Positions 1-64,000 of a DNA stretch of 64,000 nucleotides are shown here, one piece after another. The notes under the pieces are model-generated. The model had not been told where the DNA came from, ran no database searches, and was given only the letters and a program-made list of their open reading frames with translations. The stretch is taken from contig JAXLQI010000007.1 of NCBI GenBank assembly GCA_046331685.1, positions 1,862 to 65,861 of the forward strand. The letters run 5' to 3'. This DNA comes from Candidatus Micrarchaeia archaeon. GTDB lineage: Archaea; Micrarchaeota; Micrarchaeia; Anstonellales; Bilamarchaeaceae. Every line of letters begins with the position of its first letter. The stretch's first letter is position 1. A program made the translations under genes and the position numbers.

Positions 1-290
1 ACGAACTCCACGAGGGTGGTCTGCCCGGGGGGAAGCTCTTCGCTGATGCCGAAAGCTGAAAGGGCGAAGCCGTGCCTCACGTCGTCTGCAGGCACGGTTA
101 TCCGGATCCGCAAGTGGTCGCCCTTTTTCACACTCAGCATACCTGGATCGAATGAAGAGGAGTTCGCGGTCATGTTGACCTCGACGATCCGCGGCGGACC
201 GGATGGATTCCCGGACGGGCCTGGATCCTGAGGGCGCCCGAAGCAGCCGGAGACAAGAAGGAAGAGAAGGAAGAGGAAGTACCGGCTCAC
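1..290 (-). CDS. Cupredoxin-like lipoprotein, paralog of the downstream gene (3' end cut off by window start)
   Basis: Reverse-strand translation from GTG at 290 gives VSRYFLFLLFLLVSGC (lipobox-like signal) then ...VNMTANSSSFDPGMLSVKKGDHLRIRITVPADDVRHGFALSAFGISEELPPGQTTLVEF. This is collinear with the cupredoxin domain of the 287..655 gene. The GTG start overlaps the TGA stop of that gene (GTGA coupling). Confidence 0.5.
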   Translation of the reverse strand, partial: MSRYFLFLLFLLVSGCFGRPQDPGPSGNPSGPPRIVEVNMTANSSSFDPGMLSVKKGDHLRIRITVPADDVRHGFALSAFGISEELPPGQTTLVEF

Positions 291-655
291 TTGACGATCA
301 GCGTGCCTTTGACGTCCCCGTGGCCTGAGCCGCAGAACACCGAGCACCGGAATTCGAAGGTCCCGGCCTTGTCGGCATCGAACTCGACCACGGCGGTCTT
401 GCCAGCCGGGATCTGCGCGTTCACGTTGAAATCAGGGAGCGAGAATCCGTGGGCGACATCGAGGCTCGTGATCGTGAGCTTCACGTGGTCCCCCTTCTGG
501 ACGTTGATGACAGACGGCGAATACCCGAACTGCTTGACTGTCATGTTTATCTCGACAGTCTTGCCCGAAGACGTCCCGTTCACCGGCTTCGTCGGGGCCC
601 CGGAACACCCGAAGAGCAGGAGGCCCGCGACCAGAATCATTATCAACAATCTCAT
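287..655 (-). CDS. Cupredoxin-like domain lipoprotein with a CuA-like Cys/His motif
   Basis: The internal Met start gives MRLLIMILVAGLLLFGCSG, a signal peptide with lipobox. The C-terminus reads FRCSVFCGSGHGDVKGTLIV (C-x3-C-x3-H), resembling the copper-binding loop of cytochrome oxidase subunit II and nitrous-oxide-reductase cupredoxins. Confidence 0.6.
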   Translation of the reverse strand: MRLLIMILVAGLLLFGCSGAPTKPVNGTSSGKTVEINMTVKQFGYSPSVINVQKGDHVKLTITSLDVAHGFSLPDFNVNAQIPAGKTAVVEFDADKAGTFEFRCSVFCGSGHGDVKGTLIVK

Positions 656-696
656 ATTATCACCGATTTCAGGACAAACATGCCAGGAATAAATAG

Positions 697-1656
697 CTAT
701 CTGAACGGCCGCGCGTTCCGCCGGAGCGGCCTCATGCCGGAGGATATGAGCGCGGATTCGATGCTCTCCATCTCGCGGCCGTCCATGGCCGCGCACATGT
801 CGGCCTCGACCAGGACCGCCGGGTATGCATAGCTGTCGCTGATCGCGGAGAGGGCATATATCGCTTCCGCGACGGCCGGGATGTCCTCTCCAAGCGTCTC
901 TACCCGTATCGGGAGATCATGCTCCGAGGCTTTGATGTAGAAGACCGATACGCCGGCCGCCAGGCCGGCTATGTCCTTTGCCGGCTTGTCCTCGGCATAA
1001 GGCACCTGGGTGGTCCTCTCCCCGGCCTCGAGCAGGTATTCGCAGAGGAGGGTGTCGGAAACAGTGAATCCGAGATCGCGGGAGATCTTCTTCGAACGCG
1101 AGTCCTTGATGACGCCGCACAGGACGCATTGGATCGCGCCGCAGGCTTCCCGGAGCTTGCCATGGAGGGAGATGACCTCGGAATAGAGAGAGTTGAGGAT
1201 GCTGCCCTCGGGCGGGCGGTCTGATGGCAGGGGGAGGAGCGATCCGTCTAGCAGGAGATACCCGGGCTTGAATCTTTCTACGGCGGATACCGCGCACGCG
1301 AGCTCGTCGCGCAGACGGACCAGGGACCGGAACACCGCTGATTCGTGCTCGTCGAGGGAGTCCATGATCTCTACCCGCGGCTCGGGGGATTTCCGCGGGT
1401 GGTAGGAGAACGACCGGATCCGCGAACCCTCATAGACGAAATTGACCGAGACCGACCGGACCAGCACGATATCCGCCCCGTGCATCCGCTGGGACAGGAG
1501 GCCACCGTCCACCGCGCAGACCGAAAACGAAGGGGAGGACTTCGTGACGGCATGCACCAGGCCCGGGCTGGATGCCCTCTTCGCTTTGGCCTTCAGCTCC
1601 AGCTCGTGGTATGCCAGCCGGATGCGCTTCGCCAGTAGGCCTATGTCATCCTGCAT
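697..1656 (-). CDS. NurA-like nuclease domain protein
   Basis: Motifs VCAVDGG...ADIVLVRSVSV and LLLDGSLLPLP resemble the NurA 5'-3' nuclease Asp-containing motifs. There is no adjacent herA/mre11/rad50. Confidence 0.4.
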   Translation of the reverse strand: MQDDIGLLAKRIRLAYHELELKAKAKRASSPGLVHAVTKSSPSFSVCAVDGGLLSQRMHGADIVLVRSVSVNFVYEGSRIRSFSYHPRKSPEPRVEIMDSLDEHESAVFRSLVRLRDELACAVSAVERFKPGYLLLDGSLLPLPSDRPPEGSILNSLYSEVISLHGKLREACGAIQCVLCGVIKDSRSKKISRDLGFTVSDTLLCEYLLEAGERTTQVPYAEDKPAKDIAGLAAGVSVFYIKASEHDLPIRVETLGEDIPAVAEAIYALSAISDSYAYPAVLVEADMCAAMDGREMESIESALISSGMRPLRRNARPFR

Positions 1657-1706
1657 GCTTAGAGTCGTCAGAGAAAATATTTTAACTGTGCGGAGGATAT
1701 TGAGCC

Positions 1707-2222
1707 ATGATCCTCTCAGACAAGGACATCCGGAAGATGCTCAAAGAAGGGAAGATGAAGATCGCGCCGCTCTCAGACGACCAGATCGGCCCGGCCAGCG
1801 TCGACCTGACCCTCAGCGACGAATGGTATTTCTTCAAGGACGAGTACTCGCGCAAGATAGTCGACCTTAGCAGGATCGGGTTCGACGAGGCTTTCGAGCT
1901 GAAGAGGGGCCCGGAGATCACCCTCAAGCCCGGGGAGCTTTGCCTCGGCAAGACCGCCGAGAGGATCACGCTGCCCGCCGATGTGATGGGGAAGCTGGAG
2001 GGCAGGAGCAGGTTCGCCAGGATGGGCCTGATAATTCACACTACAAGCGCGCTCGTGCAGCCAGGGAGCGACAACCGCCAGATACTGGAGATAGTAAACC
2101 TCGCCCCGTTCCCCATAAAACTCCATGCCGGGATGAGGGTGTCGCAGGTGCTTTTCGAGATGCTCAATACCCCGACCAGCAAGCCATATGCGAAGTTCGG
2201 CCAGATAGCGACGAAGCAATGA
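1707..2222 (+). CDS. dcd: dCTP deaminase
   Basis: 171 aa. Sequence MILSDKDIRKMLKEGKMKIAP...GPASVDLTL...RSRFARMGL is typical of Dcd/dUTPase-fold dCTP deaminases. Confidence 0.85.
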   Translation: MILSDKDIRKMLKEGKMKIAPLSDDQIGPASVDLTLSDEWYFFKDEYSRKIVDLSRIGFDEAFELKRGPEITLKPGELCLGKTAERITLPADVMGKLEGRSRFARMGLIIHTTSALVQPGSDNRQILEIVNLAPFPIKLHAGMRVSQVLFEMLNTPTSKPYAKFGQIATKQ

Positions 2223-2801
2223 TCATTTCGCCGGAGGCTTCTTTTTTGGTTTACCAACGGGGGGCGCGGATGGAATCGAAGGCGGAACCTTGACTTCAGG
2301 CGCTTGAACAGTTTGGGGAGGAGGGGGCAGGCTGTCCTTGTAGACGACGAAAGTCCCTGCGATCTTGTCGTGGAGGCCCTGCTTCCTGGCATCGAAGACG
2401 ATCAGCAGGTAGCCTATGTAGATGGTGAGCCTGTTGAGGATTATCTTCCCGACTATCTCCCGAAGGAGCGCCTTCTTCCAGCCGATGGGATAGCTGGAGT
2501 CCTCATCCACGACAATGAGGCCGAGGGCCTGCTTGCCAAACGTCGCTCCGCGCGTTGCTATGAAAAAAGGCTGATAGAGGAAGACCGCGACCAAAGCGAG
2601 CAGAGTGAGGATCCCCGCGGCGGCGTCCGGAAGGACGCCTGGCAGGAGAACCCCGCTGATGAGCCCCACGGTGAAGACGATGAGGAGGAGCATGGAGACC
2701 ATGACGATCTCGTCTATGATCTCGGCGGCGAGCCTCCGCCAGAACCCGCCGTAGCGCACCGAAACGGTTTTCTGTGGTTCGGCCATAGATATTATATGCA
2801 C
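2223..2801 (-). CDS. RDD-family membrane protein with Pro/Lys-rich C-terminal tail
   Basis: The arrangement is RR (YGGFWRRLAAEIID), TM helices, then conserved D residues (FDARKQGLHDKIAGT), ending in PPPPQTVQAPEVKVPP...KPKKKPPAK. Confidence 0.55.
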   Translation of the reverse strand: MHIISMAEPQKTVSVRYGGFWRRLAAEIIDEIVMVSMLLLIVFTVGLISGVLLPGVLPDAAAGILTLLALVAVFLYQPFFIATRGATFGKQALGLIVVDEDSSYPIGWKKALLREIVGKIILNRLTIYIGYLLIVFDARKQGLHDKIAGTFVVYKDSLPPPPQTVQAPEVKVPPSIPSAPPVGKPKKKPPAK

Positions 2802-2817
2802 TGTAAAGCATTATAGG

Positions 2818-3465
2818 ATGCAGTCACTCTCCAGGAAACGGGATCCCATGGACTTTTCGCTCATAAAAAACAACGTAGTGGTGGTCGCGACGGTAGCGGT
2901 GCTCATCGGGATGGTGCTGCTCTCGTCCTCCCTATTCCGCTCCGGCCTCGAGAACCCGAAGATCTTCTTCAAGGAGGACCCTATAGACAAGAACGCCCAG
3001 CTCCAGATCAGGCCCGGAGAGCAGTACCGCTACTCCTATATTTTCAACAACACGAGCGCGAACATCACATACCTTACTTACAGCGGCCCGGGCTGCGTGG
3101 GGGTGAAGATCTTCGAGAACAGGAACGCGACCGGCGCCTGCCTCGACAGCCGGGGCAACGATGCCGGGGGTTACAACAGCAGCCTGGAGGACCCTACGAT
3201 ACTCTTCTTCAAGCCCTGGATGCTGGCGCTCAAGGAAGGATGGAAGTGGAAAAGCTCAATGTACCTTTATTACGGGACGACCGGCCAGCTCGTCTCGGAC
3301 AATGAATACCGCGTCATAAGGAGGGAGGCCGTCGGGAACCGTAGCGCGTTCCTCGTCGAGATAAAATCCTCGAGCGGGCCGATAGAATACGACTGGGTGG
3401 ATGCCGAGAAAAGGGTTCTGGTAAGGATAGAGGGGAAAGATTACGAAGTGCAAAGGCTTGATTAG
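2818..3465 (+). CDS. Hypothetical N-terminally anchored protein with several NxS/T sites
   Basis: N-terminal TM segment VVVVATVAVLIGMVLLSSS. No recognisable catalytic motif. Confidence 0.4.
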   Translation: MQSLSRKRDPMDFSLIKNNVVVVATVAVLIGMVLLSSSLFRSGLENPKIFFKEDPIDKNAQLQIRPGEQYRYSYIFNNTSANITYLTYSGPGCVGVKIFENRNATGACLDSRGNDAGGYNSSLEDPTILFFKPWMLALKEGWKWKSSMYLYYGTTGQLVSDNEYRVIRREAVGNRSAFLVEIKSSSGPIEYDWVDAEKRVLVRIEGKDYEVQRLD

Positions 3466-3635
3466 GCTGCCCGGAGCACCCTGAGGGGGATTATCCCTTT
3501 CTCGAGCTCAACTTCGGCTATCTGGATGAAGCTGGAGTGCTCGTCGTCGACCTTGATAAGCGGCGGAGCGCCCATAGAAAGCTGGAGGGCCCGAGCCCCG
3601 ATAAGCCGTGCGACCTCGTATTTGGTAAGTTCCAT
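3462..3635 (-). CDS. rpoK: DNA-directed RNA polymerase subunit K (Rpo6/omega-like)
   Basis: 57-aa ORF below the track's 60-aa cutoff: MELTKYEVARLIGARALQLSMGAPPLIKVDDEHSSFIQIAEVELEKGIIPLRVLRAA. The (Y/F)E.AR.IG.RALQ.S.GAP core is the RpoK/Rpb6 signature. A GGTGG ribosome-binding site lies 5 nt upstream of the ATG. Confidence 0.6.
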   Translation of the reverse strand: MELTKYEVARLIGARALQLSMGAPPLIKVDDEHSSFIQIAEVELEKGIIPLRVLRAA

Positions 3636-3712
3636 GATTCCACCTGGTGAAAAGCAGTTATTGATATTCCCCTAACGTCCTTTAAAAGGTTCACTTTGGA
3701 CGGGCCCGGCGC

Positions 3713-4906
3713 CTAAAGCACGACATACACGTGCCCTTTCTTGCCTATCGAGAGAGCGGTCTCGCCCGAGAAATCGAAAGTCTTCGCCTGCCCCAGGACG
3801 ACCTTTATCCTCATCCCGGGCTTTATGCCCACCCCCCGCTCCTCGAAAAGATAGACGACGCCCTCGTTCCCGGTCTCGTCATTCACGATGAGCCTGGTGT
3901 AGGTCCCTTTCTGTTTTTTCGTCTTCTGGTATTCGGAATTGTCCGCGCTTTTGACTATGAGCAGGTCCGTGTTTATGTTCCTCATGCCGTCTTTTATCTT
4001 CGTGATGTTCGTGATCTTCTGCTCCTTGAAGCGCTTCTTGGCGAGACGGAACGCGAGGCCGATCTCCCGGCGGGCGTCCTCGATCATGCGGTTCATCTCC
4101 TGCCTCATGATGTCCTCATCCCCGTTAGAGAGCATCATCGCCTCGTACGCTTTCTTGAAGAATGTGTCCGGGAGATGCCCGATCTCCTCGCGCTCCTTCA
4201 TCTCCTCAAGCTCCTGGAGCTCCAGATCGGCGATCTCGCTCGAGACTTTGTCGAGCTCGGCGGGCTTCCCCACGGTCTCCAATTCATGGACTGCGACATG
4301 CTCCTCGCGGGGCGGGCCGCCGGAGGCCGCCGGGGGCACCTCGGAAAGCGACGGGCCCGGGGTCTGGCCGTTGCCGATGCTGTCGAGATCGGACATCACT
4401 TCGAGATAATTGGTGAGGAACTCCTGCATCACCTTGCGGTTCTCCTCATGCTTCTTCTTGACTGTGCCTGCCTGCTGGCTTGCCTTCAGGTAGACCTTCT
4501 CTATCGAAGGCATGAGCTTGGATTTTGCCATCTCGGCCTTCTCCTTGCCGAGGCGTTTCTCGAATATCTGGGTGATCGGGCGGAGCATCTTCTCCTTGGC
4601 ATCCGTCTGCTGCTGGGCGGTCTCCTCCTCCTTCTTCCCATCTGAGAATATATTGGCGAACGACATGAGCTCGGGTTCGGTCTGCCTCTTCTTCTCCAAG
4701 AACTGCTGGGCGACATCCCGGACGGACGGATCCTTGTCGTATGTCAGCTCCACTAGTGCGAAGACAGCGGCCGGGTCGTCGATCTGCCCCAATGCCCGCG
4801 CAGCATCCTTTCGGACTTCGGGCTTCTCATCGAACGTGAGGGAGACTAGCTTGTTTATATTGACGGACGCCTGCTCCATTGAGATCGCTCCTGATATTCC
4901 ACTCAA
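3713..4906 (-). CDS. HEAT/PBS-lyase-repeat protein with charged coiled-coil middle and beta-rich C-terminal domain
   Basis: N-terminal EVRKDAARALGQIDDPAAVFALVELTYDKDPSVRDVAQ is HEAT-like. A long K/E-rich region follows. Confidence 0.45.
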   Translation of the reverse strand: MSGISGAISMEQASVNINKLVSLTFDEKPEVRKDAARALGQIDDPAAVFALVELTYDKDPSVRDVAQQFLEKKRQTEPELMSFANIFSDGKKEEETAQQQTDAKEKMLRPITQIFEKRLGKEKAEMAKSKLMPSIEKVYLKASQQAGTVKKKHEENRKVMQEFLTNYLEVMSDLDSIGNGQTPGPSLSEVPPAASGGPPREEHVAVHELETVGKPAELDKVSSEIADLELQELEEMKEREEIGHLPDTFFKKAYEAMMLSNGDEDIMRQEMNRMIEDARREIGLAFRLAKKRFKEQKITNITKIKDGMRNINTDLLIVKSADNSEYQKTKKQKGTYTRLIVNDETGNEGVVYLFEERGVGIKPGMRIKVVLGQAKTFDFSGETALSIGKKGHVYVVL

Positions 4907-4930
4907 CCTATTTAATGATTTCCCGCTCCT

Positions 4931-6001
4931 TTACGATTTTCGTATCTTCTCTATCGCATCGAGGCACATCTCGATGTCCTTCATATCGAAGTTCCCCATA
5001 TGGGCGATCCGCAGGCCGGTGTCCTTGAACTTGCCGCGCGAGCCGACTATCTTGATCCCTTGCGCCGAGAGCTTCGCCTTGATGCCCTTCGCCTCCTCCC
5101 CGTTCCTGCAGGCGAAGCCGGTCACCGTGCTGGACTCGAACCCTTTCTCGGCTATGAGCGGGAACCCCATCCTGGCAAGGCGGTCGCGGGTGTATGCCGC
5201 TGCATCGGAATGGCGTTTCACAGCCGCCGCAATGCCCCCTTTCCGATCAAGGACGTCGAAGGCCTTCTGGAGCGCCCAGAACAAGGATATGGCAGGGGTG
5301 TTAGGGGTCTGCTGGTCCTGCTCGAACCGTTTCTTGTGCCTGCGCAGATCGCAGTAATAGCTCGGTATGCTCGGGCGTTTCGAGTAGCGTTCAACCGCCT
5401 CGCGGCTTAGGCCGATCATAGCCATGCCTGGAGGGGCCGCGATCCCCTTCTGGCTCCCTGTCACGAATGCATCGACATGGAATCCCGGCATGCTGAATTC
5501 GGTCCCTGGCCAGGCGGATATCCCGTCGATTATGGTCAGCATCCCTTTGGATTTGGCGTATCCGCATATCTCCATGATATGGTTGCGCACCCCCATGCTC
5601 GTCTCGTTGTAGACCATGGCGAGCACGCTTGCCCGGCTCGAATCAATATGCGCCTTCGCCCTCTCGAGATCCCAGCCCTTCCCGCTCTCGAGCGGGTGCT
5701 CTATGGCATCGGCATAGACTTTCACGGTGGTCGCAAGATGCTCCCCGAATTCCCCGTTGTGGAAGCACACCACCCGTTCTCCCTTTTCGCAGAGGTTGAG
5801 GATGAGGGTCTCGAGGCCGAGGGCGCCAGAGCCTGTGAGGACATAGGACTCCTCTGACTGGAAGTAGGCTTTGAGCCTGGACACAAGGTCCCCGTAAAGC
5901 TTGGTGAAATCACCGCTCCGGTGGGTGATCATCTCCTTGCACTGGGCTTTCGATATCTCGTCCAAAACCGGGACCGGACCGGGAGCTAAGAGTATTGCCA
6001 T
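4931..6001 (-). CDS. Class V aminotransferase (serine-pyruvate / alanine-glyoxylate type)
   Basis: 356 aa. SQKGIAAPPGMAMIG carries the PLP-lysine motif (SxK). Overall collinear with AGXT-family enzymes. Confidence 0.75.
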   Translation of the reverse strand: MAILLAPGPVPVLDEISKAQCKEMITHRSGDFTKLYGDLVSRLKAYFQSEESYVLTGSGALGLETLILNLCEKGERVVCFHNGEFGEHLATTVKVYADAIEHPLESGKGWDLERAKAHIDSSRASVLAMVYNETSMGVRNHIMEICGYAKSKGMLTIIDGISAWPGTEFSMPGFHVDAFVTGSQKGIAAPPGMAMIGLSREAVERYSKRPSIPSYYCDLRRHKKRFEQDQQTPNTPAISLFWALQKAFDVLDRKGGIAAAVKRHSDAAAYTRDRLARMGFPLIAEKGFESSTVTGFACRNGEEAKGIKAKLSAQGIKIVGSRGKFKDTGLRIAHMGNFDMKDIEMCLDAIEKIRKS

Positions 6002-6032
6002 GAATCCATATGCAGGGAAAAGCGTAAAAAGC

Positions 6033-6431
6033 TCACCAGCCGCGGAGGCTGAGCTGGATCCGCGAGAGGAAAGAGCGGCTTTTTCCGAGGATGGCGCGCT
6101 TCACCTTCTCCTTGCCCCTGGCCTGATAGAGATACTCATACCCCCCGCCCTCGCGGTTGCGCTGGCTGCGATCTGCGAGGCTTTTCTCCACAAGACGGAG
6201 CAGGGCCCGCTGGACCACCGACCGGTCCCGCCCGGTCAGCGACGATATCCCTGAGACCGGCAGCGGATCGCCGCTCTCCAGGAGGGTCATCAATACCGAA
6301 GCCTCGCGCTTCGAGAGCCCGAAAGAGCAGCGGAGCAGATCCCCGACGGAGAGGTCTATGCATGTCATATCTATGTCCATGAACATCACCGGCTGTGCAA
6401 CTTCTTTTGATAAACGCATTACACGCTCCAT
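6033..6431 (-). CDS. Winged-helix transcriptional regulator (TrmB/MarR-like)
   Basis: 132 aa. LSKREASVLMTLLESGDPLPVSGISSLTGRDRSVVQRALLRLVEKSLA is an HTH. It is divergent to the glutaredoxin genes with a palindrome between them. Confidence 0.5.
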   Translation of the reverse strand: MERVMRLSKEVAQPVMFMDIDMTCIDLSVGDLLRCSFGLSKREASVLMTLLESGDPLPVSGISSLTGRDRSVVQRALLRLVEKSLADRSQRNREGGGYEYLYQARGKEKVKRAILGKSRSFLSRIQLSLRGW

Positions 6432-6446
6432 TTTTTAAGAACGAGT

Positions 6447-6463
6447 GTGCAAATTATTTGCAC
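6447..6463. promoter_or_regulatory. Perfect 8-1-8 inverted repeat GTGCAAAT-T-ATTTGCAC between the divergent regulator and the glutaredoxin genes
   Basis: Reads directly as a palindrome. TTTTTTAAGA (6431..6440) lies just upstream. Confidence 0.45.
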
Positions 6464-6474
6464 AGGTGAATGAA

Positions 6475-6765
6475 ATGCCGGAAGATGGAAAAATGGACCC
6501 AACGAAAGCGGCGAACGTCATCGTCTATTCCACCCCGACCTGCCCGTATTGCGTGATGGCGAAATCCTATCTCAAGAGCAGGGGGGTGAGATACGAGGAT
6601 GTCGATGTCTCGCTGGACCGCGGCCGTGCCATGGAGATGATACGCGCGAGCGGGCAGCAGGGCGTGCCGGTGATAGTGATCGGAGGGAGGGTGATCGTGG
6701 GGTTCGACCGACCAGGGATAGACCATGCGCTCACGCTGCCGCCGATCGGGAAAACCGCGCCCTGA
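6475..6765 (+). CDS. Glutaredoxin (CPYC)
   Basis: VIVYSTPTCPYCVMAKSYL...GVPVIVIGGRVIVGF. ATG at 6475 chosen; the ORF-track start at 6445 is a GTG inside the palindrome. Confidence 0.75.
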   Translation: MPEDGKMDPTKAANVIVYSTPTCPYCVMAKSYLKSRGVRYEDVDVSLDRGRAMEMIRASGQQGVPVIVIGGRVIVGFDRPGIDHALTLPPIGKTAP

Positions 6766-6833
6766 TGCTGCCGGCCCCCGGACCCTGGCTTTTTTATTCC
6801 ATTTCATCCAAAAGATATAATGAGGTTTTGTGA

Positions 6834-7142
6834 TTGAGCTCCGAGAAACAGACAGAAGTGTTGGTTTTCACCACGCCGGACTGCCCGTATTGCGCGAAGG
6901 CCAAGGAGTACCTTGCCGCGAAGGGAGTGCCCTTCAGCGAAGCTGACGTATCGAATAACAGGAACAACGCGCAGGAGATGGCCCGCATCAGCGGCCAGAA
7001 CGCGATACCGGTGCTGATCATCAAGGGCAGGGTGGTCGTCGGATTCAACAAGGACCTCATCGACGATGCGCTCGAACGGTCCCCGCTGCCGCGGCGCGAT
7101 GTCTTCATGACGAACATCATCTTCGACCCGTTCGACACCTAG
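6834..7142 (+). CDS. Glutaredoxin (CPYC), second tandem copy
   Basis: VLVFTTPDCPYCAKAKEYL...AIPVLIIKGRVVVGF. TTG start at 6834 per ORF track; an in-frame GTG a few codons downstream is an alternative start. Confidence 0.7.
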   Translation: MSSEKQTEVLVFTTPDCPYCAKAKEYLAAKGVPFSEADVSNNRNNAQEMARISGQNAIPVLIIKGRVVVGFNKDLIDDALERSPLPRRDVFMTNIIFDPFDT

Positions 7143-7180
7143 GCGCTTATCCTCGGAGAGATCCGGCCCAAAAACAGGTC

Positions 7181-7978
7181 TCAATAGATGACGATGACAG
7201 GCTCATAGTATTTCCTTACATTGCCCCCATAGATCCGGGAGTCGAGCATCCTGCTGAGCTCAGCGCTCGCCTCTTCCCTGGAGCGGTGGAGCCAGCCGAG
7301 CTTCATATTGAGCCTGATGATGCGCCCCGGTATCAGGTGGCGGGTGGATTTGGGAGGCAGAGGCGTGTGGGCCTGCGCGGTCTTGATTATCTCCTCCTTG
7401 GTGTATGAGCGCCTGAAGAAGACGGTCTTCCCGTTCCCGAGCCGTTTCTGTATCTCCTCCTCGGGGGTATATTCAACGACCCCTTTCTCGAGCAAAGAGA
7501 AGATATAGTTCTGCTCCTCGACCATCTCCATCAGCTTGTAGCTGCCCGGGTTGATCAGATGGCATTCCTTATTCTTCCCGACAAGCATGAAGGGGGCTTT
7601 AAGGCTGTTGACAGCCTCGACACCTGCGGCATATTCGACCTTCTCGTGCTTGAGGGAGTCGAGCTTGAATATCTCCTCGGGCTTCAGGGGGACCGAAGGG
7701 TACCAGGTGCCCACCTTTATCTCATCGCTCTTGTAATCGACTATCTGGCATGTGGCGTTGGGGCATTCGATTATCTCGAGGACCTTGAGGCGGTGGTTGC
7801 CGTCGAGGACGACGCCGGTGTTCTTGTCCACGATCATCGGGTCGACCAGCTGGCCGATATTGAGCATGGCCTCTTTCAGCCGCTTGAGGTTGTGCGAGAT
7901 GACCTGCTCGTGGGATAGAAGCGACTTGACTTCGCGTATCTCGAGGTTTTTTATCAGTTCGTCTGCCAGTTCCGACAT
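7181..7978 (-). CDS. ParB/sulfiredoxin-like nuclease domain protein
   Basis: The N-terminus (VLDGNHRLKVLEII) matches the ParB-like nuclease DGxHR motif. There are no partition-like partner genes nearby. Confidence 0.45.
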   Translation of the reverse strand: MSELADELIKNLEIREVKSLLSHEQVISHNLKRLKEAMLNIGQLVDPMIVDKNTGVVLDGNHRLKVLEIIECPNATCQIVDYKSDEIKVGTWYPSVPLKPEEIFKLDSLKHEKVEYAAGVEAVNSLKAPFMLVGKNKECHLINPGSYKLMEMVEEQNYIFSLLEKGVVEYTPEEEIQKRLGNGKTVFFRRSYTKEEIIKTAQAHTPLPPKSTRHLIPGRIIRLNMKLGWLHRSREEASAELSRMLDSRIYGGNVRKYYEPVIVIY

Positions 7979-8079
7979 GAAAGCACTCTAGTTACAAAAG
8001 TTTAAAAACTATCGGAACTCGGTCTGTCGATTGACGTAATCCCATTTTTCCGCAGCCCGGGCGGACGTTCCGCATTACA

Positions 8080-8095
8080 AGCAGATTTTTATATA
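8080..8095 (+). promoter_or_regulatory. TATA-like element TTTTTATATAG upstream of the 8124 gene
   Basis: About 30 nt upstream of the putative transcription start. Confidence 0.3.
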
Positions 8096-8123
8096 GTTTG
8101 ACACATTATATCCATTGATATTT

Positions 8124-8747
8124 ATGGCACTTCTAGACAGGCTCCTGCTCAGAGGCCCTGATGAGATATCGAGGGCCGAAGCCATGAGGGAGTTCAAACG
8201 CCTCATGCCGAAGAGAGGGAGATTCGGCGAGATGCAGGAAAGCGGCATCACCGGATATTACGACAAGAGGTTCGGGCTGTTCGAGCCTTCGCTCGACAGG
8301 TGGGAGGACGGGCATGCAGACGTATTGAAAGCCAATCCCCAGCTGAGGAGGATAGACGCGCTCACAGACGCGCTGTTCCAGGCAGGGAGGTTCGAGCTCC
8401 GCATGGCCGGGCACATCATCTCGGAAGGAAGCCCCCCCAGATACGAGGGAACGGTCGCCGCCATCAGCGTCGCGGACCGGGCCGGGCTGATGAAGGGGAT
8501 GCTCACCCTGGACATAGGGGGAGAGGTGCGGTTCTCCAAGCTCAGGATAGGCACACATCGAGGATCGGATTTCCTGATAAGGCTGAGCGCGCTCGATCAC
8601 GGAATGGCGCTCGGCCCGAACAGGCCCGTCCCAGGAAGGATCCCTGAGACGATACACGAGCGTGCCGCCGAAGGAAGCGAGGTGTTCCAGACGCTTGCCG
8701 AGACTCTGGCCGGCATCGAGCGGATCCTCCGCGGCAAGGCGCTCTGA
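8124..8747 (+). CDS. Hypothetical protein
   Basis: ATG at 8124, preceded by TTTATATA about 38 nt upstream. The antisense ORF 8133..8867 is R/P-rich and probably spurious. Confidence 0.35.
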   Translation: MALLDRLLLRGPDEISRAEAMREFKRLMPKRGRFGEMQESGITGYYDKRFGLFEPSLDRWEDGHADVLKANPQLRRIDALTDALFQAGRFELRMAGHIISEGSPPRYEGTVAAISVADRAGLMKGMLTLDIGGEVRFSKLRIGTHRGSDFLIRLSALDHGMALGPNRPVPGRIPETIHERAAEGSEVFQTLAETLAGIERILRGKAL

Positions 8748-8815
8748 TAGCGGGGAAATCTGGTGGCCCGCGCATCGCCGATAGAGGCTCCTTGGGCGGG
8801 CAAAGTTAACGGGGA

Positions 8816-8886
8816 TGCGACCGCCGCGATTTGAACGCGGGCCGCGAGATTGGCAACCTCGAATCATACCCCTAGACTACGGTCGC
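8816..8886 (-). tRNA. tRNA-Gly (anticodon GCC)
   Basis: Reverse complement reads GCGACCG-TA...CGAGG-TTGCCAA-TCTCG-CGGC-CCGCG-TTCAAAT-CGCGG-CGGTCGC-A. It has a 7-bp acceptor stem, a 5-bp anticodon stem with a 7-nt loop (U33, GCC, A37), a T-arm with TTCAAAT loop and discriminator A. There is no encoded CCA. The D-arm pairing looks non-canonical in my hand fold. Confidence 0.7.
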
Positions 8887-9010
8887 TGAGTGAATTAGGT
8901 TCAAGTGTTGATTGAAAAGTAATTAAATAATATCGGATTCGGCCGGCGAAACTTACAAAATACCATCAATAAAAACATTTAAAAACTGTTAACGAGATTA
9001 TAGATGACAT

Positions 9011-11821
9011 ATGGCCAGCCTGAGGAAGAGAGGGGAAACGAAGGCGCAGGAGCTAGGGGTCTCCAGCTTCGATACCAGATTGCTTTCACTTAGATCCATC
9101 GCAAGGATATTGGACGCCGAAGGCGGACCGGACCGGCCCGCTGCGAAACCGCCGAACCCCGGGACGGAGAATCGTACCGTCGAGCTCAGCATGGTGGAGA
9201 TCATCGAGCAACCGCCGGCGCGCAGGAGAAGGCCTAAGAAGAAAAATGCCGTGGACGAGGTAGACGAGCTGATCCGGGACCTCGAAGAGAGGCATTCGAC
9301 GAGGCCGCCCCCATCGCTGGCTGAGCCGGTGGCGGCTCCCCAGATTCCGCTCACAGGCGCACGCGGGGAGAACTCGGTGCTGTTCCGGATCAGCAGCGAA
9401 CCAGCTAACCCCGAGTCGAGCATAGTGACTTCGCTCGCCGATCTGCAGCGGCTTGGCAGGGAACTGCGCGCAGAGCCCCCTGAGGTGAAGGCGGCAGCAT
9501 CCGAGAGCAGCGTGGTGACGTCGCTCGCAGAGCTCCAGAAGATAGAGGCAGAGCGTGTCCAGGCCCCCCCGGCCAAGCCAGCGCTGAAGAAGGCCCAGCC
9601 CGAGAGCAGCGTCGTGGAATCGCTGGAAGAGATCCGCAGGATCCACGAGGAGCGCGTCGCGGCCGAGGAGATGGAGCGGATGGCCCGACTCCAGATGGAG
9701 ATGGAAGCGGCCGCCCTCAAGGAGAAGGAGGAAGCCGAGCAGGCCAGGATCCAGGAAGAGGCGGCAGCGCTGATCCGCGAGGAGATGCTCGCGCGTGAAG
9801 TCGACGACCTCCTTGATTCGCTTCCGCCTCCCGGGGAGCATGATGCCAGGTCGACCATTTACAAGCTCAATGAGAAAGAGACCATAATATTCAAGGATGA
9901 TTTCCCGGAAGGGCAGGGCCGCTGGATAATCCCGGTGGACCATGCAGGGGACGCGGACAGCGAAGAGGCGGTGGACCGTATCCTCGCATCCCCGACCATC
10001 GTGCTCGCCGGAAAATCGTATTACATCTGCGAGGAGAGGCACGGGATAGAAAAAGCTGTCCGCGCGGTCAGAAAGGGAGACGCCCTGAGCCTCTCAAATG
10101 AATCGCCTGAAGCATCGGTAGAGATACAGATAGAAGTCGATTTCGGGATCCCGTGGGGGGATGAGCATGTGGAGCACAGGCTCTCGGAAGATGAGCGGGT
10201 GATGTGCGACGACCTGATGCCTGAGCGGAAAGTGCTCTGGCTGGTCCCGGTCCCGCCATCCGGAACGAAGGACAAGGGGGATCTCGAGGTCATAACCCGG
10301 TTCAAGGAAGAGCCGATAGTGAGGATCGCCGGAAAGGCGTATTATGTCTATGAAGGGGAGAGCGGCTACGGCAACGCGCGGAAGATCGCGAGGGTAGGGG
10401 ATACCCTCCAAGTCTGGCCCGTGGCCACCACTGATTACGAGATCCTCGGCGAACCTTCTATGGAGATCAAGAAACCCCTCTCCCAGCCGGCAAGGAAGAG
10501 GAGCGAGTGGCCGGACAGCTTCTACACGCACCAGATGAGCGAGGAGGAGATGGCCGACCACCGGGACCATCTCCCTGAGGGCGCCCCTGTGCTGATATAC
10601 CCCGTGCCCGAGCCAGGGTCTGAGATCAGCCTGGACCGGACAGTGGTGAGGGATCTGGCGGAGAAGCACTCGGCCCAGCGCGTGCTGCTCGGTGGCCGCG
10701 AATATTTCGCATTCCGGATGAGAGAGATAAGCGCATGGAGAGAGATCGCGATAATGTGCCCCCAGACAAGGGTGGCATCACGGCACGGGAGGACGATAAA
10801 CATCTGGGAGGAGAACGGCTCGAGGCTATTCTCGAACACCGCTGCAGGCGGCACGAGCGGGCATACGGGGCCGCCGCTCCCTCCTACCGAGGGCTACGTC
10901 TTCCCTTCCCCGGCGGAGCTGCTCGATCTCGAAGGCCTCTACAACCTGGGGAAGAAATCCAGGTACCTGTATGCCTTGCCCGATGACCTGGGCAAGATGA
11001 ACATCGACAGCTTCAACAGCCTGGTGATGATCGGGGTCAACGAAGCGAAAGAAACCTCCATGTCACCGCTGATATCGATACGCGGCAGATGGTATATGGC
11101 CCTGGAGTATCCGATGGAAGGGGCGAGGAGGACCGAGCTCAGACGGGAGCGCATCTATGTCCACCCGAGCCGCCCGAGCTGGGATGGGAAGCTCGGAGAG
11201 CTCCGGGCCAGGCTGGTCGCCAAGAGGAAGGCAGGCGAACCAGAGGTGGTGCGGCTTCCGCAGGAGCCCAGGGCGCGCCTTGCCGCGATCAGGATGTTCA
11301 AGGAGGGCGAGGCCAGGTTTGTCATCCATGTCGAACCGGGGATGGAGAAGGCGGTCCCTGAATCCCAGAGGTTCCAGACCGTGGACGGAGAGACTGTCTC
11401 GACATGGAGGGTCGTCGAAGAAGACATCCCCGGGCATGCCATAGCGGTCATGAGGAGAGGGGAGGACATATTCCCGATAGAGCAGAGGGCCGAGTCGGTC
11501 AGAGCGCCGCCACGGCGCTCCACGATGGCCTACGGCACCAAGATCAGGGCTCCTGAAGAAGCATCTGAAGCGGCGATCGAGGTCACTAGCGGCCAGATCA
11601 TAGTCGAACCGGCAGGAAACGGGCCGCCAAGAAGCGAGGACAAGGAAGTGACAGAGGTCACCACCGGCCAGATCATCCTCGAACCCATAGGCAAGGGCCC
11701 CCTGCCCTCCAACGAGGGGGGGAGAACGATCGAAGAGGCGCTGATCCAGGTCACGACAGGCGACCTCCTGGTAGAGCCCCAAGGCCCTGGCGCAGGCGGG
11801 AAGAAAGGCAAGCCGTCCTGA
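9011..11821 (+). CDS. Large (936 aa) repeat-rich hypothetical protein
   Basis: N-terminal E/A-rich coiled region with three ~30-aa repeats (ESS[IV]V[TE]SL[AE][DE][LI]...). Then four ~110-aa domains each ending (P)IVR[IL]AGK[AS]YY[VI]xE, plus variants VLLGGREYFAFR and ISIRGRWYMALE. C-terminus has three VT[ST]GQII[VL]EPxGxGP repeats. Confidence 0.5.
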   Translation: MASLRKRGETKAQELGVSSFDTRLLSLRSIARILDAEGGPDRPAAKPPNPGTENRTVELSMVEIIEQPPARRRRPKKKNAVDEVDELIRDLEERHSTRPPPSLAEPVAAPQIPLTGARGENSVLFRISSEPANPESSIVTSLADLQRLGRELRAEPPEVKAAASESSVVTSLAELQKIEAERVQAPPAKPALKKAQPESSVVESLEEIRRIHEERVAAEEMERMARLQMEMEAAALKEKEEAEQARIQEEAAALIREEMLAREVDDLLDSLPPPGEHDARSTIYKLNEKETIIFKDDFPEGQGRWIIPVDHAGDADSEEAVDRILASPTIVLAGKSYYICEERHGIEKAVRAVRKGDALSLSNESPEASVEIQIEVDFGIPWGDEHVEHRLSEDERVMCDDLMPERKVLWLVPVPPSGTKDKGDLEVITRFKEEPIVRIAGKAYYVYEGESGYGNARKIARVGDTLQVWPVATTDYEILGEPSMEIKKPLSQPARKRSEWPDSFYTHQMSEEEMADHRDHLPEGAPVLIYPVPEPGSEISLDRTVVRDLAEKHSAQRVLLGGREYFAFRMREISAWREIAIMCPQTRVASRHGRTINIWEENGSRLFSNTAAGGTSGHTGPPLPPTEGYVFPSPAELLDLEGLYNLGKKSRYLYALPDDLGKMNIDSFNSLVMIGVNEAKETSMSPLISIRGRWYMALEYPMEGARRTELRRERIYVHPSRPSWDGKLGELRARLVAKRKAGEPEVVRLPQEPRARLAAIRMFKEGEARFVIHVEPGMEKAVPESQRFQTVDGETVSTWRVVEEDIPGHAIAVMRRGEDIFPIEQRAESVRAPPRRSTMAYGTKIRAPEEASEAAIEVTSGQIIVEPAGNGPPRSEDKEVTEVTTGQIILEPIGKGPLPSNEGGRTIEEALIQVTTGDLLVEPQGPGAGGKKGKPS

Positions 11822-11844
11822 AACAACGGAAATGCCCTATCGTC

Positions 11845-13041
11845 TTGTTTTTATATCCTGAAAGCCTAATCAGTGCCATGGGAATGGGCAAGGGCGCTTA
11901 CCTGAAAAAAATCACCGACGGGGTGCACAGGTGGCGCACGATCGAGGTCGGGGAAACGCTCGAAGGAAGCTCCCCGCCATCAGTTTTCATAGGGAAGTCC
12001 GGATACCCGAAGGTATACGCAGGACCGATGCTGAGCATGGATCCCGGGGACAGCTTCGTGATGGACGCCCCGGAGCAATGGATACCCGGGAACATGAAGC
12101 AGGAGGACATCATCCGCTTCAGGCTGGACCTTGTCCGGGGAAAGCAGCTCGTAGGGATCAAGGAGACCGACAACCGGCTCGTCAAGAAGCTGCAGGAGAT
12201 CTCCCTCGCAGCCGAATCCGTCGAAAGCGAAGCGAAATTCAGGCACAAGCCGCGGGGATTCTCGTTCGACGAGGAGCATACGCCCTTCGGGCCGAGCGCT
12301 GGCCTGGAGAGGTTCGATATCGGGAATGTCCGGTGGGACCGCCATCTGCAGAAAGCGCATTATGACACGGACTTCAAGGCGGCAGATGCAATCGCCGAGG
12401 TTTACGAAGAGGGGGTCCTTTTCTCGCAGATCCAGAAAGCGCTCTCCACAGGGAGCCTCGGGCTCGGCAGGAACCGGAAGCTGGTGCCGACGAGGTGGTC
12501 CATAACGGCCGTGGACACAACCCTCGCTAACCATCTCTATGAGAGGGTCATCTATAACGAGCTGATCGATTCCTACCGTGTCCACGAATTCTCGAGCCTC
12601 AACAATTATTATGCCGTGATACTGACCCCCACCCCCTGGCAGTACGAGTGGATAGAGGCGTTCATACATATCCTCGGAAAGGAGGAGATGGTATTCGGGG
12701 ATCATGAGCATGAGAGGGGGAAAAGCGGATATTCGAGCGTAGGCGGATGCTACTACAGCTGCAAGTTCGCCGTGCTCGAGGCCCTCGAGCGGATGGGGAA
12801 GCAGGCCGGGGCGATCGTCCTCCGCGAGGCGTATGAGGGATATGTGCCCCTGGGGGTGTTCAATGTCCGCGAGAACGTCCGCAACGCGATGCGCCAGCCG
12901 CATCATGAGTTCGGCTCTTTCCGGAGCGCCCTCAATTTCGTGTCGGCCAGGCTCCGACTGCCTATTTCAAGATTTGTAGAGCAGGGCGTGCTCCTCCGCG
13001 AGATGCTGTCGCACAGGCAGACGACGCTCGCTGAAGCATGA
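11845..13041 (+). CDS. Nre-family (archaeal DNA-repair-associated, DUF650/651-like) protein
   Basis: ~390 aa. PPSVFIGKSGYPKVYAGPM and the C-terminal GCYYSCKF region resemble my memory of archaeal Nre N/C domains. Assignment is tentative. Confidence 0.35.
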   Translation: MFLYPESLISAMGMGKGAYLKKITDGVHRWRTIEVGETLEGSSPPSVFIGKSGYPKVYAGPMLSMDPGDSFVMDAPEQWIPGNMKQEDIIRFRLDLVRGKQLVGIKETDNRLVKKLQEISLAAESVESEAKFRHKPRGFSFDEEHTPFGPSAGLERFDIGNVRWDRHLQKAHYDTDFKAADAIAEVYEEGVLFSQIQKALSTGSLGLGRNRKLVPTRWSITAVDTTLANHLYERVIYNELIDSYRVHEFSSLNNYYAVILTPTPWQYEWIEAFIHILGKEEMVFGDHEHERGKSGYSSVGGCYYSCKFAVLEALERMGKQAGAIVLREAYEGYVPLGVFNVRENVRNAMRQPHHEFGSFRSALNFVSARLRLPISRFVEQGVLLREMLSHRQTTLAEA

Positions 13042-14107
13042 TCTCCTTCAGATGAGCGGGGCCGAGGATTCTGGCCCCGGCCGGCTCGGCGTTCTTCAGG
13101 CGCGAGCGGCGCAGGAAAGCAGCGACGTTGGCTTGCGTAGGCATCTCGTCATCCGCCAGCCTTTTCGCAGCGGCCGCGTTCCCGTAGAAGGCTGCGAGGC
13201 GGGCGTCTCCGGTGGCATCGTATGCCGCCATGAACGCCCCGGCGTGGGTATCGCCCGCGTTTGTCCTCCTGCGCAAGGATATGTCGAGGCAGGGGACGGC
13301 CCAACGATCCTTTTGCCCTGGCTCGAAGACGGCCGTGAAAGACATGGTATGGAGGAGGACCTTCACCATCCCGCCTATCCTCGCTCCCAGGATGTCCGCG
13401 AGCATAGGCCCGCGGTCCATCAAGGAATGGCCGTGAACGCCGAACTCGTCGCAGAGATTGTTCATCTCGGTCTCATTCGCTGCGATCACCAGATCCCTAA
13501 GACGCCTTTCGGCAGCGGGGCCGCAGATACGGCTCATCATCATCTTCTCCCGCCGGGGATATCCGTATCCGCTGTCGAGGAAGATCCGGCTGGCCAGATC
13601 CATCATCGGGATCGTGATATTCTCGTAGAAAGAGCATGAGGCGATCCAGTCTGATTTCGAGAGGCCGAGGCCCCCGACCATCCTTGCAAGCGCTTTCATG
13701 TCAGCGACAGACGAGGAGCTGTCGTGGAAGAGGATGTTCATGTCCTCGAGTTCCAGGATCGTGTTGCGCCGCGGACTTGTCTGGACAGAATGCACCGGGA
13801 GCCTGATCCCTTCGGCCTTCTTGATGCGGTCGACAAGGCACCTCGCGCAGCGGTCCATGAATCCGGCGAAGACTATGCCGGGGAAGCCGAGGGACGAGGC
13901 CGTGAGGGCGAAATTTATCCCGCCCCCTCCGATCCGTTCCTGCTTCGGACCATGGAACCGCTGCTCGCCAAGCTCGAGCTTCTCCTTGTACTGGGCTAGG
14001 GTGAGGGGGACCTGGTAGGCGACATCGACCACGGCATTGTGCACAGAAACGATACGGTTGGAACCGCCGCGGACAATCGCCCCGATATCTGAGAAAAGGT
14101 CGTCCAT
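12962..14107 (-). CDS. PfkB-family carbohydrate/nucleoside kinase
   Basis: N-terminal GGGGINFA and C-terminal TNAGDTHAGAF (DTxGAGD-type) PfkB signatures. The 3' end overlaps the Nre-like gene convergently. Confidence 0.7.
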   Translation of the reverse strand: MDDLFSDIGAIVRGGSNRIVSVHNAVVDVAYQVPLTLAQYKEKLELGEQRFHGPKQERIGGGGINFALTASSLGFPGIVFAGFMDRCARCLVDRIKKAEGIRLPVHSVQTSPRRNTILELEDMNILFHDSSSSVADMKALARMVGGLGLSKSDWIASCSFYENITIPMMDLASRIFLDSGYGYPRREKMMMSRICGPAAERRLRDLVIAANETEMNNLCDEFGVHGHSLMDRGPMLADILGARIGGMVKVLLHTMSFTAVFEPGQKDRWAVPCLDISLRRRTNAGDTHAGAFMAAYDATGDARLAAFYGNAAAAKRLADDEMPTQANVAAFLRRSRLKNAEPAGARILGPAHLKEIMLQRASSACATASRGGARPALQILK

Positions 14108-14222
14108 GCCAGGTGTTCCAGAACAATGGTTTTAATGGTTCGCTAGGGGCCGCATCCGATTACGCCGATCGCCGCATTCCGCATAAAGCAATTTTAAATT
14201 GTTGGGCAGAAAAAAGAGTTGT

Positions 14223-15824
14223 ATGGCGGGAGCGGCAGAAAGGATATCGGCCAGTTCTATTACTGCGACTTCGTCCAGGCCGGCCCACAACCCGGTCCGC
14301 AATTACCGGCCCTCTTTCGAGAGCATAATCCTCTCCCCGTCAGGCGGAAGCGCAGCAGTGCCCGAAAAACTGGCCGGGGCCCTCGAACACCTGAATTCGT
14401 CTGCGAAGGAAAAAGGGGTCGAGCGCGAGGTGAACCACGTCCTACGCGTATACGCCCGGGATGTCAAGAACGACATAGTGCTCCTCACGATCAAGCGGCT
14501 CGCAGACCTCGTCGACGACCTTCCGAGCGACAGGCTCAGGACCAGGCTCTCCGAGATCCCTCAGCTGATGCGGCAGTTCCCGGAGCTCGCAGACACTGTG
14601 CCGGAGCTGGTCCACAAGACCGAGATGGTCCTTGGCGGGAAGGGGATAACTGTGGATGCGATGCGCAAGATGATCGGCAGGGTGGCCACGAAATCAAACA
14701 GCTTCTGCCCGGTGGAACTTTTCACGACGATGAAGATGGATTACGAGAGCGGGAGCTTCGACAACATCGAGGGGATCGCAGAAGCCCGGGGCGCAGCTCC
14801 GCAGACAGCCACCCTCCCCCAGCCGGTGGCCGCATCCGAGTTCGGGCAGGCCGCCCTGCAGCCTGTCAATGAAAGCCCCCAGCCGTATATGCCCCCGGCC
14901 CAGATCTGGACAGACGACATGAAAAGGAAAGTGGATGAGATAGTCTCAGCCCCGGACCCTGAGATCGTCCGGTCGATAACCGGGCAGACGGCCGATGAGC
15001 GCCCGAAGGACCGGGCCGAGAACCCCCTGCTCACGAAGGCTGCGGCGATTCCGCCGGAGCGGCGGATTCCGCCTCAGCACCTGAAGACTCCCCAGGCCAA
15101 CGCGCCGGCAGAAAAGCCGGACAAGGCCGATGATCCGCGACCGCCGAAGACGGCAGACGGACTTGCGCGGAAGGCTGGAAAGCAGATGAGGGAGAAACAG
15201 GAAGGCCGGCATTCGATAGCTAGCGATAGGATCCCGGAAAAGGCGCCCGAGGCCAAACGGCTGACAGCACCGGAACCGGCAGCGAAGAAGGCTGAGCCGC
15301 AGTCCCGCTCCGGCAGCCTGCGACCGATAAAAAACAAGCGCGTCGGATCGCAGCCGATAATCGCAATCCCCCAAAGGAAAACGCGCCTCAAAGAGGATGG
15401 TCCGGCAAGGAAACCAATGGCTGCGAGGGGCCCTGCTCTCTTCGCTGCGCTGAAGAGGATCAAACTGCCGGCGGGCAAGGCTTCCCCGAAGAAAGATGCG
15501 AGGAAACCCGCGCCGAAGAAATTCAGGGCTGACGTACCGAAAAGGAAAGAAGGCAAGAAGAAGGCCCGTGAGACCGAGAAGAGGAAGCGGGTGCCTGCCG
15601 AAACTCCGGAGCGGAAGTCCCCGAAGGCCAGAAAAAGGAACCGCAAGGATCATGCTCCGGCGACCATCTTCGCCCCGAAAAGACCGATCGGGAGGATCTC
15701 CTGCTTCCCGAGGATTATGGAACCTGAGAGGATCAAGAACGTCAATACAGGGGCGAGAAGGGCGCAACAGAGGAAGGCCCCGGCCTGGAAGAAGGCGTTT
15801 CCGGTCTGGAGAAACGCTTTTTAA
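14223..15824 (+). CDS. Hypothetical protein with long K/R/P/A-rich basic C-terminal tail
   Basis: ATG at 14223 (MAGAAERIS), with AATTTTAAATT about 30 nt upstream. The last ~250 aa are AKP-rich (KKAEPQ...PKKDARKPAPKKFRADVPKRKEGKKKARETEKRKR). Confidence 0.45.
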   Translation: MAGAAERISASSITATSSRPAHNPVRNYRPSFESIILSPSGGSAAVPEKLAGALEHLNSSAKEKGVEREVNHVLRVYARDVKNDIVLLTIKRLADLVDDLPSDRLRTRLSEIPQLMRQFPELADTVPELVHKTEMVLGGKGITVDAMRKMIGRVATKSNSFCPVELFTTMKMDYESGSFDNIEGIAEARGAAPQTATLPQPVAASEFGQAALQPVNESPQPYMPPAQIWTDDMKRKVDEIVSAPDPEIVRSITGQTADERPKDRAENPLLTKAAAIPPERRIPPQHLKTPQANAPAEKPDKADDPRPPKTADGLARKAGKQMREKQEGRHSIASDRIPEKAPEAKRLTAPEPAAKKAEPQSRSGSLRPIKNKRVGSQPIIAIPQRKTRLKEDGPARKPMAARGPALFAALKRIKLPAGKASPKKDARKPAPKKFRADVPKRKEGKKKARETEKRKRVPAETPERKSPKARKRNRKDHAPATIFAPKRPIGRISCFPRIMEPERIKNVNTGARRAQQRKAPAWKKAFPVWRNAF

Positions 15825-15847
15825 GCTTGTTTTTCATTCTTTCTCCC

Positions 15848-17128
15848 ATGAAATACCGCTATGCTCTGATATTTCTCATCCTACTTCAGCTCAGCGCTGT
15901 GATTTTCCCAGCCTGCGTGGGGTATAGCGATTCGTTCACTGTCCGTGTCCTCGATGCGAAGCAAAGGCCCATAGAAGGGGCAGAGGTCTGGGTGAAATAC
16001 GACCGCGGAGCTTCATTCGGCCCCCAGTATTTCACCACGCCGATCAACAAGACAGGCCCGGACGGGACCATCCATTACCAGCTCCTCAACCAGGGGACGA
16101 ACACACGGACCATAGACTGCGCCATAACCATAAACGGCTCGATAGGGGGCCAGAGCAAGAAAGTGGTCGTCAACGCGCTCGAGCACGGCCCAATCGTGGA
16201 TGTCAAGCTCGACAACGTATATCCGGTGAATTTCTTCGTCCGGGACCAGTTCAAGGCGCCCCTCCCGGGGGCTTCGGTCACCCTTGGAAACAAGACCAAC
16301 AGGACAGACAGCTTCGGCCGGGTGAAGTATTTCTTCAGCGTCGGAAGCTATGATTATTTCGCGAGCTACAAGGATGCGAAGCAGCCGGGCACCCTCAATA
16401 TCTCCAATGACACCGAATACGAAGTGATATTCCCGTACTACAAGGTGAGGGTAGAGGTCACGGACGATTTCGGCGAGCCTCTCCCGGTTATACTCACGAT
16501 TTTCAACACATCCAACACCCTCGACACGGGGGTCTTCGAAAGCGATAAGACATTCGGGGAGTCCGTGCCCTATACCGTCGATTACAAGGGCAACATCAAC
16601 GAGAGCACCATCATCCCTTCGGTCGACCCGATAGTCAAGATCATATATGATATCCATTCCCCGGTCATCGGGAACATACAGTCGAGCATGCAGAACAGCC
16701 GTGCAAAGCTCTCATTCCCGGTGTCCGACCCCGGCAGGTTCCCGAGCGGGGTGGATGTCTCGAGCGTCAAGGTGTCATATAAGCTCGAGCCGTCCGACGC
16801 CACTACGCCCTGGAACCAGGCGGTCACATTCACCACGGGCAGGAGCACATACACCGCCGAGTTCCCGGAACTCCCCAAGAACAGCATCGTCAGGTTCAGG
16901 GTGGAGCTGAAGGACAAGGCCGGGAACCGGGCGGAGATAGAGGGGAAGTTTTCGACATTCAGCGAAGCCAACCCTGAGAACCAGACCAATAACACGCAAA
17001 ACCAGACAAATCCACAACCCGGGCAAAACGATAGTCAGGGAATACCACTAATATACATACTGGTTGGTGTAATTGTTGTGATTTTGGTGGTTTTTGTAGT
17101 AATTCGCATAAAAACAAAAGCAGGGTGA
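15848..17128 (+). CDS. Secreted N-glycosylated cell-surface protein with C-terminal TM anchor
   Basis: Signal peptide MKYRYALIFLILLQLSAVIFPA. More than 15 NxS/T sequons. C-terminal N/Q/T-rich linker then IPLIYILVGVIVVILVVFVVIRIKTK. Confidence 0.5.
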   Translation: MKYRYALIFLILLQLSAVIFPACVGYSDSFTVRVLDAKQRPIEGAEVWVKYDRGASFGPQYFTTPINKTGPDGTIHYQLLNQGTNTRTIDCAITINGSIGGQSKKVVVNALEHGPIVDVKLDNVYPVNFFVRDQFKAPLPGASVTLGNKTNRTDSFGRVKYFFSVGSYDYFASYKDAKQPGTLNISNDTEYEVIFPYYKVRVEVTDDFGEPLPVILTIFNTSNTLDTGVFESDKTFGESVPYTVDYKGNINESTIIPSVDPIVKIIYDIHSPVIGNIQSSMQNSRAKLSFPVSDPGRFPSGVDVSSVKVSYKLEPSDATTPWNQAVTFTTGRSTYTAEFPELPKNSIVRFRVELKDKAGNRAEIEGKFSTFSEANPENQTNNTQNQTNPQPGQNDSQGIPLIYILVGVIVVILVVFVVIRIKTKAG

Positions 17129-17215
17129 GGTTTTAAAAGAGAGTTATCTTTATAAATTGTGTGTTTTATAATTATAATCACTCAAATGCATAAACTGTAA
17201 TAATATTAGTCTAAG

Positions 17216-17956
17216 GTGGTAAAGATGCCTCGAGGAAAGAAAATCATCATTGAAACGGAGATAAGCGACGACTTCGTAGACAAGTTCCGGTCCATCGATC
17301 TTGACGAGATAAAGAAGGAGCGGGACCGCACTGAGAAGGGCCTTTCGAGCTCGGTCTCAAACGTATTCAAAGTAGCGCAGAACCTTTACCGCCAGAAAGC
17401 GAGCGAGGAGGAACTCGAGGGGAAGCACGAACTTTTCTCAGTCCGCTCGGCGTACGATTACCTGAAAGGCAGCGGAGTGTTCATATCCTTCAGGGCCTTC
17501 GGCGGGAGGATAGAGAGGGGCACCATACCGTTCGTCAAGGTCGGCAGGAAGAGGTACATACCCAAGAGCGTGCTCGACGACATCACGAACACCAAGAGCG
17601 AGTTCTACACCGTGAAGGAAGCGTTCGAGGAGTACAAGAAATCCAACCAGAAGATCAACTTCAGGGCCTTCATAGGGAGGATCGAGAAAGGATCCATCCC
17701 GTCGGTCAAATTCGGCACCAGGAGGCTGGTCCCGAAGGACGCCGTCGATGCCCTCACCCACATCAGCTCCAACTACTACTCCGTGAGCCAGGCGATAAAA
17801 GAGCTCCACAAGACAGGCATCAGGATCAAGAGGAATGCATTCGAGAGGCGCCTGGACCGCGGAAGGATCCCGCACGTCAAGATCGGCGGCAGGAGATTCA
17901 TCCACGAGGAAGTGATGCGCGAGCTGACCGAGAAGGAATCGGCGCTCCGCAAGTGA
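17216..17956 (+). CDS. DNA-binding protein made of three tandem excisionase/MerR-type HTH repeats
   Basis: Three ~55-aa repeats: ...ISFRAFGGRIERGTIPFVKVGRKRYIPKSVLDDI; ...INFRAFIGRIEKGSIPSVKFGTRRLVPKDAVDAL; ...IKRNAFERRLDRGRIPHVKIGGRRFIHEEVMREL. They match the Xis-family 'G.IP..K.G.R..IP' HTH pattern. The gene is flanked by AT-rich promoter-like islands. Confidence 0.55.
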   Translation: MVKMPRGKKIIIETEISDDFVDKFRSIDLDEIKKERDRTEKGLSSSVSNVFKVAQNLYRQKASEEELEGKHELFSVRSAYDYLKGSGVFISFRAFGGRIERGTIPFVKVGRKRYIPKSVLDDITNTKSEFYTVKEAFEEYKKSNQKINFRAFIGRIEKGSIPSVKFGTRRLVPKDAVDALTHISSNYYSVSQAIKELHKTGIRIKRNAFERRLDRGRIPHVKIGGRRFIHEEVMRELTEKESALRK

Positions 17957-18044
17957 TTTTTTCCTAATATCTATCCTTATTTTCCACTTCCAGGCCATCG
18001 CCGCCAGATAGCTTTATAAGTTGTAATAGGTATAAATATATGTA

Positions 18045-18623
18045 GTGATTACCTTGACAAGCGGCAGCAAGTTTTCCAAACCCGAGGGCGCATACCTCAC
18101 AAGGCACAAGATAAAGCCGTTCCTCGCCGGCCTCCTGGAAGGCTCCCCACTGGTGGAGGTCGCCATCGAAGGCCTGAAAAGGCCCATCGCTGACGACCTG
18201 CGCAGGGAATACGAACTGAGGGTGGCCAGACACGGAAACACCGAGCAGATACATGCCGCCATGCTGGCCGGCTGCAGCAATGAATCGCAGGACATGCTGG
18301 CCGCGGCTTTCGAGCATAAGTACAATCTGAGGATGAACAGCGAACACGAGAGGGCTTATACCTCCGAGTCCGGGATGCACGCTTCCGTGGTGCTGGAGAT
18401 ATCCGACCGCTACAAGAAGCATACGCTCGGCCAGATAGTCCGGCTGCTGAAAAGCGGCAAGGTCAGCGCAGACAAGGCCCAGATGACTTTCGCATCGATG
18501 ATATTCGCAGAGGGGAGCGCCGAGCAGGCAAGCGAGCTGCTCACAAGCGGGAAAGTCAGCTCGATGTTCGCAAGGCACGTATTGAGGTTCAAGCTCGGGG
18601 AGCACGGGGGGTATGACGCATGA
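18045..18623 (+). CDS. Hypothetical protein
   Basis: 192-aa ORF after an AT-rich island containing TATAAATATAT. No motif recognised. Confidence 0.35.
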   Translation: MITLTSGSKFSKPEGAYLTRHKIKPFLAGLLEGSPLVEVAIEGLKRPIADDLRREYELRVARHGNTEQIHAAMLAGCSNESQDMLAAAFEHKYNLRMNSEHERAYTSESGMHASVVLEISDRYKKHTLGQIVRLLKSGKVSADKAQMTFASMIFAEGSAEQASELLTSGKVSSMFARHVLRFKLGEHGGYDA

Positions 18624-18910
18624 CGAAACAGAGCCCTGTATATCCGTTCCGGGAGAAAGCGATGGTGTTCTGCCGCGCGACGCTCAAAGGCCGCGACCCG
18701 CTGCTTGAAGTCGCGCTTGTCGGCCTGTCAAAGGACGGGATCGATGAGAGGGCAAAGGAGCGTTATACCGAGAAAGTCCTGATATCGGGATGGCTAGACA
18801 TGTTCGCGAGGAAGGGGAAGGGCATGTTCACAAGGCTCGCCCAGGACATATGCATCAGCGATGTGAAGTCGCAGCCGGAAAAGGCGCCGGTATTCGTCTT
18901 CGATGAGTGA
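18620..18910 (+). CDS. Hypothetical small protein
   Basis: 96 aa. ATGA overlap with the preceding gene. Confidence 0.3.
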   Translation: MTKQSPVYPFREKAMVFCRATLKGRDPLLEVALVGLSKDGIDERAKERYTEKVLISGWLDMFARKGKGMFTRLAQDICISDVKSQPEKAPVFVFDE

Positions 18911-18942
18911 TATTTTATTATCCTTGCCCCATATAGCTCCCC

Positions 18943-21339
18943 ATGGCGGGGATCAGGAGACGGGCGTATTTCATAGACGCGGGATACGCCGTCAAGAACG
19001 GCAAGACATACGTTACCCTGATCCTCAAGGGCAAGAGGACGGTGAAGCTCTACTACCAGTACGATCCTTATTTCATAGTCGACGCCCCTGCCGAGCGCAT
19101 GGAAGAGCTGCTCGCGGTCAAAGGCTTCAAGAAAAGCGGCGAGTCCGTGAAGCCGCTGCGGGCAGAGATGACTGAAAGGACCGTGGGCCTGCGGAAGAAA
19201 AAGATGGTGAAGCTCTACTGCAGCGAGCCGTCCCATGTGCCTGCGATCCGGACAGCGGTGCCTTATCCTTCTTATGAAGCTAACATCCCTTTCGCGAGGA
19301 GGTTCATCTTCGACATGCAGCTCTCGCCCCAGTACATAGTCAGCTATGAGCGCGAGGGGAGGCTCATAACGCGGATCCTCTCGATAAAGCACGGAGAGCC
19401 GAAGCTCACCGCGATGAGCTTCGACATAGAGACCTACAACCCCGTGGGCGCGCCACGTGAGGACAAGGACCCGGTGGTGATGGTGAGCTATGCCGGGGCG
19501 AGCAAGGGCGTGATCACCTTCAAGCGTTCATCGCACGGATATGTCGAGACTAAGGAAGGGGAGAAGGAGGTGCTCCAGCGCTTCTCCGAGGTGGTCAAGG
19601 CCGAGGACCCGGATGTCCTTGTGGGCTACAATTCGGCCCAGTTCGATCTGCCATACCTGAAGGCCCGGAACGATAGGCTGCACGCATCTCTGAGGCTCGG
19701 AAGGTACGGGAGCTCGATCGTCCCGATGAAGAAAGGGATGATAAACGGGATGAGGCTAGCCGGCCGGGTGCATATGGACCTCTACCCGATAGTCAAGTTC
19801 TTCGGATTCATAGGCATCATCAAGACCCAGAAGTTCACCCTCGATGCCGTGGCCCAGGACGTCCTTGGCAGCAAGAAGGTGAAGATGGAGAAGGAGGATA
19901 TCTGGCAGATCTGGGACAAGGGAGAGATAGACCGACTCTGCGAGTATTCGCTGGTGGACGCCGAGCTCACGCTCGCCCTCGCCGAACGATTCCTCCCGAT
20001 CGAGATGGAGATGTCGAGCGTCTCGAAGATGCCCCTTTTCGAGACGACCCTTTCGACAAGCGGCCAGCTGGTCGAGAACCTTCTCATGTACCATGCAAGC
20101 GACTGGGGCTATCTCATCCCATCAAAGCCTGCGGGGGATGCGGTGAACGAGCGCGAGAACGCCCCGATACAGGGGGCGTTCGTGAAGCTCCCCGAGCCGG
20201 GGATCTACGAGAATGTCGCGGTCCTTGATTTCCGCGGCCTGTACCCCTCGATCATAGTCTCATACAACATCGACCCCGCCACTCTCATCGACGAGCATGA
20301 CGATGAGGCGAAGGCCGCGGCAGGCGAATGCCACGTATCGCCGACCGGAGCGAGATTCAGCAGGAAGGAGAACGGCCTGATACCCTTCGTGCTCGATTAC
20401 CTCATAGACATGAGGATGAAGATAAAGAAAGAGATCAAGCCGCTGGACAAATCAAGCGACGCATACGTCCGCTTGAGCGCGCGCTCGCACGCGCTGAAGA
20501 TCCTCGCGAACAGCTTCTACGGATATATGGGCTATGCGCGCTCCAGGTGGTATTCTCGGCCCTGCGCCGAGAGCGTCACGGCATGGGGGCGCAAGCATAT
20601 CAGCGAGACGATCGAGGCCGCCGAGAAAAGCGGCTTCCAGGTCCTATATGCCGACACCGACTCCGTCTTCGTCATCTACAAGGACAAAGGGGATGTGATA
20701 AGCTTCATGAACAGGATAAACGCCGATCTCCCGCCAAAGATGGAGCTCGAGCTGGAGGGGTTCTACCCTCGAGGCGTGTTCGTGAGCAAGAAGGGGGGCG
20801 AAGAGCGAGGCGCGAAGAAGAAATATGCCCTCCTCGGCGAGGACGGCCGCATCAAGATCCGCGGATTCGAGCTTGTGCGCAGGGACTGGTCATCCATAGC
20901 GAAGGATACCCAGCTCCGGGTACTCGAGGCGATACTCAAGGACGGCAGCAAGGAGAAGGCGGTGAGGATAATCCGCGAAGTCGTGGAGCAGCTCCAGCAG
21001 GGCAAAGTCCCCCTGGAGAGGCTCGCGATCAGCACCCAGCTTAACAAGGATCCCAAGCATTACGATATCGTGAGCCCTGAGCTAGAGGCGGCCAAGAAGA
21101 TGCTGAAGGCAGGGCTCGCCGCGGAGAGAGGGACGGTGATATCCTACGTGGTGGGCAAACGGGGCGGGAGCATATCCGAGAAAGCCGAACCCCTCGAGCT
21201 CGCCAAGGACTACGACCCGGATTACTATATCAACAACCAGGTCCTCCCGGCGGTGATGAAGATAATGAAGGAGCTTGGATACGACGAATACAGCATGAAG
21301 TTCGGGGGGAAGCAGAAGAGCCTGGACTCTTTCTTCTAG
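18943..21339 (+). CDS. polB: Family B DNA polymerase
   Basis: Exo I FDIETY. Pol motif A LDFRGLYPSIIVSYNI. Motif B KILANSFYGYMGY. Motif C LYADTDSVFV. 798 aa. Confidence 0.9.
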   Translation: MAGIRRRAYFIDAGYAVKNGKTYVTLILKGKRTVKLYYQYDPYFIVDAPAERMEELLAVKGFKKSGESVKPLRAEMTERTVGLRKKKMVKLYCSEPSHVPAIRTAVPYPSYEANIPFARRFIFDMQLSPQYIVSYEREGRLITRILSIKHGEPKLTAMSFDIETYNPVGAPREDKDPVVMVSYAGASKGVITFKRSSHGYVETKEGEKEVLQRFSEVVKAEDPDVLVGYNSAQFDLPYLKARNDRLHASLRLGRYGSSIVPMKKGMINGMRLAGRVHMDLYPIVKFFGFIGIIKTQKFTLDAVAQDVLGSKKVKMEKEDIWQIWDKGEIDRLCEYSLVDAELTLALAERFLPIEMEMSSVSKMPLFETTLSTSGQLVENLLMYHASDWGYLIPSKPAGDAVNERENAPIQGAFVKLPEPGIYENVAVLDFRGLYPSIIVSYNIDPATLIDEHDDEAKAAAGECHVSPTGARFSRKENGLIPFVLDYLIDMRMKIKKEIKPLDKSSDAYVRLSARSHALKILANSFYGYMGYARSRWYSRPCAESVTAWGRKHISETIEAAEKSGFQVLYADTDSVFVIYKDKGDVISFMNRINADLPPKMELELEGFYPRGVFVSKKGGEERGAKKKYALLGEDGRIKIRGFELVRRDWSSIAKDTQLRVLEAILKDGSKEKAVRIIREVVEQLQQGKVPLERLAISTQLNKDPKHYDIVSPELEAAKKMLKAGLAAERGTVISYVVGKRGGSISEKAEPLELAKDYDPDYYINNQVLPAVMKIMKELGYDEYSMKFGGKQKSLDSFF

Positions 21340-21385
21340 CCGGAGAGCCTCATCAAAAAGTCGATATTAAAAATGATGAGCGAGA

Positions 21386-21754
21386 ATGTCCTGCATGGGC
21401 AGCAGCCAGCAGGGAATGCGGAAGAAGGAGGACATAGCCGAGATGATCAACCAGATCCTCGAACAGGCGACGAAGACACGCGGAGGCTTCACTCCGGAAG
21501 TCGTCAACCAGTTCTATGATGAAGGCCAGCGCGCTAGGGATGAGCGCCAGAGGCAGCAGGTCCGGGAAGCGACTCCGGTCCGGCAGCCGGCCCAGGTGGT
21601 GGCAAGGAGAAGGGAGGAGAGCGAAAGGCGCAGCGAGATCAGCCCCCAGATGAGGAGGCAGGGCATCGAGGCCGCCGTGGATCTCGGCGAGCGGCTGGAG
21701 CTAGCCGCAGCCGGGAGGAAGCTGAACCTCCGGGACTGGGTAACATCGGGCTGA
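21386..21754 (+). CDS. Hypothetical protein (Q/R/E-rich)
   Basis: ORF only; downstream of polB. Confidence 0.3.
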   Translation: MSCMGSSQQGMRKKEDIAEMINQILEQATKTRGGFTPEVVNQFYDEGQRARDERQRQQVREATPVRQPAQVVARRREESERRSEISPQMRRQGIEAAVDLGERLELAAAGRKLNLRDWVTSG

Positions 21755-21759
21755 TAGCA

Positions 21760-22107
21760 ATGGTCTCCCTAGATTTCCTGGACGAATCGAACAAATCGCG
21801 GATACTCGGCGTCTGGAAAAGCATGTCCGAATCCGACAAGGCACACTTCATCAACCAGGTCGCCCTCGCCCTCAGCGTATGGGGCAGCGACGAACGCGGG
21901 AAGAGGATGGTCGTGGAGGTCCTCCGCATGATGACGACCAACGGGACAAACACTCTCGCCGACTTCGGCCTCTATGTCGAGAGGATAACCGCGCTCAAGG
22001 AAGCGAACGGGCTCGACGACAAGATCCGCAGGGCTTCCATCATCATCGAGGGCTACCGGATCAAGAACGCCCTTTCCTCAGAGCCCCACCGGGAGATGGA
22101 CTTCTGA
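21760..22107 (+). CDS. Hypothetical protein
   Basis: ORF only. Its stop is 2 nt before the Pus10 start. Confidence 0.3.
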   Translation: MVSLDFLDESNKSRILGVWKSMSESDKAHFINQVALALSVWGSDERGKRMVVEVLRMMTTNGTNTLADFGLYVERITALKEANGLDDKIRRASIIIEGYRIKNALSSEPHREMDF

Positions 22108-22109
22108 TC

Positions 22110-23216
22110 ATGTTCCTCTGCAAAACTTGCAATGCCGCGAACGGGAACGCTTTCCCCGCAGGGAAGTGCTATATCTGCGATGACATGGCCCTGAAGGCCC
22201 CGGAGATGGCCGCGAGGGCCGCGGAGCTCGTCGGAGACTCCCCCTCGTTCTCGATCTCCACGATGATCCCTAAAGACTGGCTCGCCAGGGAAGAGAAGGC
22301 ATGGGACATCAGGCTCGGGGGCGCCGAGAGCATCAAGAGCCACATCAACCGGGCGTTGATATCCGCCCTCCGGAAAGGGGGACGGGTGTATGACGGGGAC
22401 GGCGAATGCCGCATCATATTCGATTTCTCGAGCGGAAAGGTGGAAAGGAGCATGAACGAGATATTCGTCTTCGGCCGCTACCGCAAGCTGGCGGCAGGCC
22501 TTTCGCAGAGCCGCTGGCGATGCTCAGCCTGCGATGGGAAAGGATGCGCTGAATGCGGGGGCAAGGGGAAATTCTACGAATCCGTGGAAGAACGGATCGG
22601 GGAACCGTTCAAGCAGGCGGCTGGGGCTGCGGATTATGTCATGCACGCCTCAGGAAGGGAGGATGTCGATGCGACGAACAGCGCCGGGAGGGCTTTCGTC
22701 CTCGAGATAAAAAGCCCGGCGACGCACAGGATCGAACTGGAGGCGGTGGCATCGCAGATCGGGAAGGGCGGGGAAGTCTCGGTCTCTGACCTGCGCATCG
22801 TGAGGAGGGGGTTCGCCGAGGTCGTCACGGAATCGCACTTCGACAAGACATATGAGGCCCTGACCGAGTTCGAGCGCCCTCTCGATGAAAGCGCACTGGG
22901 GAAGATCCGTGCCATCGAGGGAAGGACCATCCTCCAGCAGACCCCAAATCGCGTCTCCCACCGGAGGGCCGACCTGGTCCGGCACAGGAAGGTCAAGCAT
23001 ATAGAGGTCGTGAATGCAGCGGCCAACCGGGCGACGATCATCGTCAAGGCCGAGGCAGGCACTTACATAAAGGAGCTCATATCCGGGGACATGGGAAGGA
23101 CGAACCCGAGCGTGGCAGGAGAGCTGGGGATGAAGGCCGAATGCAAGAAGCTGGAAGTGACGATGATAGATGACGGATACCTTGACTTCTGCCTCGAATC
23201 GATAAGCCGGACCTAG
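22110..23216 (+). CDS. pus10: tRNA pseudouridine(54/55) synthase Pus10
   Basis: The ATG is at 22110; the ORF-track N-terminal extension overlaps the previous gene. N-terminal Zn ribbon CKTC...CYIC. Second cluster CSACDGKGCAECGG. GREDVD catalytic-Asp region. RADLVRHRKV in the C-terminal domain. Confidence 0.6.
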   Translation: MFLCKTCNAANGNAFPAGKCYICDDMALKAPEMAARAAELVGDSPSFSISTMIPKDWLAREEKAWDIRLGGAESIKSHINRALISALRKGGRVYDGDGECRIIFDFSSGKVERSMNEIFVFGRYRKLAAGLSQSRWRCSACDGKGCAECGGKGKFYESVEERIGEPFKQAAGAADYVMHASGREDVDATNSAGRAFVLEIKSPATHRIELEAVASQIGKGGEVSVSDLRIVRRGFAEVVTESHFDKTYEALTEFERPLDESALGKIRAIEGRTILQQTPNRVSHRRADLVRHRKVKHIEVVNAAANRATIIVKAEAGTYIKELISGDMGRTNPSVAGELGMKAECKKLEVTMIDDGYLDFCLESISRT

Positions 23217-23884
23217 AAACGGACTCCGTACTTGTTCATGTACGAGCGGTAATTCTCGTAGGTCTTGTCGCTGACATAAACCTTCCCTTCGATGGTGCGG
23301 CCGCGAAGATGGCTGAACACGTCGTTAATGGTCGTGATGGCATGGACCGGAACGCCGGTCTCATCCCTGAACTCGTCGATGGCAGAGGATTTCTTGCCGA
23401 CCTCCATCCGGTCGACCGCTATGACGATCCCGACGACATGGGCCTTCAGGGACCTCTCGAGCTTCCCTATCGCCTCCACCTTGGTCCCGCCGGTGGTGAG
23501 GACGTCGTCGACGAGTATGACCCTCTGGTCATGGTCAATGTTCTGGCTGCCCACGAAGACGCTGTTGGAGTCCGCCCCGTGGATCTTCATCTCCTTGCGG
23601 TCGAAGAGCCATTTCCTGTTTATCCCCATCGAATTCAGGGCGAGGGTGGTGCTGACCGCCATCGGTATCGCCTTGTAAGCCGGACCGAACACAACGTCGA
23701 AGCCTTCCCCGAAGACCTCGCGTATCTTGGATGCGTATGCCGAACCAAGCGCGGCGGTCGCGCTACCGCTCGTGAGCACCCCCAGGTCGATGAAATAAGG
23801 GGAGACCCGCCCGCTCTTCAGGGTGAATTCCCCGAATCTGATGGCGTTGTTCCTGGCCAGGAATTCTATGAATGACGTGTTCAT
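23213..23884 (-). CDS. pyrE: Orotate phosphoribosyltransferase
   Basis: FGEFTLKSGRVSPYFIDL at the N-terminus. PRPP-binding VILVDDVLTTGGT. Confidence 0.75.
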   Translation of the reverse strand: MNTSFIEFLARNNAIRFGEFTLKSGRVSPYFIDLGVLTSGSATAALGSAYASKIREVFGEGFDVVFGPAYKAIPMAVSTTLALNSMGINRKWLFDRKEMKIHGADSNSVFVGSQNIDHDQRVILVDDVLTTGGTKVEAIGKLERSLKAHVVGIVIAVDRMEVGKKSSAIDEFRDETGVPVHAITTINDVFSHLRGRTIEGKVYVSDKTYENYRSYMNKYGVRF

Positions 23885-23965
23885 TTTCCCACATGGAGGA
23901 AATGGATGACAACCTATTTATGCGTGAGCGGTATCCCTTTAAGAGCGAGCCCCCAAGAGTGGAGC

Positions 23966-24820
23966 ATGGGCAAAAAGCTCGGAGCCGCGCTTCTGTCTAT
24001 CGGCGTGAACGTCGCCCTCCTCCTCAGCAAGATAGCTGCAGCGGTCCTCACAGGCAGCATAGGCCTGTATGCGGAATCAGCCCATTCCCTATTCGACCTG
24101 CTCGCCTCCATCCTCGCATATATCGGGATCAGGAAGGCGGAGGAACCCGAGGACCAGACGCACCATTTCGGCCATGAGAAATTCGAGAACCTCTCCTCCC
24201 TCCTCCAGGCGCTGCTCATAACCGGCACCGCATTCATAGTCATGTTCGAGGCGTACCAGAAGCTGCAGGGGCCGATAGAGATCGAAAGCTCCGAGACAGG
24301 CATCGCGCTCATGCTGATCTCCATACCGATCACATACCTGACTTCCCGCTATCTCGCCGACACGGCGGCGAAGGAGGGCGGGAGCCATGCCCTCGAGGCG
24401 GATTCGGCTCATTTCCTCACCGATGTCGCTGGCTCGATAGCGGTGCTCTGCGGCCTCGTCCTCTTCAGGCTGGGTGTGCCTGCCGGCGACCCAATAGCCG
24501 CTTTCGCGGTCGGCCTGATCATGCTTTACATCTCGATCGAGCTCGGGATAAAATCGTTCATCATCTTCATGGACTTCAGCCCCGACCGGAAGACGCTCGA
24601 GAGCATCGAAGCGGTGCTCCGCACCGAAAAGAGGATAACAAGGTACCACAAGCTCCGGGCGCGGATAGCAGGTAGCAGGGTCTTCGTGGATGTCCATATC
24701 CATTTCCCGCACCAGACCAACATCGTTGTGGCGCATAAGATAGCCCATGATATAGAGAAGAGGATTATAGAGAGGGTCCCTGCGGTCAAGGAGGTTAGCA
24801 TCCACACGGAGCCTGACTGA
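23966..24820 (+). CDS. Cation diffusion facilitator (CDF) family metal efflux transporter
   Basis: Six TM helices; ESAHSLFDLLAS and HFLTDVAGS metal-site motifs; C-terminal cytoplasmic domain. Confidence 0.8.
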   Translation: MGKKLGAALLSIGVNVALLLSKIAAAVLTGSIGLYAESAHSLFDLLASILAYIGIRKAEEPEDQTHHFGHEKFENLSSLLQALLITGTAFIVMFEAYQKLQGPIEIESSETGIALMLISIPITYLTSRYLADTAAKEGGSHALEADSAHFLTDVAGSIAVLCGLVLFRLGVPAGDPIAAFAVGLIMLYISIELGIKSFIIFMDFSPDRKTLESIEAVLRTEKRITRYHKLRARIAGSRVFVDVHIHFPHQTNIVVAHKIAHDIEKRIIERVPAVKEVSIHTEPD

Positions 24821-24823
24821 ACG

Positions 24824-25705
24824 TCACTGGCCCGGGCCGCCCTGGGGCCGGTTCCCGTGCCACTGGCCGAAAACAGACGTTACGTTCGCCGCGTACATTA
24901 GTATGGAATCCCACATGGCCTGACCGATCCCTGAAGGGCGCGAGTGAGGGAGGCCTCCCATGCGCAGAACTGTATGCATAAGGCGGAGCGGGTCATCCTC
25001 CCTGAGGAGAGCATTGAAAGAGCCTGGGCCGAATCTGCCGTCTATGGCCCGGGCGAGCTGGGCATAATCCCCGCTGCCGAACGCCCTCTCGAGCACGCCT
25101 TCCCCGACCGAATTCGCGATGAGGGAGAGTGCCGAGACGATGAGGGGGTATGTGAGCGAATGCGCCCCGCCCGCCGCGCGGTAACAGACATAGTCCGAAA
25201 GCCCCTCCTCGAGCCATTGAGCAAAGAAGGGCTTCTGAACGCCGGCAGAATCCGGCAGGGTAGCATGGACGCTCCCCCCCTGCCGTGCGATGAAGGAGAC
25301 ATAGTGCGCAAGCTCATGGCGGACCACGCTGTCGAACCTTTCCCCGAGGCTCGCACGCACGAAAACAGTATTGGAGCCCCGCTGGTAGAACCCCGCCGCC
25401 GATGCGTCTCCGCCCAGCGCACCAGCCATCTGGTCGAATACGGCATCAGGGACAGAGACGGCCAAGGGAGGCGACCGTGAGACCATGGATGAGACGGATG
25501 GACCAAGGAATGCCCCGAGCTCACGCGTGAATCCCGAGATGTCGAGGATCCGGAGAGCTCCAGGATCAGCGATACCGAACTTATTCCTGATGTAAGCCGC
25601 GGCCTGTTCGGGAGATGTCATATAGCTCTGCAGGAAGGGGGGCGGCAGATAGGGGCTCGCGAGGCGTCTAGCTCCGGTCCTCTCGTCAGCCATCCTTTCA
25701 GCCAT
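24824..25705 (-). CDS. Hypothetical protein with HExxH zinc-metallopeptidase-like motif
   Basis: VRHELAHYV. No signal peptide evident. Confidence 0.4.
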   Translation of the reverse strand: MAERMADERTGARRLASPYLPPPFLQSYMTSPEQAAAYIRNKFGIADPGALRILDISGFTRELGAFLGPSVSSMVSRSPPLAVSVPDAVFDQMAGALGGDASAAGFYQRGSNTVFVRASLGERFDSVVRHELAHYVSFIARQGGSVHATLPDSAGVQKPFFAQWLEEGLSDYVCYRAAGGAHSLTYPLIVSALSLIANSVGEGVLERAFGSGDYAQLARAIDGRFGPGSFNALLREDDPLRLMHTVLRMGGLPHSRPSGIGQAMWDSILMYAANVTSVFGQWHGNRPQGGPGQ

Positions 25706-25716
25706 AGTATCAGCCT

Positions 25717-25989
25717 TCAGTCGATGATGATCTGGGAGCCTGTCCGCTTCTGGACCACCATCTCCGCGATCTCCTTGCGGTGTATCTTGAGCATGTCGTA
25801 TATGTGGGGCGACTTCTTCCGGAGCTCGGAGAAATAGGCCTCAGCATCCTCGACCACGCTGCCCAGGCGGAAATCCGAGGACTCGCTTATCCGCCTCTTG
25901 AATTCCCTGACCCTTGCCAACGCGGCGTGGTAATCCTTGCCTTCAACGAGCTGCTTGATAAGGTCGATCGTGTCCGCCATCCCGCTCAA
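25717..25989 (-). CDS. Hypothetical small protein
   Basis: 90 aa. ATGA overlap with the GGGPS gene. Confidence 0.3.
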   Translation of the reverse strand: MSGMADTIDLIKQLVEGKDYHAALARVREFKRRISESSDFRLGSVVEDAEAYFSELRKKSPHIYDMLKIHRKEIAEMVVQKRTGSQIIID

Positions 25990-26762
25990 CCCCGCGACCG
26001 CGCGCCTTCGCGCACCGCCTTCACCATGTCCTTTATCTTCGAGACGGAGTTCTCCTTCTCGAATGCAGTCCCGACCTGGATTATGTCGGCCCCGGCCTTG
26101 ATCACGGCCTTAGCCTGATCGGAGGTCCTGATCCCTCCTGCAGCGATGTACGGGATATGGATCGACGACTTGACGGCTCTGACCATCTCGAGGGGGATGT
26201 GCCCTTCCTCGGGATTGCTCCCGGCATCGGTGATGAAGAAGCGGAATCCCATGCATTCGGCGGCCATGGCGAACGCCGCCGCTATCTTGGGCTTGTTGCG
26301 CGGGATGCGCTTGGCATCGCCCACCCAGCCGACCGTCCCCCCTGGATCCACCACCACGTATGCCGTGGGGAGAGGCTCGATCTGGAAGTGCCTCACCATC
26401 GGCGCGGCGAGCATCTGGGCCTCGCTTATCCAGTAAGTGTTGCGGGAGTTCAGCATGGACATGAAATAGACCGCATCCGCGTATTTCGTGAGGGTCCCGA
26501 TATTCCCCGGGAAAAGGACCACCGGGTTCGATACTGACTGCTTGATCGCCTTTGCCACGCCGTCTAGGACTTCCCCCTGGACCCCTGTGCTGCCTCCGAT
26601 GAGTATGACATCCGCGCCCCCTTCGTCCGCGTTCTTCGCTGTCCGGACCGCATCGTCGAGCGATTTGTAGTCCAGCGGATCGATGAGGGCGAAAAGAAGG
26701 CCTTTCTTGGCCGCGAGCTCCTCGTGTATGTACCTCTCCACTTTTCCTATCATTATTTTCAC
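25986..26762 (-). CDS. Geranylgeranylglyceryl phosphate synthase (PcrB family)
   Basis: 258 aa. GGSTGV...DAGS...GGIRTSDQAKAVIKAGADIIQVGTA. Confidence 0.85.
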   Translation of the reverse strand: MKIMIGKVERYIHEELAAKKGLLFALIDPLDYKSLDDAVRTAKNADEGGADVILIGGSTGVQGEVLDGVAKAIKQSVSNPVVLFPGNIGTLTKYADAVYFMSMLNSRNTYWISEAQMLAAPMVRHFQIEPLPTAYVVVDPGGTVGWVGDAKRIPRNKPKIAAAFAMAAECMGFRFFITDAGSNPEEGHIPLEMVRAVKSSIHIPYIAAGGIRTSDQAKAVIKAGADIIQVGTAFEKENSVSKIKDMVKAVREGARSRG

Positions 26763-26792
26763 CTCAACGGGGGATCCGGACCCTCGAACCGA

Positions 26793-27857
26793 TCAGATGA
26801 TGTTCCTGAGCATGTGCGCGAACAGCTCAGGACGGAGCATCTTTGTCGGACGGTCCATATGGCCGTGGTTCGACAGATACCCATCGAAATTGAGCTTCTT
26901 AAGCTTTCTGCCGAGAGCGGAAAGCTCTGCGTCGGTCCTTGTCCGCAGGTAGTCGTGGACCATGCCGTGCATCGCCAGATCCGGCCCGAACCGCAGGCGC
27001 CATTCCGCCTCGTAGCGCGCCGGCTCGGCCGCGAATCTCCCCGCGATCGAGGCGCAGTTACCCCCGAAGATCACACCTCCGCCTGTGGTGGACTTCACCT
27101 GGCCTGCCGCGTCCCCGGCAAGGAGGATGTTCGTCCGGCCGGTGCGCATGGCCGTCCGGGGCCGCACCGAGAGAGGGATGATGGCCCCGCGCGGATGATG
27201 CGCCCCATCAACGCCCTTGCGGCGCAGGAGTTTCTTCCATGCCTCGAGCGGCCGGTCCGGCATCAGGACGCCCGCCCCGAATTCGGCCGTGTATTCATCA
27301 TGTGGGATGATCCACCCGAAAAAGCCCGGGAAAACGGAATTCGAGAGGAAGACTTCGACGGCATCCGGATCCTCGGCCCGGTAAGGGACGAGCGACTGTA
27401 GAGTCGAGGCGAAACGGGGGATCCTGGGGAAATTGAACAGGCGTGCCACGGTGGAGAGGGGACCGTCGGCGCCTATGATATTGTCCGAACGGAATGCGCC
27501 GCGCACGCGTTCACCGTAATTGATCACGGCTCCTGCATCGGCCGCGTTCTGGGCCAGAGCGCTGTCCATGGCCGCCCGGTCGCAGACGAAACCGACCGGC
27601 TCGGACCTGCGGATGGTCAGCGACTGGTCCCCCAGATGTATGTCCGCCCCGTGGATAGGCCTGATGACATATCCTCTGTAGTCGATGAAACCGCTGAGCG
27701 ACTCCAGACCGTCGCGGGAGAAAAGGCCCGAGCAATTTTCGGGCAGCCCGCTGACCGGATGGTCTTCGGATATGACGACCTCGTGGCCGGAGCGGAGGGC
27801 GCTCATGGCCGCGATGGAACCGGCCGGACCGCACCCTACGACATGGATTTTAGCCAT
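26793..27857 (-). CDS. Geranylgeranyl reductase family (digeranylgeranylglycerophospholipid reductase-like) flavoprotein
   Basis: Start at internal ATG 27857 (MAKIHVVGCGPAGS, a Rossmann GxGxxG motif). The ORF-track N-terminal extension overlaps the divergent gene. Confidence 0.8.
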   Translation of the reverse strand: MAKIHVVGCGPAGSIAAMSALRSGHEVVISEDHPVSGLPENCSGLFSRDGLESLSGFIDYRGYVIRPIHGADIHLGDQSLTIRRSEPVGFVCDRAAMDSALAQNAADAGAVINYGERVRGAFRSDNIIGADGPLSTVARLFNFPRIPRFASTLQSLVPYRAEDPDAVEVFLSNSVFPGFFGWIIPHDEYTAEFGAGVLMPDRPLEAWKKLLRRKGVDGAHHPRGAIIPLSVRPRTAMRTGRTNILLAGDAAGQVKSTTGGGVIFGGNCASIAGRFAAEPARYEAEWRLRFGPDLAMHGMVHDYLRTRTDAELSALGRKLKKLNFDGYLSNHGHMDRPTKMLRPELFAHMLRNII

Positions 27858-27878
27858 AGCTGGAGTTATTAGGGAACC

Positions 27879-27890
27879 TTTTTTAAAATA
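27879..27890. promoter_or_regulatory. TTTTTTAAAATA element centred in the 50-nt divergent intergenic region between the GGR and amidohydrolase genes
   Basis: This is the only A/T-rich element between the start codons at 27857 (-) and 27908 (+). Its spacing fits leaderless transcripts in both directions. Confidence 0.35.
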
Positions 27891-27907
27891 CGGAACAAGT
27901 GCAAGCC

Positions 27908-29224
27908 ATGTACGAAGTCTGGGGCGGGTATGCGCTCCTGCCTGGCCGGGCGGAGAGGGACATATCCATAGCGATCGATGGGAACCGCATCGCCGGGATA
28001 GGCCCGAGGAAGGAGATGCGGAAAAAATACGGGTTCGATGACTCTGTCGGGTCATCATCCTCAATCATATGCCCCGGCTTCATCGATACCCACCTCCACA
28101 GCTTCCAGATAATGACCCGCGGGCTGACTTCCGACCGGAGCCTGCTCGACTGGCTGAAAAGATATATCTGGAAGTGGGAAGGTGAGCTGACGAGGGAAGA
28201 GGCGCGCGCATCGGCCGAACTCGCCTACCTCGAACTGCTCAGGAGCGGTGTGACGGCATTCGTGGATTACACTTCCGTCCGCCATACCGAAGAGGCTTTC
28301 GCCGCAGCGAAAAACATCGGGATGCGCGCATATATCGGCAAGACCATGATGGACCGGGAGTCCCCGGCATCCCTCGAGGAGGATACCGACACCTGCCTCC
28401 GCGGGGCACGGAAACTGATCGGCAGATGGCACGGGAGCGAGGGCGGGAGGCTCCAGTGCTGCCTGAGCCCGCGCTTCGGCATGACTTCGAGCGATTCGCT
28501 CCTCCAAGGCTGCCGCGAGATACTCGATGAGCACGACCTGATCTTCACAACGCATGCAAACGAGAACCGGTCCGAGGTCGCGAAAGACATGCTCTCACCA
28601 GGGAAATGGACGGGGAAGACCTCGGTGGCCAGGCTCGCGCGGCACGGCCTCCTGGGAAGGAAGGCTCTGCTCGCGCACTGCGTGTGGCTGGATAAACCCG
28701 ATCTTGAGCGGATAGCGCGGAGCGGCGCAAGCGTCTCCCACTGCCCGGGATCCAACATGATGCTCGCGAGCGGCTGCGCCCCGCTCGGGCGGATGCGGCG
28801 GAGAGGGGTGAACGTCTGCCTGGGAAGCGACATGGGCGCCTACTACAACATGAGCATGTTCGAACAGATGAGGCTTTCAGTGCTTCTTCAGAAGGTTTCG
28901 GCCCTGGATCCCCGTTCCATGGATCATGGGGCGGCTTTCAGCATGGCCACCGAGAACGGGGCGAAGGCCCTTTCCCTGGACCATGGACTGCGGAAAGGGG
29001 CGGTGGCCGACATATGTATGCTCTCGCCGAGGAGGTTCGCCCCGCTGAACGATATCAAGGCCCAGATCGTCTACTGCGCGCAGCCGGCGGACGTGCACAC
29101 CGTAATCTGCGACGGGAAGGTGCTGATGAGGGATGGCCAGGTCATCGTGGCCGACGAGGAGAGGGTGATAAGGAGGGCAGAGGAGATCAGGGGCGTCCGA
29201 TGCGCGCTAGAGCGAGGCCGATGA
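27908..29224 (+). CDS. Amidohydrolase of the MTA/SAH-deaminase / chlorohydrolase family
   Basis: PGFIDTHLHS metal-binding HxH. HCPGSNMM and GSDMGA motifs typical of MtaD/guanine-deaminase-like enzymes. Confidence 0.6.
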   Translation: MYEVWGGYALLPGRAERDISIAIDGNRIAGIGPRKEMRKKYGFDDSVGSSSSIICPGFIDTHLHSFQIMTRGLTSDRSLLDWLKRYIWKWEGELTREEARASAELAYLELLRSGVTAFVDYTSVRHTEEAFAAAKNIGMRAYIGKTMMDRESPASLEEDTDTCLRGARKLIGRWHGSEGGRLQCCLSPRFGMTSSDSLLQGCREILDEHDLIFTTHANENRSEVAKDMLSPGKWTGKTSVARLARHGLLGRKALLAHCVWLDKPDLERIARSGASVSHCPGSNMMLASGCAPLGRMRRRGVNVCLGSDMGAYYNMSMFEQMRLSVLLQKVSALDPRSMDHGAAFSMATENGAKALSLDHGLRKGAVADICMLSPRRFAPLNDIKAQIVYCAQPADVHTVICDGKVLMRDGQVIVADEERVIRRAEEIRGVRCALERGR

Positions 29225-30398
29225 GCAAGAAGCCGGGCAGGCAGGGCGATGAAGCACCTGGCTTCTGCGCGCCGTCCGAGACCCCGTCCGACCCCAGGAC
29301 CTTCTCGTCTTTCGCGTCGTTGAAGGACGCGGTCATCGGAAGATCATAGAGGAACCGGTTCTGGAAGAGGGACTGGTTTATGCCCTGGTATTTATGCACC
29401 ACCGAGGATGGCCGGAGGAGGAGGATCGAGGACTGCTCGCCCCCGTATCCGTCCGGGACCTGGAAGGAATACGAGCCGAAGACGTATTCAGGCCGATCGT
29501 TCCGTATCGCGACGTCGGCGACATGGCTGTCTCGGTCGACGCTCACCGTGACATTCACGCCTTTGCTATCAGGGGTGGCGAATCGAAGGGCCAGGCGGTC
29601 ATCGACGGATATCTGCGCGTCCTTGTCCTTGGAGAGCAGGATGTCGTATGTGCCCGACTGGTCAGGCCCGTAGTGCATCCCGAAATGGGTGTCATCGAGG
29701 ATGCCGACCTGCCCGAAAGTAGGGTCGGCAGGAAGCCATCCGTAGCCAGGGATATAGATCTCCGCCCATGCATGCGCCTGCCAGGCGTTCGCGAACACGT
29801 AGCCGCTCACATAGCGGGTATCGAAACCGAGCGAGCGTGCCATTGATATGAGGAGGTGGGTGTATTCGACGCATACTCCCCGCCTTTCAGTTATGACATC
29901 CCTGGCTGCCCGGACACGGCCCCAGTAGGATATGTCGTAGGTGACATTGGAGTGCACCCAGTTCACGAGATTCGCGATGCTCGCGAGGGAGGAGTCCTCG
30001 CGGCCGAGCATCCCGGCCTGCGCACGGATCGCCTGATCCGGTTCGGTGAGGTTCGAGCTTTCGAGGCGCCCTCCCGGGACCGGATGGTCGGCGGTGATAT
30101 TGGTGTCGTAATCGATATCCACCACAGAGTCGGCACGGAGCACGGTCCGATTCTCCCCTGATCCCTGGAAATGGACCCAGACGACCCCGTCAGGGTCCGT
30201 AGTGACCTCGGCCTGGGGGTCGGTGATCACCGAGACGATCCGCTGGTTCGAGTTGTTTATGCCGATGGAGGCCGTGAGGTCGTAATCGCTTCCATCGCTC
30301 TGGATCGTCCATGTCCGCTCGATCGACAAGCGCGAATATCCGAAGCTGTTCGCCAGAGCAAGGCCAGAGAGCAGGAGGATGATGAACAGCCGCCTCAT
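29187..30398 (-). CDS. Secreted transglutaminase-like cysteine protease domain protein with PGF-CTERM-type anchor
   Basis: Signal peptide MRRLFIILLLSGLALA. Transglutaminase-like core GVCVEYTHLL...HAWAEIYIPGYGWLPADPT (Cys/His/Asp). C-terminus ...PGASSPCLPGFLLIGLALARIGRP. The start overlaps the purD stop (ATGA). Confidence 0.65.
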   Translation of the reverse strand: MRRLFIILLLSGLALANSFGYSRLSIERTWTIQSDGSDYDLTASIGINNSNQRIVSVITDPQAEVTTDPDGVVWVHFQGSGENRTVLRADSVVDIDYDTNITADHPVPGGRLESSNLTEPDQAIRAQAGMLGREDSSLASIANLVNWVHSNVTYDISYWGRVRAARDVITERRGVCVEYTHLLISMARSLGFDTRYVSGYVFANAWQAHAWAEIYIPGYGWLPADPTFGQVGILDDTHFGMHYGPDQSGTYDILLSKDKDAQISVDDRLALRFATPDSKGVNVTVSVDRDSHVADVAIRNDRPEYVFGSYSFQVPDGYGGEQSSILLLRPSSVVHKYQGINQSLFQNRFLYDLPMTASFNDAKDEKVLGSDGVSDGAQKPGASSPCLPGFLLIGLALARIGRP

Positions 30399-31696
30399 CC
30401 TCTCCCCCGCAATCCCTTCATCCTCGAGACTTTGCTTTCGATGAGGGCTTTCGTCCCGATATCGCTCCGGTGCCATAGCGGGCCCTTCACGAATCCGCAC
30501 GCCTTCTCAGCGGAGCGCTCGGCATCATCGAGAGACGGGGCGCGGCCCACGATCCCGACGGCACGCGAGCCGGTGGTCAGGATCCGGCCCTTGTCCTCGT
30601 AGACCGACGCGTAATATGCCCGCGCCCTTGAGGAACGTATCCCATCGTCGTTCACTGTGAACTGCGCATCCTTGACCGGAGCGTCCGGATATCCCTTGGG
30701 GACGAGATATTTGACCACGGTGCAGTCGCGCGAGAAATCCGCTTGCCTGAGCTTCCCCTCAGCCATCGAGAGGAAGATCTCTGAAAGGGAGCCTTCGAGG
30801 AGCGTGAGGACGTTCATGGCTTCCGGATCCCCGAAACGGGCATTGAATTCGATGACCCGGACGCCGTCCGCGGTCGCCATGAACTGGCCATAGAGGATGC
30901 CGTGGAACGGGACCCCCTCTTCCTTCATGGCTCCGGCCACGGACCGGATAATCGAAACGGCCGAATCAAGGTCCCCCTGCCCGAGGAACGGCAGGAGCCG
31001 TCCCGTAGAATAGCTCCCCATCCCCCCGGTGTTCGGGCCCAACTCGCCCTCGTACGCCCTCTTGTGGTCCTGCACAGGAGGCATCGGGGAGACATTCGCC
31101 CCGTCGCAGAAAGCCTGGAGTGTGAACTCCTCGCCTACCAGCTTCTCCTCGACCAGGACGGCCCTGTCCTTCTCGAGGAGGGACCTGGCATAGGCGAGGC
31201 CGTCCTCCACCTCGGTGAAATGATCGCCGCTGACCTTCACCCCCTTGCCGCCGGTGAGCCCGAGCGGCTTGATCGCGACTTCCCCCATGCCGCGGATCGC
31301 AGAATAAGCCGAATCCATGTCCCGTGCCACGACATGCCGCGCAGAGCCTTTGATCCGGTGCCTCTCGAGCAGGCCCCGCATGTACGATTTGTCCCATTCT
31401 ATCCTCGCGGCAGCCCTCGTGGGCGATGCGACCGGCATCCCTGCTTTCACGAGCACGTCGCTCGCCCCGGCCGCAAGCGCGCCGTCCGGGCTCGCGAAAC
31501 CGAGGTCGAACCGCTTGCCGCTGATAGCACGCCCGATGGCTGAAGGGTCCTCTATATCGCATATCCAGTGCTCTTTGGCTAATGACGCGATCGCGGGATT
31601 CTTCTTGGACATGAGGGCATAGAGTTCGCAGTCTGAGGACAGCCTCTCGGCTATGATGTGCTCCCGTGCCCCATTGCCGATAAGCAGCGCTTTCAT
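30395..31696 (-). CDS. purD: Phosphoribosylamine--glycine ligase
   Basis: 433 aa, collinear with PurD ATP-grasp enzymes. Confidence 0.85.
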   Translation of the reverse strand: MKALLIGNGAREHIIAERLSSDCELYALMSKKNPAIASLAKEHWICDIEDPSAIGRAISGKRFDLGFASPDGALAAGASDVLVKAGMPVASPTRAAARIEWDKSYMRGLLERHRIKGSARHVVARDMDSAYSAIRGMGEVAIKPLGLTGGKGVKVSGDHFTEVEDGLAYARSLLEKDRAVLVEEKLVGEEFTLQAFCDGANVSPMPPVQDHKRAYEGELGPNTGGMGSYSTGRLLPFLGQGDLDSAVSIIRSVAGAMKEEGVPFHGILYGQFMATADGVRVIEFNARFGDPEAMNVLTLLEGSLSEIFLSMAEGKLRQADFSRDCTVVKYLVPKGYPDAPVKDAQFTVNDDGIRSSRARAYYASVYEDKGRILTTGSRAVGIVGRAPSLDDAERSAEKACGFVKGPLWHRSDIGTKALIESKVSRMKGLRGRG

Positions 31697-31706
31697 CGAA
31701 TCACGC

Positions 31707-31886
31707 CTATTTCTTCTTTCCCCCGAACAGCTCGCCGACGGTGTCTTTGAACGATTTCTTGAGCGGCTGCTTGATGATGAAGGAGCGGAGGTTGGGGTAC
31801 TGACGCAGGAGCTCGAAGGCGAAGATGTACTCGCTCCGGTGCTCTTCCTGGAGCTCCTTCACCGTTTTCTTCGGCCCTTTCTTCAT
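31707..31886 (-). CDS. Small basic hypothetical protein (59 aa)
   Basis: MKKGPKKTVKELQEEHRSEYIFAFELLRQYPNLRSFIIKQPLKKSFKDTVGELFGGKKK. Its ATG overlaps the TGA of the upstream gene (ATGA). GGAGG lies 8 nt upstream. Stop is 10 nt before purD. Confidence 0.35.
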   Translation of the reverse strand: MKKGPKKTVKELQEEHRSEYIFAFELLRQYPNLRSFIIKQPLKKSFKDTVGELFGGKKK

Positions 31887-32587
31887 TCGAACCGCCTCCG
31901 TATGAATCCTTCCCGGATGAGCATGTTTAGGCCTTCCTCTGCCCTGGTCACCGCCACCGAGTTGGCTTTGGAGAATTCGCGCACATCTATCGTGCCCCCA
32001 TGGACCTTGATCCAGTTGTAGAGGGACTCCTTGAGCAGGTCGTCCCCCATCCCGGTGAGGGTGTTGAGCTTCTTAGCGAGCTCGTCCCTCTTCCTCTCGC
32101 ATTCGAGCAGTATCCTGGTATTGGCCTCGCTTGAGCGGAGGAGGTCCTCGTATTTCGAGCTCATGTCGTTGAACTTGGACTGGAGCTCGGTGAGCTGGGT
32201 CGAGAACTCGAGGGCGTCGCGGTCGATGATCTTCGCCGCCTCGCCGAGGAGGGAATTGATATGGGTGAATATGCTCGCAGGCCGAATCGCATAGTAGTCT
32301 TCGGCGACCTGGAGGATATTGAGGAACGTGGGCATCAGCTCGAGGAGACGGGAGATCCTGCTCCTTTTGGCTGAGAAGGTGTAGGTGAACTCGATCGAGT
32401 CGGCCTTGAACTCCACCATGTACTCGAGATATGGCTTGCCCTGCAGGTCGGTCCCTTTTATCTTCTCGACCGACAGCGCGTTCTTGGAATACGAGATCTT
32501 CGTGAAACCGAGGCCGCTCAGCAGGCTAGCGAGGCTCTTGAGCGGATTCTTCTGTTTCGCATCTACGATTATCTTCTCCTCAGACAT
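31883..32587 (-). CDS. Hypothetical protein with coiled-coil middle and possible C-terminal winged-helix DNA-binding domain
   Basis: ATG at 32587 (MSEEKIIV) preceded by a GGAGG ribosome-binding site. C-terminal LYNWIKVHGGTIDVREFSKANSVAVTRAEEGLNMLIREGFIRR is wHTH-like. The tandem-repeat/palindrome region is immediately upstream. Confidence 0.4.
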   Translation of the reverse strand: MSEEKIIVDAKQKNPLKSLASLLSGLGFTKISYSKNALSVEKIKGTDLQGKPYLEYMVEFKADSIEFTYTFSAKRSRISRLLELMPTFLNILQVAEDYYAIRPASIFTHINSLLGEAAKIIDRDALEFSTQLTELQSKFNDMSSKYEDLLRSSEANTRILLECERKRDELAKKLNTLTGMGDDLLKESLYNWIKVHGGTIDVREFSKANSVAVTRAEEGLNMLIREGFIRRRFE

Positions 32588-32588
32588 G

Positions 32589-32764
32589 AAACTTTCCTCC
32601 AAACTTTCCTCCTATTGAACCCCGGTAAAAGTTTGATCAAACTTCAGCCGGTAATACATATCCTCGAGATTCCTCCAAACTTTCCTCCTATTGAACCCCG
32701 GTAAAAGTTTGATCAAACTTCAGCCGGTAATACATATCCTCGAGATTCCTCCAAACTTTCCTCC
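32589..32764. repeat. 76-bp tandem direct repeat (2.3 copies) with embedded 16-bp perfect palindrome and 12-mer micro-repeats
   Basis: Unit tcctccaaactttcctcctattgaaccccggtaaaagtttgatcaaacttcagccggtaatacatatcctcgagat starts at 32595 and 32671, with a partial copy at 32747. The palindrome AAGTTTGATCAAACTT is at 32629..32644 and 32705..32720. The 12-mer aaactttcctcc (reverse complement GGAGGAAAGTTT) occurs at 32589, 32601, 32677 and 32753. Confidence 0.85.
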
Positions 32765-32802
32765 AATAATTTTCCGGTGGCCGACGGACCCCTCCGGACA
32801 TC

Positions 32803-34407
32803 TCAGACATTCCCTTCCTCCAAAACCACGTTCACGACCCCTTTCGTGGCCTTCCTCATGCGGACGAGCGAGAAAACAGCGATGAGGTTCTTCTCATCGA
32901 TCCCGAGCTGGCGGAGGAAGGATATTATCGACGGCTTGGAGTATCCGAATTTCTCCAGCACCGCCACAAGCTGCTCTCCGTCCAGGAGGCCGTCCCCCTT
33001 CTCGAACTCGCCTTTGATAAGGTTCAGCTGGCCTTCGGTCAGGCCCATCTCGTAAAGCATCCGCACGAACTGCTCGCGTTCTATCTCGACAATCATTTCC
33101 CCACCTTTTATCTTGTAGATGAGAAGGGGCTCCTCCCCGTCTATCTTGTCCATGAGAAAGGTCATGACCTTGGTCTGCCTCTCCGCGAAGATCATGTTGA
33201 CGGCGGCGTCGCCGACACCGAACTTTGATATCTCCCCGTCTATGAAGCTCGAATACCCTATGGAATTGCGGACATAGTCGCGGAACTCCTTGAGGATGAG
33301 ACGGAGCACGAACACCGAGCCTATGTTGCTGAAGATAGTCTTGTGCATGTCCGTCGGGTTCTGGGTGGCTATGACGAGCGAGAAGTTGTACTTGCGCCCT
33401 TCCCGGACGATCGTGATGACATCGCTCCGCTCGTCCTGCGCGATCTTCCAGGCCTCATCAAGAACGACGAAGAGCCTCACGTGCTTGTTGTCCTTCTGCA
33501 TCCCTTCGAGGCGCATCAGCTCCTTGATATACTGTAGGATCGTCAGGCCCGCGAGGCTGCGCATCTCCTCGCTCGGCAGCTCGTGGAGGTCGATGCAGAC
33601 GAGCCCTGAGCTCGTGAGCTTCTTGATGTCCATCGTCGAAGTGCCTGCGAAGAAATCCGACCCTTCGGCCGTGAAGCGCTTGAGGAGCCTTGCCGCCTTC
33701 TTCTTGCCCCATTTCTCCAGGACCCAGACGACATTCGAGAGCGTGGGCTTCTCTACCCGCCCGTCCTTGGCCAGCTCGACAAGGACATCCTTCACGTCGC
33801 CTGCCTTGAGCTTGCCCGCAGACTTCTTCATGCGCTTCTCGGCCTCGACCAGCTTGAGGTTCTCCTTGAGCGTCGGGTGGGCTGTGCCTGCCTTGTAATA
33901 GACGTATTCCAGGGCCTCCTCTATGTCGTCCCTCTCGTTCGGGTAGCTTTTCAGGTCCAGAAGGACGTCTAGGGCGGAGACTATCTGCTTGATCCGGCTC
34001 CGTTTCGGAAGCCCGACAAGGTCCAGTATGTTCAGCCTCTCCCTGGCGAGGTTGATGACGCGCCCTCCGGCCTGCCTCACCCATGTGTCATACTCGCCCA
34101 CCCAGTCGAGGATGATGGCGTTGGTGTCCCAGATCAGGGATGCCCTTGTGAGGAATGTCTTGACCGTGTATGATTTTCCCGAACCTGTGATCCCGATGAT
34201 CGCGATATGCGGATTGATGAGCTTGCTCGGATCCCAGAACACAGGCGTGCGGAGGAAGCGCGTCTTCCCGATATAGACTCCCTGCGTAGGGGGCGAGAGG
34301 AGGAGCTCCTTCCGTGGCTCTGGAGGATGCACAAGTATCATCTTGCGCGCGACCTCTTTGGAAAGCATGTAGGAAGATTTCAGGCCCATCTTTGCGCCCC
34401 ACCTCAT
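32803..34407 (-). CDS. HerA/FtsK/VirB4-superfamily (DUF87-like) P-loop ATPase
   Basis: Walker A IAIIGITGSGKSYTVK. Walker B LFVVLDEAWKI. FSLVIATQNP. There is a short N-terminal region before the P-loop, a large K/E-rich helical insertion and a ~110-aa C-terminal extension. Confidence 0.65.
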   Translation of the reverse strand: MRWGAKMGLKSSYMLSKEVARKMILVHPPEPRKELLLSPPTQGVYIGKTRFLRTPVFWDPSKLINPHIAIIGITGSGKSYTVKTFLTRASLIWDTNAIILDWVGEYDTWVRQAGGRVINLARERLNILDLVGLPKRSRIKQIVSALDVLLDLKSYPNERDDIEEALEYVYYKAGTAHPTLKENLKLVEAEKRMKKSAGKLKAGDVKDVLVELAKDGRVEKPTLSNVVWVLEKWGKKKAARLLKRFTAEGSDFFAGTSTMDIKKLTSSGLVCIDLHELPSEEMRSLAGLTILQYIKELMRLEGMQKDNKHVRLFVVLDEAWKIAQDERSDVITIVREGRKYNFSLVIATQNPTDMHKTIFSNIGSVFVLRLILKEFRDYVRNSIGYSSFIDGEISKFGVGDAAVNMIFAERQTKVMTFLMDKIDGEEPLLIYKIKGGEMIVEIEREQFVRMLYEMGLTEGQLNLIKGEFEKGDGLLDGEQLVAVLEKFGYSKPSIISFLRQLGIDEKNLIAVFSLVRMRKATKGVVNVVLEEGNV

Positions 34408-34447
34408 TAATCATTCTTCTCGATGATATATAAACTTGCGCCGGCGC

Positions 34448-37400
34448 TCACTTCTTCTCCTTCCTACGCCTGTAGTAGAGGAAAGCCAGTATGACCAGGA
34501 TGACAGCGATCAGGAGCCAGACCGGCCAGATTTCAAGGGGCGAGGAGACGGCTGGCTTCCCTTGATCCCCAGAGGCGGATCTCGGCAGGACGTTGATGAA
34601 GACCTCCTTCACCACCTTGCCGTCCTTGAGCAGCGTGACCTTTATCTTGCCGCTGATCGAAGCCGGAACCTGGACGTTCCCGTTCTCGTCAGGAGCCGCA
34701 TCGAATTCCCTGCCGTCAGGCGTGGTGATCTTCGCCGTGCAGTTCTGGCCGGGCCCGCATGCCTTGTCGTTCTCGGTCAGCAGGCAGGTCTTGTTGTCGC
34801 CCACTACCGCGGTCGAGGGGCAGGTTATGTCATTGGAAAGGCACTTGTGCTCGACGCAGGACCTGCCCTGGGGGCACTGGGGGCAACCGGATTCGTTCCC
34901 GCATTCATAGCCATATGGAACGAACCTGTGGCCTTTCGCCGCGCCGCACTGCCCGGTGATGTCCCTGCATGCGCCGCCGGCGGCTCCGGGAGGTATGTCG
35001 CATGCCTGGCTGTCCTTGCACTGGGCATCCGAGGTGCATCCGAAAGACTCCTTGCATTTGTGGTCAGGAGAGCAGGCCTGGCCGGATGGGCACATCGAAT
35101 CCGAGCAGCATCCGAACGCGAGGCAGGCATGGCCGGTTATAACGCCGCAGGGACAGCTCACCGGGATGCACTGGCCTCCGGTGCAGCTTTTCTCCGAAGG
35201 GCATTCCGAATCGTTGGCGCAGGCCGGGAGGCATTCCGCGCACGATAAGAGAGCTGCTGATGCGGATGCGGAGTAGTATCCGCTTCCCGAAGCGTGGATC
35301 GTCACCGTCTTGCCGCAGCCGTCGAAAGATGCCTTTCCGCCGCCGTCGGTAGGGCCGATTGGATCGCCGTCGACCTTGACGTCGATGCCTGCGATCGGGC
35401 TGCCAGAGCTCCTCACCGTCACGGTGTTGCCGGAGCAGGAGCTGTTGATGGAAAGCGAGAGCGAGCCGGAGTTCTCCCCGCCGCCCTGAGGAGGCAGGAT
35501 GAACAGGCCGTAGATGTCATCGGCTGTGATGTTCGAAAGGGCCGGAGCCGAGAGGGTGTTGGAAGGGGCCGCGAGAGCCTGGCCCGGCGTGACCAACCAT
35601 CCGCTCATATTCCAGGTATAGAGCTGGATCGAATCCTCGGTCTGACCGGACGCCTCGAGATCGCTCCAATGGAACGCGAGGGAGTCTATGGCCGGCTCTC
35701 CGGTGAAATTGACCTTTAGGTATTTCCCAGCGAACGATGAGCGGTTCTCCGGAGACTGGCCGGGGGACGACGTGTCGTTGATCTGGTAGCCGCCGTTGAG
35801 CGTGTCGTTGAGCGAGATGTTGACAGATCCCGAGCCGAGCTTCGAGTTCACTATCCGCAGGAGAGGGGAACCGGTGAATGGCTTGGACTCCGCTATCTCC
35901 CAGCCGTTCCCGTAGAACCATGAATTGTAGATCCATGTCGCCGTGACGTTCGCACCCTTCTCGTAGATGCCAAACGCGTTCTGGTAGGCGGTGTTGTTCA
36001 AGAAGGTCGTGTTCCTGCTCATGTTCACCAGGTAGCCTGCATCGGCATTGTCATGCGCGATGTTCCCGATCAGGCTGTTGTTGGTCGAGAGGCCGCTCCC
36101 GGGCGACGGGGGCGGAGGGGGCGGGGCGAGGGATCCGCTCCGCAGGCGGAGAAGAGGCGCGGAGAGGCTCGCTGACCGCGGCCCCTTCACTGATATCCCG
36201 CAGTCGACCGGGCAGGTGATGAATGTCTCCCCGAGGAGGGGCTCGCAGATGAAGTTCCCGCAGGAGCTGCCTCCGGAAGTCGAGTTGGTCCCGTGGAGGA
36301 GGAATCCGTTCCTGGAGTTGGAGTATGCAGTGTTGCCGCTCAAGCTGTTGTTGCTCGCGATGAAAAGCTCGAAGCCGTTCATCGCGTTCTGGTAGGCGGT
36401 GTTCCCGGCGAGCAGATTGTTGTGCGCATTGCCTCCCGAAGTCGGGGGCGCCGGGGAGAGGCTGGCGGTCGTCCGCGCCGGGGCTGTGAAGATCGGCGGG
36501 GCGCTCGAATTCGACCCTTCGAGGAAGAAGCCGTCCCTGGCATTGCCGTACGCCGTGTTGCCGGAAAGGTTGTTATTGTCGCTTATGAAGAGGTGGAAGC
36601 CGTTCATGGAGTTGTTGCGGGCGGTGTTGCCGGACAGCGAATTATGGGAGGTGATCAGGACCGGGCTGTCGTTCACCAGGAAGCCGTCCTTGCTGTTCTG
36701 GTAGGCAGAGTTGCCGTCCAGGCTGACGAAGGAGCTGGAAAGCACGGCGAACCCGTTCCCGCCGTTGGAGTAGGCCGTGTTCCCGCTGATGTTGTTGTTA
36801 TTAGAGACGAGAAGCTGGAGGCCTCCTGCAGAATTGTTGTAGATGGAATTCCCGGTGATGTTGTTCGCCGGGCTGAACTGCAGGTTGAGGCCCAGGTTGC
36901 TGTTGCCGTGGATGTTGTTCTGCCTGATGGCGCTGGACGAGACGAACTGCAAAAGGAACGGCAACGAGCCTGTCATGTTGGTGATATTGTTGCCCGATAT
37001 TATGTCAGATGATTCCGATGAGGCGATCAATCCGACGTTAGGGCATGAAGAGAGGTAGTTGTCCGTGAAATTATTGAAGGAGCTGCTGAGGAGGTAAACG
37101 CACGCGTCGCTGTTGTTGTAGATAGTGTTGAGGGTGAGGCCGTTGCCATCCGAGCCGCTCTGGAGCCTGAGGCCGCCGATGTTGGAGTAGATCTGGGAGC
37201 CTGATACCGTGTTCCCGTCGCTGTCGGTGAGGAAGATGCCGACCCGGTCATCGTGGGCGATATTGCCGGCAAGGTTATTGCCGTCGCTATTGTCCAGGTA
37301 GAATCCGCCGTCGAAGAACCCCGGGCCCGAGTTTGAGAATGCCGAGTTGCCGGAAAGGTTATTGCCGCCGCTGGAATGCAGATAGAATCCCCTCGCATTG

Positions 37401-38050
37401 CCGTAGGCGGTGTTGCCGCTGAAGCTGTTATTATCCGAGCCCGAGTCAAGATGGAAACCATCGCCGAGATTGCCGTAAGCGGTGTTGTTGACGAACGTCC
37501 CGTTCACTCCGTCGCTGAGAAAGAATCCCTGATAAGGTGCGAGAGGGGGCGGGAAGCCGGGCGCCCTGGAGATGTCATGAACCGTATTCCCTATGAACGC
37601 CGAATCCAGGGAGCTCGTGCCATAACCGATGCCGTAGAGGGTGCCGTTCCAGACCGTGTTGTTCTGGAACAGGCTGCTGTTCACCACCGAGGCTGCGATA
37701 CCGACGTCAAAGCCGGAGATGGCGCAGTTTTTCACCGTGATATTGGTCAGAGGGGCCGACGGAGGGAGGTTGTCTACCACGATTGCGCCAGAAGGCACTG
37801 AAAGATTGGTTTGTTTCGTGATAGAGAAGCCCATGCAGTCCAGCACGACGTTGGAGGAGGTTATCCTGATGCATGAGGCTGATCCGGCGATCGCGACGTT
37901 GGGATTGGGCGAGCCGATCAGGTTGCCGAGCAGGAAATACGAGCCGCTGGCGGTGATGTTGACGCATGAGGCGATGCCTCCAGGCGGCGGCGTAGCGATC
38001 GAAAAACCGGCCAGGAGCACCAAAACCGAGATAAGGACAGAAAGTCGCAT
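34448..38050 (-). CDS. Giant (1200 aa) secreted parallel beta-helix (PbH1/NosD-like) repeat protein with Cys-rich stalk and C-terminal TM anchor
   Basis: Signal peptide MRLSVLISVLVLLAGFSIA. Dozens of ~22-aa repeats (NNLSGNTAYGNARDGF, NSLSGNTAYSNS...). A ~230-aa segment carries ~38 Cys. Ends WLLIAVILVILAFLYYRRRKEKK. Confidence 0.65.
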   Translation of the reverse strand: MRLSVLISVLVLLAGFSIATPPPGGIASCVNITASGSYFLLGNLIGSPNPNVAIAGSASCIRITSSNVVLDCMGFSITKQTNLSVPSGAIVVDNLPPSAPLTNITVKNCAISGFDVGIAASVVNSSLFQNNTVWNGTLYGIGYGTSSLDSAFIGNTVHDISRAPGFPPPLAPYQGFFLSDGVNGTFVNNTAYGNLGDGFHLDSGSDNNSFSGNTAYGNARGFYLHSSGGNNLSGNSAFSNSGPGFFDGGFYLDNSDGNNLAGNIAHDDRVGIFLTDSDGNTVSGSQIYSNIGGLRLQSGSDGNGLTLNTIYNNSDACVYLLSSSFNNFTDNYLSSCPNVGLIASSESSDIISGNNITNMTGSLPFLLQFVSSSAIRQNNIHGNSNLGLNLQFSPANNITGNSIYNNSAGGLQLLVSNNNNISGNTAYSNGGNGFAVLSSSFVSLDGNSAYQNSKDGFLVNDSPVLITSHNSLSGNTARNNSMNGFHLFISDNNNLSGNTAYGNARDGFFLEGSNSSAPPIFTAPARTTASLSPAPPTSGGNAHNNLLAGNTAYQNAMNGFELFIASNNSLSGNTAYSNSRNGFLLHGTNSTSGGSSCGNFICEPLLGETFITCPVDCGISVKGPRSASLSAPLLRLRSGSLAPPPPPPSPGSGLSTNNSLIGNIAHDNADAGYLVNMSRNTTFLNNTAYQNAFGIYEKGANVTATWIYNSWFYGNGWEIAESKPFTGSPLLRIVNSKLGSGSVNISLNDTLNGGYQINDTSSPGQSPENRSSFAGKYLKVNFTGEPAIDSLAFHWSDLEASGQTEDSIQLYTWNMSGWLVTPGQALAAPSNTLSAPALSNITADDIYGLFILPPQGGGENSGSLSLSINSSCSGNTVTVRSSGSPIAGIDVKVDGDPIGPTDGGGKASFDGCGKTVTIHASGSGYYSASASAALLSCAECLPACANDSECPSEKSCTGGQCIPVSCPCGVITGHACLAFGCCSDSMCPSGQACSPDHKCKESFGCTSDAQCKDSQACDIPPGAAGGACRDITGQCGAAKGHRFVPYGYECGNESGCPQCPQGRSCVEHKCLSNDITCPSTAVVGDNKTCLLTENDKACGPGQNCTAKITTPDGREFDAAPDENGNVQVPASISGKIKVTLLKDGKVVKEVFINVLPRSASGDQGKPAVSSPLEIWPVWLLIAVILVILAFLYYRRRKEKK

Positions 38051-38158
38051 CCAGGTTCTTCACGGCAGAGATTAATAAAGTTTCAATCCCGGCGCCTCTC
38101 CTTGCTAAAGGGAGCAGCCCGGAGCGATAGGAGAAAATAGCCCATGGCTCCGCAGCGC

Positions 38159-39001
38159 TCAGAACAGGGCGTCCTTGATCTCTTCCTGCGTTGTCGGGAA
38201 GAAGAATTCCCATTCGAAGCATTTGAGCATCTCAAGGTCGGCGAGGTCGCGGACATCGCAGCCTAAGGAGCTGGAGAGTATCGTCTTGAGCTCCTTGGCT
38301 TGCCTGCTCACCCGGCTCAGCGCTTCGTCGCGCGTCAGGCCGAAGGCGGTCGTGGTCGCGAACGCGATCACTTCCACCGGGCGCTCACCCTGGGTGATGC
38401 GGTCGAGGAGGCGGTTCCAGTAGGCGAGCTCACGGTCCATCCTCATGCTCTCATCGACCGCGATCTTGGACTCTTTGGCCTTCTTCGCCTCCACCGCCCC
38501 TCTCCTGGTCTTGATCTCGTCGATGTGCTTGGAGAGGTCTAGGGTGCTTATCATCAGCGTCACCTTGACGATATATTTGAGGGAGCTGATGGCTTTCTCG
38601 AAAGACTCGAACATCGTCTTCTTCTCGTCCTGGTTCTTGTCCATCGAGCTCTCGTAGAACCTGACCTCTAGGAACTTCGAGGCGAAATAACCCGCCTCGT
38701 TCTTCTTTATTATATAATCGCGGGAAGGCGGGACCTCATAGCCGCCCTGGACTTCCACGATGTTGGTGGCCTTCGTGATCACAGGGATTATGAGATAGCC
38801 GTATTTCCAGAGCGCTATCGAGAGGAGGAAGAAAACGGACGCGATGATCGGGAATATCGGGTTCCCGTAGACCAGTGATATGACGATGCAGACCACCCCT
38901 CCTATGAGGGATCCTGCGGTCACGGCACGATTGATGAACATATACCATAAATCGGTTATGGGATTTAAAAAACCGCTACCAGCCCATCCAGGTCTTCCCA
39001 A
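38159..39001 (-). CDS. Membrane protein (2 N-terminal TM helices + charged coiled-coil cytoplasmic domain)
   Basis: TTG start per ORF track; an internal ATG (MFINRAV...) at 38931 is an alternative start. TM helices SLIGGVVCIVISLVY and IIASVFFLLSIALW. Confidence 0.4.
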   Translation of the reverse strand: MGRPGWAGSGFLNPITDLWYMFINRAVTAGSLIGGVVCIVISLVYGNPIFPIIASVFFLLSIALWKYGYLIIPVITKATNIVEVQGGYEVPPSRDYIIKKNEAGYFASKFLEVRFYESSMDKNQDEKKTMFESFEKAISSLKYIVKVTLMISTLDLSKHIDEIKTRRGAVEAKKAKESKIAVDESMRMDRELAYWNRLLDRITQGERPVEVIAFATTTAFGLTRDEALSRVSRQAKELKTILSSSLGCDVRDLADLEMLKCFEWEFFFPTTQEEIKDALF

Positions 39002-39188
39002 GCCTCCAGGTGAGATAAAGAGACAGTGCGGTCCAGAGGATCACAAGAGGGATGAAAAGACCCGGTACATATCCTGAAACGAGGCCGGCCGCGAGATAGC
39101 CGGCCGCGACGATTATGAGGAGAAGCACGATCTGCGCCTCCTGGTCCACAGAGACGCCTAAAACCGTGCGGATTTTTTCCAGGGGCAT
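38976..39188 (-). CDS. Small 2-TM membrane protein (~70 aa)
   Basis: Internal-Met start 5 nt after the stop of the upstream gene: MPLEKIRTVLGVSVDQEAQIVLLLIIVAAGYLAAGLVSGYVPGLFIPLVILWTALSLYLTWRLGKTWMGW. Confidence 0.35.
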   Translation of the reverse strand: MPLEKIRTVLGVSVDQEAQIVLLLIIVAAGYLAAGLVSGYVPGLFIPLVILWTALSLYLTWRLGKTWMGW

Positions 39189-39192
39189 GCGA

Positions 39193-40284
39193 TCATATGC
39201 TCGCGATGGTCCGGAGCCCGATCTCGCTGCCGAGTATGTTCGCGAGCTCCTTGACGAAGACGATCGTGATGATGAGGGAGAAGATCGGGGCGATGACCGC
39301 GTAGAGCAGCGATTTCGAGAGGGTGCTGCTGTTGCTCTGGGCAATCCGTGTTATGTCGCTGCTGAAATCGATCGTGACATTGTTGTAGACGCTCTGGGTG
39401 CCGTTCGTGCTGTTGTTCAGGGTGAGGTTGTACTGGCCCTGGAGGAAATCGTCGCAGAGCGTCGTCGTGTTGGAGACGTTGGTCTCGTTGGTGATGTTGA
39501 ACCTCGAGGGATCGCACCTTCCGGAGAGGATGTCGAGCTTCCCGGCGATCGCATAATCTCCGTTGAGGTCCACGATCGGCAGGGTGGCATAATAGCTGTT
39601 GTTCGTGAAATTCACCACCGCCGCAGTCGAGTTGTTGAGATCGTTCTCCGGGTTGGGGAAGACGAGGACGAAGGTCGGATAGAACACGAAGAGGCCGATC
39701 GAGAGGGCTATGAGGAAGCCTCCGACCTTCCTCGTGGCGAAGAAAGTCCTGAGGACGAGCCCGACCGGGAATAGCAGGCCGAGGGCGTTCTGCCCTATGA
39801 ACGTGGCGATCTGGCTGTTGAGGCCGACGAGGATCATGATCCAGTTTATCGAAAGGAGCTGGAGGGAGAGGGTGTTCGACACCGAATCGAGGTTATGGAA
39901 CGGCGAGATCGAGAACGACCCGAAATCGAGCGAGAGGGTCTGGTAGTACGCGAGGATGTTTATCATGTTCACGAGTTCCTGGAACAGGCGGAAGAGGGAG
40001 ACGTTAAGCCGGTCGAGGGTGCAGCTGAGCTGGAAGATGACGTTCCCGGTGGAGCAAGAATCGTTCACGACGTTAGAGCTTACGACCCCCACCAGCTCTA
40101 TGATCGCCGCGAAGGATCCGATGATAGCTGCGTTGATCATGGACTGGATGAGCTCCTCGATGCCGAAGACCTCGATCCTCTTGTATCCGGTCGCGCGGCC
40201 GATGCCGACCAGTATGCCGGCGAGGACAATGGACGCGGTGACGACTATCACGGCTATCTCGACACCGACAAATGACTCAGCCAT
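39193..40284 (-). CDS. Polytopic (about 6 TM) membrane protein with large N-glycosylated extracellular loop
   Basis: Five N-terminal TM helices. Then a ~130-aa loop with 12 NxS/T sequons (NST, NFT, NNS, NIT, NET, NVS, NTT, NLT, NNS, NGT, NVT, NSS). Then a final TM helix LLYAVIAPIFSLIITIVFV. Confidence 0.5.
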   Translation of the reverse strand: MAESFVGVEIAVIVVTASIVLAGILVGIGRATGYKRIEVFGIEELIQSMINAAIIGSFAAIIELVGVVSSNVVNDSCSTGNVIFQLSCTLDRLNVSLFRLFQELVNMINILAYYQTLSLDFGSFSISPFHNLDSVSNTLSLQLLSINWIMILVGLNSQIATFIGQNALGLLFPVGLVLRTFFATRKVGGFLIALSIGLFVFYPTFVLVFPNPENDLNNSTAAVVNFTNNSYYATLPIVDLNGDYAIAGKLDILSGRCDPSRFNITNETNVSNTTTLCDDFLQGQYNLTLNNSTNGTQSVYNNVTIDFSSDITRIAQSNSSTLSKSLLYAVIAPIFSLIITIVFVKELANILGSEIGLRTIASI

Positions 40285-40324
40285 CGGGAAAGATACTTGG
40301 CCTGATATTAAATAGATTGCGGGG

Positions 40325-40873
40325 TCATGGTGCCGGAGGGATCGCGGGGCTGGAGCCCGGCGGGAGGGTCACGAATATGTAGAGGAGGATGAGGGCGAGG
40401 AGGATCCCCGGGAGGACGACCAGGGCGAGGGCGGAGCGCCAGAGAGGGATCCTGTGGACCCGTGCCGAACCGATGACGACATTCGAGAGCGAGATGAAGA
40501 CCGCGGCGATCCCCAGGAACGGGATCCCTCCGAAGACCAGAGAGACGGTGTTGCCGTAGATGAAGACCGAGACCGATTCGGAGAGCCGCGCATGGCCGCC
40601 GACCAGCTTGAGCAGGAGGTGCTGGACTGCGAAGATCAGATAGGACAGCATGAGCGATATGACGAGCGATGACGGGACCGAGAGCATGGCCTGGATCAAT
40701 GTCCCGCCGAGTGCCCCCACGGCGAGATCGATGGGGACCGAAAGCAAAAGGCAGAGGACAAGATGCGCCGCCGAATCGTTGAATCCGTCCCCTCCTGCGA
40801 GGGAATCGAACCGCTCGGCCGGGACGAAGAGGATGTTCTCCCGTATCCTGTCGAATCTGCCACGCAGGTCCAT
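40325..40873 (-). CDS. Multi-TM membrane protein (Yip1-like topology)
   Basis: 182 aa, 4-5 hydrophobic helices, Pro-rich C-terminus. Overlaps the end of the thioredoxin-like gene by 1 nt. Confidence 0.4.
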   Translation of the reverse strand: MDLRGRFDRIRENILFVPAERFDSLAGGDGFNDSAAHLVLCLLLSVPIDLAVGALGGTLIQAMLSVPSSLVISLMLSYLIFAVQHLLLKLVGGHARLSESVSVFIYGNTVSLVFGGIPFLGIAAVFISLSNVVIGSARVHRIPLWRSALALVVLPGILLALILLYIFVTLPPGSSPAIPPAP

Positions 40874-41979
40874 CAGCCAAATGTGAATGTGTAAATCCTA
40901 AAACCTTTGCCATGGACCTCGATGGTCAATGTCTGGGGGGAGTAATCGGCCTTGTCTATGAGGCTGTAGAGCCTCAGGTCGCCTGTATGCGCGAGCGCGG
41001 AGCCATCCGAGATCCCAGCATCCGGCCCGAGCTGGGAGGGTTGCGGGACCGACCCGTCCAGCTTCAGCCCCAGCGTGGAGTCCCCTCCGCAGACAATGTT
41101 GAGGTTCTTCGCCTGGAAATTCAGCACTATCTTCCCTGAGTCGGAAACGAGCTCCATGTTGTCCTCGTTGTTCTTCCACGATCCTTCCAGATACACAAGA
41201 TTGGGCTCGACCGAGGGGGGGAGGGCGTAGCTGACGACCTGCCCCGCGCTGAATCCCTCCGGATTGCCGAGGGGGGCGCGGGCGAAACCGCTGCCGAGGT
41301 AGATCTCAGGAGTCCCGAGCCTCGTGAAATCCACTCTCGGGGAACTGACATTGCCTGAGACCAGGGACCCCATCCCGGTCTTGTTGTCGCGCTCTGAAAG
41401 AAGCTTCCGTATCTCCTGCTCGGTCTCCTCATACCCGCCTTCGCCGATGTGGTCGTAACGTATGAAGCCGTCGGAATCGATGAGATATTTGTGAGGCCAG
41501 TAGCGGTTGCCGTAAGCGGTCCATGTGGCATAATCGTTGTCCTGGACCACAGGATACCTGATGCCGAACTTCCGGACGGCCTTCTGCACGTTATCGCGGT
41601 CTTTCTCGAACTCGAACTCCGGGGTCTCGACACCGATGATGACAAGCCCCTTGTCACGGTACATCTCATCCCAGGCCGTGAGATATGGCAGGGTCCTTAT
41701 GCAGTTGATGCACGAGTATGTCCAGAAGTCCACGAGGATGACTTTGCCTTTGGCGTCCGACAGCCTGAACCCGTCCGGAGCATTTATGTATCCGGATATC
41801 CCGCTCAGCTCCGGCGCTTTCTGGAGGATCGCGGCCTTCTTGGCGAGGTCCCCCGAATCGTTGCCTTTTGCGAAGTCCGACCTAACCTGCGCCTTGGCCG
41901 ACATGACGAAGAGGATCGCGACCGTTATCAGCGCTACCGCGATCCCGAATGCGAGCGGGCTGTTCCTTTTCAGTTCCAT
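40873..41979 (-). CDS. Membrane-anchored thioredoxin-like (TlpA/ResA-type) thiol:disulfide oxidoreductase with ~200-aa C-terminal extension
   Basis: N-terminal TM anchor. The VILVDFWTYSCINCIRTLP redoxin CxxC motif is in a TlpA-like context. Confidence 0.7.
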   Translation of the reverse strand: MELKRNSPLAFGIAVALITVAILFVMSAKAQVRSDFAKGNDSGDLAKKAAILQKAPELSGISGYINAPDGFRLSDAKGKVILVDFWTYSCINCIRTLPYLTAWDEMYRDKGLVIIGVETPEFEFEKDRDNVQKAVRKFGIRYPVVQDNDYATWTAYGNRYWPHKYLIDSDGFIRYDHIGEGGYEETEQEIRKLLSERDNKTGMGSLVSGNVSSPRVDFTRLGTPEIYLGSGFARAPLGNPEGFSAGQVVSYALPPSVEPNLVYLEGSWKNNEDNMELVSDSGKIVLNFQAKNLNIVCGGDSTLGLKLDGSVPQPSQLGPDAGISDGSALAHTGDLRLYSLIDKADYSPQTLTIEVHGKGFRIYTFTFG

Positions 41980-41983
41980 TGCA

Positions 41984-42694
41984 TCACTTCAGCAGAAGGT
42001 CGTTGACCGGGGCGAAATTCGCCACGAGGGGCAGGGTCCCTGTGAAGACAAGTATCCCCAGGATCACGAGAATGATGCCGAATGCAGTATCAAGCCATCC
42101 GATATACGGGCCGAGCGCCTTAATTGCTTTCCCTGCCCGCGAGACGAAAAGGCCCACTAGCAGGAACGGCACCCCGAGCCCGAGCGAATAGCTGAGCATC
42201 AGCGGGAATGCGACGGCCGGATTTGTGACCGCGAGCGTGAGGATCCCTCCGAGCACCACGCCAACGCAGGGCGTCCAGCCCACTGCGAACGCGGCGCCGA
42301 AGAGGAATGATGCGAGGTAAGATGGGCTGCCGGCCTTCATGTTCAGCCCCCTTCCGGCTTCGAGGGATTCTATGCGGATGATCCCGATCATCATCAGGCC
42401 GAAGAAGATGATTATCACGCCTCCGACATAGCCGAGGAACGCCTGCAAATCGTAGGCTATCCCGGAAAGCACGCTCTGGAGCAGCACACCCACAACAGAG
42501 AAGATCAGCGAGAAGCCGAGCACGAACGAGACGCTGCTTAGGAATATCTTCGTGCGGAGCTCCGGTGAGTATTTCTCCTGCACGCTCGTGCCGGCCAGGA
42601 AGGTCAGGTATGCCGGTATGAGCGGAAGGACGCACGGGCTGAGGAACGACACGAGACCGGCGAAGAAAGCGAGGAAGATGGAGAGGTCTGCCAA
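41984..42694 (-). CDS. ccdA: Cytochrome c-type biogenesis protein CcdA (DsbD-like thiol-disulfide transporter)
   Basis: LSPCVLPLIPAYL and GWTPCVGVVLG, the two conserved Cys of CcdA/DsbD beta domains. 6 TM. Confidence 0.85.
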   Translation of the reverse strand: MADLSIFLAFFAGLVSFLSPCVLPLIPAYLTFLAGTSVQEKYSPELRTKIFLSSVSFVLGFSLIFSVVGVLLQSVLSGIAYDLQAFLGYVGGVIIIFFGLMMIGIIRIESLEAGRGLNMKAGSPSYLASFLFGAAFAVGWTPCVGVVLGGILTLAVTNPAVAFPLMLSYSLGLGVPFLLVGLFVSRAGKAIKALGPYIGWLDTAFGIILVILGILVFTGTLPLVANFAPVNDLLLK

Positions 42695-42758
42695 TTCAAG
42701 CCGCCTCCCGGGCGATGAAACTCCTTAAGACCATCAAGTGGATATCACCGGGCTGATT

Positions 42759-43409
42759 TTAAACCCTGAGACTCCGCACCAGCTTTTTGCCGATGGCGAC
42801 GAAAGTCGTGGTGCCGCGGACGAGAAGCGTCGCCTTCTTCTTCGTGAACCTTGCCCCCCTGAGGGCCTTAAGCAAGCCCTTCGGGCTGTCAAGATCGAAG
42901 TCGGGGACCTCGTTGTAATTATGCCCGAACTCGATGAGGAAGTGGCTGTCGCTCCCGACCGCCTGCATGATCCCCTTCTCCTTCGCGAAGGCCGATGCTT
43001 TGGCGTTGAACGAATCCAGCGGGCAGCGGGCGTTGAACACTTCTATCATGTCGAGCCTTTTCGCCTCTTCTTCCGAAGGGATCACGCCCTTGCGGGATCG
43101 GTCATACATGTGGGGGAGATACGCAAGACCGCCCTGCGCGTGGATCAAGTCCATCGCCTCTGCGAAAGGCGTCTTGCGCGGGATGGCTTCGGAGAGATAG
43201 AGGCCTATGAGGTCGCCCCGGTCGGTGCGTATCTCCTCCCCGGGGATGAACGGCAGGCCGAGCCTCCGGAATTCCTGATGTGAATCGATGTTGTTGTGCT
43301 CGGTGATAGCCGGGATTATGCCGCTCTCCCTCGATTTTTTCACTAGATCCTTCGGCTGGATTATCGAATCTATGGAATATTTGGTGTGGACGTGGAGATC
43401 GAGCTTCAT
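42759..43409 (-). CDS. PHP-domain metal-dependent phosphoesterase
   Basis: MKLDLHVHTKYS...ITEHN...GSDSH, PHP His motifs. Confidence 0.7.
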   Translation of the reverse strand: MKLDLHVHTKYSIDSIIQPKDLVKKSRESGIIPAITEHNNIDSHQEFRRLGLPFIPGEEIRTDRGDLIGLYLSEAIPRKTPFAEAMDLIHAQGGLAYLPHMYDRSRKGVIPSEEEAKRLDMIEVFNARCPLDSFNAKASAFAKEKGIMQAVGSDSHFLIEFGHNYNEVPDFDLDSPKGLLKALRGARFTKKKATLLVRGTTTFVAIGKKLVRSLRV

Positions 43410-43696
43410 GAGATCGCGCCTCCTTTTTCAAGTGCCTGAAGCAGCTCACGCGCAAGGGCCTCGATCCTGCTGCTCTCCGGCTTTTTCGCTCCCTTGACCA
43501 TCATCCGCCCGCTGCTATAGACGCTTATCGTGTATTTTTTTATCTTGACGAGCAGGACAACCGGGCTGCTCGCTACCAATTCCCCCATCGCGGAAAGGAC
43601 CGTCTCCGCCTTCTTCAGGTCGAGCTTCCGCTCCCTGAGCTTTATCTCGATCCCGTTCGAGCTTGCGCATGGCTCTATGACGAAATATTCGGTCAT
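43406..43696 (-). CDS. Hypothetical 96-aa protein ending ...KGGAIS
   Basis: ATGA-coupled on both sides (E1-like upstream, PHP downstream). There is a GG dipeptide 4 residues from the C-terminus. Confidence 0.35.
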   Translation of the reverse strand: MTEYFVIEPCASSNGIEIKLRERKLDLKKAETVLSAMGELVASSPVVLLVKIKKYTISVYSSGRMMVKGAKKPESSRIEALARELLQALEKGGAIS

Positions 43697-44376
43697 CCCA
43701 GCTCCGCCCTCCAGAACACATCCTCACGGAAAAGATCGAAGAAAAGCGCGTCGGGAGCCTTCACGTAGGGCTTCCTCAGCATATAATTAGCGGCCTGCGA
43801 AGCCGCGAGAGAGCCTGAGAGCGAGGCGGCTGGGCACAGCACGGAGGAACATGAGCCGTAGCGTTCCAGCGAATCCTCATCGGGCGGGAGCTGGAAGGCT
43901 TTCTCGAACCGGTAGGAGGTGAACACGCTGACGATCCCCCTGGTCCCCTGGGCCGATGAGAAAACGTATGGGATCTTTTTTTTCCGCGCACTCCGGGCCA
44001 TGGCCAGCTTCGTCCGCAGATTGTCGGATCCGTCTATCAGGACCGCGGCCGAGCCGGTGTCAGAGCCTTCATCGAACGCCCCGCGCGGCTCTATCCGTAT
44101 ATCCTGGTTCACCGATTGAGCGCGGGAGAGGGCCGCATGGACCTTGGGCATGTCTATGAATTCCTCAGTGGCAAGGGTCTGGCGGTTGAAGTTGGAAAGG
44201 TCGAAACGGTCGTTGTCGAATAGGATGAAATTCTCGGCTCCCATGCGGAGGAGGTTCTCGAAGACATAGCCTCCGGTCCCTCCTAGCCCGACTATGGCGA
44301 AGACGGAGCGGCGCAGACGGTCCTGCTGCCTCCTCGTGAGCGGGTTCCTCCCGAACTTCTCATCATAAATGCTCAT
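43693..44376 (-). CDS. ThiF/MoeB/HesA-family E1-like adenylyltransferase (minimal, 227 aa)
   Basis: Nucleotide-binding loop IVGLGGTGG. DNDRFDLSNFNRQ (Arg finger / Asp). No rhodanese or Zn CxxC pairs. Confidence 0.75.
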   Translation of the reverse strand: MSIYDEKFGRNPLTRRQQDRLRRSVFAIVGLGGTGGYVFENLLRMGAENFILFDNDRFDLSNFNRQTLATEEFIDMPKVHAALSRAQSVNQDIRIEPRGAFDEGSDTGSAAVLIDGSDNLRTKLAMARSARKKKIPYVFSSAQGTRGIVSVFTSYRFEKAFQLPPDEDSLERYGSCSSVLCPAASLSGSLAASQAANYMLRKPYVKAPDALFFDLFREDVFWRAELG

Positions 44377-44804
44377 ACCCGACCGAACCCGTGGCTCTTG
44401 GCATCGCGGTTCTCATCCGGCTTGCTCTGCATCTTCTCCTTGATCTTGTTGATCTCCTCTTTCTTCATCCCTCCGGTCTGGAGCATCGTGAGGTTGCGGA
44501 GTATCTCGAGCCTGCGCTGGACGTGCGGATCGATCGTGCGTTCCCGGATGAGGCCGACGTGGGTGATCACATAGAGCCCTGTGGAGACCCCGCTGAAGAT
44601 CAGGAGGATCGCACCGAGCTTGCCAAGGGAGGTCTTGGGAGTGAAATCCCCGTATCCCACCGTGGCGATGGTCACGGTCGTATAGTACGCCGCATCCAGG
44701 AACGACCACCCTTCCACGAAGTGGAAGAATATGATCGAAAAGACGTAAATCACCGCCAGTATGACTAGCGGGATCATCAGCGACCGGTCTGTCGATGTCG
44801 GCAT
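44373..44804 (-). CDS. Two-TM potassium channel (pore-only, KcsA/MthK-pore-like)
   Basis: Selectivity filter TVGYGD flanked by two TM helices. 143 aa. Confidence 0.8.
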   Translation of the reverse strand: MPTSTDRSLMIPLVILAVIYVFSIIFFHFVEGWSFLDAAYYTTVTIATVGYGDFTPKTSLGKLGAILLIFSGVSTGLYVITHVGLIRERTIDPHVQRRLEILRNLTMLQTGGMKKEEINKIKEKMQSKPDENRDAKSHGFGRV

Positions 44805-44856
44805 GATTACCGATTACTCCTGCACATATTAAAATATTCTATGGTATTTCGAGCCC

Positions 44857-46101
44857 ATGGAATCCGTCGAGTGCCTCGGCGCTTCGCGTGAAGTCGGGCG
44901 CAGCGCCTTCATCCTCAACACTGACAAGAGGATAATCCTCGATTACGGCATCAAGATATTCGACCTGGAAGGCAAGCCGAAGTTCCCGCTCCAGACGACT
45001 GTGCGCCCGGATCTCGCGATACTCTCGCACGCGCACCTCGACCACAGCGGATGCATCCCGGCTCTCTACACAGAGAACCATATCAGGTGGTACTCGACGC
45101 CCCCCACCAAGGACATCTGCGAGATCCTCTGGGCGGACTCGATGAAGATCATGGGCGACGGCCTGCCGTACCGGGTCCCCCACCTCAAGAAAGCCCTCAA
45201 GTCGTGGGACCCCCTGCTCTACCGGAAGCCGATCCGGACCGGGGAGACGAAGATAGAGCTCTTCGACGCCGGCCATATCGCCGGCTCGTCCATGGTCGAG
45301 ATCGAGCATGAGGGGAAGACGTTCTTCTACACCGGGGATTTCAAGTGCGAGGAGACGTGCATGCACCAGGCCGCGAAATACATCGACGGGGCCGATTACC
45401 TCATGATCGAGAGCACGTACGCCAAAAGGGAGCACCCCCCCCGCAGGGAGATCGAGGACAAGCTGATGGAGCACATCTACAGCACCCTCGATGACGGCGG
45501 GAACGTATTGATGCCGTCCTTCGCCCTTGGCAGGACGCAGGAGCTGATATCCCTCATCCGCCAGCACGACCATGAGATCCCGGTCTATGTCGACGGGATG
45601 GGAAGGGACATCACCAAGATCTACCTCAAGTACCCGCAGTACATCAAAGACCCCGGCGCATTCAAGAAGGCGGTCAGGAGCGTGACCATGGTCGAAGGCA
45701 TGCCGGAAAAGAGGGCTGCCACAAGGGAGCCTTCGGTGATAATATCCAGCGCCGGGATGATGAACGGCGGCCCTGTCCTGAACTACCTCTTCAACGTGAA
45801 CAGCGAGTCGAAGGTCATATTCACCGGGTACTGCGTCGAGGGGACGAACGGCTGGATGCTCCAGAACAAAGGGGCGATAATGAAAGACGAGCAGGAGCTC
45901 CAGATAGACCTTCCTGTCGAATACCTCGACTTCTCCGCCCACGCAGGACGCTCAGAGATACTCGAGTTCATAAAAAGGGCCAACCCGCAGAAAGTCCTGC
46001 TGGTGCATGGCGACAAACCCGAGGAGTTCGCCCGGGAGCTCAAGGAAGAGCACGGGTTCGACGCGCTCGCTCCGCTCCCCGGCGAGAAGGTCATGCTCTA
46101 G
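44857..46101 (+). CDS. Beta-CASP metallo-beta-lactamase ribonuclease (aCPSF2-like)
   Basis: HAHLDHSG metallo-beta-lactamase motif 2. ~414 aa without N-terminal KH domains. C-terminal VLLVHGD motif. Confidence 0.8.
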   Translation: MESVECLGASREVGRSAFILNTDKRIILDYGIKIFDLEGKPKFPLQTTVRPDLAILSHAHLDHSGCIPALYTENHIRWYSTPPTKDICEILWADSMKIMGDGLPYRVPHLKKALKSWDPLLYRKPIRTGETKIELFDAGHIAGSSMVEIEHEGKTFFYTGDFKCEETCMHQAAKYIDGADYLMIESTYAKREHPPRREIEDKLMEHIYSTLDDGGNVLMPSFALGRTQELISLIRQHDHEIPVYVDGMGRDITKIYLKYPQYIKDPGAFKKAVRSVTMVEGMPEKRAATREPSVIISSAGMMNGGPVLNYLFNVNSESKVIFTGYCVEGTNGWMLQNKGAIMKDEQELQIDLPVEYLDFSAHAGRSEILEFIKRANPQKVLLVHGDKPEEFARELKEEHGFDALAPLPGEKVML

Positions 46102-47386
46102 GTTTTTTCCCCGGCCGCCCGATATGCTCGAGTATCAGCATCTCCTCATGGTAGGATAGATGGGATCTCGACTTCGCGTATTCCCGGAAAAACCTCATTA
46201 TCGCGTCCGAGGCATCCGTGACCGGACGCCTGAGCGTGGCATGGATCTTCTTGTCTTTCGAGGTGAACCTGGAGCCGGGATGGCTTGCCCGGAAAAGCGC
46301 GACATGCTTCTTCATGGAAAGAGGCGGGCCTGCGACCTGCACTGTCGGAGGCAGGGTCCCTTTGCTGAGGATGACCGCGAGCCGGACCAGGTGCCTGCTG
46401 TCGTCAGGGAGTATCTTCCTCGGCCCGAAATCCTTCAAGGCAGAGCCGAGCTGGCCGACCAGCTTGTTGATCTGGCCCCAGAGGACATCGTCCACCACCT
46501 CCGGCCGCGGCATCGAGAGTAGATAGAGCTCGCCCTTTCCCCATTCCGCGGCCACCCTCTCCTCGAAAGTCGGCGGCGTCCGGAAGAAGAACTCCTCGGA
46601 CGGGGCCGAGAGGAATTCCCTGCTCAGGGCGATGAGGCGGGAAAGGTTCTCGCGCGAGAGGGCCGCCGCGACGTTCCTGTTCCGGTCGGTGGGATCCACC
46701 ATCACGAACATGCTGCCGAAACGGCTGAGAGCGTCAGCGACCTCTTTCTTGCCCTTGTAGTATCCTTTAATGTCGATGAAGACCGGCTCCTTCCATTTCG
46801 AGGCCGCTTTCACCAACTTCTGGAAAGATCCGTACCGGACTATGAGCAGCTCGCACAGATAACCGGAAAGCCCCTGGATCTTTATCTCGGCGCCATAGAG
46901 CGAATTCGCCCGGAGGAACTGCTTGAGGAGGAGGACGTCGCCTATCTGCCCGGGCTTGAGGGCCCCGATTATGAAATCAGTGTGCAGGACCGAGCGGTCG
47001 ACCGCGCTGATCCGCTCCGATGAGTCGGTTATACGGTATGCCGGCACCAGGTCTATCCTGCGCCCTTCGAAATGGAAACGGACGTAGGGGTGCTCGGCAT
47101 AGCTCAGCTGGTACTCGAGCAGGGGGAATGCGCTGTCCATTATCCGGCGCACCGCCCCCTCAAGGCCCTCCCTCGGGAACGAGCGGTCGAAGAGCACGAA
47201 TATGTCGATGTCCCTCTTGTCGCGGAGGAATGTCTTCTTCGCCATCGAGCCGGTCAGCACGACCTGGCAGCCAGGCGGGGCGTTGCCTGCGATATGGTCG
47301 ACCATTATCTTCGTGAATTCCAACTCCCCTGACATCTCTTCCGGACTCGGCCGGATAGCCGCCAGCACGCGGGAAAGGAATTTCAT
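46091..47386 (-). CDS. cca: tRNA CCA-adding enzyme (class I, archaeal)
   Basis: GSMAKKTFLRDKRDIDIFVLF nucleotidyltransferase motif. ~430 aa. Confidence 0.8.
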   Translation of the reverse strand: MKFLSRVLAAIRPSPEEMSGELEFTKIMVDHIAGNAPPGCQVVLTGSMAKKTFLRDKRDIDIFVLFDRSFPREGLEGAVRRIMDSAFPLLEYQLSYAEHPYVRFHFEGRRIDLVPAYRITDSSERISAVDRSVLHTDFIIGALKPGQIGDVLLLKQFLRANSLYGAEIKIQGLSGYLCELLIVRYGSFQKLVKAASKWKEPVFIDIKGYYKGKKEVADALSRFGSMFVMVDPTDRNRNVAAALSRENLSRLIALSREFLSAPSEEFFFRTPPTFEERVAAEWGKGELYLLSMPRPEVVDDVLWGQINKLVGQLGSALKDFGPRKILPDDSRHLVRLAVILSKGTLPPTVQVAGPPLSMKKHVALFRASHPGSRFTSKDKKIHATLRRPVTDASDAIMRFFREYAKSRSHLSYHEEMLILEHIGRPGKKPRA

Positions 47387-47436
47387 GCATTAGGCTCCCC
47401 AGCAAGGTTTTAAAAGAACGCGATGGAATCTGGACT

Positions 47437-49707
47437 ATGCGACGTTCGTCAGCTCTTCTGCTCGTGCTTGTACTGTTCCTCGGCTTCGGCTGCATCAGCG
47501 AGACCAGATATGACAGCAAGAACACCGAGCAGCTCGCCAATACCCAGTCCGCCGATCTGGACAACGACGGCAGCCCGGATTACCTCGTGTACGATTACTC
47601 CCCGGTCAGCGTTGCGAATTCCGGCATGAAGCTCCAGCGCCAGATCACAGTAAGCGTGGACAGCGGCGGGAGCTTCACCGGCGTCAATCCGAACCTCACA
47701 GATGTCGATCTCCTGGTGGCGGACCAGAGCCTCGAGGAGTTCTCGAAATCAAGGCAGCAGGCCGACAGCGCGTGCAGCGCGAACATCGGCCTCAGCAACG
47801 TCGTCTGCTCGGACATCACCACCTGCAGCAAGCTCTGCTCGAGCGCTTCGCCGAAATGCAGGAAGATCGCTTCATCCTACGAGGAAGCCCTCGCCGGTAA
47901 CATGATAGACTACGTGTCGGCCAACAACCAGATAAGGAGCCTCCTCCTGGATGCGCGGAAGAGCATCCTCGACCTCCGGAACTCCTCGGATGAGCAGAGG
48001 AACGAGTTCTACGGGAAGCTGCGCTCCATAGTGTCGAAAGTCGCGGAGATCAACGCCAACCCGATCTACACAGACTCCGACCTGGGGCTGTGCTCGCATT
48101 CGGATTTCGGCGTCCCTTCCATAACCGAGGCCGCGGACAAGATTGGCCCGCATTCGAACGAGAATTCGAGCTACCTCTACAAGGTCGTCATATCAGTCAA
48201 GCCTGTCTCCGCCGACGCAGGATCCGATGTCGGCGGCGTCTCGGTCACGGACAGGATGCCGAAAGGCTCGATACCGCAGTCCGAGGAGCAGCTCCGCTCC
48301 CTCCAGCCGATCTCGGTCTCCGAGAGCGGAAACGATGTGGACGTCGTCTGGAGCTCCTCGAAGAGCAACCGCGAGGGATACGTGTTGTATTACTCGTTCC
48401 GGTCCAACGACGCCCCCGACACGGTGCTGGCCTCGCTCCGGAGCCCTGACCTGAAGGTCAGGACGCTCAACCTCGCTTTCCTCGCGCCGACAAAGGCACT
48501 GTTCAACCTCGTCTATGGCATTGGCGGCAATTATTACATCGCCCTCGGCACCGCGCTCGCCCTGACTCTCGCGCTCATCCTGCTCGCTTACAACTTCCTC
48601 GTCCTCGTCTTCACCATGGTGAGCGAGCGGGCTGCCGGCATGAACGTCACGGTAGCGTTCCGGAAGGCTTTCGGCAGGACCGACGTGAAATGGAAGACCG
48701 ACATGGTCGTGGCCATCCTTTTCATAGGAGCCGGAGTATACGTGGCATCCACGATGGCGCAGCAGCCGGCATCGGTCCCGGCGCTCACAGAGACGCTGGA
48801 CTTCCTCCTCAAGAGCGAATGGGGGATCGTCGCGATCGGCCTAGTCCTGATCGGGGTCCTCATGGCTTATTTCGCGATAGAGAACTTCGCGAAGATCACG
48901 ATGCTGGAACGCGTGTACGGCATGGTCATCCGCCAGGAGAAAGACATGTTCCTCGCCAAAGCCGCAACCCTCAAGGACAAGATCAAGGAGCTCGAGGCGC
49001 TGATCGAGGAGTACACAAAGGACGACTTCGACGTCTCGAAGGAATATGACCTCCTCACATCCATGAAGTCCGAGAAGATAGACTCCATATCCAAGGAGAT
49101 GACCGCACGGACCAAGACAGTGATCGAGGACAACCTGAGCAAGGTCGAGAGCGCTGTTTCCGGGCTCCGGGAGAAGAAGAAGATTGCCGACGACAACTGG
49201 CCCAAATGGAAGGAGAGCATCGCCAAGATGCTGGATGAGCAGGACGAGGTCTACACCTCATCACTGATCACAGTCCCGAGCTCGCTCCGCTCGTGGGCCC
49301 TCGGAAGGTTCGTCCGGGAGGAAGGCTCCGAAGGCATCACATTCGAAAGGGACTCCCTCAAGAAGAGGAAGGTCACCCCCGCCCAGCTTGTGCAGGAGAT
49401 GATCGCGAAAGGGCTGATCAGGGGGGCGATAGTCCTGAAGCAGGATAAGGTCGTGATCGCCGAATTCTCCGAGGGGAGCAGCACGCTCATGACCGCCCTC
49501 GCACTGAAGCTGAATTCGTATGCCCAGTCGCTGGGCAAGAACCTCAGCCTGAGCCCGCCGCAGAGCATCGTCACCGTCGGAGAGAAACGGGTGATGGTCC
49601 TCATGAAGAGCAGGAGCGTGGATTCCGTCCTTTTCCTCGGCAAGGACAGGTTCAACGAAGCGATCGAGCAATGGAAAGCGAAGATCAAGATATTCGAGGC
49701 CGGCTGA
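47437..49707 (+). CDS. Lipobox-containing extracellular protein with internal TM segments and C-terminal coiled-coil
   Basis: LLVLVLFLGFGC signal/lipobox. Cys-rich patch (CSDITTCSKLCSSASPKC). Hydrophobic helices around aa 370-480. Confidence 0.45.
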   Translation: MRRSSALLLVLVLFLGFGCISETRYDSKNTEQLANTQSADLDNDGSPDYLVYDYSPVSVANSGMKLQRQITVSVDSGGSFTGVNPNLTDVDLLVADQSLEEFSKSRQQADSACSANIGLSNVVCSDITTCSKLCSSASPKCRKIASSYEEALAGNMIDYVSANNQIRSLLLDARKSILDLRNSSDEQRNEFYGKLRSIVSKVAEINANPIYTDSDLGLCSHSDFGVPSITEAADKIGPHSNENSSYLYKVVISVKPVSADAGSDVGGVSVTDRMPKGSIPQSEEQLRSLQPISVSESGNDVDVVWSSSKSNREGYVLYYSFRSNDAPDTVLASLRSPDLKVRTLNLAFLAPTKALFNLVYGIGGNYYIALGTALALTLALILLAYNFLVLVFTMVSERAAGMNVTVAFRKAFGRTDVKWKTDMVVAILFIGAGVYVASTMAQQPASVPALTETLDFLLKSEWGIVAIGLVLIGVLMAYFAIENFAKITMLERVYGMVIRQEKDMFLAKAATLKDKIKELEALIEEYTKDDFDVSKEYDLLTSMKSEKIDSISKEMTARTKTVIEDNLSKVESAVSGLREKKKIADDNWPKWKESIAKMLDEQDEVYTSSLITVPSSLRSWALGRFVREEGSEGITFERDSLKKRKVTPAQLVQEMIAKGLIRGAIVLKQDKVVIAEFSEGSSTLMTALALKLNSYAQSLGKNLSLSPPQSIVTVGEKRVMVLMKSRSVDSVLFLGKDRFNEAIEQWKAKIKIFEAG

Positions 49708-50799
49708 TCAGCCGGATACACCCATCTTCGGGGGCCTTGATACCCTCCTCTGCCTCAGCTCGTCCTGGATCGCGCCTGCGAGGGCCTTTATGCCGCTCTC
49801 CCTGGGGGCTTTGGGATCCAAGCGCTCAGACGGGACTTGCGGCGCCTTGAGAAACACATCCGAGGGACTCCGGCCTCCGGGCCTGACCGATTCCTTCACT
49901 ATATCGACGAATCTTATCTCCGCCACGCAATCCGCATGGTCAGAGAGGATCTGCCCCGCCTCGAGCCGGTGCTCTTTCGATACCCAACAGCTTTCAGCCA
50001 CCGCGAGGAGGCCGAGTATCACATCCGCGTCCAGCCTCATCATGGACTTCCGGATGAGGGAATCAGCGGACTGGTCGAACATCATCGTGGCCCTGGCCCG
50101 CACGACCTCAGGGACCGTGCCGTCTGATGCTATCGCGGCCAGCTCGCGGAAGCACCCGCTAAGCGCGTATACCCGCACGGCCTCGTTGAGGAACCTCATG
50201 GCCCGGTCCCGTGAAAGCGGGTCGATATCGAAAGCGTATATGGGCAGGTCGTCAGACACGGCGAAAACCAGCTCCCGGAACTGCCGTGGCTCCAGGAAAA
50301 GCCCGAAATCCGGGTGGATCTCGAAGCGGCCCGGGACGGGCTCCGTTATCAGGCCCGCCGCCCGGTCGGCAGCGATCATGCGCACGGTGTCTTCGCAGCG
50401 GTCCCATAGCGCGATCTCTATAAGGTCTCCAAGGCGGTTTGCCGGATCGTTCACCACCGCCCCTGAGACCGAATGGAGCCATTTACGGACTATCTCGCCC
50501 CGGAGGATCCTGGGGAGCTCTTTTTCCCTGGAAAGATCGAGCAGCGCGCGGAAACCAAGGGCGGACACGGCACCTTCGATGACCGCATACGCAGAGGAGA
50601 GGTAAAGCTGGTCGGCGCCGTCAGCGAGATCGTTGGTGAATATCATGCGTCCTGTGAGACGGGGCAGATGCCTGCCGACCTCCCAGGGGACAGAACCGTG
50701 GTCCAGCAGCGCGGAGAGGCAAGCCACCCTGGCCTTCTCGATGGAACCGTAGTTGGCTCCTATGAATAGCTCTAAGGGCCCGGATTGGTCGTCTTGCAT
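49708..50799 (-). CDS. Hypothetical protein
   Basis: Start moved to the internal ATG at 50799 (MQDDQSGPLELFIG). The antisense S/R-rich ORF is judged spurious. Confidence 0.4.
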   Translation of the reverse strand: MQDDQSGPLELFIGANYGSIEKARVACLSALLDHGSVPWEVGRHLPRLTGRMIFTNDLADGADQLYLSSAYAVIEGAVSALGFRALLDLSREKELPRILRGEIVRKWLHSVSGAVVNDPANRLGDLIEIALWDRCEDTVRMIAADRAAGLITEPVPGRFEIHPDFGLFLEPRQFRELVFAVSDDLPIYAFDIDPLSRDRAMRFLNEAVRVYALSGCFRELAAIASDGTVPEVVRARATMMFDQSADSLIRKSMMRLDADVILGLLAVAESCWVSKEHRLEAGQILSDHADCVAEIRFVDIVKESVRPGGRSPSDVFLKAPQVPSERLDPKAPRESGIKALAGAIQDELRQRRVSRPPKMGVSG

Positions 50800-51011
50800 A
50801 ATGTGGCATTGGCCGGAACTGTTTTTAAGGTTACTCAAAGTCAATGATTGTGTAATCATAAGCCACCGCCACCCCATTCCGGCGCTGCGGGAGGAAGTGC
50901 AAAACCGGCCGGAAAAGGGGCCCAAACAATACGAATTTAAAGCCTTTCAGGCAATGTAATTCCGCTAATCTCTACGACGTGGATTTAAGACAGGTAACCA
51001 GTGGTATCTTT

Positions 51012-52901
<1,890 letters not shown>

Positions 52902-52909
52902 ATGATCAT

Positions 52910-55324
52910 ATGCCTGAAACCATCACGAACAGAACAATCGAAGCCGACATGAAGGAAAGCTACCTCGATTACGCGATGTCGGTCATAATCGGCCGGGCGA
53001 TCCCGGACGTCAGGGACGGCCTCAAGCCTGTCCACAGGAGGATCCTCTTCGGCATGCAGGACCTGGGCAACGTCTATGGCAAGCCGACCAAGAAGAGCGC
53101 GCGCATCGTCGGTGAAGTCCTCGGCAAATACCATCCTCATGGCGACCTGGCCGTCTATGACGCCCTGGTGCGGATGGCCCAGCCTTTTTCGCTCCGGTAT
53201 ATGCTGGTAGAAGGCCAGGGCAACATGGGTTCGATCGACGGGGACTCTCCGGCCGCGATGAGGTATACCGAAGTGAGGATGGCCAAGATCACACTTGAGA
53301 TGCTTTCGGACATCGACAAAGAGACCGTCCCCTTCACAGACAATTTCGACGGCACCCTCAAGGAGCCGACGGTCCTTCCGGCGAAGATCCCGAACCTGCT
53401 GATCAACGGCTCATCAGGCATCGCGGTAGGCATGGCGACCAACATGCCGCCGCACAATCTCGGCGAAGTGATCGATGCCACGATCGCGCTCATCGATGGG
53501 GGTGACGAAGAGCAGGTCATCAAGCTCGTCAGCGGGCCGGATTTCCCGACCGGCGGGATAGTGGTGGGCCGCGGAGGCATCCTTGAAGCTTACAAGACCG
53601 GACGAGGGGTCATCAAAGTCCGCGGAAGGGCGGTCAAGGATGAGAAAAGGAACGCGATAATAATCAGCGAGATCCCCTACCAGATCACGAAGACCGCGGT
53701 CATAGAATCCATAGTCGAGGCGGTGAGGAACAAGAAGATAGAAGGCATAAGCGGAGTGCACGACCGGTCGGACAAGGAGGGGATGGAGGTCATAGTCGAC
53801 CTGAAGAAAGGCTCGGACCCCGACATCGTCCTCAACCAGCTGTACGCCCACACACAGCTGCAGACCTCGTTCGGCATTATCAATCTCGCGATAGCGGACA
53901 AGCACCCCAAGGTCATGCCGCTATTCCAGATAATAAACGAGTTCCTCGAGTTCAGGAAAGCCATCGTCCGCAAGCGGAGCGAGTTCGAGCTCAAGGAAGC
54001 CCAGGCAAGGGCGCATATCCTCGAAGGGCTCAGGATCGCGCTCGAGAACATCGATCCCATCGTCGAATTCCTACGCAGATCGAAGAATATCGAGGACGCA
54101 CGCGCCGGGCTGATGAGCAGATACAGGCTCAGCGAGCTCCAGGCCAATGCCATACTCGACATGAGATTATCGAAGCTCATCGCCCTCGAGCGGGAGAAGA
54201 TCGAGAACGAATACCAGGAGCTGGTGAAAAAGATCGCCTGGCTCAAGGAAGTCCTTGCTGATGTGAACAAGATACTGGATATCATCAAGGCCGAGCTCCG
54301 CGAGATCAAGGAGAGATACGGCGACCCGAGACGCACCGAGATCATCGATGGCGACGGCGGCGATCTGGACATCGAATCGCTCATCCCCAACGACGAGGTC
54401 GTCGTGGTGATCAGCGGCCGGGGCTATGTCAAGAGGGTGGGACTGGATGAATACCGGTCCCAGCACCGCGGCGGCAAGGGAGTGATCGGCACCGACACCA
54501 AGGAGGAGGACATCGTGCAGGATGTCATAGTCACCCGGAACCACAACTACCTCCTGCTTTTCACCGACAAGGGAAGGGCTTTCTGGCTGAAGGCCTACCG
54601 CGTGCCCGAAGGCAGCAGGTATGCCACCGGCAAGACGCTCGTGAGCCTCCTCGACCTTAAGGAGGAGAGGGTGACGTCATGGATCAGCGTCGAGAGGTTC
54701 GACAGCGGCGAATACCTGTCCATGGTGACCAGGAACGGCATCATCAAGAGGACGGCCCTTGATAATTTCAGCAACGTCCGCAAGGTCGGCATCATAGCCA
54801 TCACGCTCAAGGAAGGCGACCGCCTCGTCGAGGTAATCAAGACCGACGGGAAGCAGGAGCTCATCCTCGCCACCAAGAAAGGCCAGTCCATCCGCTTCAG
54901 GGAGGAGGACGCCCGCGAGATCGGCAGGACCGGCCAGGGCGTGATCGGGATCAGGTTCAAGGAGGGCACGGACGAGGTCGTGGGCATAACAGCGTGCAGG
55001 AAACCGGCCATCCTCACGATAACCGAAAACGGATTCGGCAAGAGGACCTCGATCGACGAATACCGTGTCCAGGGCCGCGGAGGGTCAGGCGTCATCAACA
55101 TCAAGACCGAAGGCCGCAACGGCGATGTGGTGGCGGTGCGGGCCGTCGACGACACCGACGAGGTCATCGTAATGAGCTCCAAGGGGCAGGCGATCCGGAC
55201 CTACATCAAGGACATCTCGGTCATAGGCAGGAACACCCAGGGCGTGACGATAATCAGGCTCGGAGAAGGCGAGAAGGTCGCCAGCTTCGCGGTGGTGCCG
55301 AAAAGCGAAGCTGATACTGCCTGA
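52910..55324 (+). CDS. gyrA: DNA gyrase subunit A
   Basis: [12 protein letters not shown] (active-site Tyr). [11 protein letters not shown]-terminal beta-pinwheel repeats. Confidence 0.9.
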
Positions 55325-55327
55325 GCA

Positions 55328-56047
55328 TCAGCGGATATTGCGTGTCCATGCCATGGGGTCTGCGGCCTCTCCGTCGTTCTCCACGACGACGACCGCGAGG
55401 CGCTCAGAAGGCCGGACCAGCAGGTTGACGCCGATCCACCATGGATTATATCTCGATCCGCCTCCCCGTGCCAGCAGGCCCACACGCTTCTCGGCCATCC
55501 ACAGGTATTCATTATCAGGGGACTCCCTGAAAAGCAGGGATCCGCTCGGTATACCGAAAACAGGATCCCATGAATAGAACCCCTGCCCTGCCGGGAAGTC
55601 CTTCACTGCCCCGACCGTATCAGCGTGTATCACACGGTTCCTTCCATCGCTCTCGATCACGAAGTCCGGGTGCTCTGCCACAAGAGCGATGTTCCGCTCG
55701 CCGGCGAATTCTGGCGGCACAGGGAACACGTAGCGCAGGCCGGACTCCGGATCCGTGTATTCGATGCTGGAACCGAGCTTCCGGTACGCTTTCTCATAAG
55801 CGACGAATGTCCCGCTCCAGCACGGGAAGGCCTTCGTCAGCAGCCGGACGCTATGCATGTCAGGCTGATCCGTGCTTTCCAGTATCCTGCCGAGCCATGC
55901 GAGGATCATCATATTCGGAGCGAGCGTAAGGCCTGACTGGTCCGCCTTCCTTATGGCTTCTTCCATAGGGACCCCTTCCGAGACCGGCACCATGATACGG
56001 AGGTTTTTGCTTTCAGGCTGAAAGCCGGGAAGCATGATTCTGCCCAT
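55328..56047 (-). CDS. Hypothetical protein
   Basis: 239-aa ORF. No motif recognised. Confidence 0.4.
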   Translation of the reverse strand: MGRIMLPGFQPESKNLRIMVPVSEGVPMEEAIRKADQSGLTLAPNMMILAWLGRILESTDQPDMHSVRLLTKAFPCWSGTFVAYEKAYRKLGSSIEYTDPESGLRYVFPVPPEFAGERNIALVAEHPDFVIESDGRNRVIHADTVGAVKDFPAGQGFYSWDPVFGIPSGSLLFRESPDNEYLWMAEKRVGLLARGGGSRYNPWWIGVNLLVRPSERLAVVVVENDGEAADPMAWTRNIR

Positions 56048-56100
56048 GGATTGTTATGGCCTGAATCAGTTTATAAAATACCACGTTTTAACACAAATAA

Positions 56101-57177
56101 TCAGATATCTATGATGAGGCCCCTGCCCTCCCTGCGGGCCTGCGTCCCAAGGTCCCTGCACTGCCTGATCATCCGATCACATATCTCCCCTGCCACCGGC
56201 TCCGTGGCAAGATTGGCCTGGCAGCCCGAGATGACGACCGGGATAAGCTCCAGCCCCACTGTCCTTTTCGAAACCTCATCTATGTCCAGCATGAAGATGA
56301 ACGACCAGTCGTTCCTGAGATATCCGTCCACGGCATAATCATCGATGAAATCGCCCGTGCCGTAGAGGATAGGCTTGTTTTTGTAAATCTCAACTCCCTG
56401 GAAAACATGAGCGCTGTGGCCGTGGTATACGCCCACGCCGAGGTCGGCGAGCCGGTGGGCAAAACGCCTGAAAAGACCGCTCGGGCGCGCTGGCCAGTTG
56501 GGACCGAGGTGCAAGGAGCAGACAACCAGATCCGCTCCCCTCGCTTTTGCGGCCAAGCCATCGGCGCAGGCGGCCATCCTGGGCCAGATCGCAAGCTCAT
56601 TGAGGATCGGCCCGGCCAGGTTTCCAATGACAGGCAGCGCTTTCGCGCTCCTGAGGCTTTGACCGTACGGAATGTTATCCGCGGTCGGCCAGGTAGGGAC
56701 AAAATTGACTCCGGGCGCTCCTTCCTTCGCTTCCCATTCAGGGACATTGTCTGTGATGGAGATTACCGCGATCTTGATCCCGCAAGCCTCAAGGAATGCC
56801 GGCTTCGACGCTTCAGCGAGGTCCTTTCCAGCGCCAGCGTGCTTTATGCCTGCCCGATCAAGGCGCCGGATCATATCGAGCATGGCATCCTCGTTATAGT
56901 CGAGGGTATGGTTGTTGGCAAGGGACACGAAATCGATATCCGCAGCCTTCAGGACTTCGATAGCGTTCGGATCAGCCCGGAAATGGAACACCTTCTCGGT
57001 CCTTGTCCAAGGCTCCCCCCGGTCAGAGATGACGCACTCGAGGTTGATCATCCGGAGGTCGGCCTTCTCCAGCTCGCCGAGGGTGTCCCCCCATGGATAG
57101 CGCGGGCCTTTCTCCGAAATAGCCCTGCCGACACCGCGGCCCAGCATCACGTCCCCGAGGAATGCGAGCCTGACCAT
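56101..57177 (-). CDS. CapA/PGA_cap-family metallophosphatase-like protein
   Basis: MVRLAFLGDVMLGRGV...NLECVIS...VSLANNHTLDY. Confidence 0.7.
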   Translation of the reverse strand: MVRLAFLGDVMLGRGVGRAISEKGPRYPWGDTLGELEKADLRMINLECVISDRGEPWTRTEKVFHFRADPNAIEVLKAADIDFVSLANNHTLDYNEDAMLDMIRRLDRAGIKHAGAGKDLAEASKPAFLEACGIKIAVISITDNVPEWEAKEGAPGVNFVPTWPTADNIPYGQSLRSAKALPVIGNLAGPILNELAIWPRMAACADGLAAKARGADLVVCSLHLGPNWPARPSGLFRRFAHRLADLGVGVYHGHSAHVFQGVEIYKNKPILYGTGDFIDDYAVDGYLRNDWSFIFMLDIDEVSKRTVGLELIPVVISGCQANLATEPVAGEICDRMIRQCRDLGTQARREGRGLIIDI

Positions 57178-57207
57178 TCTTAACGACCTCCGTCCAATCT
57201 CACCACG

Positions 57208-57777
57208 ATGACCGACCAGTCGATATTCGGCATTGTAGCCGGCATTCTATCCTTCGCCGCATTCATCCCTTATATCCTCGCTATCCTTAAAAACAAGAAC
57301 CGGCCGAACCGCGCGACCTGGCTGATATGGACCGTGCTGGGGCTCGTGCTCCTCGCTAGCTACATCGCGGTAGGGGCGACCGACACGATATGGGTGCCCA
57401 TCGGCAACCAGATCGGCTTTTTCATAATAGTCGCGCTGTCGGTTAGGCATGGGGAGGGAGGGGTGAACAGGTTCGACATCGCGTGCCTCCTCGGGGCCGT
57501 GCTCGGCCTGGTCTCCTGGTGGCTGTCCGACTCGCCGCTCGTCGCGCTGCTGATGACGATAGCAGTCGACCTGATCGGGGCCCTGCCTACGATAAAGAAA
57601 TCCTACCTTGACCCGGGATCCGAGAACATTACGACATGGCTGCTGTTCAGCATAGCCAATTTCATCAACATCCTCGCCATAGGGTCATGGACGATAGGAA
57701 TCGCCGCCTATCCGGCCTACCTTTTCCTGATAAGCCTGCTGATATTCCTGATACTCTGCATCCGCAAATACTATTAA
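57208..57777 (+). CDS. Multi-TM membrane protein
   Basis: 6 predicted hydrophobic helices. Unknown family. Confidence 0.4.
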   Translation: MTDQSIFGIVAGILSFAAFIPYILAILKNKNRPNRATWLIWTVLGLVLLASYIAVGATDTIWVPIGNQIGFFIIVALSVRHGEGGVNRFDIACLLGAVLGLVSWWLSDSPLVALLMTIAVDLIGALPTIKKSYLDPGSENITTWLLFSIANFINILAIGSWTIGIAAYPAYLFLISLLIFLILCIRKYY

Positions 57778-57790
57778 AGGCTGGAAACGA

Positions 57791-58426
57791 ATGCAAACCA
57801 TGTTCAAGGACCGCTTCGAGGCCGGGGAGCAGCTTGCAGAGGCGCTATCGGCATACAAGGATGACCCGGATGCCATCGTCCTCGCGATTCCGCGGGGGGC
57901 GCTCCAGATCGGCAAGGTGCTCCATGAGAGGCTGGGGCTCCCTCTCGACATCATAGTGACCAAAAAGATCCCCCACCCTTCCAGCGAGGAGTACGCCATC
58001 GGCGCTGTCGGGCCTGACGGCGAATTCTTCGTGAATGAACATGCCGATGCCAGCCCGGGATATATCGAAGGAGAGCGCATGAGGCTCGAAAGCCTTGTCG
58101 AAGAGAAATACAGGAGATACCGCGGCGACCGGCCAAAACCGGCCCTGAAGGGGAGGACCGTGATCATCGTCGACGACGGGATAGCGACGGGGAGCACCCT
58201 GATAGCTGCGATACATGTCGTAAGGAAGCAGAAGGCCGGGAAGATCGTCGTCGCGGTCCCTGTCGGCGCGCCGGACAGCGTAGACAAGGTCGCGCGGGAA
58301 GCGGACGTGATGATCTGCCTGATGCGTCCGGGGTTCTTCTTCGCGATAGGCCAGTTCTATGAGAACTTCGTCCAGGTGGAGGATGAAGAGGCGATCGGGA
58401 TCCTGAAGGCATGCATGGAGGATTAG
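57791..58426 (+). CDS. Type I phosphoribosyltransferase-domain protein
   Basis: PRPP-binding motif VIIVDDGIATGST. Confidence 0.65.
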   Translation: MQTMFKDRFEAGEQLAEALSAYKDDPDAIVLAIPRGALQIGKVLHERLGLPLDIIVTKKIPHPSSEEYAIGAVGPDGEFFVNEHADASPGYIEGERMRLESLVEEKYRRYRGDRPKPALKGRTVIIVDDGIATGSTLIAAIHVVRKQKAGKIVVAVPVGAPDSVDKVAREADVMICLMRPGFFFAIGQFYENFVQVEDEEAIGILKACMED

Positions 58427-58522
58427 CACCGCCCGGCGGCTTCCGCCATCTGCGATACATGCGTGGGGATGGGCCCTCGCGATAACCGGCCGCTTAATAA
58501 ATGTTCTATGCATAGAACTCTC

Positions 58523-58915
58523 ATGGAAGACCGGACCATCGAGGAGTATTGCCGCGCGATCGACAAGTCCGATCCCGGGGGAGGCGCGAGGTCCACCGAC
58601 ATCGCGAAAGCGCTTCGCCTCTCCAAGAACACCGTCGCGCTCACCCTGAAGAAGCTCGCGCTCGCCGGGTATATCGAGATGGAGCGCTACGGGCGGGTGA
58701 GGCTTGCCCGCAAGGGGCTGGATGTCGCTAAGAAGATGAACTTCAGGCACCGCGTGATCGAGACTTTCCTATTCTCTGAGCTGAAGATGGACAGCAGGAG
58801 CGTCCATGAAGAAGCGAACGCGATGGAACACTGGGTAAGCGATGAGCTGGTCAGACGGCTATATACTTACATCGGCAAGCCGCAGAAGGATCCGCACGGA
58901 AGGCAGATCGCATAG
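58523..58915 (+). CDS. DtxR/MntR-family metal-dependent transcriptional regulator
   Basis: MEDRTIEEYCRAIDK (DtxR-like N-terminus) with HTH STDIAKALRLSKNTVALTLKKL. TTAATAAAT lies upstream. Placed immediately upstream of the NRAMP gene. Confidence 0.65.
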   Translation: MEDRTIEEYCRAIDKSDPGGGARSTDIAKALRLSKNTVALTLKKLALAGYIEMERYGRVRLARKGLDVAKKMNFRHRVIETFLFSELKMDSRSVHEEANAMEHWVSDELVRRLYTYIGKPQKDPHGRQIA

Positions 58916-58925
58916 GAGGATCCTT

Positions 58926-60188
58926 ATGCCGATACAAAGCGTCAGGGATGTGTTCGAAGCAGCCAGGCATATCGCCGACCGGAGGTTCTGGGCTTTCTTC
59001 GGGACAGGGCTCATAGTCAGCGTCGCCTACATGGATCCGGGCAACTGGGGGACGTCCATCAGCGGCGGCGCCACATTCAATTACGACCTGCTCTGGGTGG
59101 TCTGGCTGTCGAGCATCATGGCGATGCTTTTCCAGTACCTTTCAGGGAAGGTCGGCATCGCGGGATACTCGCTTGCCGAGATAATCAAGATCAGGTGGAA
59201 GAGCAAGGCGGCGGTTTTGGCCTACTGGCTGCTCGCCGAGGTCGCGATAATAGCGACAGACCTGGCAGAATTCCTCGGCATCGTGGTCGCCCTCAACCTG
59301 CTTTTCGGGATACCTATGTTGATAGGCACATTCATCGCCATCGCCGACGTGCTCCTCCTGCTCCTGCTCGCGAGCAGGACTTTCCGGGCGATCGAATACG
59401 CCTTCATAGTGTTCGTCTCGGTGATCGGGATCGGATACATATATGAGCTCATCATCACCAAGCCGGATGTCGGAGCTATAGCGGCCCATTCGGTAACGCC
59501 GATCCTCAACGCTGAGACCATCCTCCTCGCCGTCGGGATAATTGGGGCCACCGTGATGCCCCATGCCCTGTTCGTGCATTCATGGCTGCTCAAGAACAAG
59601 ATGGCCGAGAGCCGGATCGACCGGAAGACCGCCCTGAAGTTCCATATAATCGACAACGTGCTCTCGCTTTTCGTCGCCGGGCTCATCAACGCGGCGATCC
59701 TGATAATGGCTGCGGCCGCATTCTTCAGCTCCGGGATAAAAGTCGCGACGATCGAGGAGGCCCATCACACCCTCACCCCGCTGTTCGGCAGCCTCGCATC
59801 GGTCGTGTTCGCGGTGGCGCTCCTTTCGGCCGGCATCTCATCCTCGATAACCGGGACATTCGCGGGCCAGAGCATCATGGAAGCGCTGACCGATTTCAAG
59901 CTGAGCCCCCTCGTGAGGAGGCTGATAACGCGGGGCATAAACGTCATACCGCTCCTTGTCGCCATCATCCTAGGCCTCGAGCCGCTCGACCTGCTGGTAT
60001 ACAGCCAGGTCGCGCTCAGCCTGCTCATCCCCCTGCCCCTCCTTCCTTTGATTTATTACAGCGCGGACCGCACGATAATGGGGGATCTCGCTAGCCGGAG
60101 GATCACCACGATAGCGGCTTCGCTTTTCGCTCTCCTGATCCTCTCTTTCAACGCGTATCTGATATATGCGACGCTCGGAGGCCATTAG
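58926..60188 (+). CDS. mntH: NRAMP-family divalent metal (Mn2+/Fe2+) transporter
   Basis: AYMDPGNWGTSI. ~11 TM. GGAGGA ribosome-binding site 6 nt upstream of the ATG at 58926. Confidence 0.85.
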   Translation: MPIQSVRDVFEAARHIADRRFWAFFGTGLIVSVAYMDPGNWGTSISGGATFNYDLLWVVWLSSIMAMLFQYLSGKVGIAGYSLAEIIKIRWKSKAAVLAYWLLAEVAIIATDLAEFLGIVVALNLLFGIPMLIGTFIAIADVLLLLLLASRTFRAIEYAFIVFVSVIGIGYIYELIITKPDVGAIAAHSVTPILNAETILLAVGIIGATVMPHALFVHSWLLKNKMAESRIDRKTALKFHIIDNVLSLFVAGLINAAILIMAAAAFFSSGIKVATIEEAHHTLTPLFGSLASVVFAVALLSAGISSSITGTFAGQSIMEALTDFKLSPLVRRLITRGINVIPLLVAIILGLEPLDLLVYSQVALSLLIPLPLLPLIYYSADRTIMGDLASRRITTIAASLFALLILSFNAYLIYATLGGH

Positions 60189-60748
60189 GGCGACATCGAA
60201 AGGATCTCTGAAAGATGCCCTCTCGCGGCCTCAGAAGTGACATTAGGGCTCTCCAGCAGCTCCCTGGCCTGGGATGACATGATATCGAGCCTGGTCTTAG
60301 CCACAGACCATGAGAAGAGACGGCCAGCCCAGGGACCGACGAAGAGAGGGATCGCCACCACCCCCGGGACCCCGGCAGCGACCAATGCGAGGGAGATCCC
60401 GCTTATCAGGATCCTGGTCTTCCTGCCATCGCCTCCGTTCACTGTCCGGAAGTCTTCCTTGAACTTCTGGAGGAACCTGAAGCAAAGGGCGTCCTGAGCT
60501 TCGTCCGAGAGGATCGTCCCCCGGTAAGGCCCTGATGGGGGGTCTATCCTCATCAGGAGACGGAATATATCATCGAAAGATATGGCTGGAGGGATCCCGG
60601 AAGCGGGTATCTGGGGAGCGTCCTGGGCCGCTTTAGGGGCCGGGGCCCTCGGAAGTTCGTCGGCGAGAGGCTGGGCACGGAAGGCGCTCCTCTCCCTCCC
60701 GTAGAGATAGAGCTGGGCCCGGATCATCGATTCTATATGGGAAGCCAT
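60185..60748 (-). CDS. Hypothetical protein
   Basis: ORF only. An alternative overlapping ORF exists on the plus strand. Confidence 0.25.
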   Translation of the reverse strand: MASHIESMIRAQLYLYGRERSAFRAQPLADELPRAPAPKAAQDAPQIPASGIPPAISFDDIFRLLMRIDPPSGPYRGTILSDEAQDALCFRFLQKFKEDFRTVNGGDGRKTRILISGISLALVAAGVPGVVAIPLFVGPWAGRLFSWSVAKTRLDIMSSQARELLESPNVTSEAARGHLSEILSMSP

Positions 60749-60773
60749 TACATTTTGATATTGATACTACAAC

Positions 60774-61274
60774 TTAAAAACTCCACTCTCCGGCCTTCCG
60801 GAGGAGGAAAGGGATGCATCGGGACCGTTTCTCAGGGCCTGCGTTCCATTCCTTCACTATCGCCTTATACGCCTCGAGCTCGCGCACAAGCGGGTCTTTC
60901 CTGATGTCCGGCCCTTTGAGCCTGAAGATGATCTGCGATGGAAGAGGGCAGAAGCGCGCATTGAGCCGGTCGTCGAGCTGGTATGGATAGCGGCGGCAGG
61001 ACATCGGGGCCGAGCTGTGGATCGTGCAGAGATTGTCTTTCCCGAGGAAGATGCACGGGTGGCTCCTGAAACCGAGGATATAGACCCAGTTGTCATCCTC
61101 CATCTCGAGGGTGGTGTCAGGGTCGTAGCTCAGGAGGCGGGCCTGGTGGAGGACGGCGAAATCCTGGTATGGCCTGCCAGTGGATCCCATGATGCGCAGG
61201 ACATCGAATGCCGTGACCGTTATCGTGTAGGTCTTGCAGCAGTGGGCCGGGCAGAGAGAGCAGGGATTGGCCAC
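60774..61274 (-). CDS. YkgJ/UPF0153-like Cys-rich (CxxCxxxCC) putative metal-binding protein
   Basis: CSLCPAHCC near the N-terminus plus further Cys (CIFLGKDNLC, CRRYP). Start tentatively placed at GTG 61274. Confidence 0.4.
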   Translation of the reverse strand: MANPCSLCPAHCCKTYTITVTAFDVLRIMGSTGRPYQDFAVLHQARLLSYDPDTTLEMEDDNWVYILGFRSHPCIFLGKDNLCTIHSSAPMSCRRYPYQLDDRLNARFCPLPSQIIFRLKGPDIRKDPLVRELEAYKAIVKEWNAGPEKRSRCIPFLLRKAGEWSF

Positions 61275-61287
61275 TTGCGCCCCTCGT

Positions 61288-61662
61288 TCAGCCTGTGCGC
61301 CTGAGCCCTTCGGCCATGGGGAATTTGTTGACTCCGAGCCGGAGTTCGCGCAGGTTGCAGAGGGCGTCATTAAGCTCCTCGACACGCGGATCGCTCCGAT
61401 TCCCCCCCAGATAGAGCTTAAGGGCAGTCTCGAGATCGGCGAGCGCCATCCTCTCCATGCCTTTCTTGGCCCTGGAGTCGTTGACGATCGCGAGGAGATC
61501 CGTGATCGCCTTCTGCGATCCCCCCCAGGGCACATGATCGCGGGAAGCGCTCCGGATCCGTTCGAGCAGAGACTGCCTCTCCACTATCTGCATGTCCTTG
61601 ATCCCCAGACGCATCAGGAGGATGCCGGAGATCCTCTCATAATCCTTCGAACGATAATTCAT
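61288..61662 (-). CDS. Hypothetical protein
   Basis: 124-aa ORF upstream of and slightly overlapping the YkgJ-like gene. Confidence 0.3.
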   Translation of the reverse strand: MNYRSKDYERISGILLMRLGIKDMQIVERQSLLERIRSASRDHVPWGGSQKAITDLLAIVNDSRAKKGMERMALADLETALKLYLGGNRSDPRVEELNDALCNLRELRLGVNKFPMAEGLRRTG

Positions 61663-63095
61663 CCACCCAACCCCCTTATCTGCCTGACGTATCTCTCGAA
61701 CTCCTTGAACATATGGACGTCCGTGTATGAAGCGAAATAGTCCTTGAGGCCGCTGCGGTCATATGCGGTCTTCCTCTCCGCCCCCCGTATCCCGCTTATC
61801 AATTTGTCCACGATAGTGTTTTTATCGCTTGGCGTGACAAGCCTGCCGAGCCGTTTATCGACTATTATCTCCGGTATCCCTCCCACCGAGGTGGCGATCA
61901 CATAAGCCCCACCGAAGACCCCTTCGAGCACAGAAAGGCCGAACGCCTCGCTCCGCGACGGATGGAGATAGATGTCAGATATGGTCTGCACCGGCGTGTT
62001 CGTCATGCCTCCGTAGAGCTTCCTGAAAAGCGGGTCCGCTAGGGCCCTCTCGAGGCCTCTGCGCGAAGCGTACTGGCCGAGGATGGCCGAGACGTCCTCA
62101 CGGAAACGCGGGTCCCCGCGGGTGTATTTCGAGATGTCGAGCACAACCTTCAGCCTTCCCTCCGTGATGAGCCTTTTCATGCGGAGAAGGCCCTTGAAGG
62201 GCTTCGACGCCTGGTCCACATTGAGGACGTGGGAGGTGCCGATGACGAAACCGACCCGGTCGTTCTGCGGATCCCTGCTGCCTTCGAAGTATTCCAGGAC
62301 CTTGACGAGATAATCGCTGCCTTTGAGGCGGTCCATCCTTCCGACGAACGAAACGACCTTCTCGAGCGCCCCGTCGAGCCCGAGCTCTCCCCGGGCCTTC
62401 GCTATCTCGGTCTCGTCCTTGATGTTGTAGATATGGGGATCGATGCCGTTGCGGACGACGAACGAGCGGGCCGGATCCAGGCCGACCTCCCGGCCCTGGT
62501 CCATGAAGCTCAGGCTGACGAAATTATCCCGCACAGCCTTGCTGACGCCGATTATCCCGTCGGAAGCTTTGGCCATGGCGATATGGAACCGTGAGAAGGA
62601 CGGGTCCTCCGGGCTGTGGTAGTGGCTATCCGCATCGGTGTGCAGGTAGAAGATTATCGAGGAATGCCTGTCGAGGCCGGTCCTCTCCAGCGTGGAGCGG
62701 AGCTCGTAGGCGAACTGCGTGTCCGTGGTGACCGGGAAGTGGAAGACGAGGTTGCTGTGATAGCCTTCGTCGGCCATCTGGCGCACCAGCCCGGTCACGG
62801 ACTCCATGGCCTCCAGGCCGTAGCTGAACCTGAGCTCGGCATTGAAGCGGTCCCTGCAGAGCGCCTGGGCCTTGGGGCCGAGGAGCGGTTCCGTCATCGG
62901 GTCCCCTGCATCGCGGAGGAAGACGAAGTTTTTCCGGTCCTTCTCGAAACGGGAGGCGGCGGTGAGGTTGCCTATGACGAAAGTCTGCCCGAAGAAGATC
63001 GGATTGAGGGGGAACGGGAAGCGGCTCGCGAAGTGCATGTATGCCGACTTCTGGCCGCTCTGGTCTTTCTGCATGGGGGTCGCCTGCATGAACAT
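61659..63095 (-). CDS. Glycosyltransferase family 4 (GT-B, GT1 clan)
   Basis: C-terminal EAFGLSVLEGVFGGAYVIATSVGGIPEII motif. The true start may be the internal Met at ~63038. Confidence 0.7.
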   Translation of the reverse strand: MFMQATPMQKDQSGQKSAYMHFASRFPFPLNPIFFGQTFVIGNLTAASRFEKDRKNFVFLRDAGDPMTEPLLGPKAQALCRDRFNAELRFSYGLEAMESVTGLVRQMADEGYHSNLVFHFPVTTDTQFAYELRSTLERTGLDRHSSIIFYLHTDADSHYHSPEDPSFSRFHIAMAKASDGIIGVSKAVRDNFVSLSFMDQGREVGLDPARSFVVRNGIDPHIYNIKDETEIAKARGELGLDGALEKVVSFVGRMDRLKGSDYLVKVLEYFEGSRDPQNDRVGFVIGTSHVLNVDQASKPFKGLLRMKRLITEGRLKVVLDISKYTRGDPRFREDVSAILGQYASRRGLERALADPLFRKLYGGMTNTPVQTISDIYLHPSRSEAFGLSVLEGVFGGAYVIATSVGGIPEIIVDKRLGRLVTPSDKNTIVDKLISGIRGAERKTAYDRSGLKDYFASYTDVHMFKEFERYVRQIRGLGG

Positions 63096-63280
63096 ATTGC
63101 GCCGAACCTATTTATATATCTTACACATTTATCCATAAAAAGCAATTTCCACATGATTTCCCTGTTTTCCTGGGCAAACCTGCCCCGGCATGGGCGTCCA
63201 AGGTGAAATAAACATCAAAACAAGGGGATCGGTGTTCAAAGCCAGCGTCCCTGTGAGAGAGGCTGGATTGTTTTGGCTGA

Positions 63281-64000
63281 TCATGCCTTCTTTTTCCTGA
63301 TGAGCTCCGATACTTCAGCCGGATCGGCCTGGAGACGGTATTTCTGCATGATGGCCTTCATGTCATAACCGCTCTCCTCCACGATCCGCTCGAGCTCAGG
63401 CCCTTTGATCCTCTGGAGCCTGAAGACCTTCAGGACAGCCTCGGCCCGGGCGCCTTTGGCCATGCCTTTCAGGACATCCGGCATCGCGGCTTTCACGAAC
63501 GAGCCTTTGTTGAACTCCCCGAACAGCTCGGCGAGGGTCTTCTCAAGATCGGCGAACTCGACGCCTTCCCTGCGCAGGGAAACGATCGTGTCCTCGATCG
63601 TGGTAGCGGCGAGCATAGGATCGGCTCCGCCTTTGACAAGCCTCTCGAAGAGGTGGAGGTGGCGTGACCTGAGGATGCGTCCGGCCATCTCCCTGTTGAG
63701 CATCTTCTCGAGCCTGCCTTTCTTCTCATCGAGCGACTCGGCCTTCTCTACCGAACCTAGGAGCTCCTTTGTGATCCCGATCGGGGGGACATCGGTCTCG
63801 GGGTAGAGCCGCGCACGGCCCGGGAGGGGGCGCATATAGCTCGATGTGCCGTCCGGATTGGCTTTGCGCGTCTCCGGGGGGACGAAATCCATGTTCGCCC
63901 GGTGGATCACGTATTCGATGGCCTTCTGGGCCTGCTCCTTCGGTGCCACGATGATGACGAACGCGTCGTCCTTGCCGAGGGCGAGCTCGTGGGCGAGCGA
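63281..64000 (-). CDS. Glu-tRNA(Gln) amidotransferase subunit E/B family (GatE/GatB), C-terminal part; 5' end outside window
   Basis: YMRPLPGRARLYPETDVPPI motif and a C-terminal GatB/YqeY-like helical domain. The ORF-track 'M' is a GTG; the frame continues open to the window edge. Confidence 0.55.
   Translation of the reverse strand, partial: SLAHELALGKDDAFVIIVAPKEQAQKAIEYVIHRANMDFVPPETRKANPDGTSSYMRPLPGRARLYPETDVPPIGITKELLGSVEKAESLDEKKGRLEKMLNREMAGRILRSRHLHLFERLVKGGADPMLAATTIEDTIVSLRREGVEFADLEKTLAELFGEFNKGSFVKAAMPDVLKGMAKGARAEAVLKVFRLQRIKGPELERIVEESGYDMKAIMQKYRLQADPAEVSELIRKKKA

Follow-up and report, generated by a model that had tools for sequence, protein, structure and literature searches.

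What is the role of a 76-bp sequence that stands twice, letter for letter, in front of a conserved gene in a Micrarchaeota MAG? An initial annotation of the 64-kb stretch of DNA in which it lies (hereafter the window) had read it as a duplicated palindromic operator, possibly for autoregulation of that gene. Judged from comparison with related loci, the evidence points to translation control rather than to a DNA operator: with a probability that we place only a little above one half (about 0.55), the 76-bp unit is an RNA-level translation leader that is specific to one Micrarchaeota clade and was recently duplicated in the window.

The repeat array and its neighbouring genes

The array and the genes next to it all lie on the minus strand. 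From the HerA-like gene onwards the parts are as follows:

34427..34434, minus strand: canonical archaeal TATA box TTTATATA of the HerA-like operon (exact motif)
32803..34407, minus strand: HerA-like (DUF87/AAA_10) ATPase gene (Pfam DUF87 7.8e-19, AAA_10 2.4e-15)
32689..32764, minus strand: candidate leader module, copy 1, 76 bp (TRF), reading GGAGGAAAGTTTGGAGGAA + tctcgaggat + ATG TAT TAC CGG CTG AAG TTT GAT CAA ACT TTT ACC GGG GTT CAA TA(G)
32705..32720, no strand assigned: perfect palindrome of copy 1 (segment A, GATC, segment B), inside a small ORF at codons K F D Q T
32613..32688, minus strand: candidate leader module, copy 2, with the same letters as copy 1 (TRF)
32629..32644, no strand assigned: perfect palindrome of copy 2 (motif scan and ORF scan)
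32594..32612, minus strand: partial third copy, a 19-nt direct repeat of GGAGGAAAGTTTGGAGGAA (TRF and sequence)
32588..32600, minus strand: fourth GGAGGAAAGTTT 12-mer plus C, the functional Shine-Dalgarno sequence (SD; GGAGG 32600-32596, 8-nt spacer, ATG 32587)
31883..32587, minus strand: conserved Micrarchaeota gene for a 234-aa protein, start ATG 32587

The tandem duplication that had been described is borne out by TRF, which finds a 76-bp period between 32594 and 32764 in 2.25 copies (2.2 as reported by the program) with 100% matches and no indels; this complete identity agrees with the proposed recent origin. Both perfect 16-bp palindromes are likewise present: AAGTTTGATCAAACTT occurs exactly twice in a scan of the 64 kb, at 32629-32644 and 32705-32720, with 0.06 occurrences expected from shuffles and two matches reached in 0 of 100 of them. 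Further sites of the palindrome, for which a search had been suggested, were found nowhere in the 64-kb window, even within three mismatches. All four GGAGG-containing 12-mers (GGAGGAAAGTTT) could be located on the minus strand at 32589, 32601, 32677 and 32753 (0.18 expected from shuffles). The last had been placed 7 nt from the ATG; in fact the 12-mer ends 1 nt, and its GGAGG core 8 nt, before that codon. The form GGAGGAAAGTTTC[A/C]ATG is common to the window and the related loci L004 and L032, with GGAGGAAAGTTTCTGATG as the version in L007. Across the window the pattern GGAGG-N4-10-ATG is not enriched (32 found, 27 expected), and thus the full GGAGG is not the default start signal of this genome.

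Tandem repeats can be mis-resolved in short-read metagenome assemblies, and the true genome might accordingly carry a single copy; however, this is extremely improbable. An independent Logan k=31 contig (L001, run SRR26348421) begins precisely with the 31-mer that is the first to be unique to the repeat exit. Such a break at the exit branch means that the reads continue the 30-mer GGGGTTCAATAGGAGGAAAGTTTGGAGGAA in two ways and hence that the copy-to-copy junction is present in the raw data. Moreover, the repeated overlap of 95 nt is resolvable by large-k assemblers and relatives carry diverged two-copy arrays. The module is duplicated in the window and the tandem junction exists, the copy number of the assembly remaining putative.

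The gene behind the array had been given as 239 aa long. That ORF, with TTG 32602 as its start, does not represent the real gene; the protein has 234 aa from ATG 32587, because nearly all of the 120 listed homologues (out of 151; 54-84% identical, the source MAG's own copy aside) are 233-237 aa long and start with M[AS]EE. An AF2 model (pLDDT 85) comprises an N-terminal beta-rich domain, a 74-residue helix and, in the C-terminal ~48 aa, a winged-helix-like three-helix domain, for which Foldseek gives local matches to 2xvc_A (the CdvB winged helix, TM 0.77, rmsd 1.2 A) and 5duk_B. The winged-helix-like segment noticed earlier is therefore seen both in the model and in the local matches; these include protein-binding domains, and DNA binding by the modelled domain is only putative. 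The protein had no significant match in Pfam, NCBIfam, PADLOC or a PDB sequence profile search, and no regulator was found that resembles it over its full length in structure or sequence, the Foldseek matches being local only.

Upstream, an "ATPase operon" had been proposed; what lies there is a single HerA-like gene with its own promoter, TTTATATA. This exact motif is found only three times in the window as against 0.1 expected, and nearly all relatives have it in the corresponding position upstream of their HerA-like gene. Transcription is predicted to start near 34404, about 30 nt downstream of the box. Alignment of the N-termini with those of relatives suggests that the true start of the gene is likely the ATG at 34389, with GAGGTGGGG in front. 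Among the NCBIfam models, CedB, VirB4 and HerA were matched by the protein below threshold only.

A module inserted into an overlapping gene junction

In relatives the HerA-like gene and the gene for the 234-aa protein mostly overlap. Their distance is -8 in 22 loci, -4 in six and +1 to +7 nt in eight, the -8 overlap having the form ATGnCTGA in most relatives; a spacer of at least 45 nt is seen only in some of the close relatives and in a single distant locus, L055 (163 nt). The window has 215 nt inserted between the HerA stop and the main ATG, and retains at the edge of this spacer what corresponds to the direct gene joint of the 22 loci:

32803..32821, minus strand: relic of the ancestral coupled junction, GGAGGAAGGGAATGTCTGA (SD, ATG 32810-32808, HerA stop TGA 32805-32803)
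32765..32802, minus strand: unique part of the 215-nt insertion, 38 nt (sequence)

With the relic GGAGGAAGGGAATGTCTGA at the HerA stop and ATGTCTGAG repeated at the real start, the comparison firmly supports the view that the spacer was inserted where two genes had overlapped in a conserved junction. In the ancestral state the 234-aa gene would have been translated by coupling to the HerA-like gene through the 8-nt overlap, with a GGAGGA ribosome-binding site within the last HerA codons. In the clade's derived state this junction is split by an insertion that brings an upstream ORF, a predicted hairpin and a new GGAGG with its spacer.

The inserted unit is common to about 12 related lineages and has the order segment A, segment B, ACCGG, nine variable nt, GGAGG, segment C, ATG. 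It precedes the 234-aa gene in the window and in L004, L005, L011, L058, L061, L062, L066, L068, L069 and L073, and these 11 modules are free of indels from segment A to the ATG. In L007 a module (72 bits) lies between an intact canonical promoter and the HerA start, with the stop of its upstream ORF overlapping that start as TGATG; a module downstream of a promoter would be transcribed as a leader. A covariance-model search of 397 kb (the window and 67 loci) recovered copy 1 at 32672-32727 (69.2 bits, E 1.9e-11) and copy 2 at 32596-32651 (69.2 bits). All of its matches were confined to two starts of one operon, in one orientation and in a fixed register with the start codon; the element thus appears to be confined to one operon and one clade. 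With Rfam 15 the sole match in the window at gathering level was a tRNA, and permissive E-values added only chance miRNA-like matches of 14-26 bits against thresholds of 80-211 bits. The spread among lineages is patchy, and copy number does vary, as had been anticipated: 0, 1, about 1.5 or 2 among the related lineages compared, including diverged two-copy arrays. L032 resembles a collapse between A and C, and L030 set beside L004 resembles a clean loss or gain.

Pairwise identity of the modules is 0.74, as against 0.417 at the 4-fold sites of the adjacent gene, and exceeds the latter in 55 of 55 pairs. By segment it amounts to 0.77 for A, 0.85 for B, 0.73 for the ACCGG stretch, 0.90 for the SD and 0.80 for C, while the 9-nt stretch from ACCGG to GGAGG drifts at 0.41. 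The GGAGG, being the most conserved part, is a genuine Shine-Dalgarno sequence, as the initial annotation had held of the 12-mer. This pattern of conservation is strong evidence of purifying selection on the module. The neutral level of the internal stretch argues against recent transfer as the cause of the identity; as that stretch is saturated, the module copies would be old.

These values bear on two readings that require no function in expression. The first takes the junction for a hotspot of slippage or unequal recombination between GGAGGAA(A)GTTT-like direct repeats, with the module a functionless by-product that is neutrally gained and lost while a strong ribosome-binding site alone sustains translation. 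The patchy copy numbers, the collapse-like L032 and the clean difference between L030 and L004 would all fit it, as do the 19-nt direct repeats flanking the duplication in the window: the 19-mer GGAGGAAAGTTTGGAGGAA also starts copies 1 and 2, and is therefore a substrate for such events. A relay statistic described below, which is not significant, points the same way. We nevertheless consider this distinctly unlikely, since it leaves unexplained a module 74% identical beside 42% at neutral sites, an internal stretch of nine nt that is itself neutral, and the compensatory substitutions described below. The duplication as such may be neutral, which is compatible with a leader.

The second reading, a miniature mobile element that transposes to start-codon regions and leaves a target-site duplication, draws on the patchy phylogenetic spread, on the two insertion sites (before the 234-aa gene and, in L007, before the HerA-like gene) and on the 9-nt direct repeats found on either side of the insert (ATGTCTGAG for the window, ATGGCGAAG/ATGGCTGAG for L004). 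It is highly improbable: throughout the 397 kb only two starts of one operon are occupied, with constant orientation and register; the sequences, when read, have no terminal inverted repeats at the insert ends; viral contigs matched neither the DNA pattern of the module nor the protein profile; and the saturated neutral stretch speaks for old copies.

Predicted pairing of segment B with the spacer before the start codon

The palindrome joins segments A and B. However, the covarying partner of its 3' half, B, is segment C, the spacer between ribosome-binding site and ATG. In the window the two helices are:

32675..32712, minus strand: helix B:C, copy 1, UCAAACUUU (32712-32704) with AAAGUUUGG (32683-32675), GGAGG in the loop
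32599..32636, minus strand: helix B:C, copy 2, 32636-32628 with 32607-32599

This helix of 9 bp, whose loop holds the ribosome-binding site, is paired in 96.9% of cells across 11 related sequences, and three pairs change on both sides (8 cells; AU/CG/UA, AU/GC and GC/CG), which corresponds to about 3-4 independent compensatory events. Its covariation score of 0.291 compares with 0.101 +/- 0.026 in shuffles and was reached in 0 of 500, and controls with slid registers gave at most 0.085. RNAalifold yields the same helix independently and adds CC:GG pairs into the SD, so that only two bases of the ribosome-binding site are paired. B:C is the minimum-free-energy structure in L005, L058, L061, L062 and L073; constrained folds for the window gave energies between about -10.5 and -11.9 kcal/mol. 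Two cells hold G-U when the sense strand is read, which favours an RNA of that strand. Taken together, the covariation firmly supports a conserved predicted pairing that touches the downstream initiation region. Folding of the diverged distal copies in L005, L058, L069 and L073 gave no consistent extra helix.

The palindrome itself behaves differently. Neither of the two A:B registers that were tested as hairpin or operator covaries: among the orthologues (11 modules) only 74% of the palindrome register is paired, and no change is compensatory. The palindrome is perfect only in the window; its central G-C pair recurs nowhere else among the 11, the centre elsewhere being GATG or AGTG, and the pair G46-C57 is retained in 5 of 11 sequences. 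In L061 and L073 B is altered together with C while A is unaltered, and A:B is weak in both. A and C are near-identical, apparently paralogous segments, so that B complements both and the perfect palindrome would be a by-product, completed by a GAA-to-CAA change.

Hence the operator first proposed has become very unlikely. It would have a dimeric regulator, possibly the 234-aa protein through its winged-helix domain, bind the 16-bp palindrome and autoregulate. A perfect dyad occurring twice directly upstream of the gene, the winged-helix-like C-terminal domain (with 5duk_B, a putative archaeal transcription factor, as one local match) and the constraint on segment A (identity 0.77) are what it would explain. 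Yet the dyad symmetry is lost in the 11 orthologous modules, the co-changes of B are with C and not with A, and a second palindrome locus is absent from the 64 kb. The site is intra-operonic, lying 1.6 kb downstream of the TTTATATA promoter and overlapping no TATA box or start site. In addition, the best winged-helix match, CdvB, is a protein-binding domain and the protein lacks a full-length match to any regulator.

A duplicated internal promoter is unlikely, too. Here a weak BRE/TATA-like box in every unit (AAACTTTTACC for the window; TTTATAC before the small ORF in some relatives) would give a short-leader or leaderless transcript of the 234-aa gene, and the fixed spacing to the ATG would reflect TATA-to-start geometry. 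In archaea the TATA box lies at -26/-27 from the start. The reading is favoured by TTTATAC inside the modules of L058, L062 and L069 and TATATAC in that of L007, by TTTTATACC being the genuine HerA promoter box in L002, L061, L062 and L064, by the lack of indels from B to ATG in 11 modules, and by a TTTAACC within B that by geometric estimate would set the start site 2-5 nt before the ATG. However, the window spacer holds no canonical TATA box; compared with the TATA variants of the clade, even its closest matches differ at 2-3 positions (at two positions for those on the sense strand), and chance alone would supply about two sites of this quality in 215 nt when both strands are counted. In L004, L005, L061 and L066 the TATA-like motif has not been conserved, L007 retains a perfect canonical promoter upstream of its module, and the compensatory changes of B:C would be left unexplained.

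Upstream ORFs, the proposed leader and known systems

If the module acts on translation, its small reading frames deserve attention. Two are present in the window:

32688..32810, minus strand: 40-codon ORF, MSEMSGGVRRPPENYWRKVWRNLEDMYYRLKFDQTFTGVQ and stop (ORF scan), from the relic ATG, which overlaps the HerA stop, to the TAG of copy 1
32612..32659, minus strand: 15-codon upstream ORF, MYYRLKFDQTFTGVQ and stop (ORF scan), its TAG adjoining the double SD, 24 nt before the main ATG

The latter is homologous to upstream ORFs of 18-26 codons in L004, L005, L011, L058, L061, L062 and L073. In L005, L058, L061, L062 and L073 an 18-codon ORF (MKFDENLTG...EEIFNG) ends in a TGA that overlaps the main ATG, and a stop/start overlap between upstream ORF and main gene is found in L004, L005, L011, L058, L061, L062, L068 and L073. 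The start of the upstream ORF is not strictly conserved: in 5 of 12 modules another codon (CTG, ACG or TCG) stands in place of its ATG, and where the ATG is lost in the window, L004, L011 and L068 an in-frame ATG lies further upstream. Segment B nonetheless falls in codons 5-7 of an ATG-initiated, putatively translated ORF in 11 of the 12. Successive small ORFs are joined by ATGA hand-overs in L011, L032, L062 and L066. For these putatively translated upstream ORFs, selection on the peptide is not demonstrable. In a hand count synonymous and non-synonymous changes are about equal; premature stops in the neutral stretch (2 of 11 modules) are at about drift expectation; and positions 1-9 are conserved where RNA-level constraints overlap, while positions 10-12 drift. 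An ORF relay across the spacers was assessed by a minimax-gap statistic against 1000 dinucleotide and mononucleotide shuffles per locus: 13 of 13 loci lay at or below the shuffled median with p 0.04-0.54 (window 0.155), no locus being convincing by itself; as the loci are moreover not independent, this is a trend only.

We propose that the leader comprises a short upstream ORF with its own weak ribosome-binding site, segment B (the 3' half of the palindrome) within that ORF pairing with C over the 8-9 nt from GGAGG to the start, and a new GGAGG with spacer serving the downstream ATG. The GGAGG would sit in the loop, with its first two G's paired to the CC of ACCGG. The relic ATG may serve for reinitiation by ribosomes leaving HerA, which may otherwise load on the upstream ORF; ribosomes translating through B would melt B:C and thereby free the ribosome-binding site and start of the next frame. 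If B:C is opened in this manner, output of the 234-aa protein would stay tied to upstream translation. The helix probably limits initiation, but being short, AU-rich and about -7 to -12 kcal/mol, with GGAGG mostly in the loop, it may repress weakly. What also speaks against the proposal is the patchy spread of the module, and that A:B is about as stable as B:C in the window, L004 and L007 (-11.4 against -10.5 to -12.8 kcal/mol); if A:B formed instead, C would be left free. Duplication between the 19-nt flanking direct repeats would have given the window two identical upstream ORFs, two hairpins and four ribosome-binding sites, probably with little consequence.

A more elaborate version, which we hold distinctly improbable, is a three-segment switch of the leader-peptide type. 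In it, a ribosome on the conserved 5' end of the upstream ORF (segment A, MKFDE...) would decide between B:A and B:C and so set how much of the 234-aa partner is made relative to the HerA-like ATPase. The cassette would moreover be copy-competent, self-seeded before two start codons of the operon and repeatedly tandem-duplicating.

To our knowledge, cis-regulatory RNAs and translation control are essentially uncharted in DPANN archaea, because these organisms are uncultured or grow in co-culture only. The module is a small, well-delimited candidate with covariation support, and its lineages, with ancestral overlap, one module, two modules, or the module before the other gene of the pair, amount to a natural experiment. 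From the deep conservation of the overlapping junction one would predict a complex in which the HerA-like ATPase and the 234-aa protein stand in a fixed ratio, a lead on two uncharacterised core Micrarchaeota proteins. As a structured leader with an upstream ORF is a familiar kind of element in bacteria and phages, the result is useful rather than surprising.

Among known systems, the operators of archaeal winged-helix regulators (Lrp/AsnC, TrmB, MarR) resemble the locus in the 16-bp perfect dyad beside a gene for a winged-helix-like domain. Unlike them, the dyad of the window is not conserved in orthologues and overlaps no promoter, and the 234-aa protein is without detectable similarity to these regulators. 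Leader-peptide attenuators of the ermC, cat and cmlA type resemble the module in the short leader ORF with its own ribosome-binding site and in the three segments, of which A:B and B:C would be mutually exclusive pairings and the last adjoins the regulated ribosome-binding site and start. They differ in that A:B here is without covariation, the downstream ribosome-binding site is not fully sequestered and constraint on the peptide is limited to places where the RNA or the ribosome-binding site is constrained as well, a stalling peptide and an inducer not being evidenced.

Closer parallels lie in coupled translation. In termination-reinitiation, as described by Huber et al. for Haloferax volcanii and E. 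coli (PMC6728339, PMC10666635), we find the counterpart of the ancestral -8 overlap with its ribosome-binding site inside HerA. The window joins HerA and the 40-codon ORF by such a -8 overlap, and the upstream ORF of relatives overlaps the main ATG in the same way at its stop. Archaeal coupling of this kind needs overlap, and about 20 nt nearly abolishes it (PMC10666635). In contrast, the main gene of the window lies 215 nt from the HerA stop, whereas a coupled pair of this kind would overlap or be separated by less than about 10-20 nt, and 24 nt from the last upstream stop; the gaps from stop to next ATG (28 and 24 nt) exceed the working reinitiation distance in Haloferax and E. coli, the 24 nt being beyond the ~20 nt at which coupling fails in the tested species. 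The -8 overlap is also rarer than -4 or -1.

Coupling by RNA unfolding is established for bacterial and phage gene pairs, examples being coat/lysis and coat/replicase of phage MS2, genes VII/IX of f1 and many bacterial operons (PMC12548453). The module departs from these in its short helix, which covers the spacer and two bases of the ribosome-binding site rather than the whole site, and in an upstream frame that is a tiny ORF rather than a real gene. Its host is moreover a DPANN archaeon, and we know of no tested case of such coupling in these archaea. What it would share with them is the arrangement on which our reading turns: a predicted hairpin at the downstream initiation region, whose 5' strand lies inside a putatively translated upstream frame, where ribosomes could open it.

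The repeat array and its operon

TRF analysis of positions 32594-32764 gave a period of 76 bp, its 2.2 copies matching at 100% without indels. The palindrome AAGTTTGATCAAACTT lies within this array at 32629 and 32705 (32629-32644 and 32705-32720), with no further site at up to 3 mismatches in the 64-kb window, and GGAGGAAAGTTT occurs four times in the window, on the minus strand. These pattern counts bear out the tandem duplication, two palindromes and four 12-mers of the initial annotation, whose observation of the sequence was correct, its operator interpretation apart. It had also raised the concern that the repeat might be an assembly artefact of a single copy. Contig L001, which Logan assembled independently at k=31 from run SRR26348421, starts at exactly the first 31-mer unique to the repeat exit; since its 30-nt prefix has two successors, the copy-to-copy junction must be in the reads. 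The tandem arrangement is hence real, though its exact copy number may differ from the assembled one. The unit is flanked by 19-nt direct repeats, GGAGGAAAGTTTGGAGGAA, on which unequal recombination or slippage could obviously act, and the 100% identity of the copies points to a recent event, as had been suggested. Being self-complementary, the two palindromes can also pair with each other across 76 nt; this explains weak miRNA-precursor-like Rfam matches, which are due to chance.

The source MAG belongs to the Micrarchaeota (DPANN), and the relevant genes are all on the minus strand:

34434-34427, minus: exact TTTATATA box before the HerA-like gene
34407-32803, minus: HerA-like DUF87/AAA_10 ATPase gene (domain search)
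32821-32803: relic junction GGAGGAAGGGAATGTCTGA at the HerA stop
215 nt, minus: spacer separating the HerA-like and 234-aa genes
32810 to 32690-32688, minus: 40-codon ORF, from the relic ATG overlapping the HerA stop to the copy-1 TAG
32659-32612, minus: 15-codon ORF MYYRLKFDQTFTGVQ plus stop, filling copy 2, its stop 24 nt before the main ATG
32587-31883, minus: 234-aa gene, from its ATG to its end
8088-8095 and 63111-63118, plus: other exact TTTATATA copies

The 120 listed homologues of the 234-aa protein are nearly all of 233-237 aa and begin M[AS]EE, which fixes the start at ATG 32587; the 239-aa ORF of the initial annotation, opening at TTG 32602, is a mechanical artefact. In every lineage compared HerA is preceded by TTTATATA, a canonical archaeal promoter box, or by a sequence close to it, which places HerA and the 234-aa gene in one operon with the repeat inside it. 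The exact box is found three times in the window, where 0.1 would be expected; when the regions upstream of HerA are compared in about 50 loci, it is identified as the promoter box of this clade, and its position 27-45 nt before the start implies short leaders.

Downstream, a 59-codon ORF (31707-31886, minus) shares an ATGA overlap with the 234-aa gene stop and is preceded at 6 nt by GGAGG; in relatives a called ORF of 67-122 aa occupies this position. With purD following after 10 nt, the operon may continue beyond this point. The gene directly upstream of the HerA promoter (34448-38050, minus) encodes a 1200-aa protein with multiple right-handed beta-helix/NosD repeats, ending in a hydrophobic stretch and then basic residues. 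The best partial NCBIfam matches of the HerA-like ATPase, all far below cut-offs, are to CedB (archaeal DNA import) and VirB4-like conjugation ATPases. Its C-terminal extension of about 100 aa is highly conserved across Micrarchaeota, and in two related contigs (L073:1-1364 and L074:1-1364) the ATPase has 1039-1044 aa and carries an intein (Intein_splicing and LAGLIDADG_3 matches).

The 234-aa protein has no match in Pfam, NCBIfam or PADLOC and no sequence relative in PDB. Its AF2 model (pLDDT 85) has an N-terminal domain rich in beta structure, a single helix of 74 residues and, at the C-terminus, a domain of three helices. Foldseek matched no structure over the full length; superposition was obtained for the last ~48 residues, with the winged-helix domains 2xvc_A (CdvB, TM 0.77, rmsd 1.2 A), 5duk_B and 2hr3_B, and the winged-helix-like segment noted earlier holds as a predicted fold.

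The spacer and its conserved module

For comparison, 28 genome loci, 28 metagenome loci and 17 further contigs were retrieved (handles beginning with L).

Spacing from the HerA-like gene to the 234-aa gene in the first 51 loci where the end of HerA could be recognised, window included
8-nt overlap (ATGnCTGA): 22/51
4-nt overlap (ATGA): 6/51
-1 or -2 nt: 2/51
+1 to +7 nt: 8/51
+12 to +26 nt: 6/51
45 nt or more: 7/51

At overlapping junctions the last HerA codons encode the GGAGGA ribosome-binding site. Among the 51 loci, spacers of at least 45 nt are carried by some of the closest relatives and by a single distant locus (L055, 163 nt); spacers of 90-190 nt also occur in seven later loci (L058, L061, L062, L066, L068, L069, L073). 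The window keeps the relic junction at the HerA stop, and its ATGTCTGAG is repeated at the real start of the 234-aa gene. By this comparison the window spacer is an insertion that split an overlapping junction of deep conservation. A GC-rich hairpin, TTTGCAAACCC...GGGTTTGCA, unrelated to the module described below, is common to L002:2905-3000, L061:2310-2400 and L062:2262-2300, just after the HerA stop; L002 is without segments A and B and has a different 34-codon ORF, which begins at the relic junction and stops 6 nt short of the main ATG.

The repeat unit contains a module that lies directly before the 234-aa gene in L004, L005, L011, L058, L061, L062, L066, L068, L069 and L073, with the consensus ..CGG ATG AAG TTT GAT GAA AAT TTA ACC GGn-(9 nt)-GGAGGAAATTTTCA ATG. 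From segment A (AAGTTTGAT) to the ATG no module has an indel.

Pairwise identity
Whole module: 0.74
Segment A: 0.77
Segment B: 0.85
ACCGG stretch: 0.73
9 nt before GGAGG: 0.41
GGAGG: 0.90
Segment C: 0.80
4-fold degenerate sites of the adjacent gene: 0.417

Module identity exceeds synonymous-site identity in 55 of 55 pairs, and the 9-nt stretch before GGAGG is at the neutral level (0.41 versus 0.417); the module is therefore old and under purifying selection, its likeness not stemming from recent transfer. The conserved GGAGG (0.90) confirms the ribosome-binding sites of the initial annotation. The window array is very probably a recent duplication of this conserved leader module.

The window and 67 loci (397 kb in total) were scanned with a covariance model built from the module. 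Each of the two copies in the window scored 69.2 bits; the model also recovered the proximal copies already known, weak ones at distal positions in L005, L058 and L069, and one new site, in L007, where the module (72 bits; L007:1371-1427) precedes the HerA-like gene. There it lies between an intact canonical promoter, AAAGTTTATATA (L007:1250-1262), and the HerA ATG, the promoter-to-start distance now being about 175 nt versus about 45 otherwise; its upstream ORF ends TGATG on the HerA ATG, and the junction of the HerA-like and 234-aa genes is still the ancestral 8-nt overlap. Lying downstream of an intact promoter, this module is a transcribed 5' leader, which argues against its being the promoter itself. 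No copy was detected elsewhere in the 397 kb or in the viral contigs searched.

Two diverged copies are present in L005, L058, L068 and L069, about 1.5 in L073 and one in L004; L032 retains just a hybrid of A and C, and L030 equals L004 minus the module. Module copy number is thus unstable across these related sequences, as the initial annotation had anticipated.

Helix B:C and the palindrome

The palindrome's 3' half is segment B; segment C comprises the 8-9 nt separating GGAGG from the start codon. Every lineage has B and C complementary, via differing sequences.

Segments B and C by lineage
L004, L068 (also L007): B GAAACTTT, C AAAGTTTC
L005, L058, L062, L066, L069: B GAAAATTT, C AAATTTTC
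L061, L073: B GAAGTTTT, C AAAACTTC
L011 (G-U wobble): B GAGAATTT, C AAATTTTC
Window: B CAAACTTT, C AAAGTTTG

In the 11-sequence module alignment the 9-bp B:C helix is 96.9% paired, with three pairs changed on both sides (8 cells) and a covariation score of 0.291 versus 0.101 +/- 0.026 for shuffles, none of 500 of which reaches it; slid-register controls stay at or below 0.085. RNAalifold, unprompted, returned the same helix plus two C:G pairs from ACCGG to the first G's of GGAGG. B:C is probably a functional RNA helix.

The initial annotation had instead read the palindrome as a duplicated operator, possibly autoregulatory. In the same alignment A:B, the register of the palindrome, is paired at 74-82% and lacks any compensatory change, the G-C pair at its centre is found in the window only, and in L061 and L073 B changed together with C while A did not. 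The element thus fails as an operator, and neither that reading nor autoregulation is supported; the conserved feature in the alignment is helix B:C and not the palindrome. A and C are near-identical (GGATGAAGTTTGATG versus GGAGGAAAGTTTCAATG) and B resembles C copied in inverted form, so that B complements both. A GAA-to-CAA change completed the dyad of the window, and the perfect 16-mer is a lineage-specific by-product. Predicted stabilities of A:B and B:C are near-equal (about -11 kcal/mol each) in the window, L004 and L007 and about equal in L066 and L068; B:C is the more stable by 2-5 kcal/mol in L005, L011, L058, L061, L062 and L073.

Upstream ORFs and known translation leaders

In L005, L058, L061, L062 and L073 the module encloses an 18-codon ORF (MKFDENLTGxxxEEIFNG and stop), whose TGA overlaps the main ATG, forming the junction seen at the ancestral HerA end. 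Where another codon stands in place of the ORF's ATG (L004, L011, L068, window), there is an in-frame ATG upstream, and in L011, L032, L062 and L066 successive small ORFs are joined by ATGA hand-overs. Against shuffles, this relay places 13 of 13 spacers, from related loci, at or below the shuffled median (p per locus 0.04-0.54; window 0.155). Stops fall in the neutral 9-nt stretch in 2 of 11 modules, about the drift rate, at which selection on the peptide sequence is not demonstrable. Translation of the upstream ORFs is plausible.

Ribosomes on the upstream ORF would open B:C and then pass on to the start that follows; the window would have this unit twice in series, ending in a double ribosome-binding site. 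We offer this specific coupling mechanism tentatively, at somewhat less than even odds. Overall, a duplicated translation leader is the best explanation, with a probability of about 0.55.

Tested as a promoter (in this window) and as a MITE, the module failed on both counts, and no Rfam family matches it. It is confined to one operon of one DPANN clade. Archaeal termination-reinitiation coupling requires overlaps and is nearly abolished by a distance of ~20 nt (PMC10666635). In bacteria and phages, unfolding by upstream ribosomes of a hairpin at the downstream initiation region is well documented (PMC12548453), and the module fits this type of coupling, with B inside the upstream ORF and C adjoining the start codon. 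In its proposed mode of action the module resembles known structured translation leaders that have upstream ORFs, and it lies outside every described family.

Follow-up and report, generated by a model that had tools for sequence, protein, structure and literature searches.

A conserved Micrarchaeota gene cluster for a putative Ced/VirB4-type translocation apparatus with a split motor

Results

Gene content of the locus

The locus analyzed here, on a chromosomal contig of Candidatus Micrarchaeia archaeon (DPANN), probably encodes a minimal, chromosomally fixed translocation apparatus of the Ced/Ted kind that derives from T4SS and in which the VirB4/CedB motor is split. The module is a variant of the Ced/Ted/T4SS kind outside the Thermoproteota, with a presumed substrate. 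Its conserved unit consists of four co-directional genes within a stretch of 64 kb (the window), which encode the polytopic membrane protein p363, p260, a P-loop ATPase of 528/534 amino acids and p239 (Table 1). A Ced/T4SS-like chromosomal apparatus had been proposed in an initial annotation of this DNA. The proposal is supported by the homology of p260 and the ATPase to CedB/VirB4, by conserved membrane partners and by homologous clusters that are linked to pilins. All minus-strand open reading frames listed in that annotation are present, but only part of its five-to-six-gene module holds together. ATPase, p260 and p363 are conserved, whereas the β-helix protein, the 70-aa ORF and the Yip1-domain protein are no conserved parts of it. 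In addition, the module had been delimited to positions 32803-40873, so that p239, a conserved partner located just outside, was overlooked.

Table 1. Features of the locus with their positions in the window.
Feature	Position	Strand	Remarks
p363, polytopic membrane protein	39193..40284	-	363 aa
70-aa ORF, two hydrophobic helices	38976..39188	-	lineage-specific
p260, transmembrane hairpin and cytoplasmic α/β domain	38159..38941	-	260 aa
β-helix surface protein	34448..38050	-	1200 aa, Beta_helix/NosD repeats
P-loop ATPase	32803..34407, likely start 34389	-	DUF87 and AAA_10
76-bp tandem duplication in the ATPase-p239 spacer	32594..32764	.	perfect, 2.2 copies
p239, cytoplasmic coiled-coil/winged-helix protein	31883..32587	-	234 aa
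Yip1-domain protein	40325..40873	-	182 aa

Conservation and chromosomal setting

Conservation was assessed in 80 fetched loci of Micrarchaeota species representatives, wherever a locus was long enough to show the genes. The genes for p260, ATPase and p239 occur together on one strand in nearly every sufficiently long locus, and p363 accompanies them in about 50 of these loci. Genes for p260 and ATPase are adjacent, with a gap of less than 260 nt, in 51 of 71 loci. This gene order is far beyond chance, and co-occurrence of the gene set, which had been put forward as a check, is found as a four-gene neighborhood that recurs across Micrarchaeota loci. The ATPases share 67-93% identity across Micrarchaeota. 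In 17 loci, mean identity to the window proteins is 81.5% for the ATPase and 79.2% for p260, compared with 69.1% (β-CASP), 59.4% (ThiF) and 56.8% (PHP) for the products of flanking genes. An unusual degree of conservation such as this is also compatible with a housekeeping function. Homologues of p260 are present in the Micrarchaeote ARM-1; as this archaeon is cultivated, part of the idea is open to experiment.

Housekeeping genes surround the module, among them purD and those for PolB, both gyrase subunits (A and B) and the CCA-adding enzyme. Synteny of the flanks is kept, and in many of the 80 species loci the module is found at an unchanged place in the chromosome. Its codon-position GC resembles that of the neighboring genes. 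A search of IMG/VR gave no relatives and no support for a viral or mobile origin. Neither a relaxase nor a coupling protein or integrase was detected among the scanned window proteins, and no nuclease or recombination gene linked to the module was seen. The conserved housekeeping synteny, the lack of integrase and relaxase genes in the window and the lack of IMG/VR relatives agree with the earlier view of a chromosomal apparatus rather than a mobile element. With genes for relaxase, coupling protein, nuclease and recombination all missing from its surroundings, the module shows no specific connection to DNA.

The ATPase

The motifs GITGSGKS and VVLDEAW are present in the ATPase, which harbors the Pfam domains DUF87 and AAA_10 and a marginal FtsK_SpoIIIE match (21.3 bits, cut-off 24). 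Its homologues start at M7, which makes position 34389 the likely true start. The best NCBIfam matches are CedB (91.3 bits) and VirB4 CD1110 (81 bits), both partial, followed by CedD (67.3 bits) and VirB4_plasma (65 bits). This is in line with the assignment to the FtsK/HerA/VirB4 superfamily made initially, although all CedB and VirB4 equivalog scores of the module proteins lie far under the curated cut-offs. Nor does the protein correspond to a HerA repair enzyme with unconserved partners, the contrary case named in the initial annotation: its membrane partners are conserved and the models for HerA in repair score far under their cut-offs (HerA_Thermprot 47.3 bits, cut-off 800; helicase_HerA 39.5 bits, cut-off 970). 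Several HerA models of PADLOC match the ATPase, with up to 89.5 bits, and solved structures of defence HerA proteins match as well. For the ATPase domain alone the defence HerA score is similar to the CedB score, and family placement therefore rests on the partners. The C-terminal extension that had been noted is indeed present. It comprises about 110 helical, conserved amino acids and found no match among PDB sequences. The ATPase thus corresponds to the C-terminal motor half of CedB/VirB4 with an added extension.

p260 as the N-terminal half of CedB/VirB4

The start of p260 is located at position 38941, which gives 260 instead of 280 amino acids. This is supported by an identical database protein and by the length of nearly all of the approximately 120 listed homologues, which is about 260 amino acids (248-274). 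The initial annotation had described a protein with two transmembrane segments and a coiled coil at 38159..39001; the gene and the hairpin are real, but the start differs and the protein corresponds to the N-terminal half of CedB/VirB4. Direct scans of p260 against Pfam and NCBIfam yielded no family at E≤0.01, and its profile found no relevant match among PDB sequences. Among 1.84 billion proteins, however, the p260 profile matched residues 17-230 of a 603-aa protein (E 7.5e-6). This protein matches the CedB model over its full length with 221.7 bits, and a near-identical member of its cluster (P0517) is part of a cedA1-cedA-cedB locus. Homology of p260 to the CedB-like protein was also obtained with hhalign (probability 90%, E 1.7e-6). 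When aligned to this CedB-like protein, the ATPase profile covers residues 252-571, so that p260 and the ATPase are collinear with its two halves.

Weak matches within the p260 family point in the same direction, as 14 of 26 members match CedB, 10 match VirB4_plasma and six match VirB4 CD1110. The match of the window p260 lies at positions 229-282 of CD1110, before the P-loop region (approximately 392 onward) that the ATPase matches. In comparisons of structural models, which were of moderate confidence (pLDDT 71-74), the best match of p260 was TrwK, the VirB4 of R388. Together, p260 and the ATPase show the features of the VirB4 type, namely the characteristic N-terminal domain, the FtsK/HerA P-loop domain and membrane association. 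Judged from these matches, p260 is a homologue of the N-terminal part of CedB/VirB4, and p260 and the ATPase jointly make up a split CedB/VirB4. The separate, co-directional p260 and ATPase genes across Micrarchaeota loci indicate that the split is ancestral and not a frameshift.

p239

p239 has an α/β region at its N-terminus, then a coiled coil, and a winged helix at its C-terminus. In nearly all related loci its gene directly follows the ATPase gene. For the winged helix, EAP30/Vps36-type matches were obtained with 10 of 18 members (best E 7.8e-6), whilst TrmB/IclR HTH domains were matched by a few. Against PDB sequences the p239 profile returned only coiled-coil noise and a weak winged-helix match. 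In Marsarchaeota, the gene after that of the ATPase encodes a homologue of 219 amino acids (E 1e-7 against a small database). The spacer between ATPase and p239 in the window is unusually long (215 nt) because of the 76-bp tandem duplication. The p239 gene of several relatives directly adjoins that of the ATPase or overlaps with it, by 8 nt in L002 for example.

p363 and linked pilins

p363 has five strongly hydrophobic segments and an extracellular loop (residues ~215-320) that is rich in sequons. The polytopic and presumably glycosylated nature ascribed to this protein thus stands, whereas its designation as VirB6-like is weakly supported. Direct Pfam and NCBIfam scans gave nothing relevant even at E≤10, including no CedA or CedE match. 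The p363 profile had no relevant match among PDB sequences, and sequence or profile matches to CedA, CedE, VirB6/TrbL and pilins were not significant. Nor did hhalign give a significant result when p363, together with the homologue from Marsarchaeota, was compared with a single CedA sequence or with the alignment of pilins. In a Foldseek search of the p363 model against the PDB nothing was found at E≤0.001, the top matches being TTYH channels with TM-scores of ~0.2. The longest structural alignment of the model was with TrwI, one among many helical-bundle matches. p363 is a candidate for a VirB6/CedA/TedA-like channel subunit, for which these data are only suggestive.

Homologous clusters in other lineages include a pilin. 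A Marsarchaeota cluster opens with the pilin gene, followed by the homologues of p363 and p260, the ATPase and the p239 homologue. The Marsarchaeota pilin (m120) matches the Pfam families T4SS_pilin (E 1e-5) and TrbC/VirB2 (E 2e-3), and a profile of Marsarchaeota and Micrarchaeota pilins found TrwL/VirB2 of R388 as its top match in the PDB (E 6e-4). A comparison of the linked pilin with CedA1 by hhalign was not significant. In deep-branching Micrarchaeota, pilins are encoded directly upstream of p363 (L061, L065, L067 and L073) or nearby (L074), and multiple copies occur in L077, L078 and L081. With the pilin profile, neither the 64-kb window nor the flanks (±10 kb) of approximately 58 closer relatives yielded a significant VirB2-like pilin.

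Non-conserved neighbors

The large β-helix protein contains a signal peptide, 40 sequons and 40 cysteines, of which 28 lie in the stretch from residue 937 to 1104. The gene, the repeats and the cysteine-rich stalk of the secreted adhesin proposed initially were confirmed, but a C-terminal transmembrane anchor indicates a membrane-anchored and not a freely secreted protein, and it is no conserved part of the module. Its gene occupies the slot between p260 and ATPase only in the window and in L003, and is absent in L042, the ATPase of which is 93% identical. Elsewhere the slot contains a hydrolase-type protein, other unrelated-looking inserts or nothing. By eye, a Cys-rich surface protein and a P-loop protein were seen among the inserts. 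An integral adhesin was therefore rejected in favor of a lineage-specific insertion into a variable slot.

The 70-aa ORF has no Pfam match, and the ORF that contains it has no NCBIfam match. The genes for p363 and p260 are separated by only 20-70 nt in most related loci, too little to hold a gene. A comparable small ORF was found only in L009 and is missing from almost all related loci. An identity as VirB2/CedA1 pilin was rejected, as the ORF is unconserved, belongs to no family and reached only E 3-13 with the VirB2-like pilin profile; the role as a system component that had been assigned to it is not supported, since it is neither conserved nor detectably pilin-like, and its relevance is uncertain. 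A thioredoxin gene precedes the Yip1 gene, the start codon of which overlaps with the thioredoxin stop codon. This indicates that Yip1 belongs with thioredoxin and not with the module. Due to this coupling and its patchy occurrence among relatives, Yip1 was rejected as a component.

Discussion

Proposed function and alternative explanations

In the proposed apparatus the hairpin of p260 would lie in the membrane, and its VirB4-NTD-like cytoplasmic domain would dock the separate ATPase, presumably a hexamer beneath the membrane. The glycosylated p363 may form the membrane conduit in the position of VirB6/CedA/TedA, and p239 could act as an adaptor in the cytoplasm, bound to either the substrate (DNA) or the motor. 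A VirB2-type pilin would be supplied by the same operon in deeper-branching relatives. As the clade of the window lacks a linked pilin, the machine may work at direct cell-cell contacts here. The most likely substrate would be DNA passing between cells, presumably by import as in Ced, and DNA import would suit a host-dependent archaeon. Tentatively, and with less confidence than the apparatus itself, the split-VirB4 machine might be the core host-interaction conduit of Micrarchaeota, a domesticated and in this clade pilus-less conjugation apparatus by which host DNA or nucleotides are acquired, or genes exchanged, where cells are in contact. If true, it would be the DPANN counterpart of the Patescibacteria T4SS needed for epibiotic growth, and Ced/Ted-type systems would be an ancient archaeal trait and no crenarchaeal speciality.

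The same T4SS-like apparatus might carry other cargo, such as proteins and effectors or scavenged host nucleic acids and macromolecules, as a conduit for feeding or host manipulation. This differs from the preferred explanation in cargo only, and the substrate cannot be told from sequence. Micrarchaeota are host-associated DPANN, the situation is analogous to the Patescibacteria T4SS, relaxase, nuclease and recombination genes are not linked, and the module is more conserved than its neighbors, as expected of a lifestyle-essential function. Moreover, nanohaloarchaeal giant surface proteins with VirB4/TraG-like ATPase domains have been proposed to secrete effectors. However, the closest characterized relatives (Ced) import DNA, and effector-like or chaperone genes are not conserved in the operon. 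A different cargo is rather unlikely. Conservation as a core chromosomal set with kept synteny would also be expected of a housekeeping membrane DNA pump of the FtsK/HerA type for segregation or division, with p239 as a division-site adaptor and a secondary pilin linkage. The ATPase belongs to the FtsK-HerA superfamily, the winged helix of p239 resembles the ESCRT-II/CdvB type, and no linked pilin was found in the window clade. Yet p260 is specifically CedB/VirB4-like, homologous clusters open with VirB2-type pilins, the presence of a glycosylated polytopic partner suggests a function that spans the envelope, and the FtsK_SpoIIIE match stays under its cut-off. A housekeeping pump is very improbable.

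Least probable of all, with hardly any likelihood, is a HerA-type anti-phage defence system or an integrated conjugative or mobile element. It would account for the matches of the ATPase to PADLOC models and defence HerA structures and for the variable genes that gather between p260 and ATPase. However, PADLOC gave no match for p260, p363, p239, the 70-aa ORF or the β-helix protein, and its hits are confined to generic HerA models on the ATPase, for which reason the defence reading was rejected; an effector nuclease, Sir2 or similar protein is not encoded nearby. The constant housekeeping-flanked position, the absence of integrase and relaxase from the window and of relatives from IMG/VR, and the neighbor-like codon-position GC speak against mobility. 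A Ced/Ted-kind apparatus with a split motor remains the probable explanation. It provides a concrete molecular candidate for the long-standing question of how reduced, host-dependent DPANN archaea exchange material with other cells.

Comparison with known systems

Ced and Ted have been described as crenarchaeal systems, and the authors of the pilus structures stated that a conjugation apparatus domesticated for DNA transfer was unreported elsewhere. In the full-text literature no paper was found that ties Micrarchaeota or DPANN to Ced, VirB2, VirB4 or VirB6, except for the VirB4 domains in nanohaloarchaeal giant proteins. Like the module of the window, Ced is chromosomal (domesticated), lacks a relaxase and includes a polytopic membrane partner. 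The Ced motor belongs to the HerA/VirB4 superfamily and combines a transmembrane segment, a VirB4-like N-terminal domain and an ATPase domain, an arrangement to which p260 and the ATPase are collinear. In the window, however, the membrane and N-terminal part and the ATPase are encoded by separate genes, a CedA1-type pilin is lacking, and the ATPase extension and p239 are added. Moreover, Ced occurs in Thermoproteota (Sulfolobales/Desulfurococcales), whereas the module belongs to a DPANN archaeon. The equivalog cut-offs for Ced (CedB 700, CedD 600, CedA 330 and CedA1 100) were not reached by window proteins; in a control of these models, CedA of L083 scored 176.6 bits, also under its cut-off, and the CedB-like protein 221.7 bits. 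Ced imports DNA, and transmembrane helices on CedB and CedD are reported to replace VirB3/VirB8. It has been proposed that CedB and CedD jointly reconstitute VirB4. The naturally split VirB4 of Micrarchaeota echoes this proposal and offers a clean system for studying the cooperation of N-terminal domain and motor.

The Marsarchaeota and deep Micrarchaeota clusters share the tedC-tedA pattern of Ted (TedC pilin, TedA channel), in which a VirB2-like pilin with signal peptide is followed by a polytopic protein. A TedC-like signal-peptide end of the A-x-A/Q type occurs in the alignment of their pilins. In these clusters the ATPase follows in the same operon. TedB of the Thermoproteales is an unsplit VirB4-like protein according to the literature, TedA, TedB and TedC having been compared by description only. 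The window clade differs from Ted by the lack of a linked pilin, and ParA/VirC1, Rad50 and HerA neighbors are absent from the window. Structural and profile matches to the R388 T4SS core involve TrwK for p260, TrwI for p363 (longest alignment) and TrwL for the linked pilins. In contrast to bacterial T4SS, the window lacks VirB1, B5, B7-B11, VirD4 and a relaxase, its VirB4 is split, the envelope is archaeal and the sequence similarity is at the detection limit.

HerA-NurA shares the P-loop ATPase fold and DUF87 with the ATPase, but NurA, Mre11 and Rad50 neighbors are absent and the conserved partners are membrane proteins. In its setting the module resembles the T4SS of Patescibacteria, which is likewise chromosomal, conserved and relaxase-less in an ultra-small symbiont, and which has been reported to be essential for epibiotic growth.

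Genomic context and gene content

The window has a GC content of about 59%, carries one tRNA, and encodes proteins that correspond one for one to those of a single 66-kb contig from a 'Candidatus Micrarchaeia archaeon' MAG (locus tags U0R44_06425 and U0R44_06435). Seven minus-strand genes occupy the region from 31.9 to 40.9 kb, and the window's other genes are typical of a chromosome (family-B DNA polymerase, gyrase A and B, purD, CCA-adding enzyme and Nramp). For three large plus-strand ORFs at 9011-11821 (936 aa), 14199-15824 (541 aa) and 47437-49707 (756 aa), Pfam yielded no family at E<=1e-5.

Genes of the 31.9-40.9 kb region in order of transcription
Feature	Position	Strand
Yip1-domain protein	40325..40873	-
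p363 (polytopic membrane protein)	39193..40284	-
70-aa ORF	38976..39188	-
p260 (TM-hairpin and α/β protein)	38159..38941	-
1200-aa β-helix protein	34448..38050	-
ATPase	32803..34407	-
p239 (coiled-coil/winged-helix protein)	31883..32587	-

The motifs GITGSGKS and VVLDEAW, which the initial annotation had assigned to the ATPase, are both found in the sequence; translation of this gene most likely starts at the seventh codon. The ORF described there as a 280-aa 2-TM protein is present, but its true start lies 20 codons downstream according to an identical protein in the databases and to almost all of about 120 listed homologues, giving the p260 protein of about 260 aa.

ATPase and p260 as a split CedB/VirB4

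The ATPase comprises DUF87 and AAA_10 domains. Its best NCBIfam scores were obtained for CedB (91 bits), VirB4 CD1110 (81 bits), CedD (67 bits) and mycoplasma-ICE VirB4 (65 bits), ahead of HerA models (39-52 bits), although all of these matches are partial and far under the equivalog cut-offs. This agrees with the VirB4/Ced-like affinity suggested initially. The P-loop is located at residues 72-79; the CedB-like protein encoded at locus L083 has its Walker A motif at about residue 300, some 220 residues farther from the N-terminus.

p260 alone yielded no family match in Pfam and NCBIfam scans. In its AlphaFold model (pLDDT 71.5), a TM hairpin precedes an α/β domain that contains a helical hairpin. 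A p260 profile retrieved just 157 of 1.84 billion representative proteins, among them a 603-aa protein that was matched over residues 17-230 (E 7.5e-6) and itself aligns with the entire CedB model (221.7 bits). P0517, a near-identical cluster member of this protein, is located in a cedA1-cedA-cedB operon. Comparison of p260 with the 603-aa protein by hhalign gave a probability of 90% (E 1.7e-6), and the ATPase profile aligns on residues 252-571 of the same protein, so that both map collinearly onto one CedB-like chain. Weak matches to CedB, VirB4_plasma and VirB4 CD1110 occurred in 14, 10 and 6 of 26 p260 family members, respectively; the window p260 matches CD1110 at positions 229-282, N-terminal to the P-loop region covered by the ATPase. 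Profile alignments and the structural model thus point to p260 as the missing N-terminal half of the ATPase, the two together representing a split CedB/VirB4. The split is kept in every locus examined and whole genes lie between the halves in 20 loci, so it is no artefact of assembly or frameshift.

The ATPase also carries a conserved C-terminal extension of about 110 aa (residues ~425-534, window 32803-33130) with two helix-rich repeats including 'FGYSKPSIISFLRQLGIDEKNLI', which had no match among PDB sequences and is partly kept in the Marsarchaeota ATPase. A lysine-rich insertion of about 35 residues (residues ~175-215, window 33760-33880) is shared with some close relatives (P0010, P0037) and absent from most others. 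In the cultivated Micrarchaeote ARM-1 (L086 7156-8837, ARM1_0478 and its upstream neighbor), two tandem p260 paralogues of 280 and 278 aa have no adjoining ATPase or p363 homologue; a ParA/MinD gene follows downstream at a distance of 2.7 kb. These paralogues recall the published idea that the N-terminal domains of CedB and CedD jointly form one VirB4 N-terminal domain.

Conservation of the four-gene unit

Close ATPase homologues number in the hundreds, with 67-93% identity among the best 120. Nearly all named ones originate from Micrarchaeota-type MAGs, and one, from Candidatus Bilamarchaeum dharawalense, is annotated as 'DNA import protein CedB'. When one genome per GTDB species was scanned, 148 relatives were recovered, of which the best 80 loci were examined; all belong to Micrarchaeota, Micrarchaeia, Bilamarchaeaceae, Anstonellales, or MAGs labelled Candidatus ainarchaeum or 'archaeon'. 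When the window proteins were mapped onto these 80 loci, p260, ATPase and p239 were co-directional in nearly every sufficiently long contig, and p363 was found beside them in about 50. The membrane partners of the ATPase are retained among these Micrarchaeota-type loci. In the clade of the window the unit is bordered by a constant set of housekeeping genes (PHP, a 96-aa gene, ThiF, an ion-channel gene and a β-CASP RNase), and a deep clade with just 42-46% ATPase identity retains p260 and p239, and p363 where detectable. In the 17 loci with all genes, mean identity to the window was 81.5% for the ATPase, 79.2% for p260, 73.7% for p239 and 63.4% for p363, compared with 69.1% for β-CASP, 59.4% for ThiF and 56.8% for PHP. 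The motor pair of ATPase and p260 is slower-evolving than its housekeeping neighbors.

The p363 sequence contains five strongly hydrophobic segments together with a 100-residue loop dense in N-x-S/T sequons; this loop varies in length but is always sequon-rich. The p363 model (pLDDT 73.6, pTM 0.68) shows long helices. p239 is a cytoplasmic protein that combines a coiled coil with a winged helix at its C-terminus, and its family gave EAP30/Vps36-type matches in 10 of 18 members and TrmB/IclR matches in a few. The initial annotation had listed p363, p260 and the ATPase, which are kept here, but overlooked the conserved p239.

Accessory and neighboring genes

Three further genes that had been counted as module components are not among its conserved members. 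The start codon of the Yip1 gene overlaps the stop codon of a thioredoxin-like gene, itself preceded by a DsbD-like gene, and Yip1 is therefore part of a redox operon. This tightly packed unit (40325-42694, minus strand; DsbD-like membrane protein, 368-aa thioredoxin/redoxin fusion and Yip1) adjoins the module upstream and is patchy in relatives, with Trx and DsbD in L003, L004 and L011, and Yip1 in L017, L019, L020 and L030. The gap between p363 and p260 measures 20-70 nt in most loci and holds a comparable small ORF in L009 only, so the 70-aa ORF is lineage-specific.

The gap between p260 and ATPase is shorter than 260 nt in 51 of 71 loci and filled by heterogeneous genes in the other 20. 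The supposed adhesin, the β-helix protein, recurs there only in L003 and is missing from L042, which lacks any insert although its ATPase is 93% identical to that of the window. Because of this absence and the variable gap content, the β-helix gene is an accessory insertion. The product is nevertheless a true surface protein, bearing a signal peptide and a C-terminal anchor in addition to Beta_helix/NosD repeats, and contains 40 Cys and 40 sequons. Bilamarchaeum harbors an α/β-hydrolase-type protein in the gap (Pfam hits), and examples of other inserts, read by eye, are a Cys-rich surface protein (L007), an HTH-like-repeat protein (L011), a Cys-rich enzyme-like protein (L030) and a P-loop protein (L057). 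Since 0.6-7.6 kb of unrelated genes were gained at this one position in about 20 of 71 loci (L003-L082), it is an insertion hot spot in an otherwise rigid operon. Several inserts resemble large anchored surface proteins (β-helix in the window and L003, the Cys-rich protein of L007, a 946-aa protein in L019).

The spacer between ATPase and p239 contains a perfect 76-bp tandem duplication (32594-32764; 2.2 copies, 100% identical) that includes the short palindrome AAGTTTGATCAAACTT and has no further occurrence in the window. Either a duplication of very recent date or an assembly artefact could account for it.

Linkage to VirB2-type pilins

A distant p260 homologue was found in Candidatus Marsarchaeota (L084). 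The genes there encode, in order, a 120-aa protein, homologues of p363 (349 aa, 67.9 bits) and p260 (238 aa, 50.7 bits), an ATPase of 379 aa (135 bits with the ATPase profile) and a 219-aa p239 homologue (E 1e-7, small database), followed by further genes. The 120-aa protein matches Pfam T4SS_pilin (25.8 bits, E 1e-5) and TrbC/VirB2 (E 2e-3). Among the Micrarchaeota loci, L061, L065, L067 and L073 carry homologues of this pilin immediately upstream of p363, and in L074 they lie close by; L077, L078 and L081 carry two to four copies upstream of p260. Their alignment shows a signal peptide ending in A-F-A-Q, two hydrophobic helices and a charged loop, and its profile has TrwL, the VirB2 pilin of R388, as best PDB match (E 6e-4). 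Neither the 64-kb window nor the flanks of closer relatives contained a detectable VirB2-type pilin.

Further along (L084 10491-13989), the Marsarchaeota cluster encodes proteins of 271 aa and 105 aa, the latter a membrane protein, and a second DUF87/HerA-like ATPase of 740 aa, which could be a CedD-like or coupling-protein-like component. For none of the three was a counterpart found near the Micrarchaeota module.

Alternative functions and relation to known systems

HerA-type ATPases also serve in anti-phage defence, but PADLOC matched the ATPase only, with generic HerA models, and none of its partners. A HerA-NurA repair function is at odds with scores far under the cut-offs and with the lack of nuclease partners. 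Housekeeping FtsK-like segregation would fit the high conservation and the missing pilin, yet it leaves the CedB/VirB4-specific N-terminal half and the pilin linkage unexplained. A mobile element would not be expected at a fixed position in conserved synteny, and neither an integrase or relaxase in the window nor relatives in IMG/VR were found; GC3 is similar to that of the neighbors. The chromosomal, non-conjugative apparatus proposed initially is supported. Its cargo might be DNA, like that of Ced, or of another kind, as has been suggested for the Patescibacteria T4SS and for nanohaloarchaeal giant proteins.

Ced is regarded as specific to Crenarchaeota. Full-text literature searches retrieved no paper that ties CedB or type IV secretion systems to Micrarchaeota, or a Ced-like system to DPANN; DPANN and VirB4 appear together only in nanohaloarchaeal giant-protein work and incidental mentions, and a recent study of 163 Micrarchaeota genomes does not mention secretion, pili or conjugation. 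The initial interpretation was right in essence, despite three wrong parts and one missed partner. The locus can be classed as a Ced/Ted-like module derived from a T4SS, in which VirB4 is naturally split; it is chromosomally fixed in a DPANN phylum and also occurs in Marsarchaeota. Published CedB and CedD combine TM helices, thought to stand in for VirB3/VirB8, with a VirB4-like N-terminal domain and a HerA/VirB4-type ATPase domain, and the split pair of the window agrees with this architecture.
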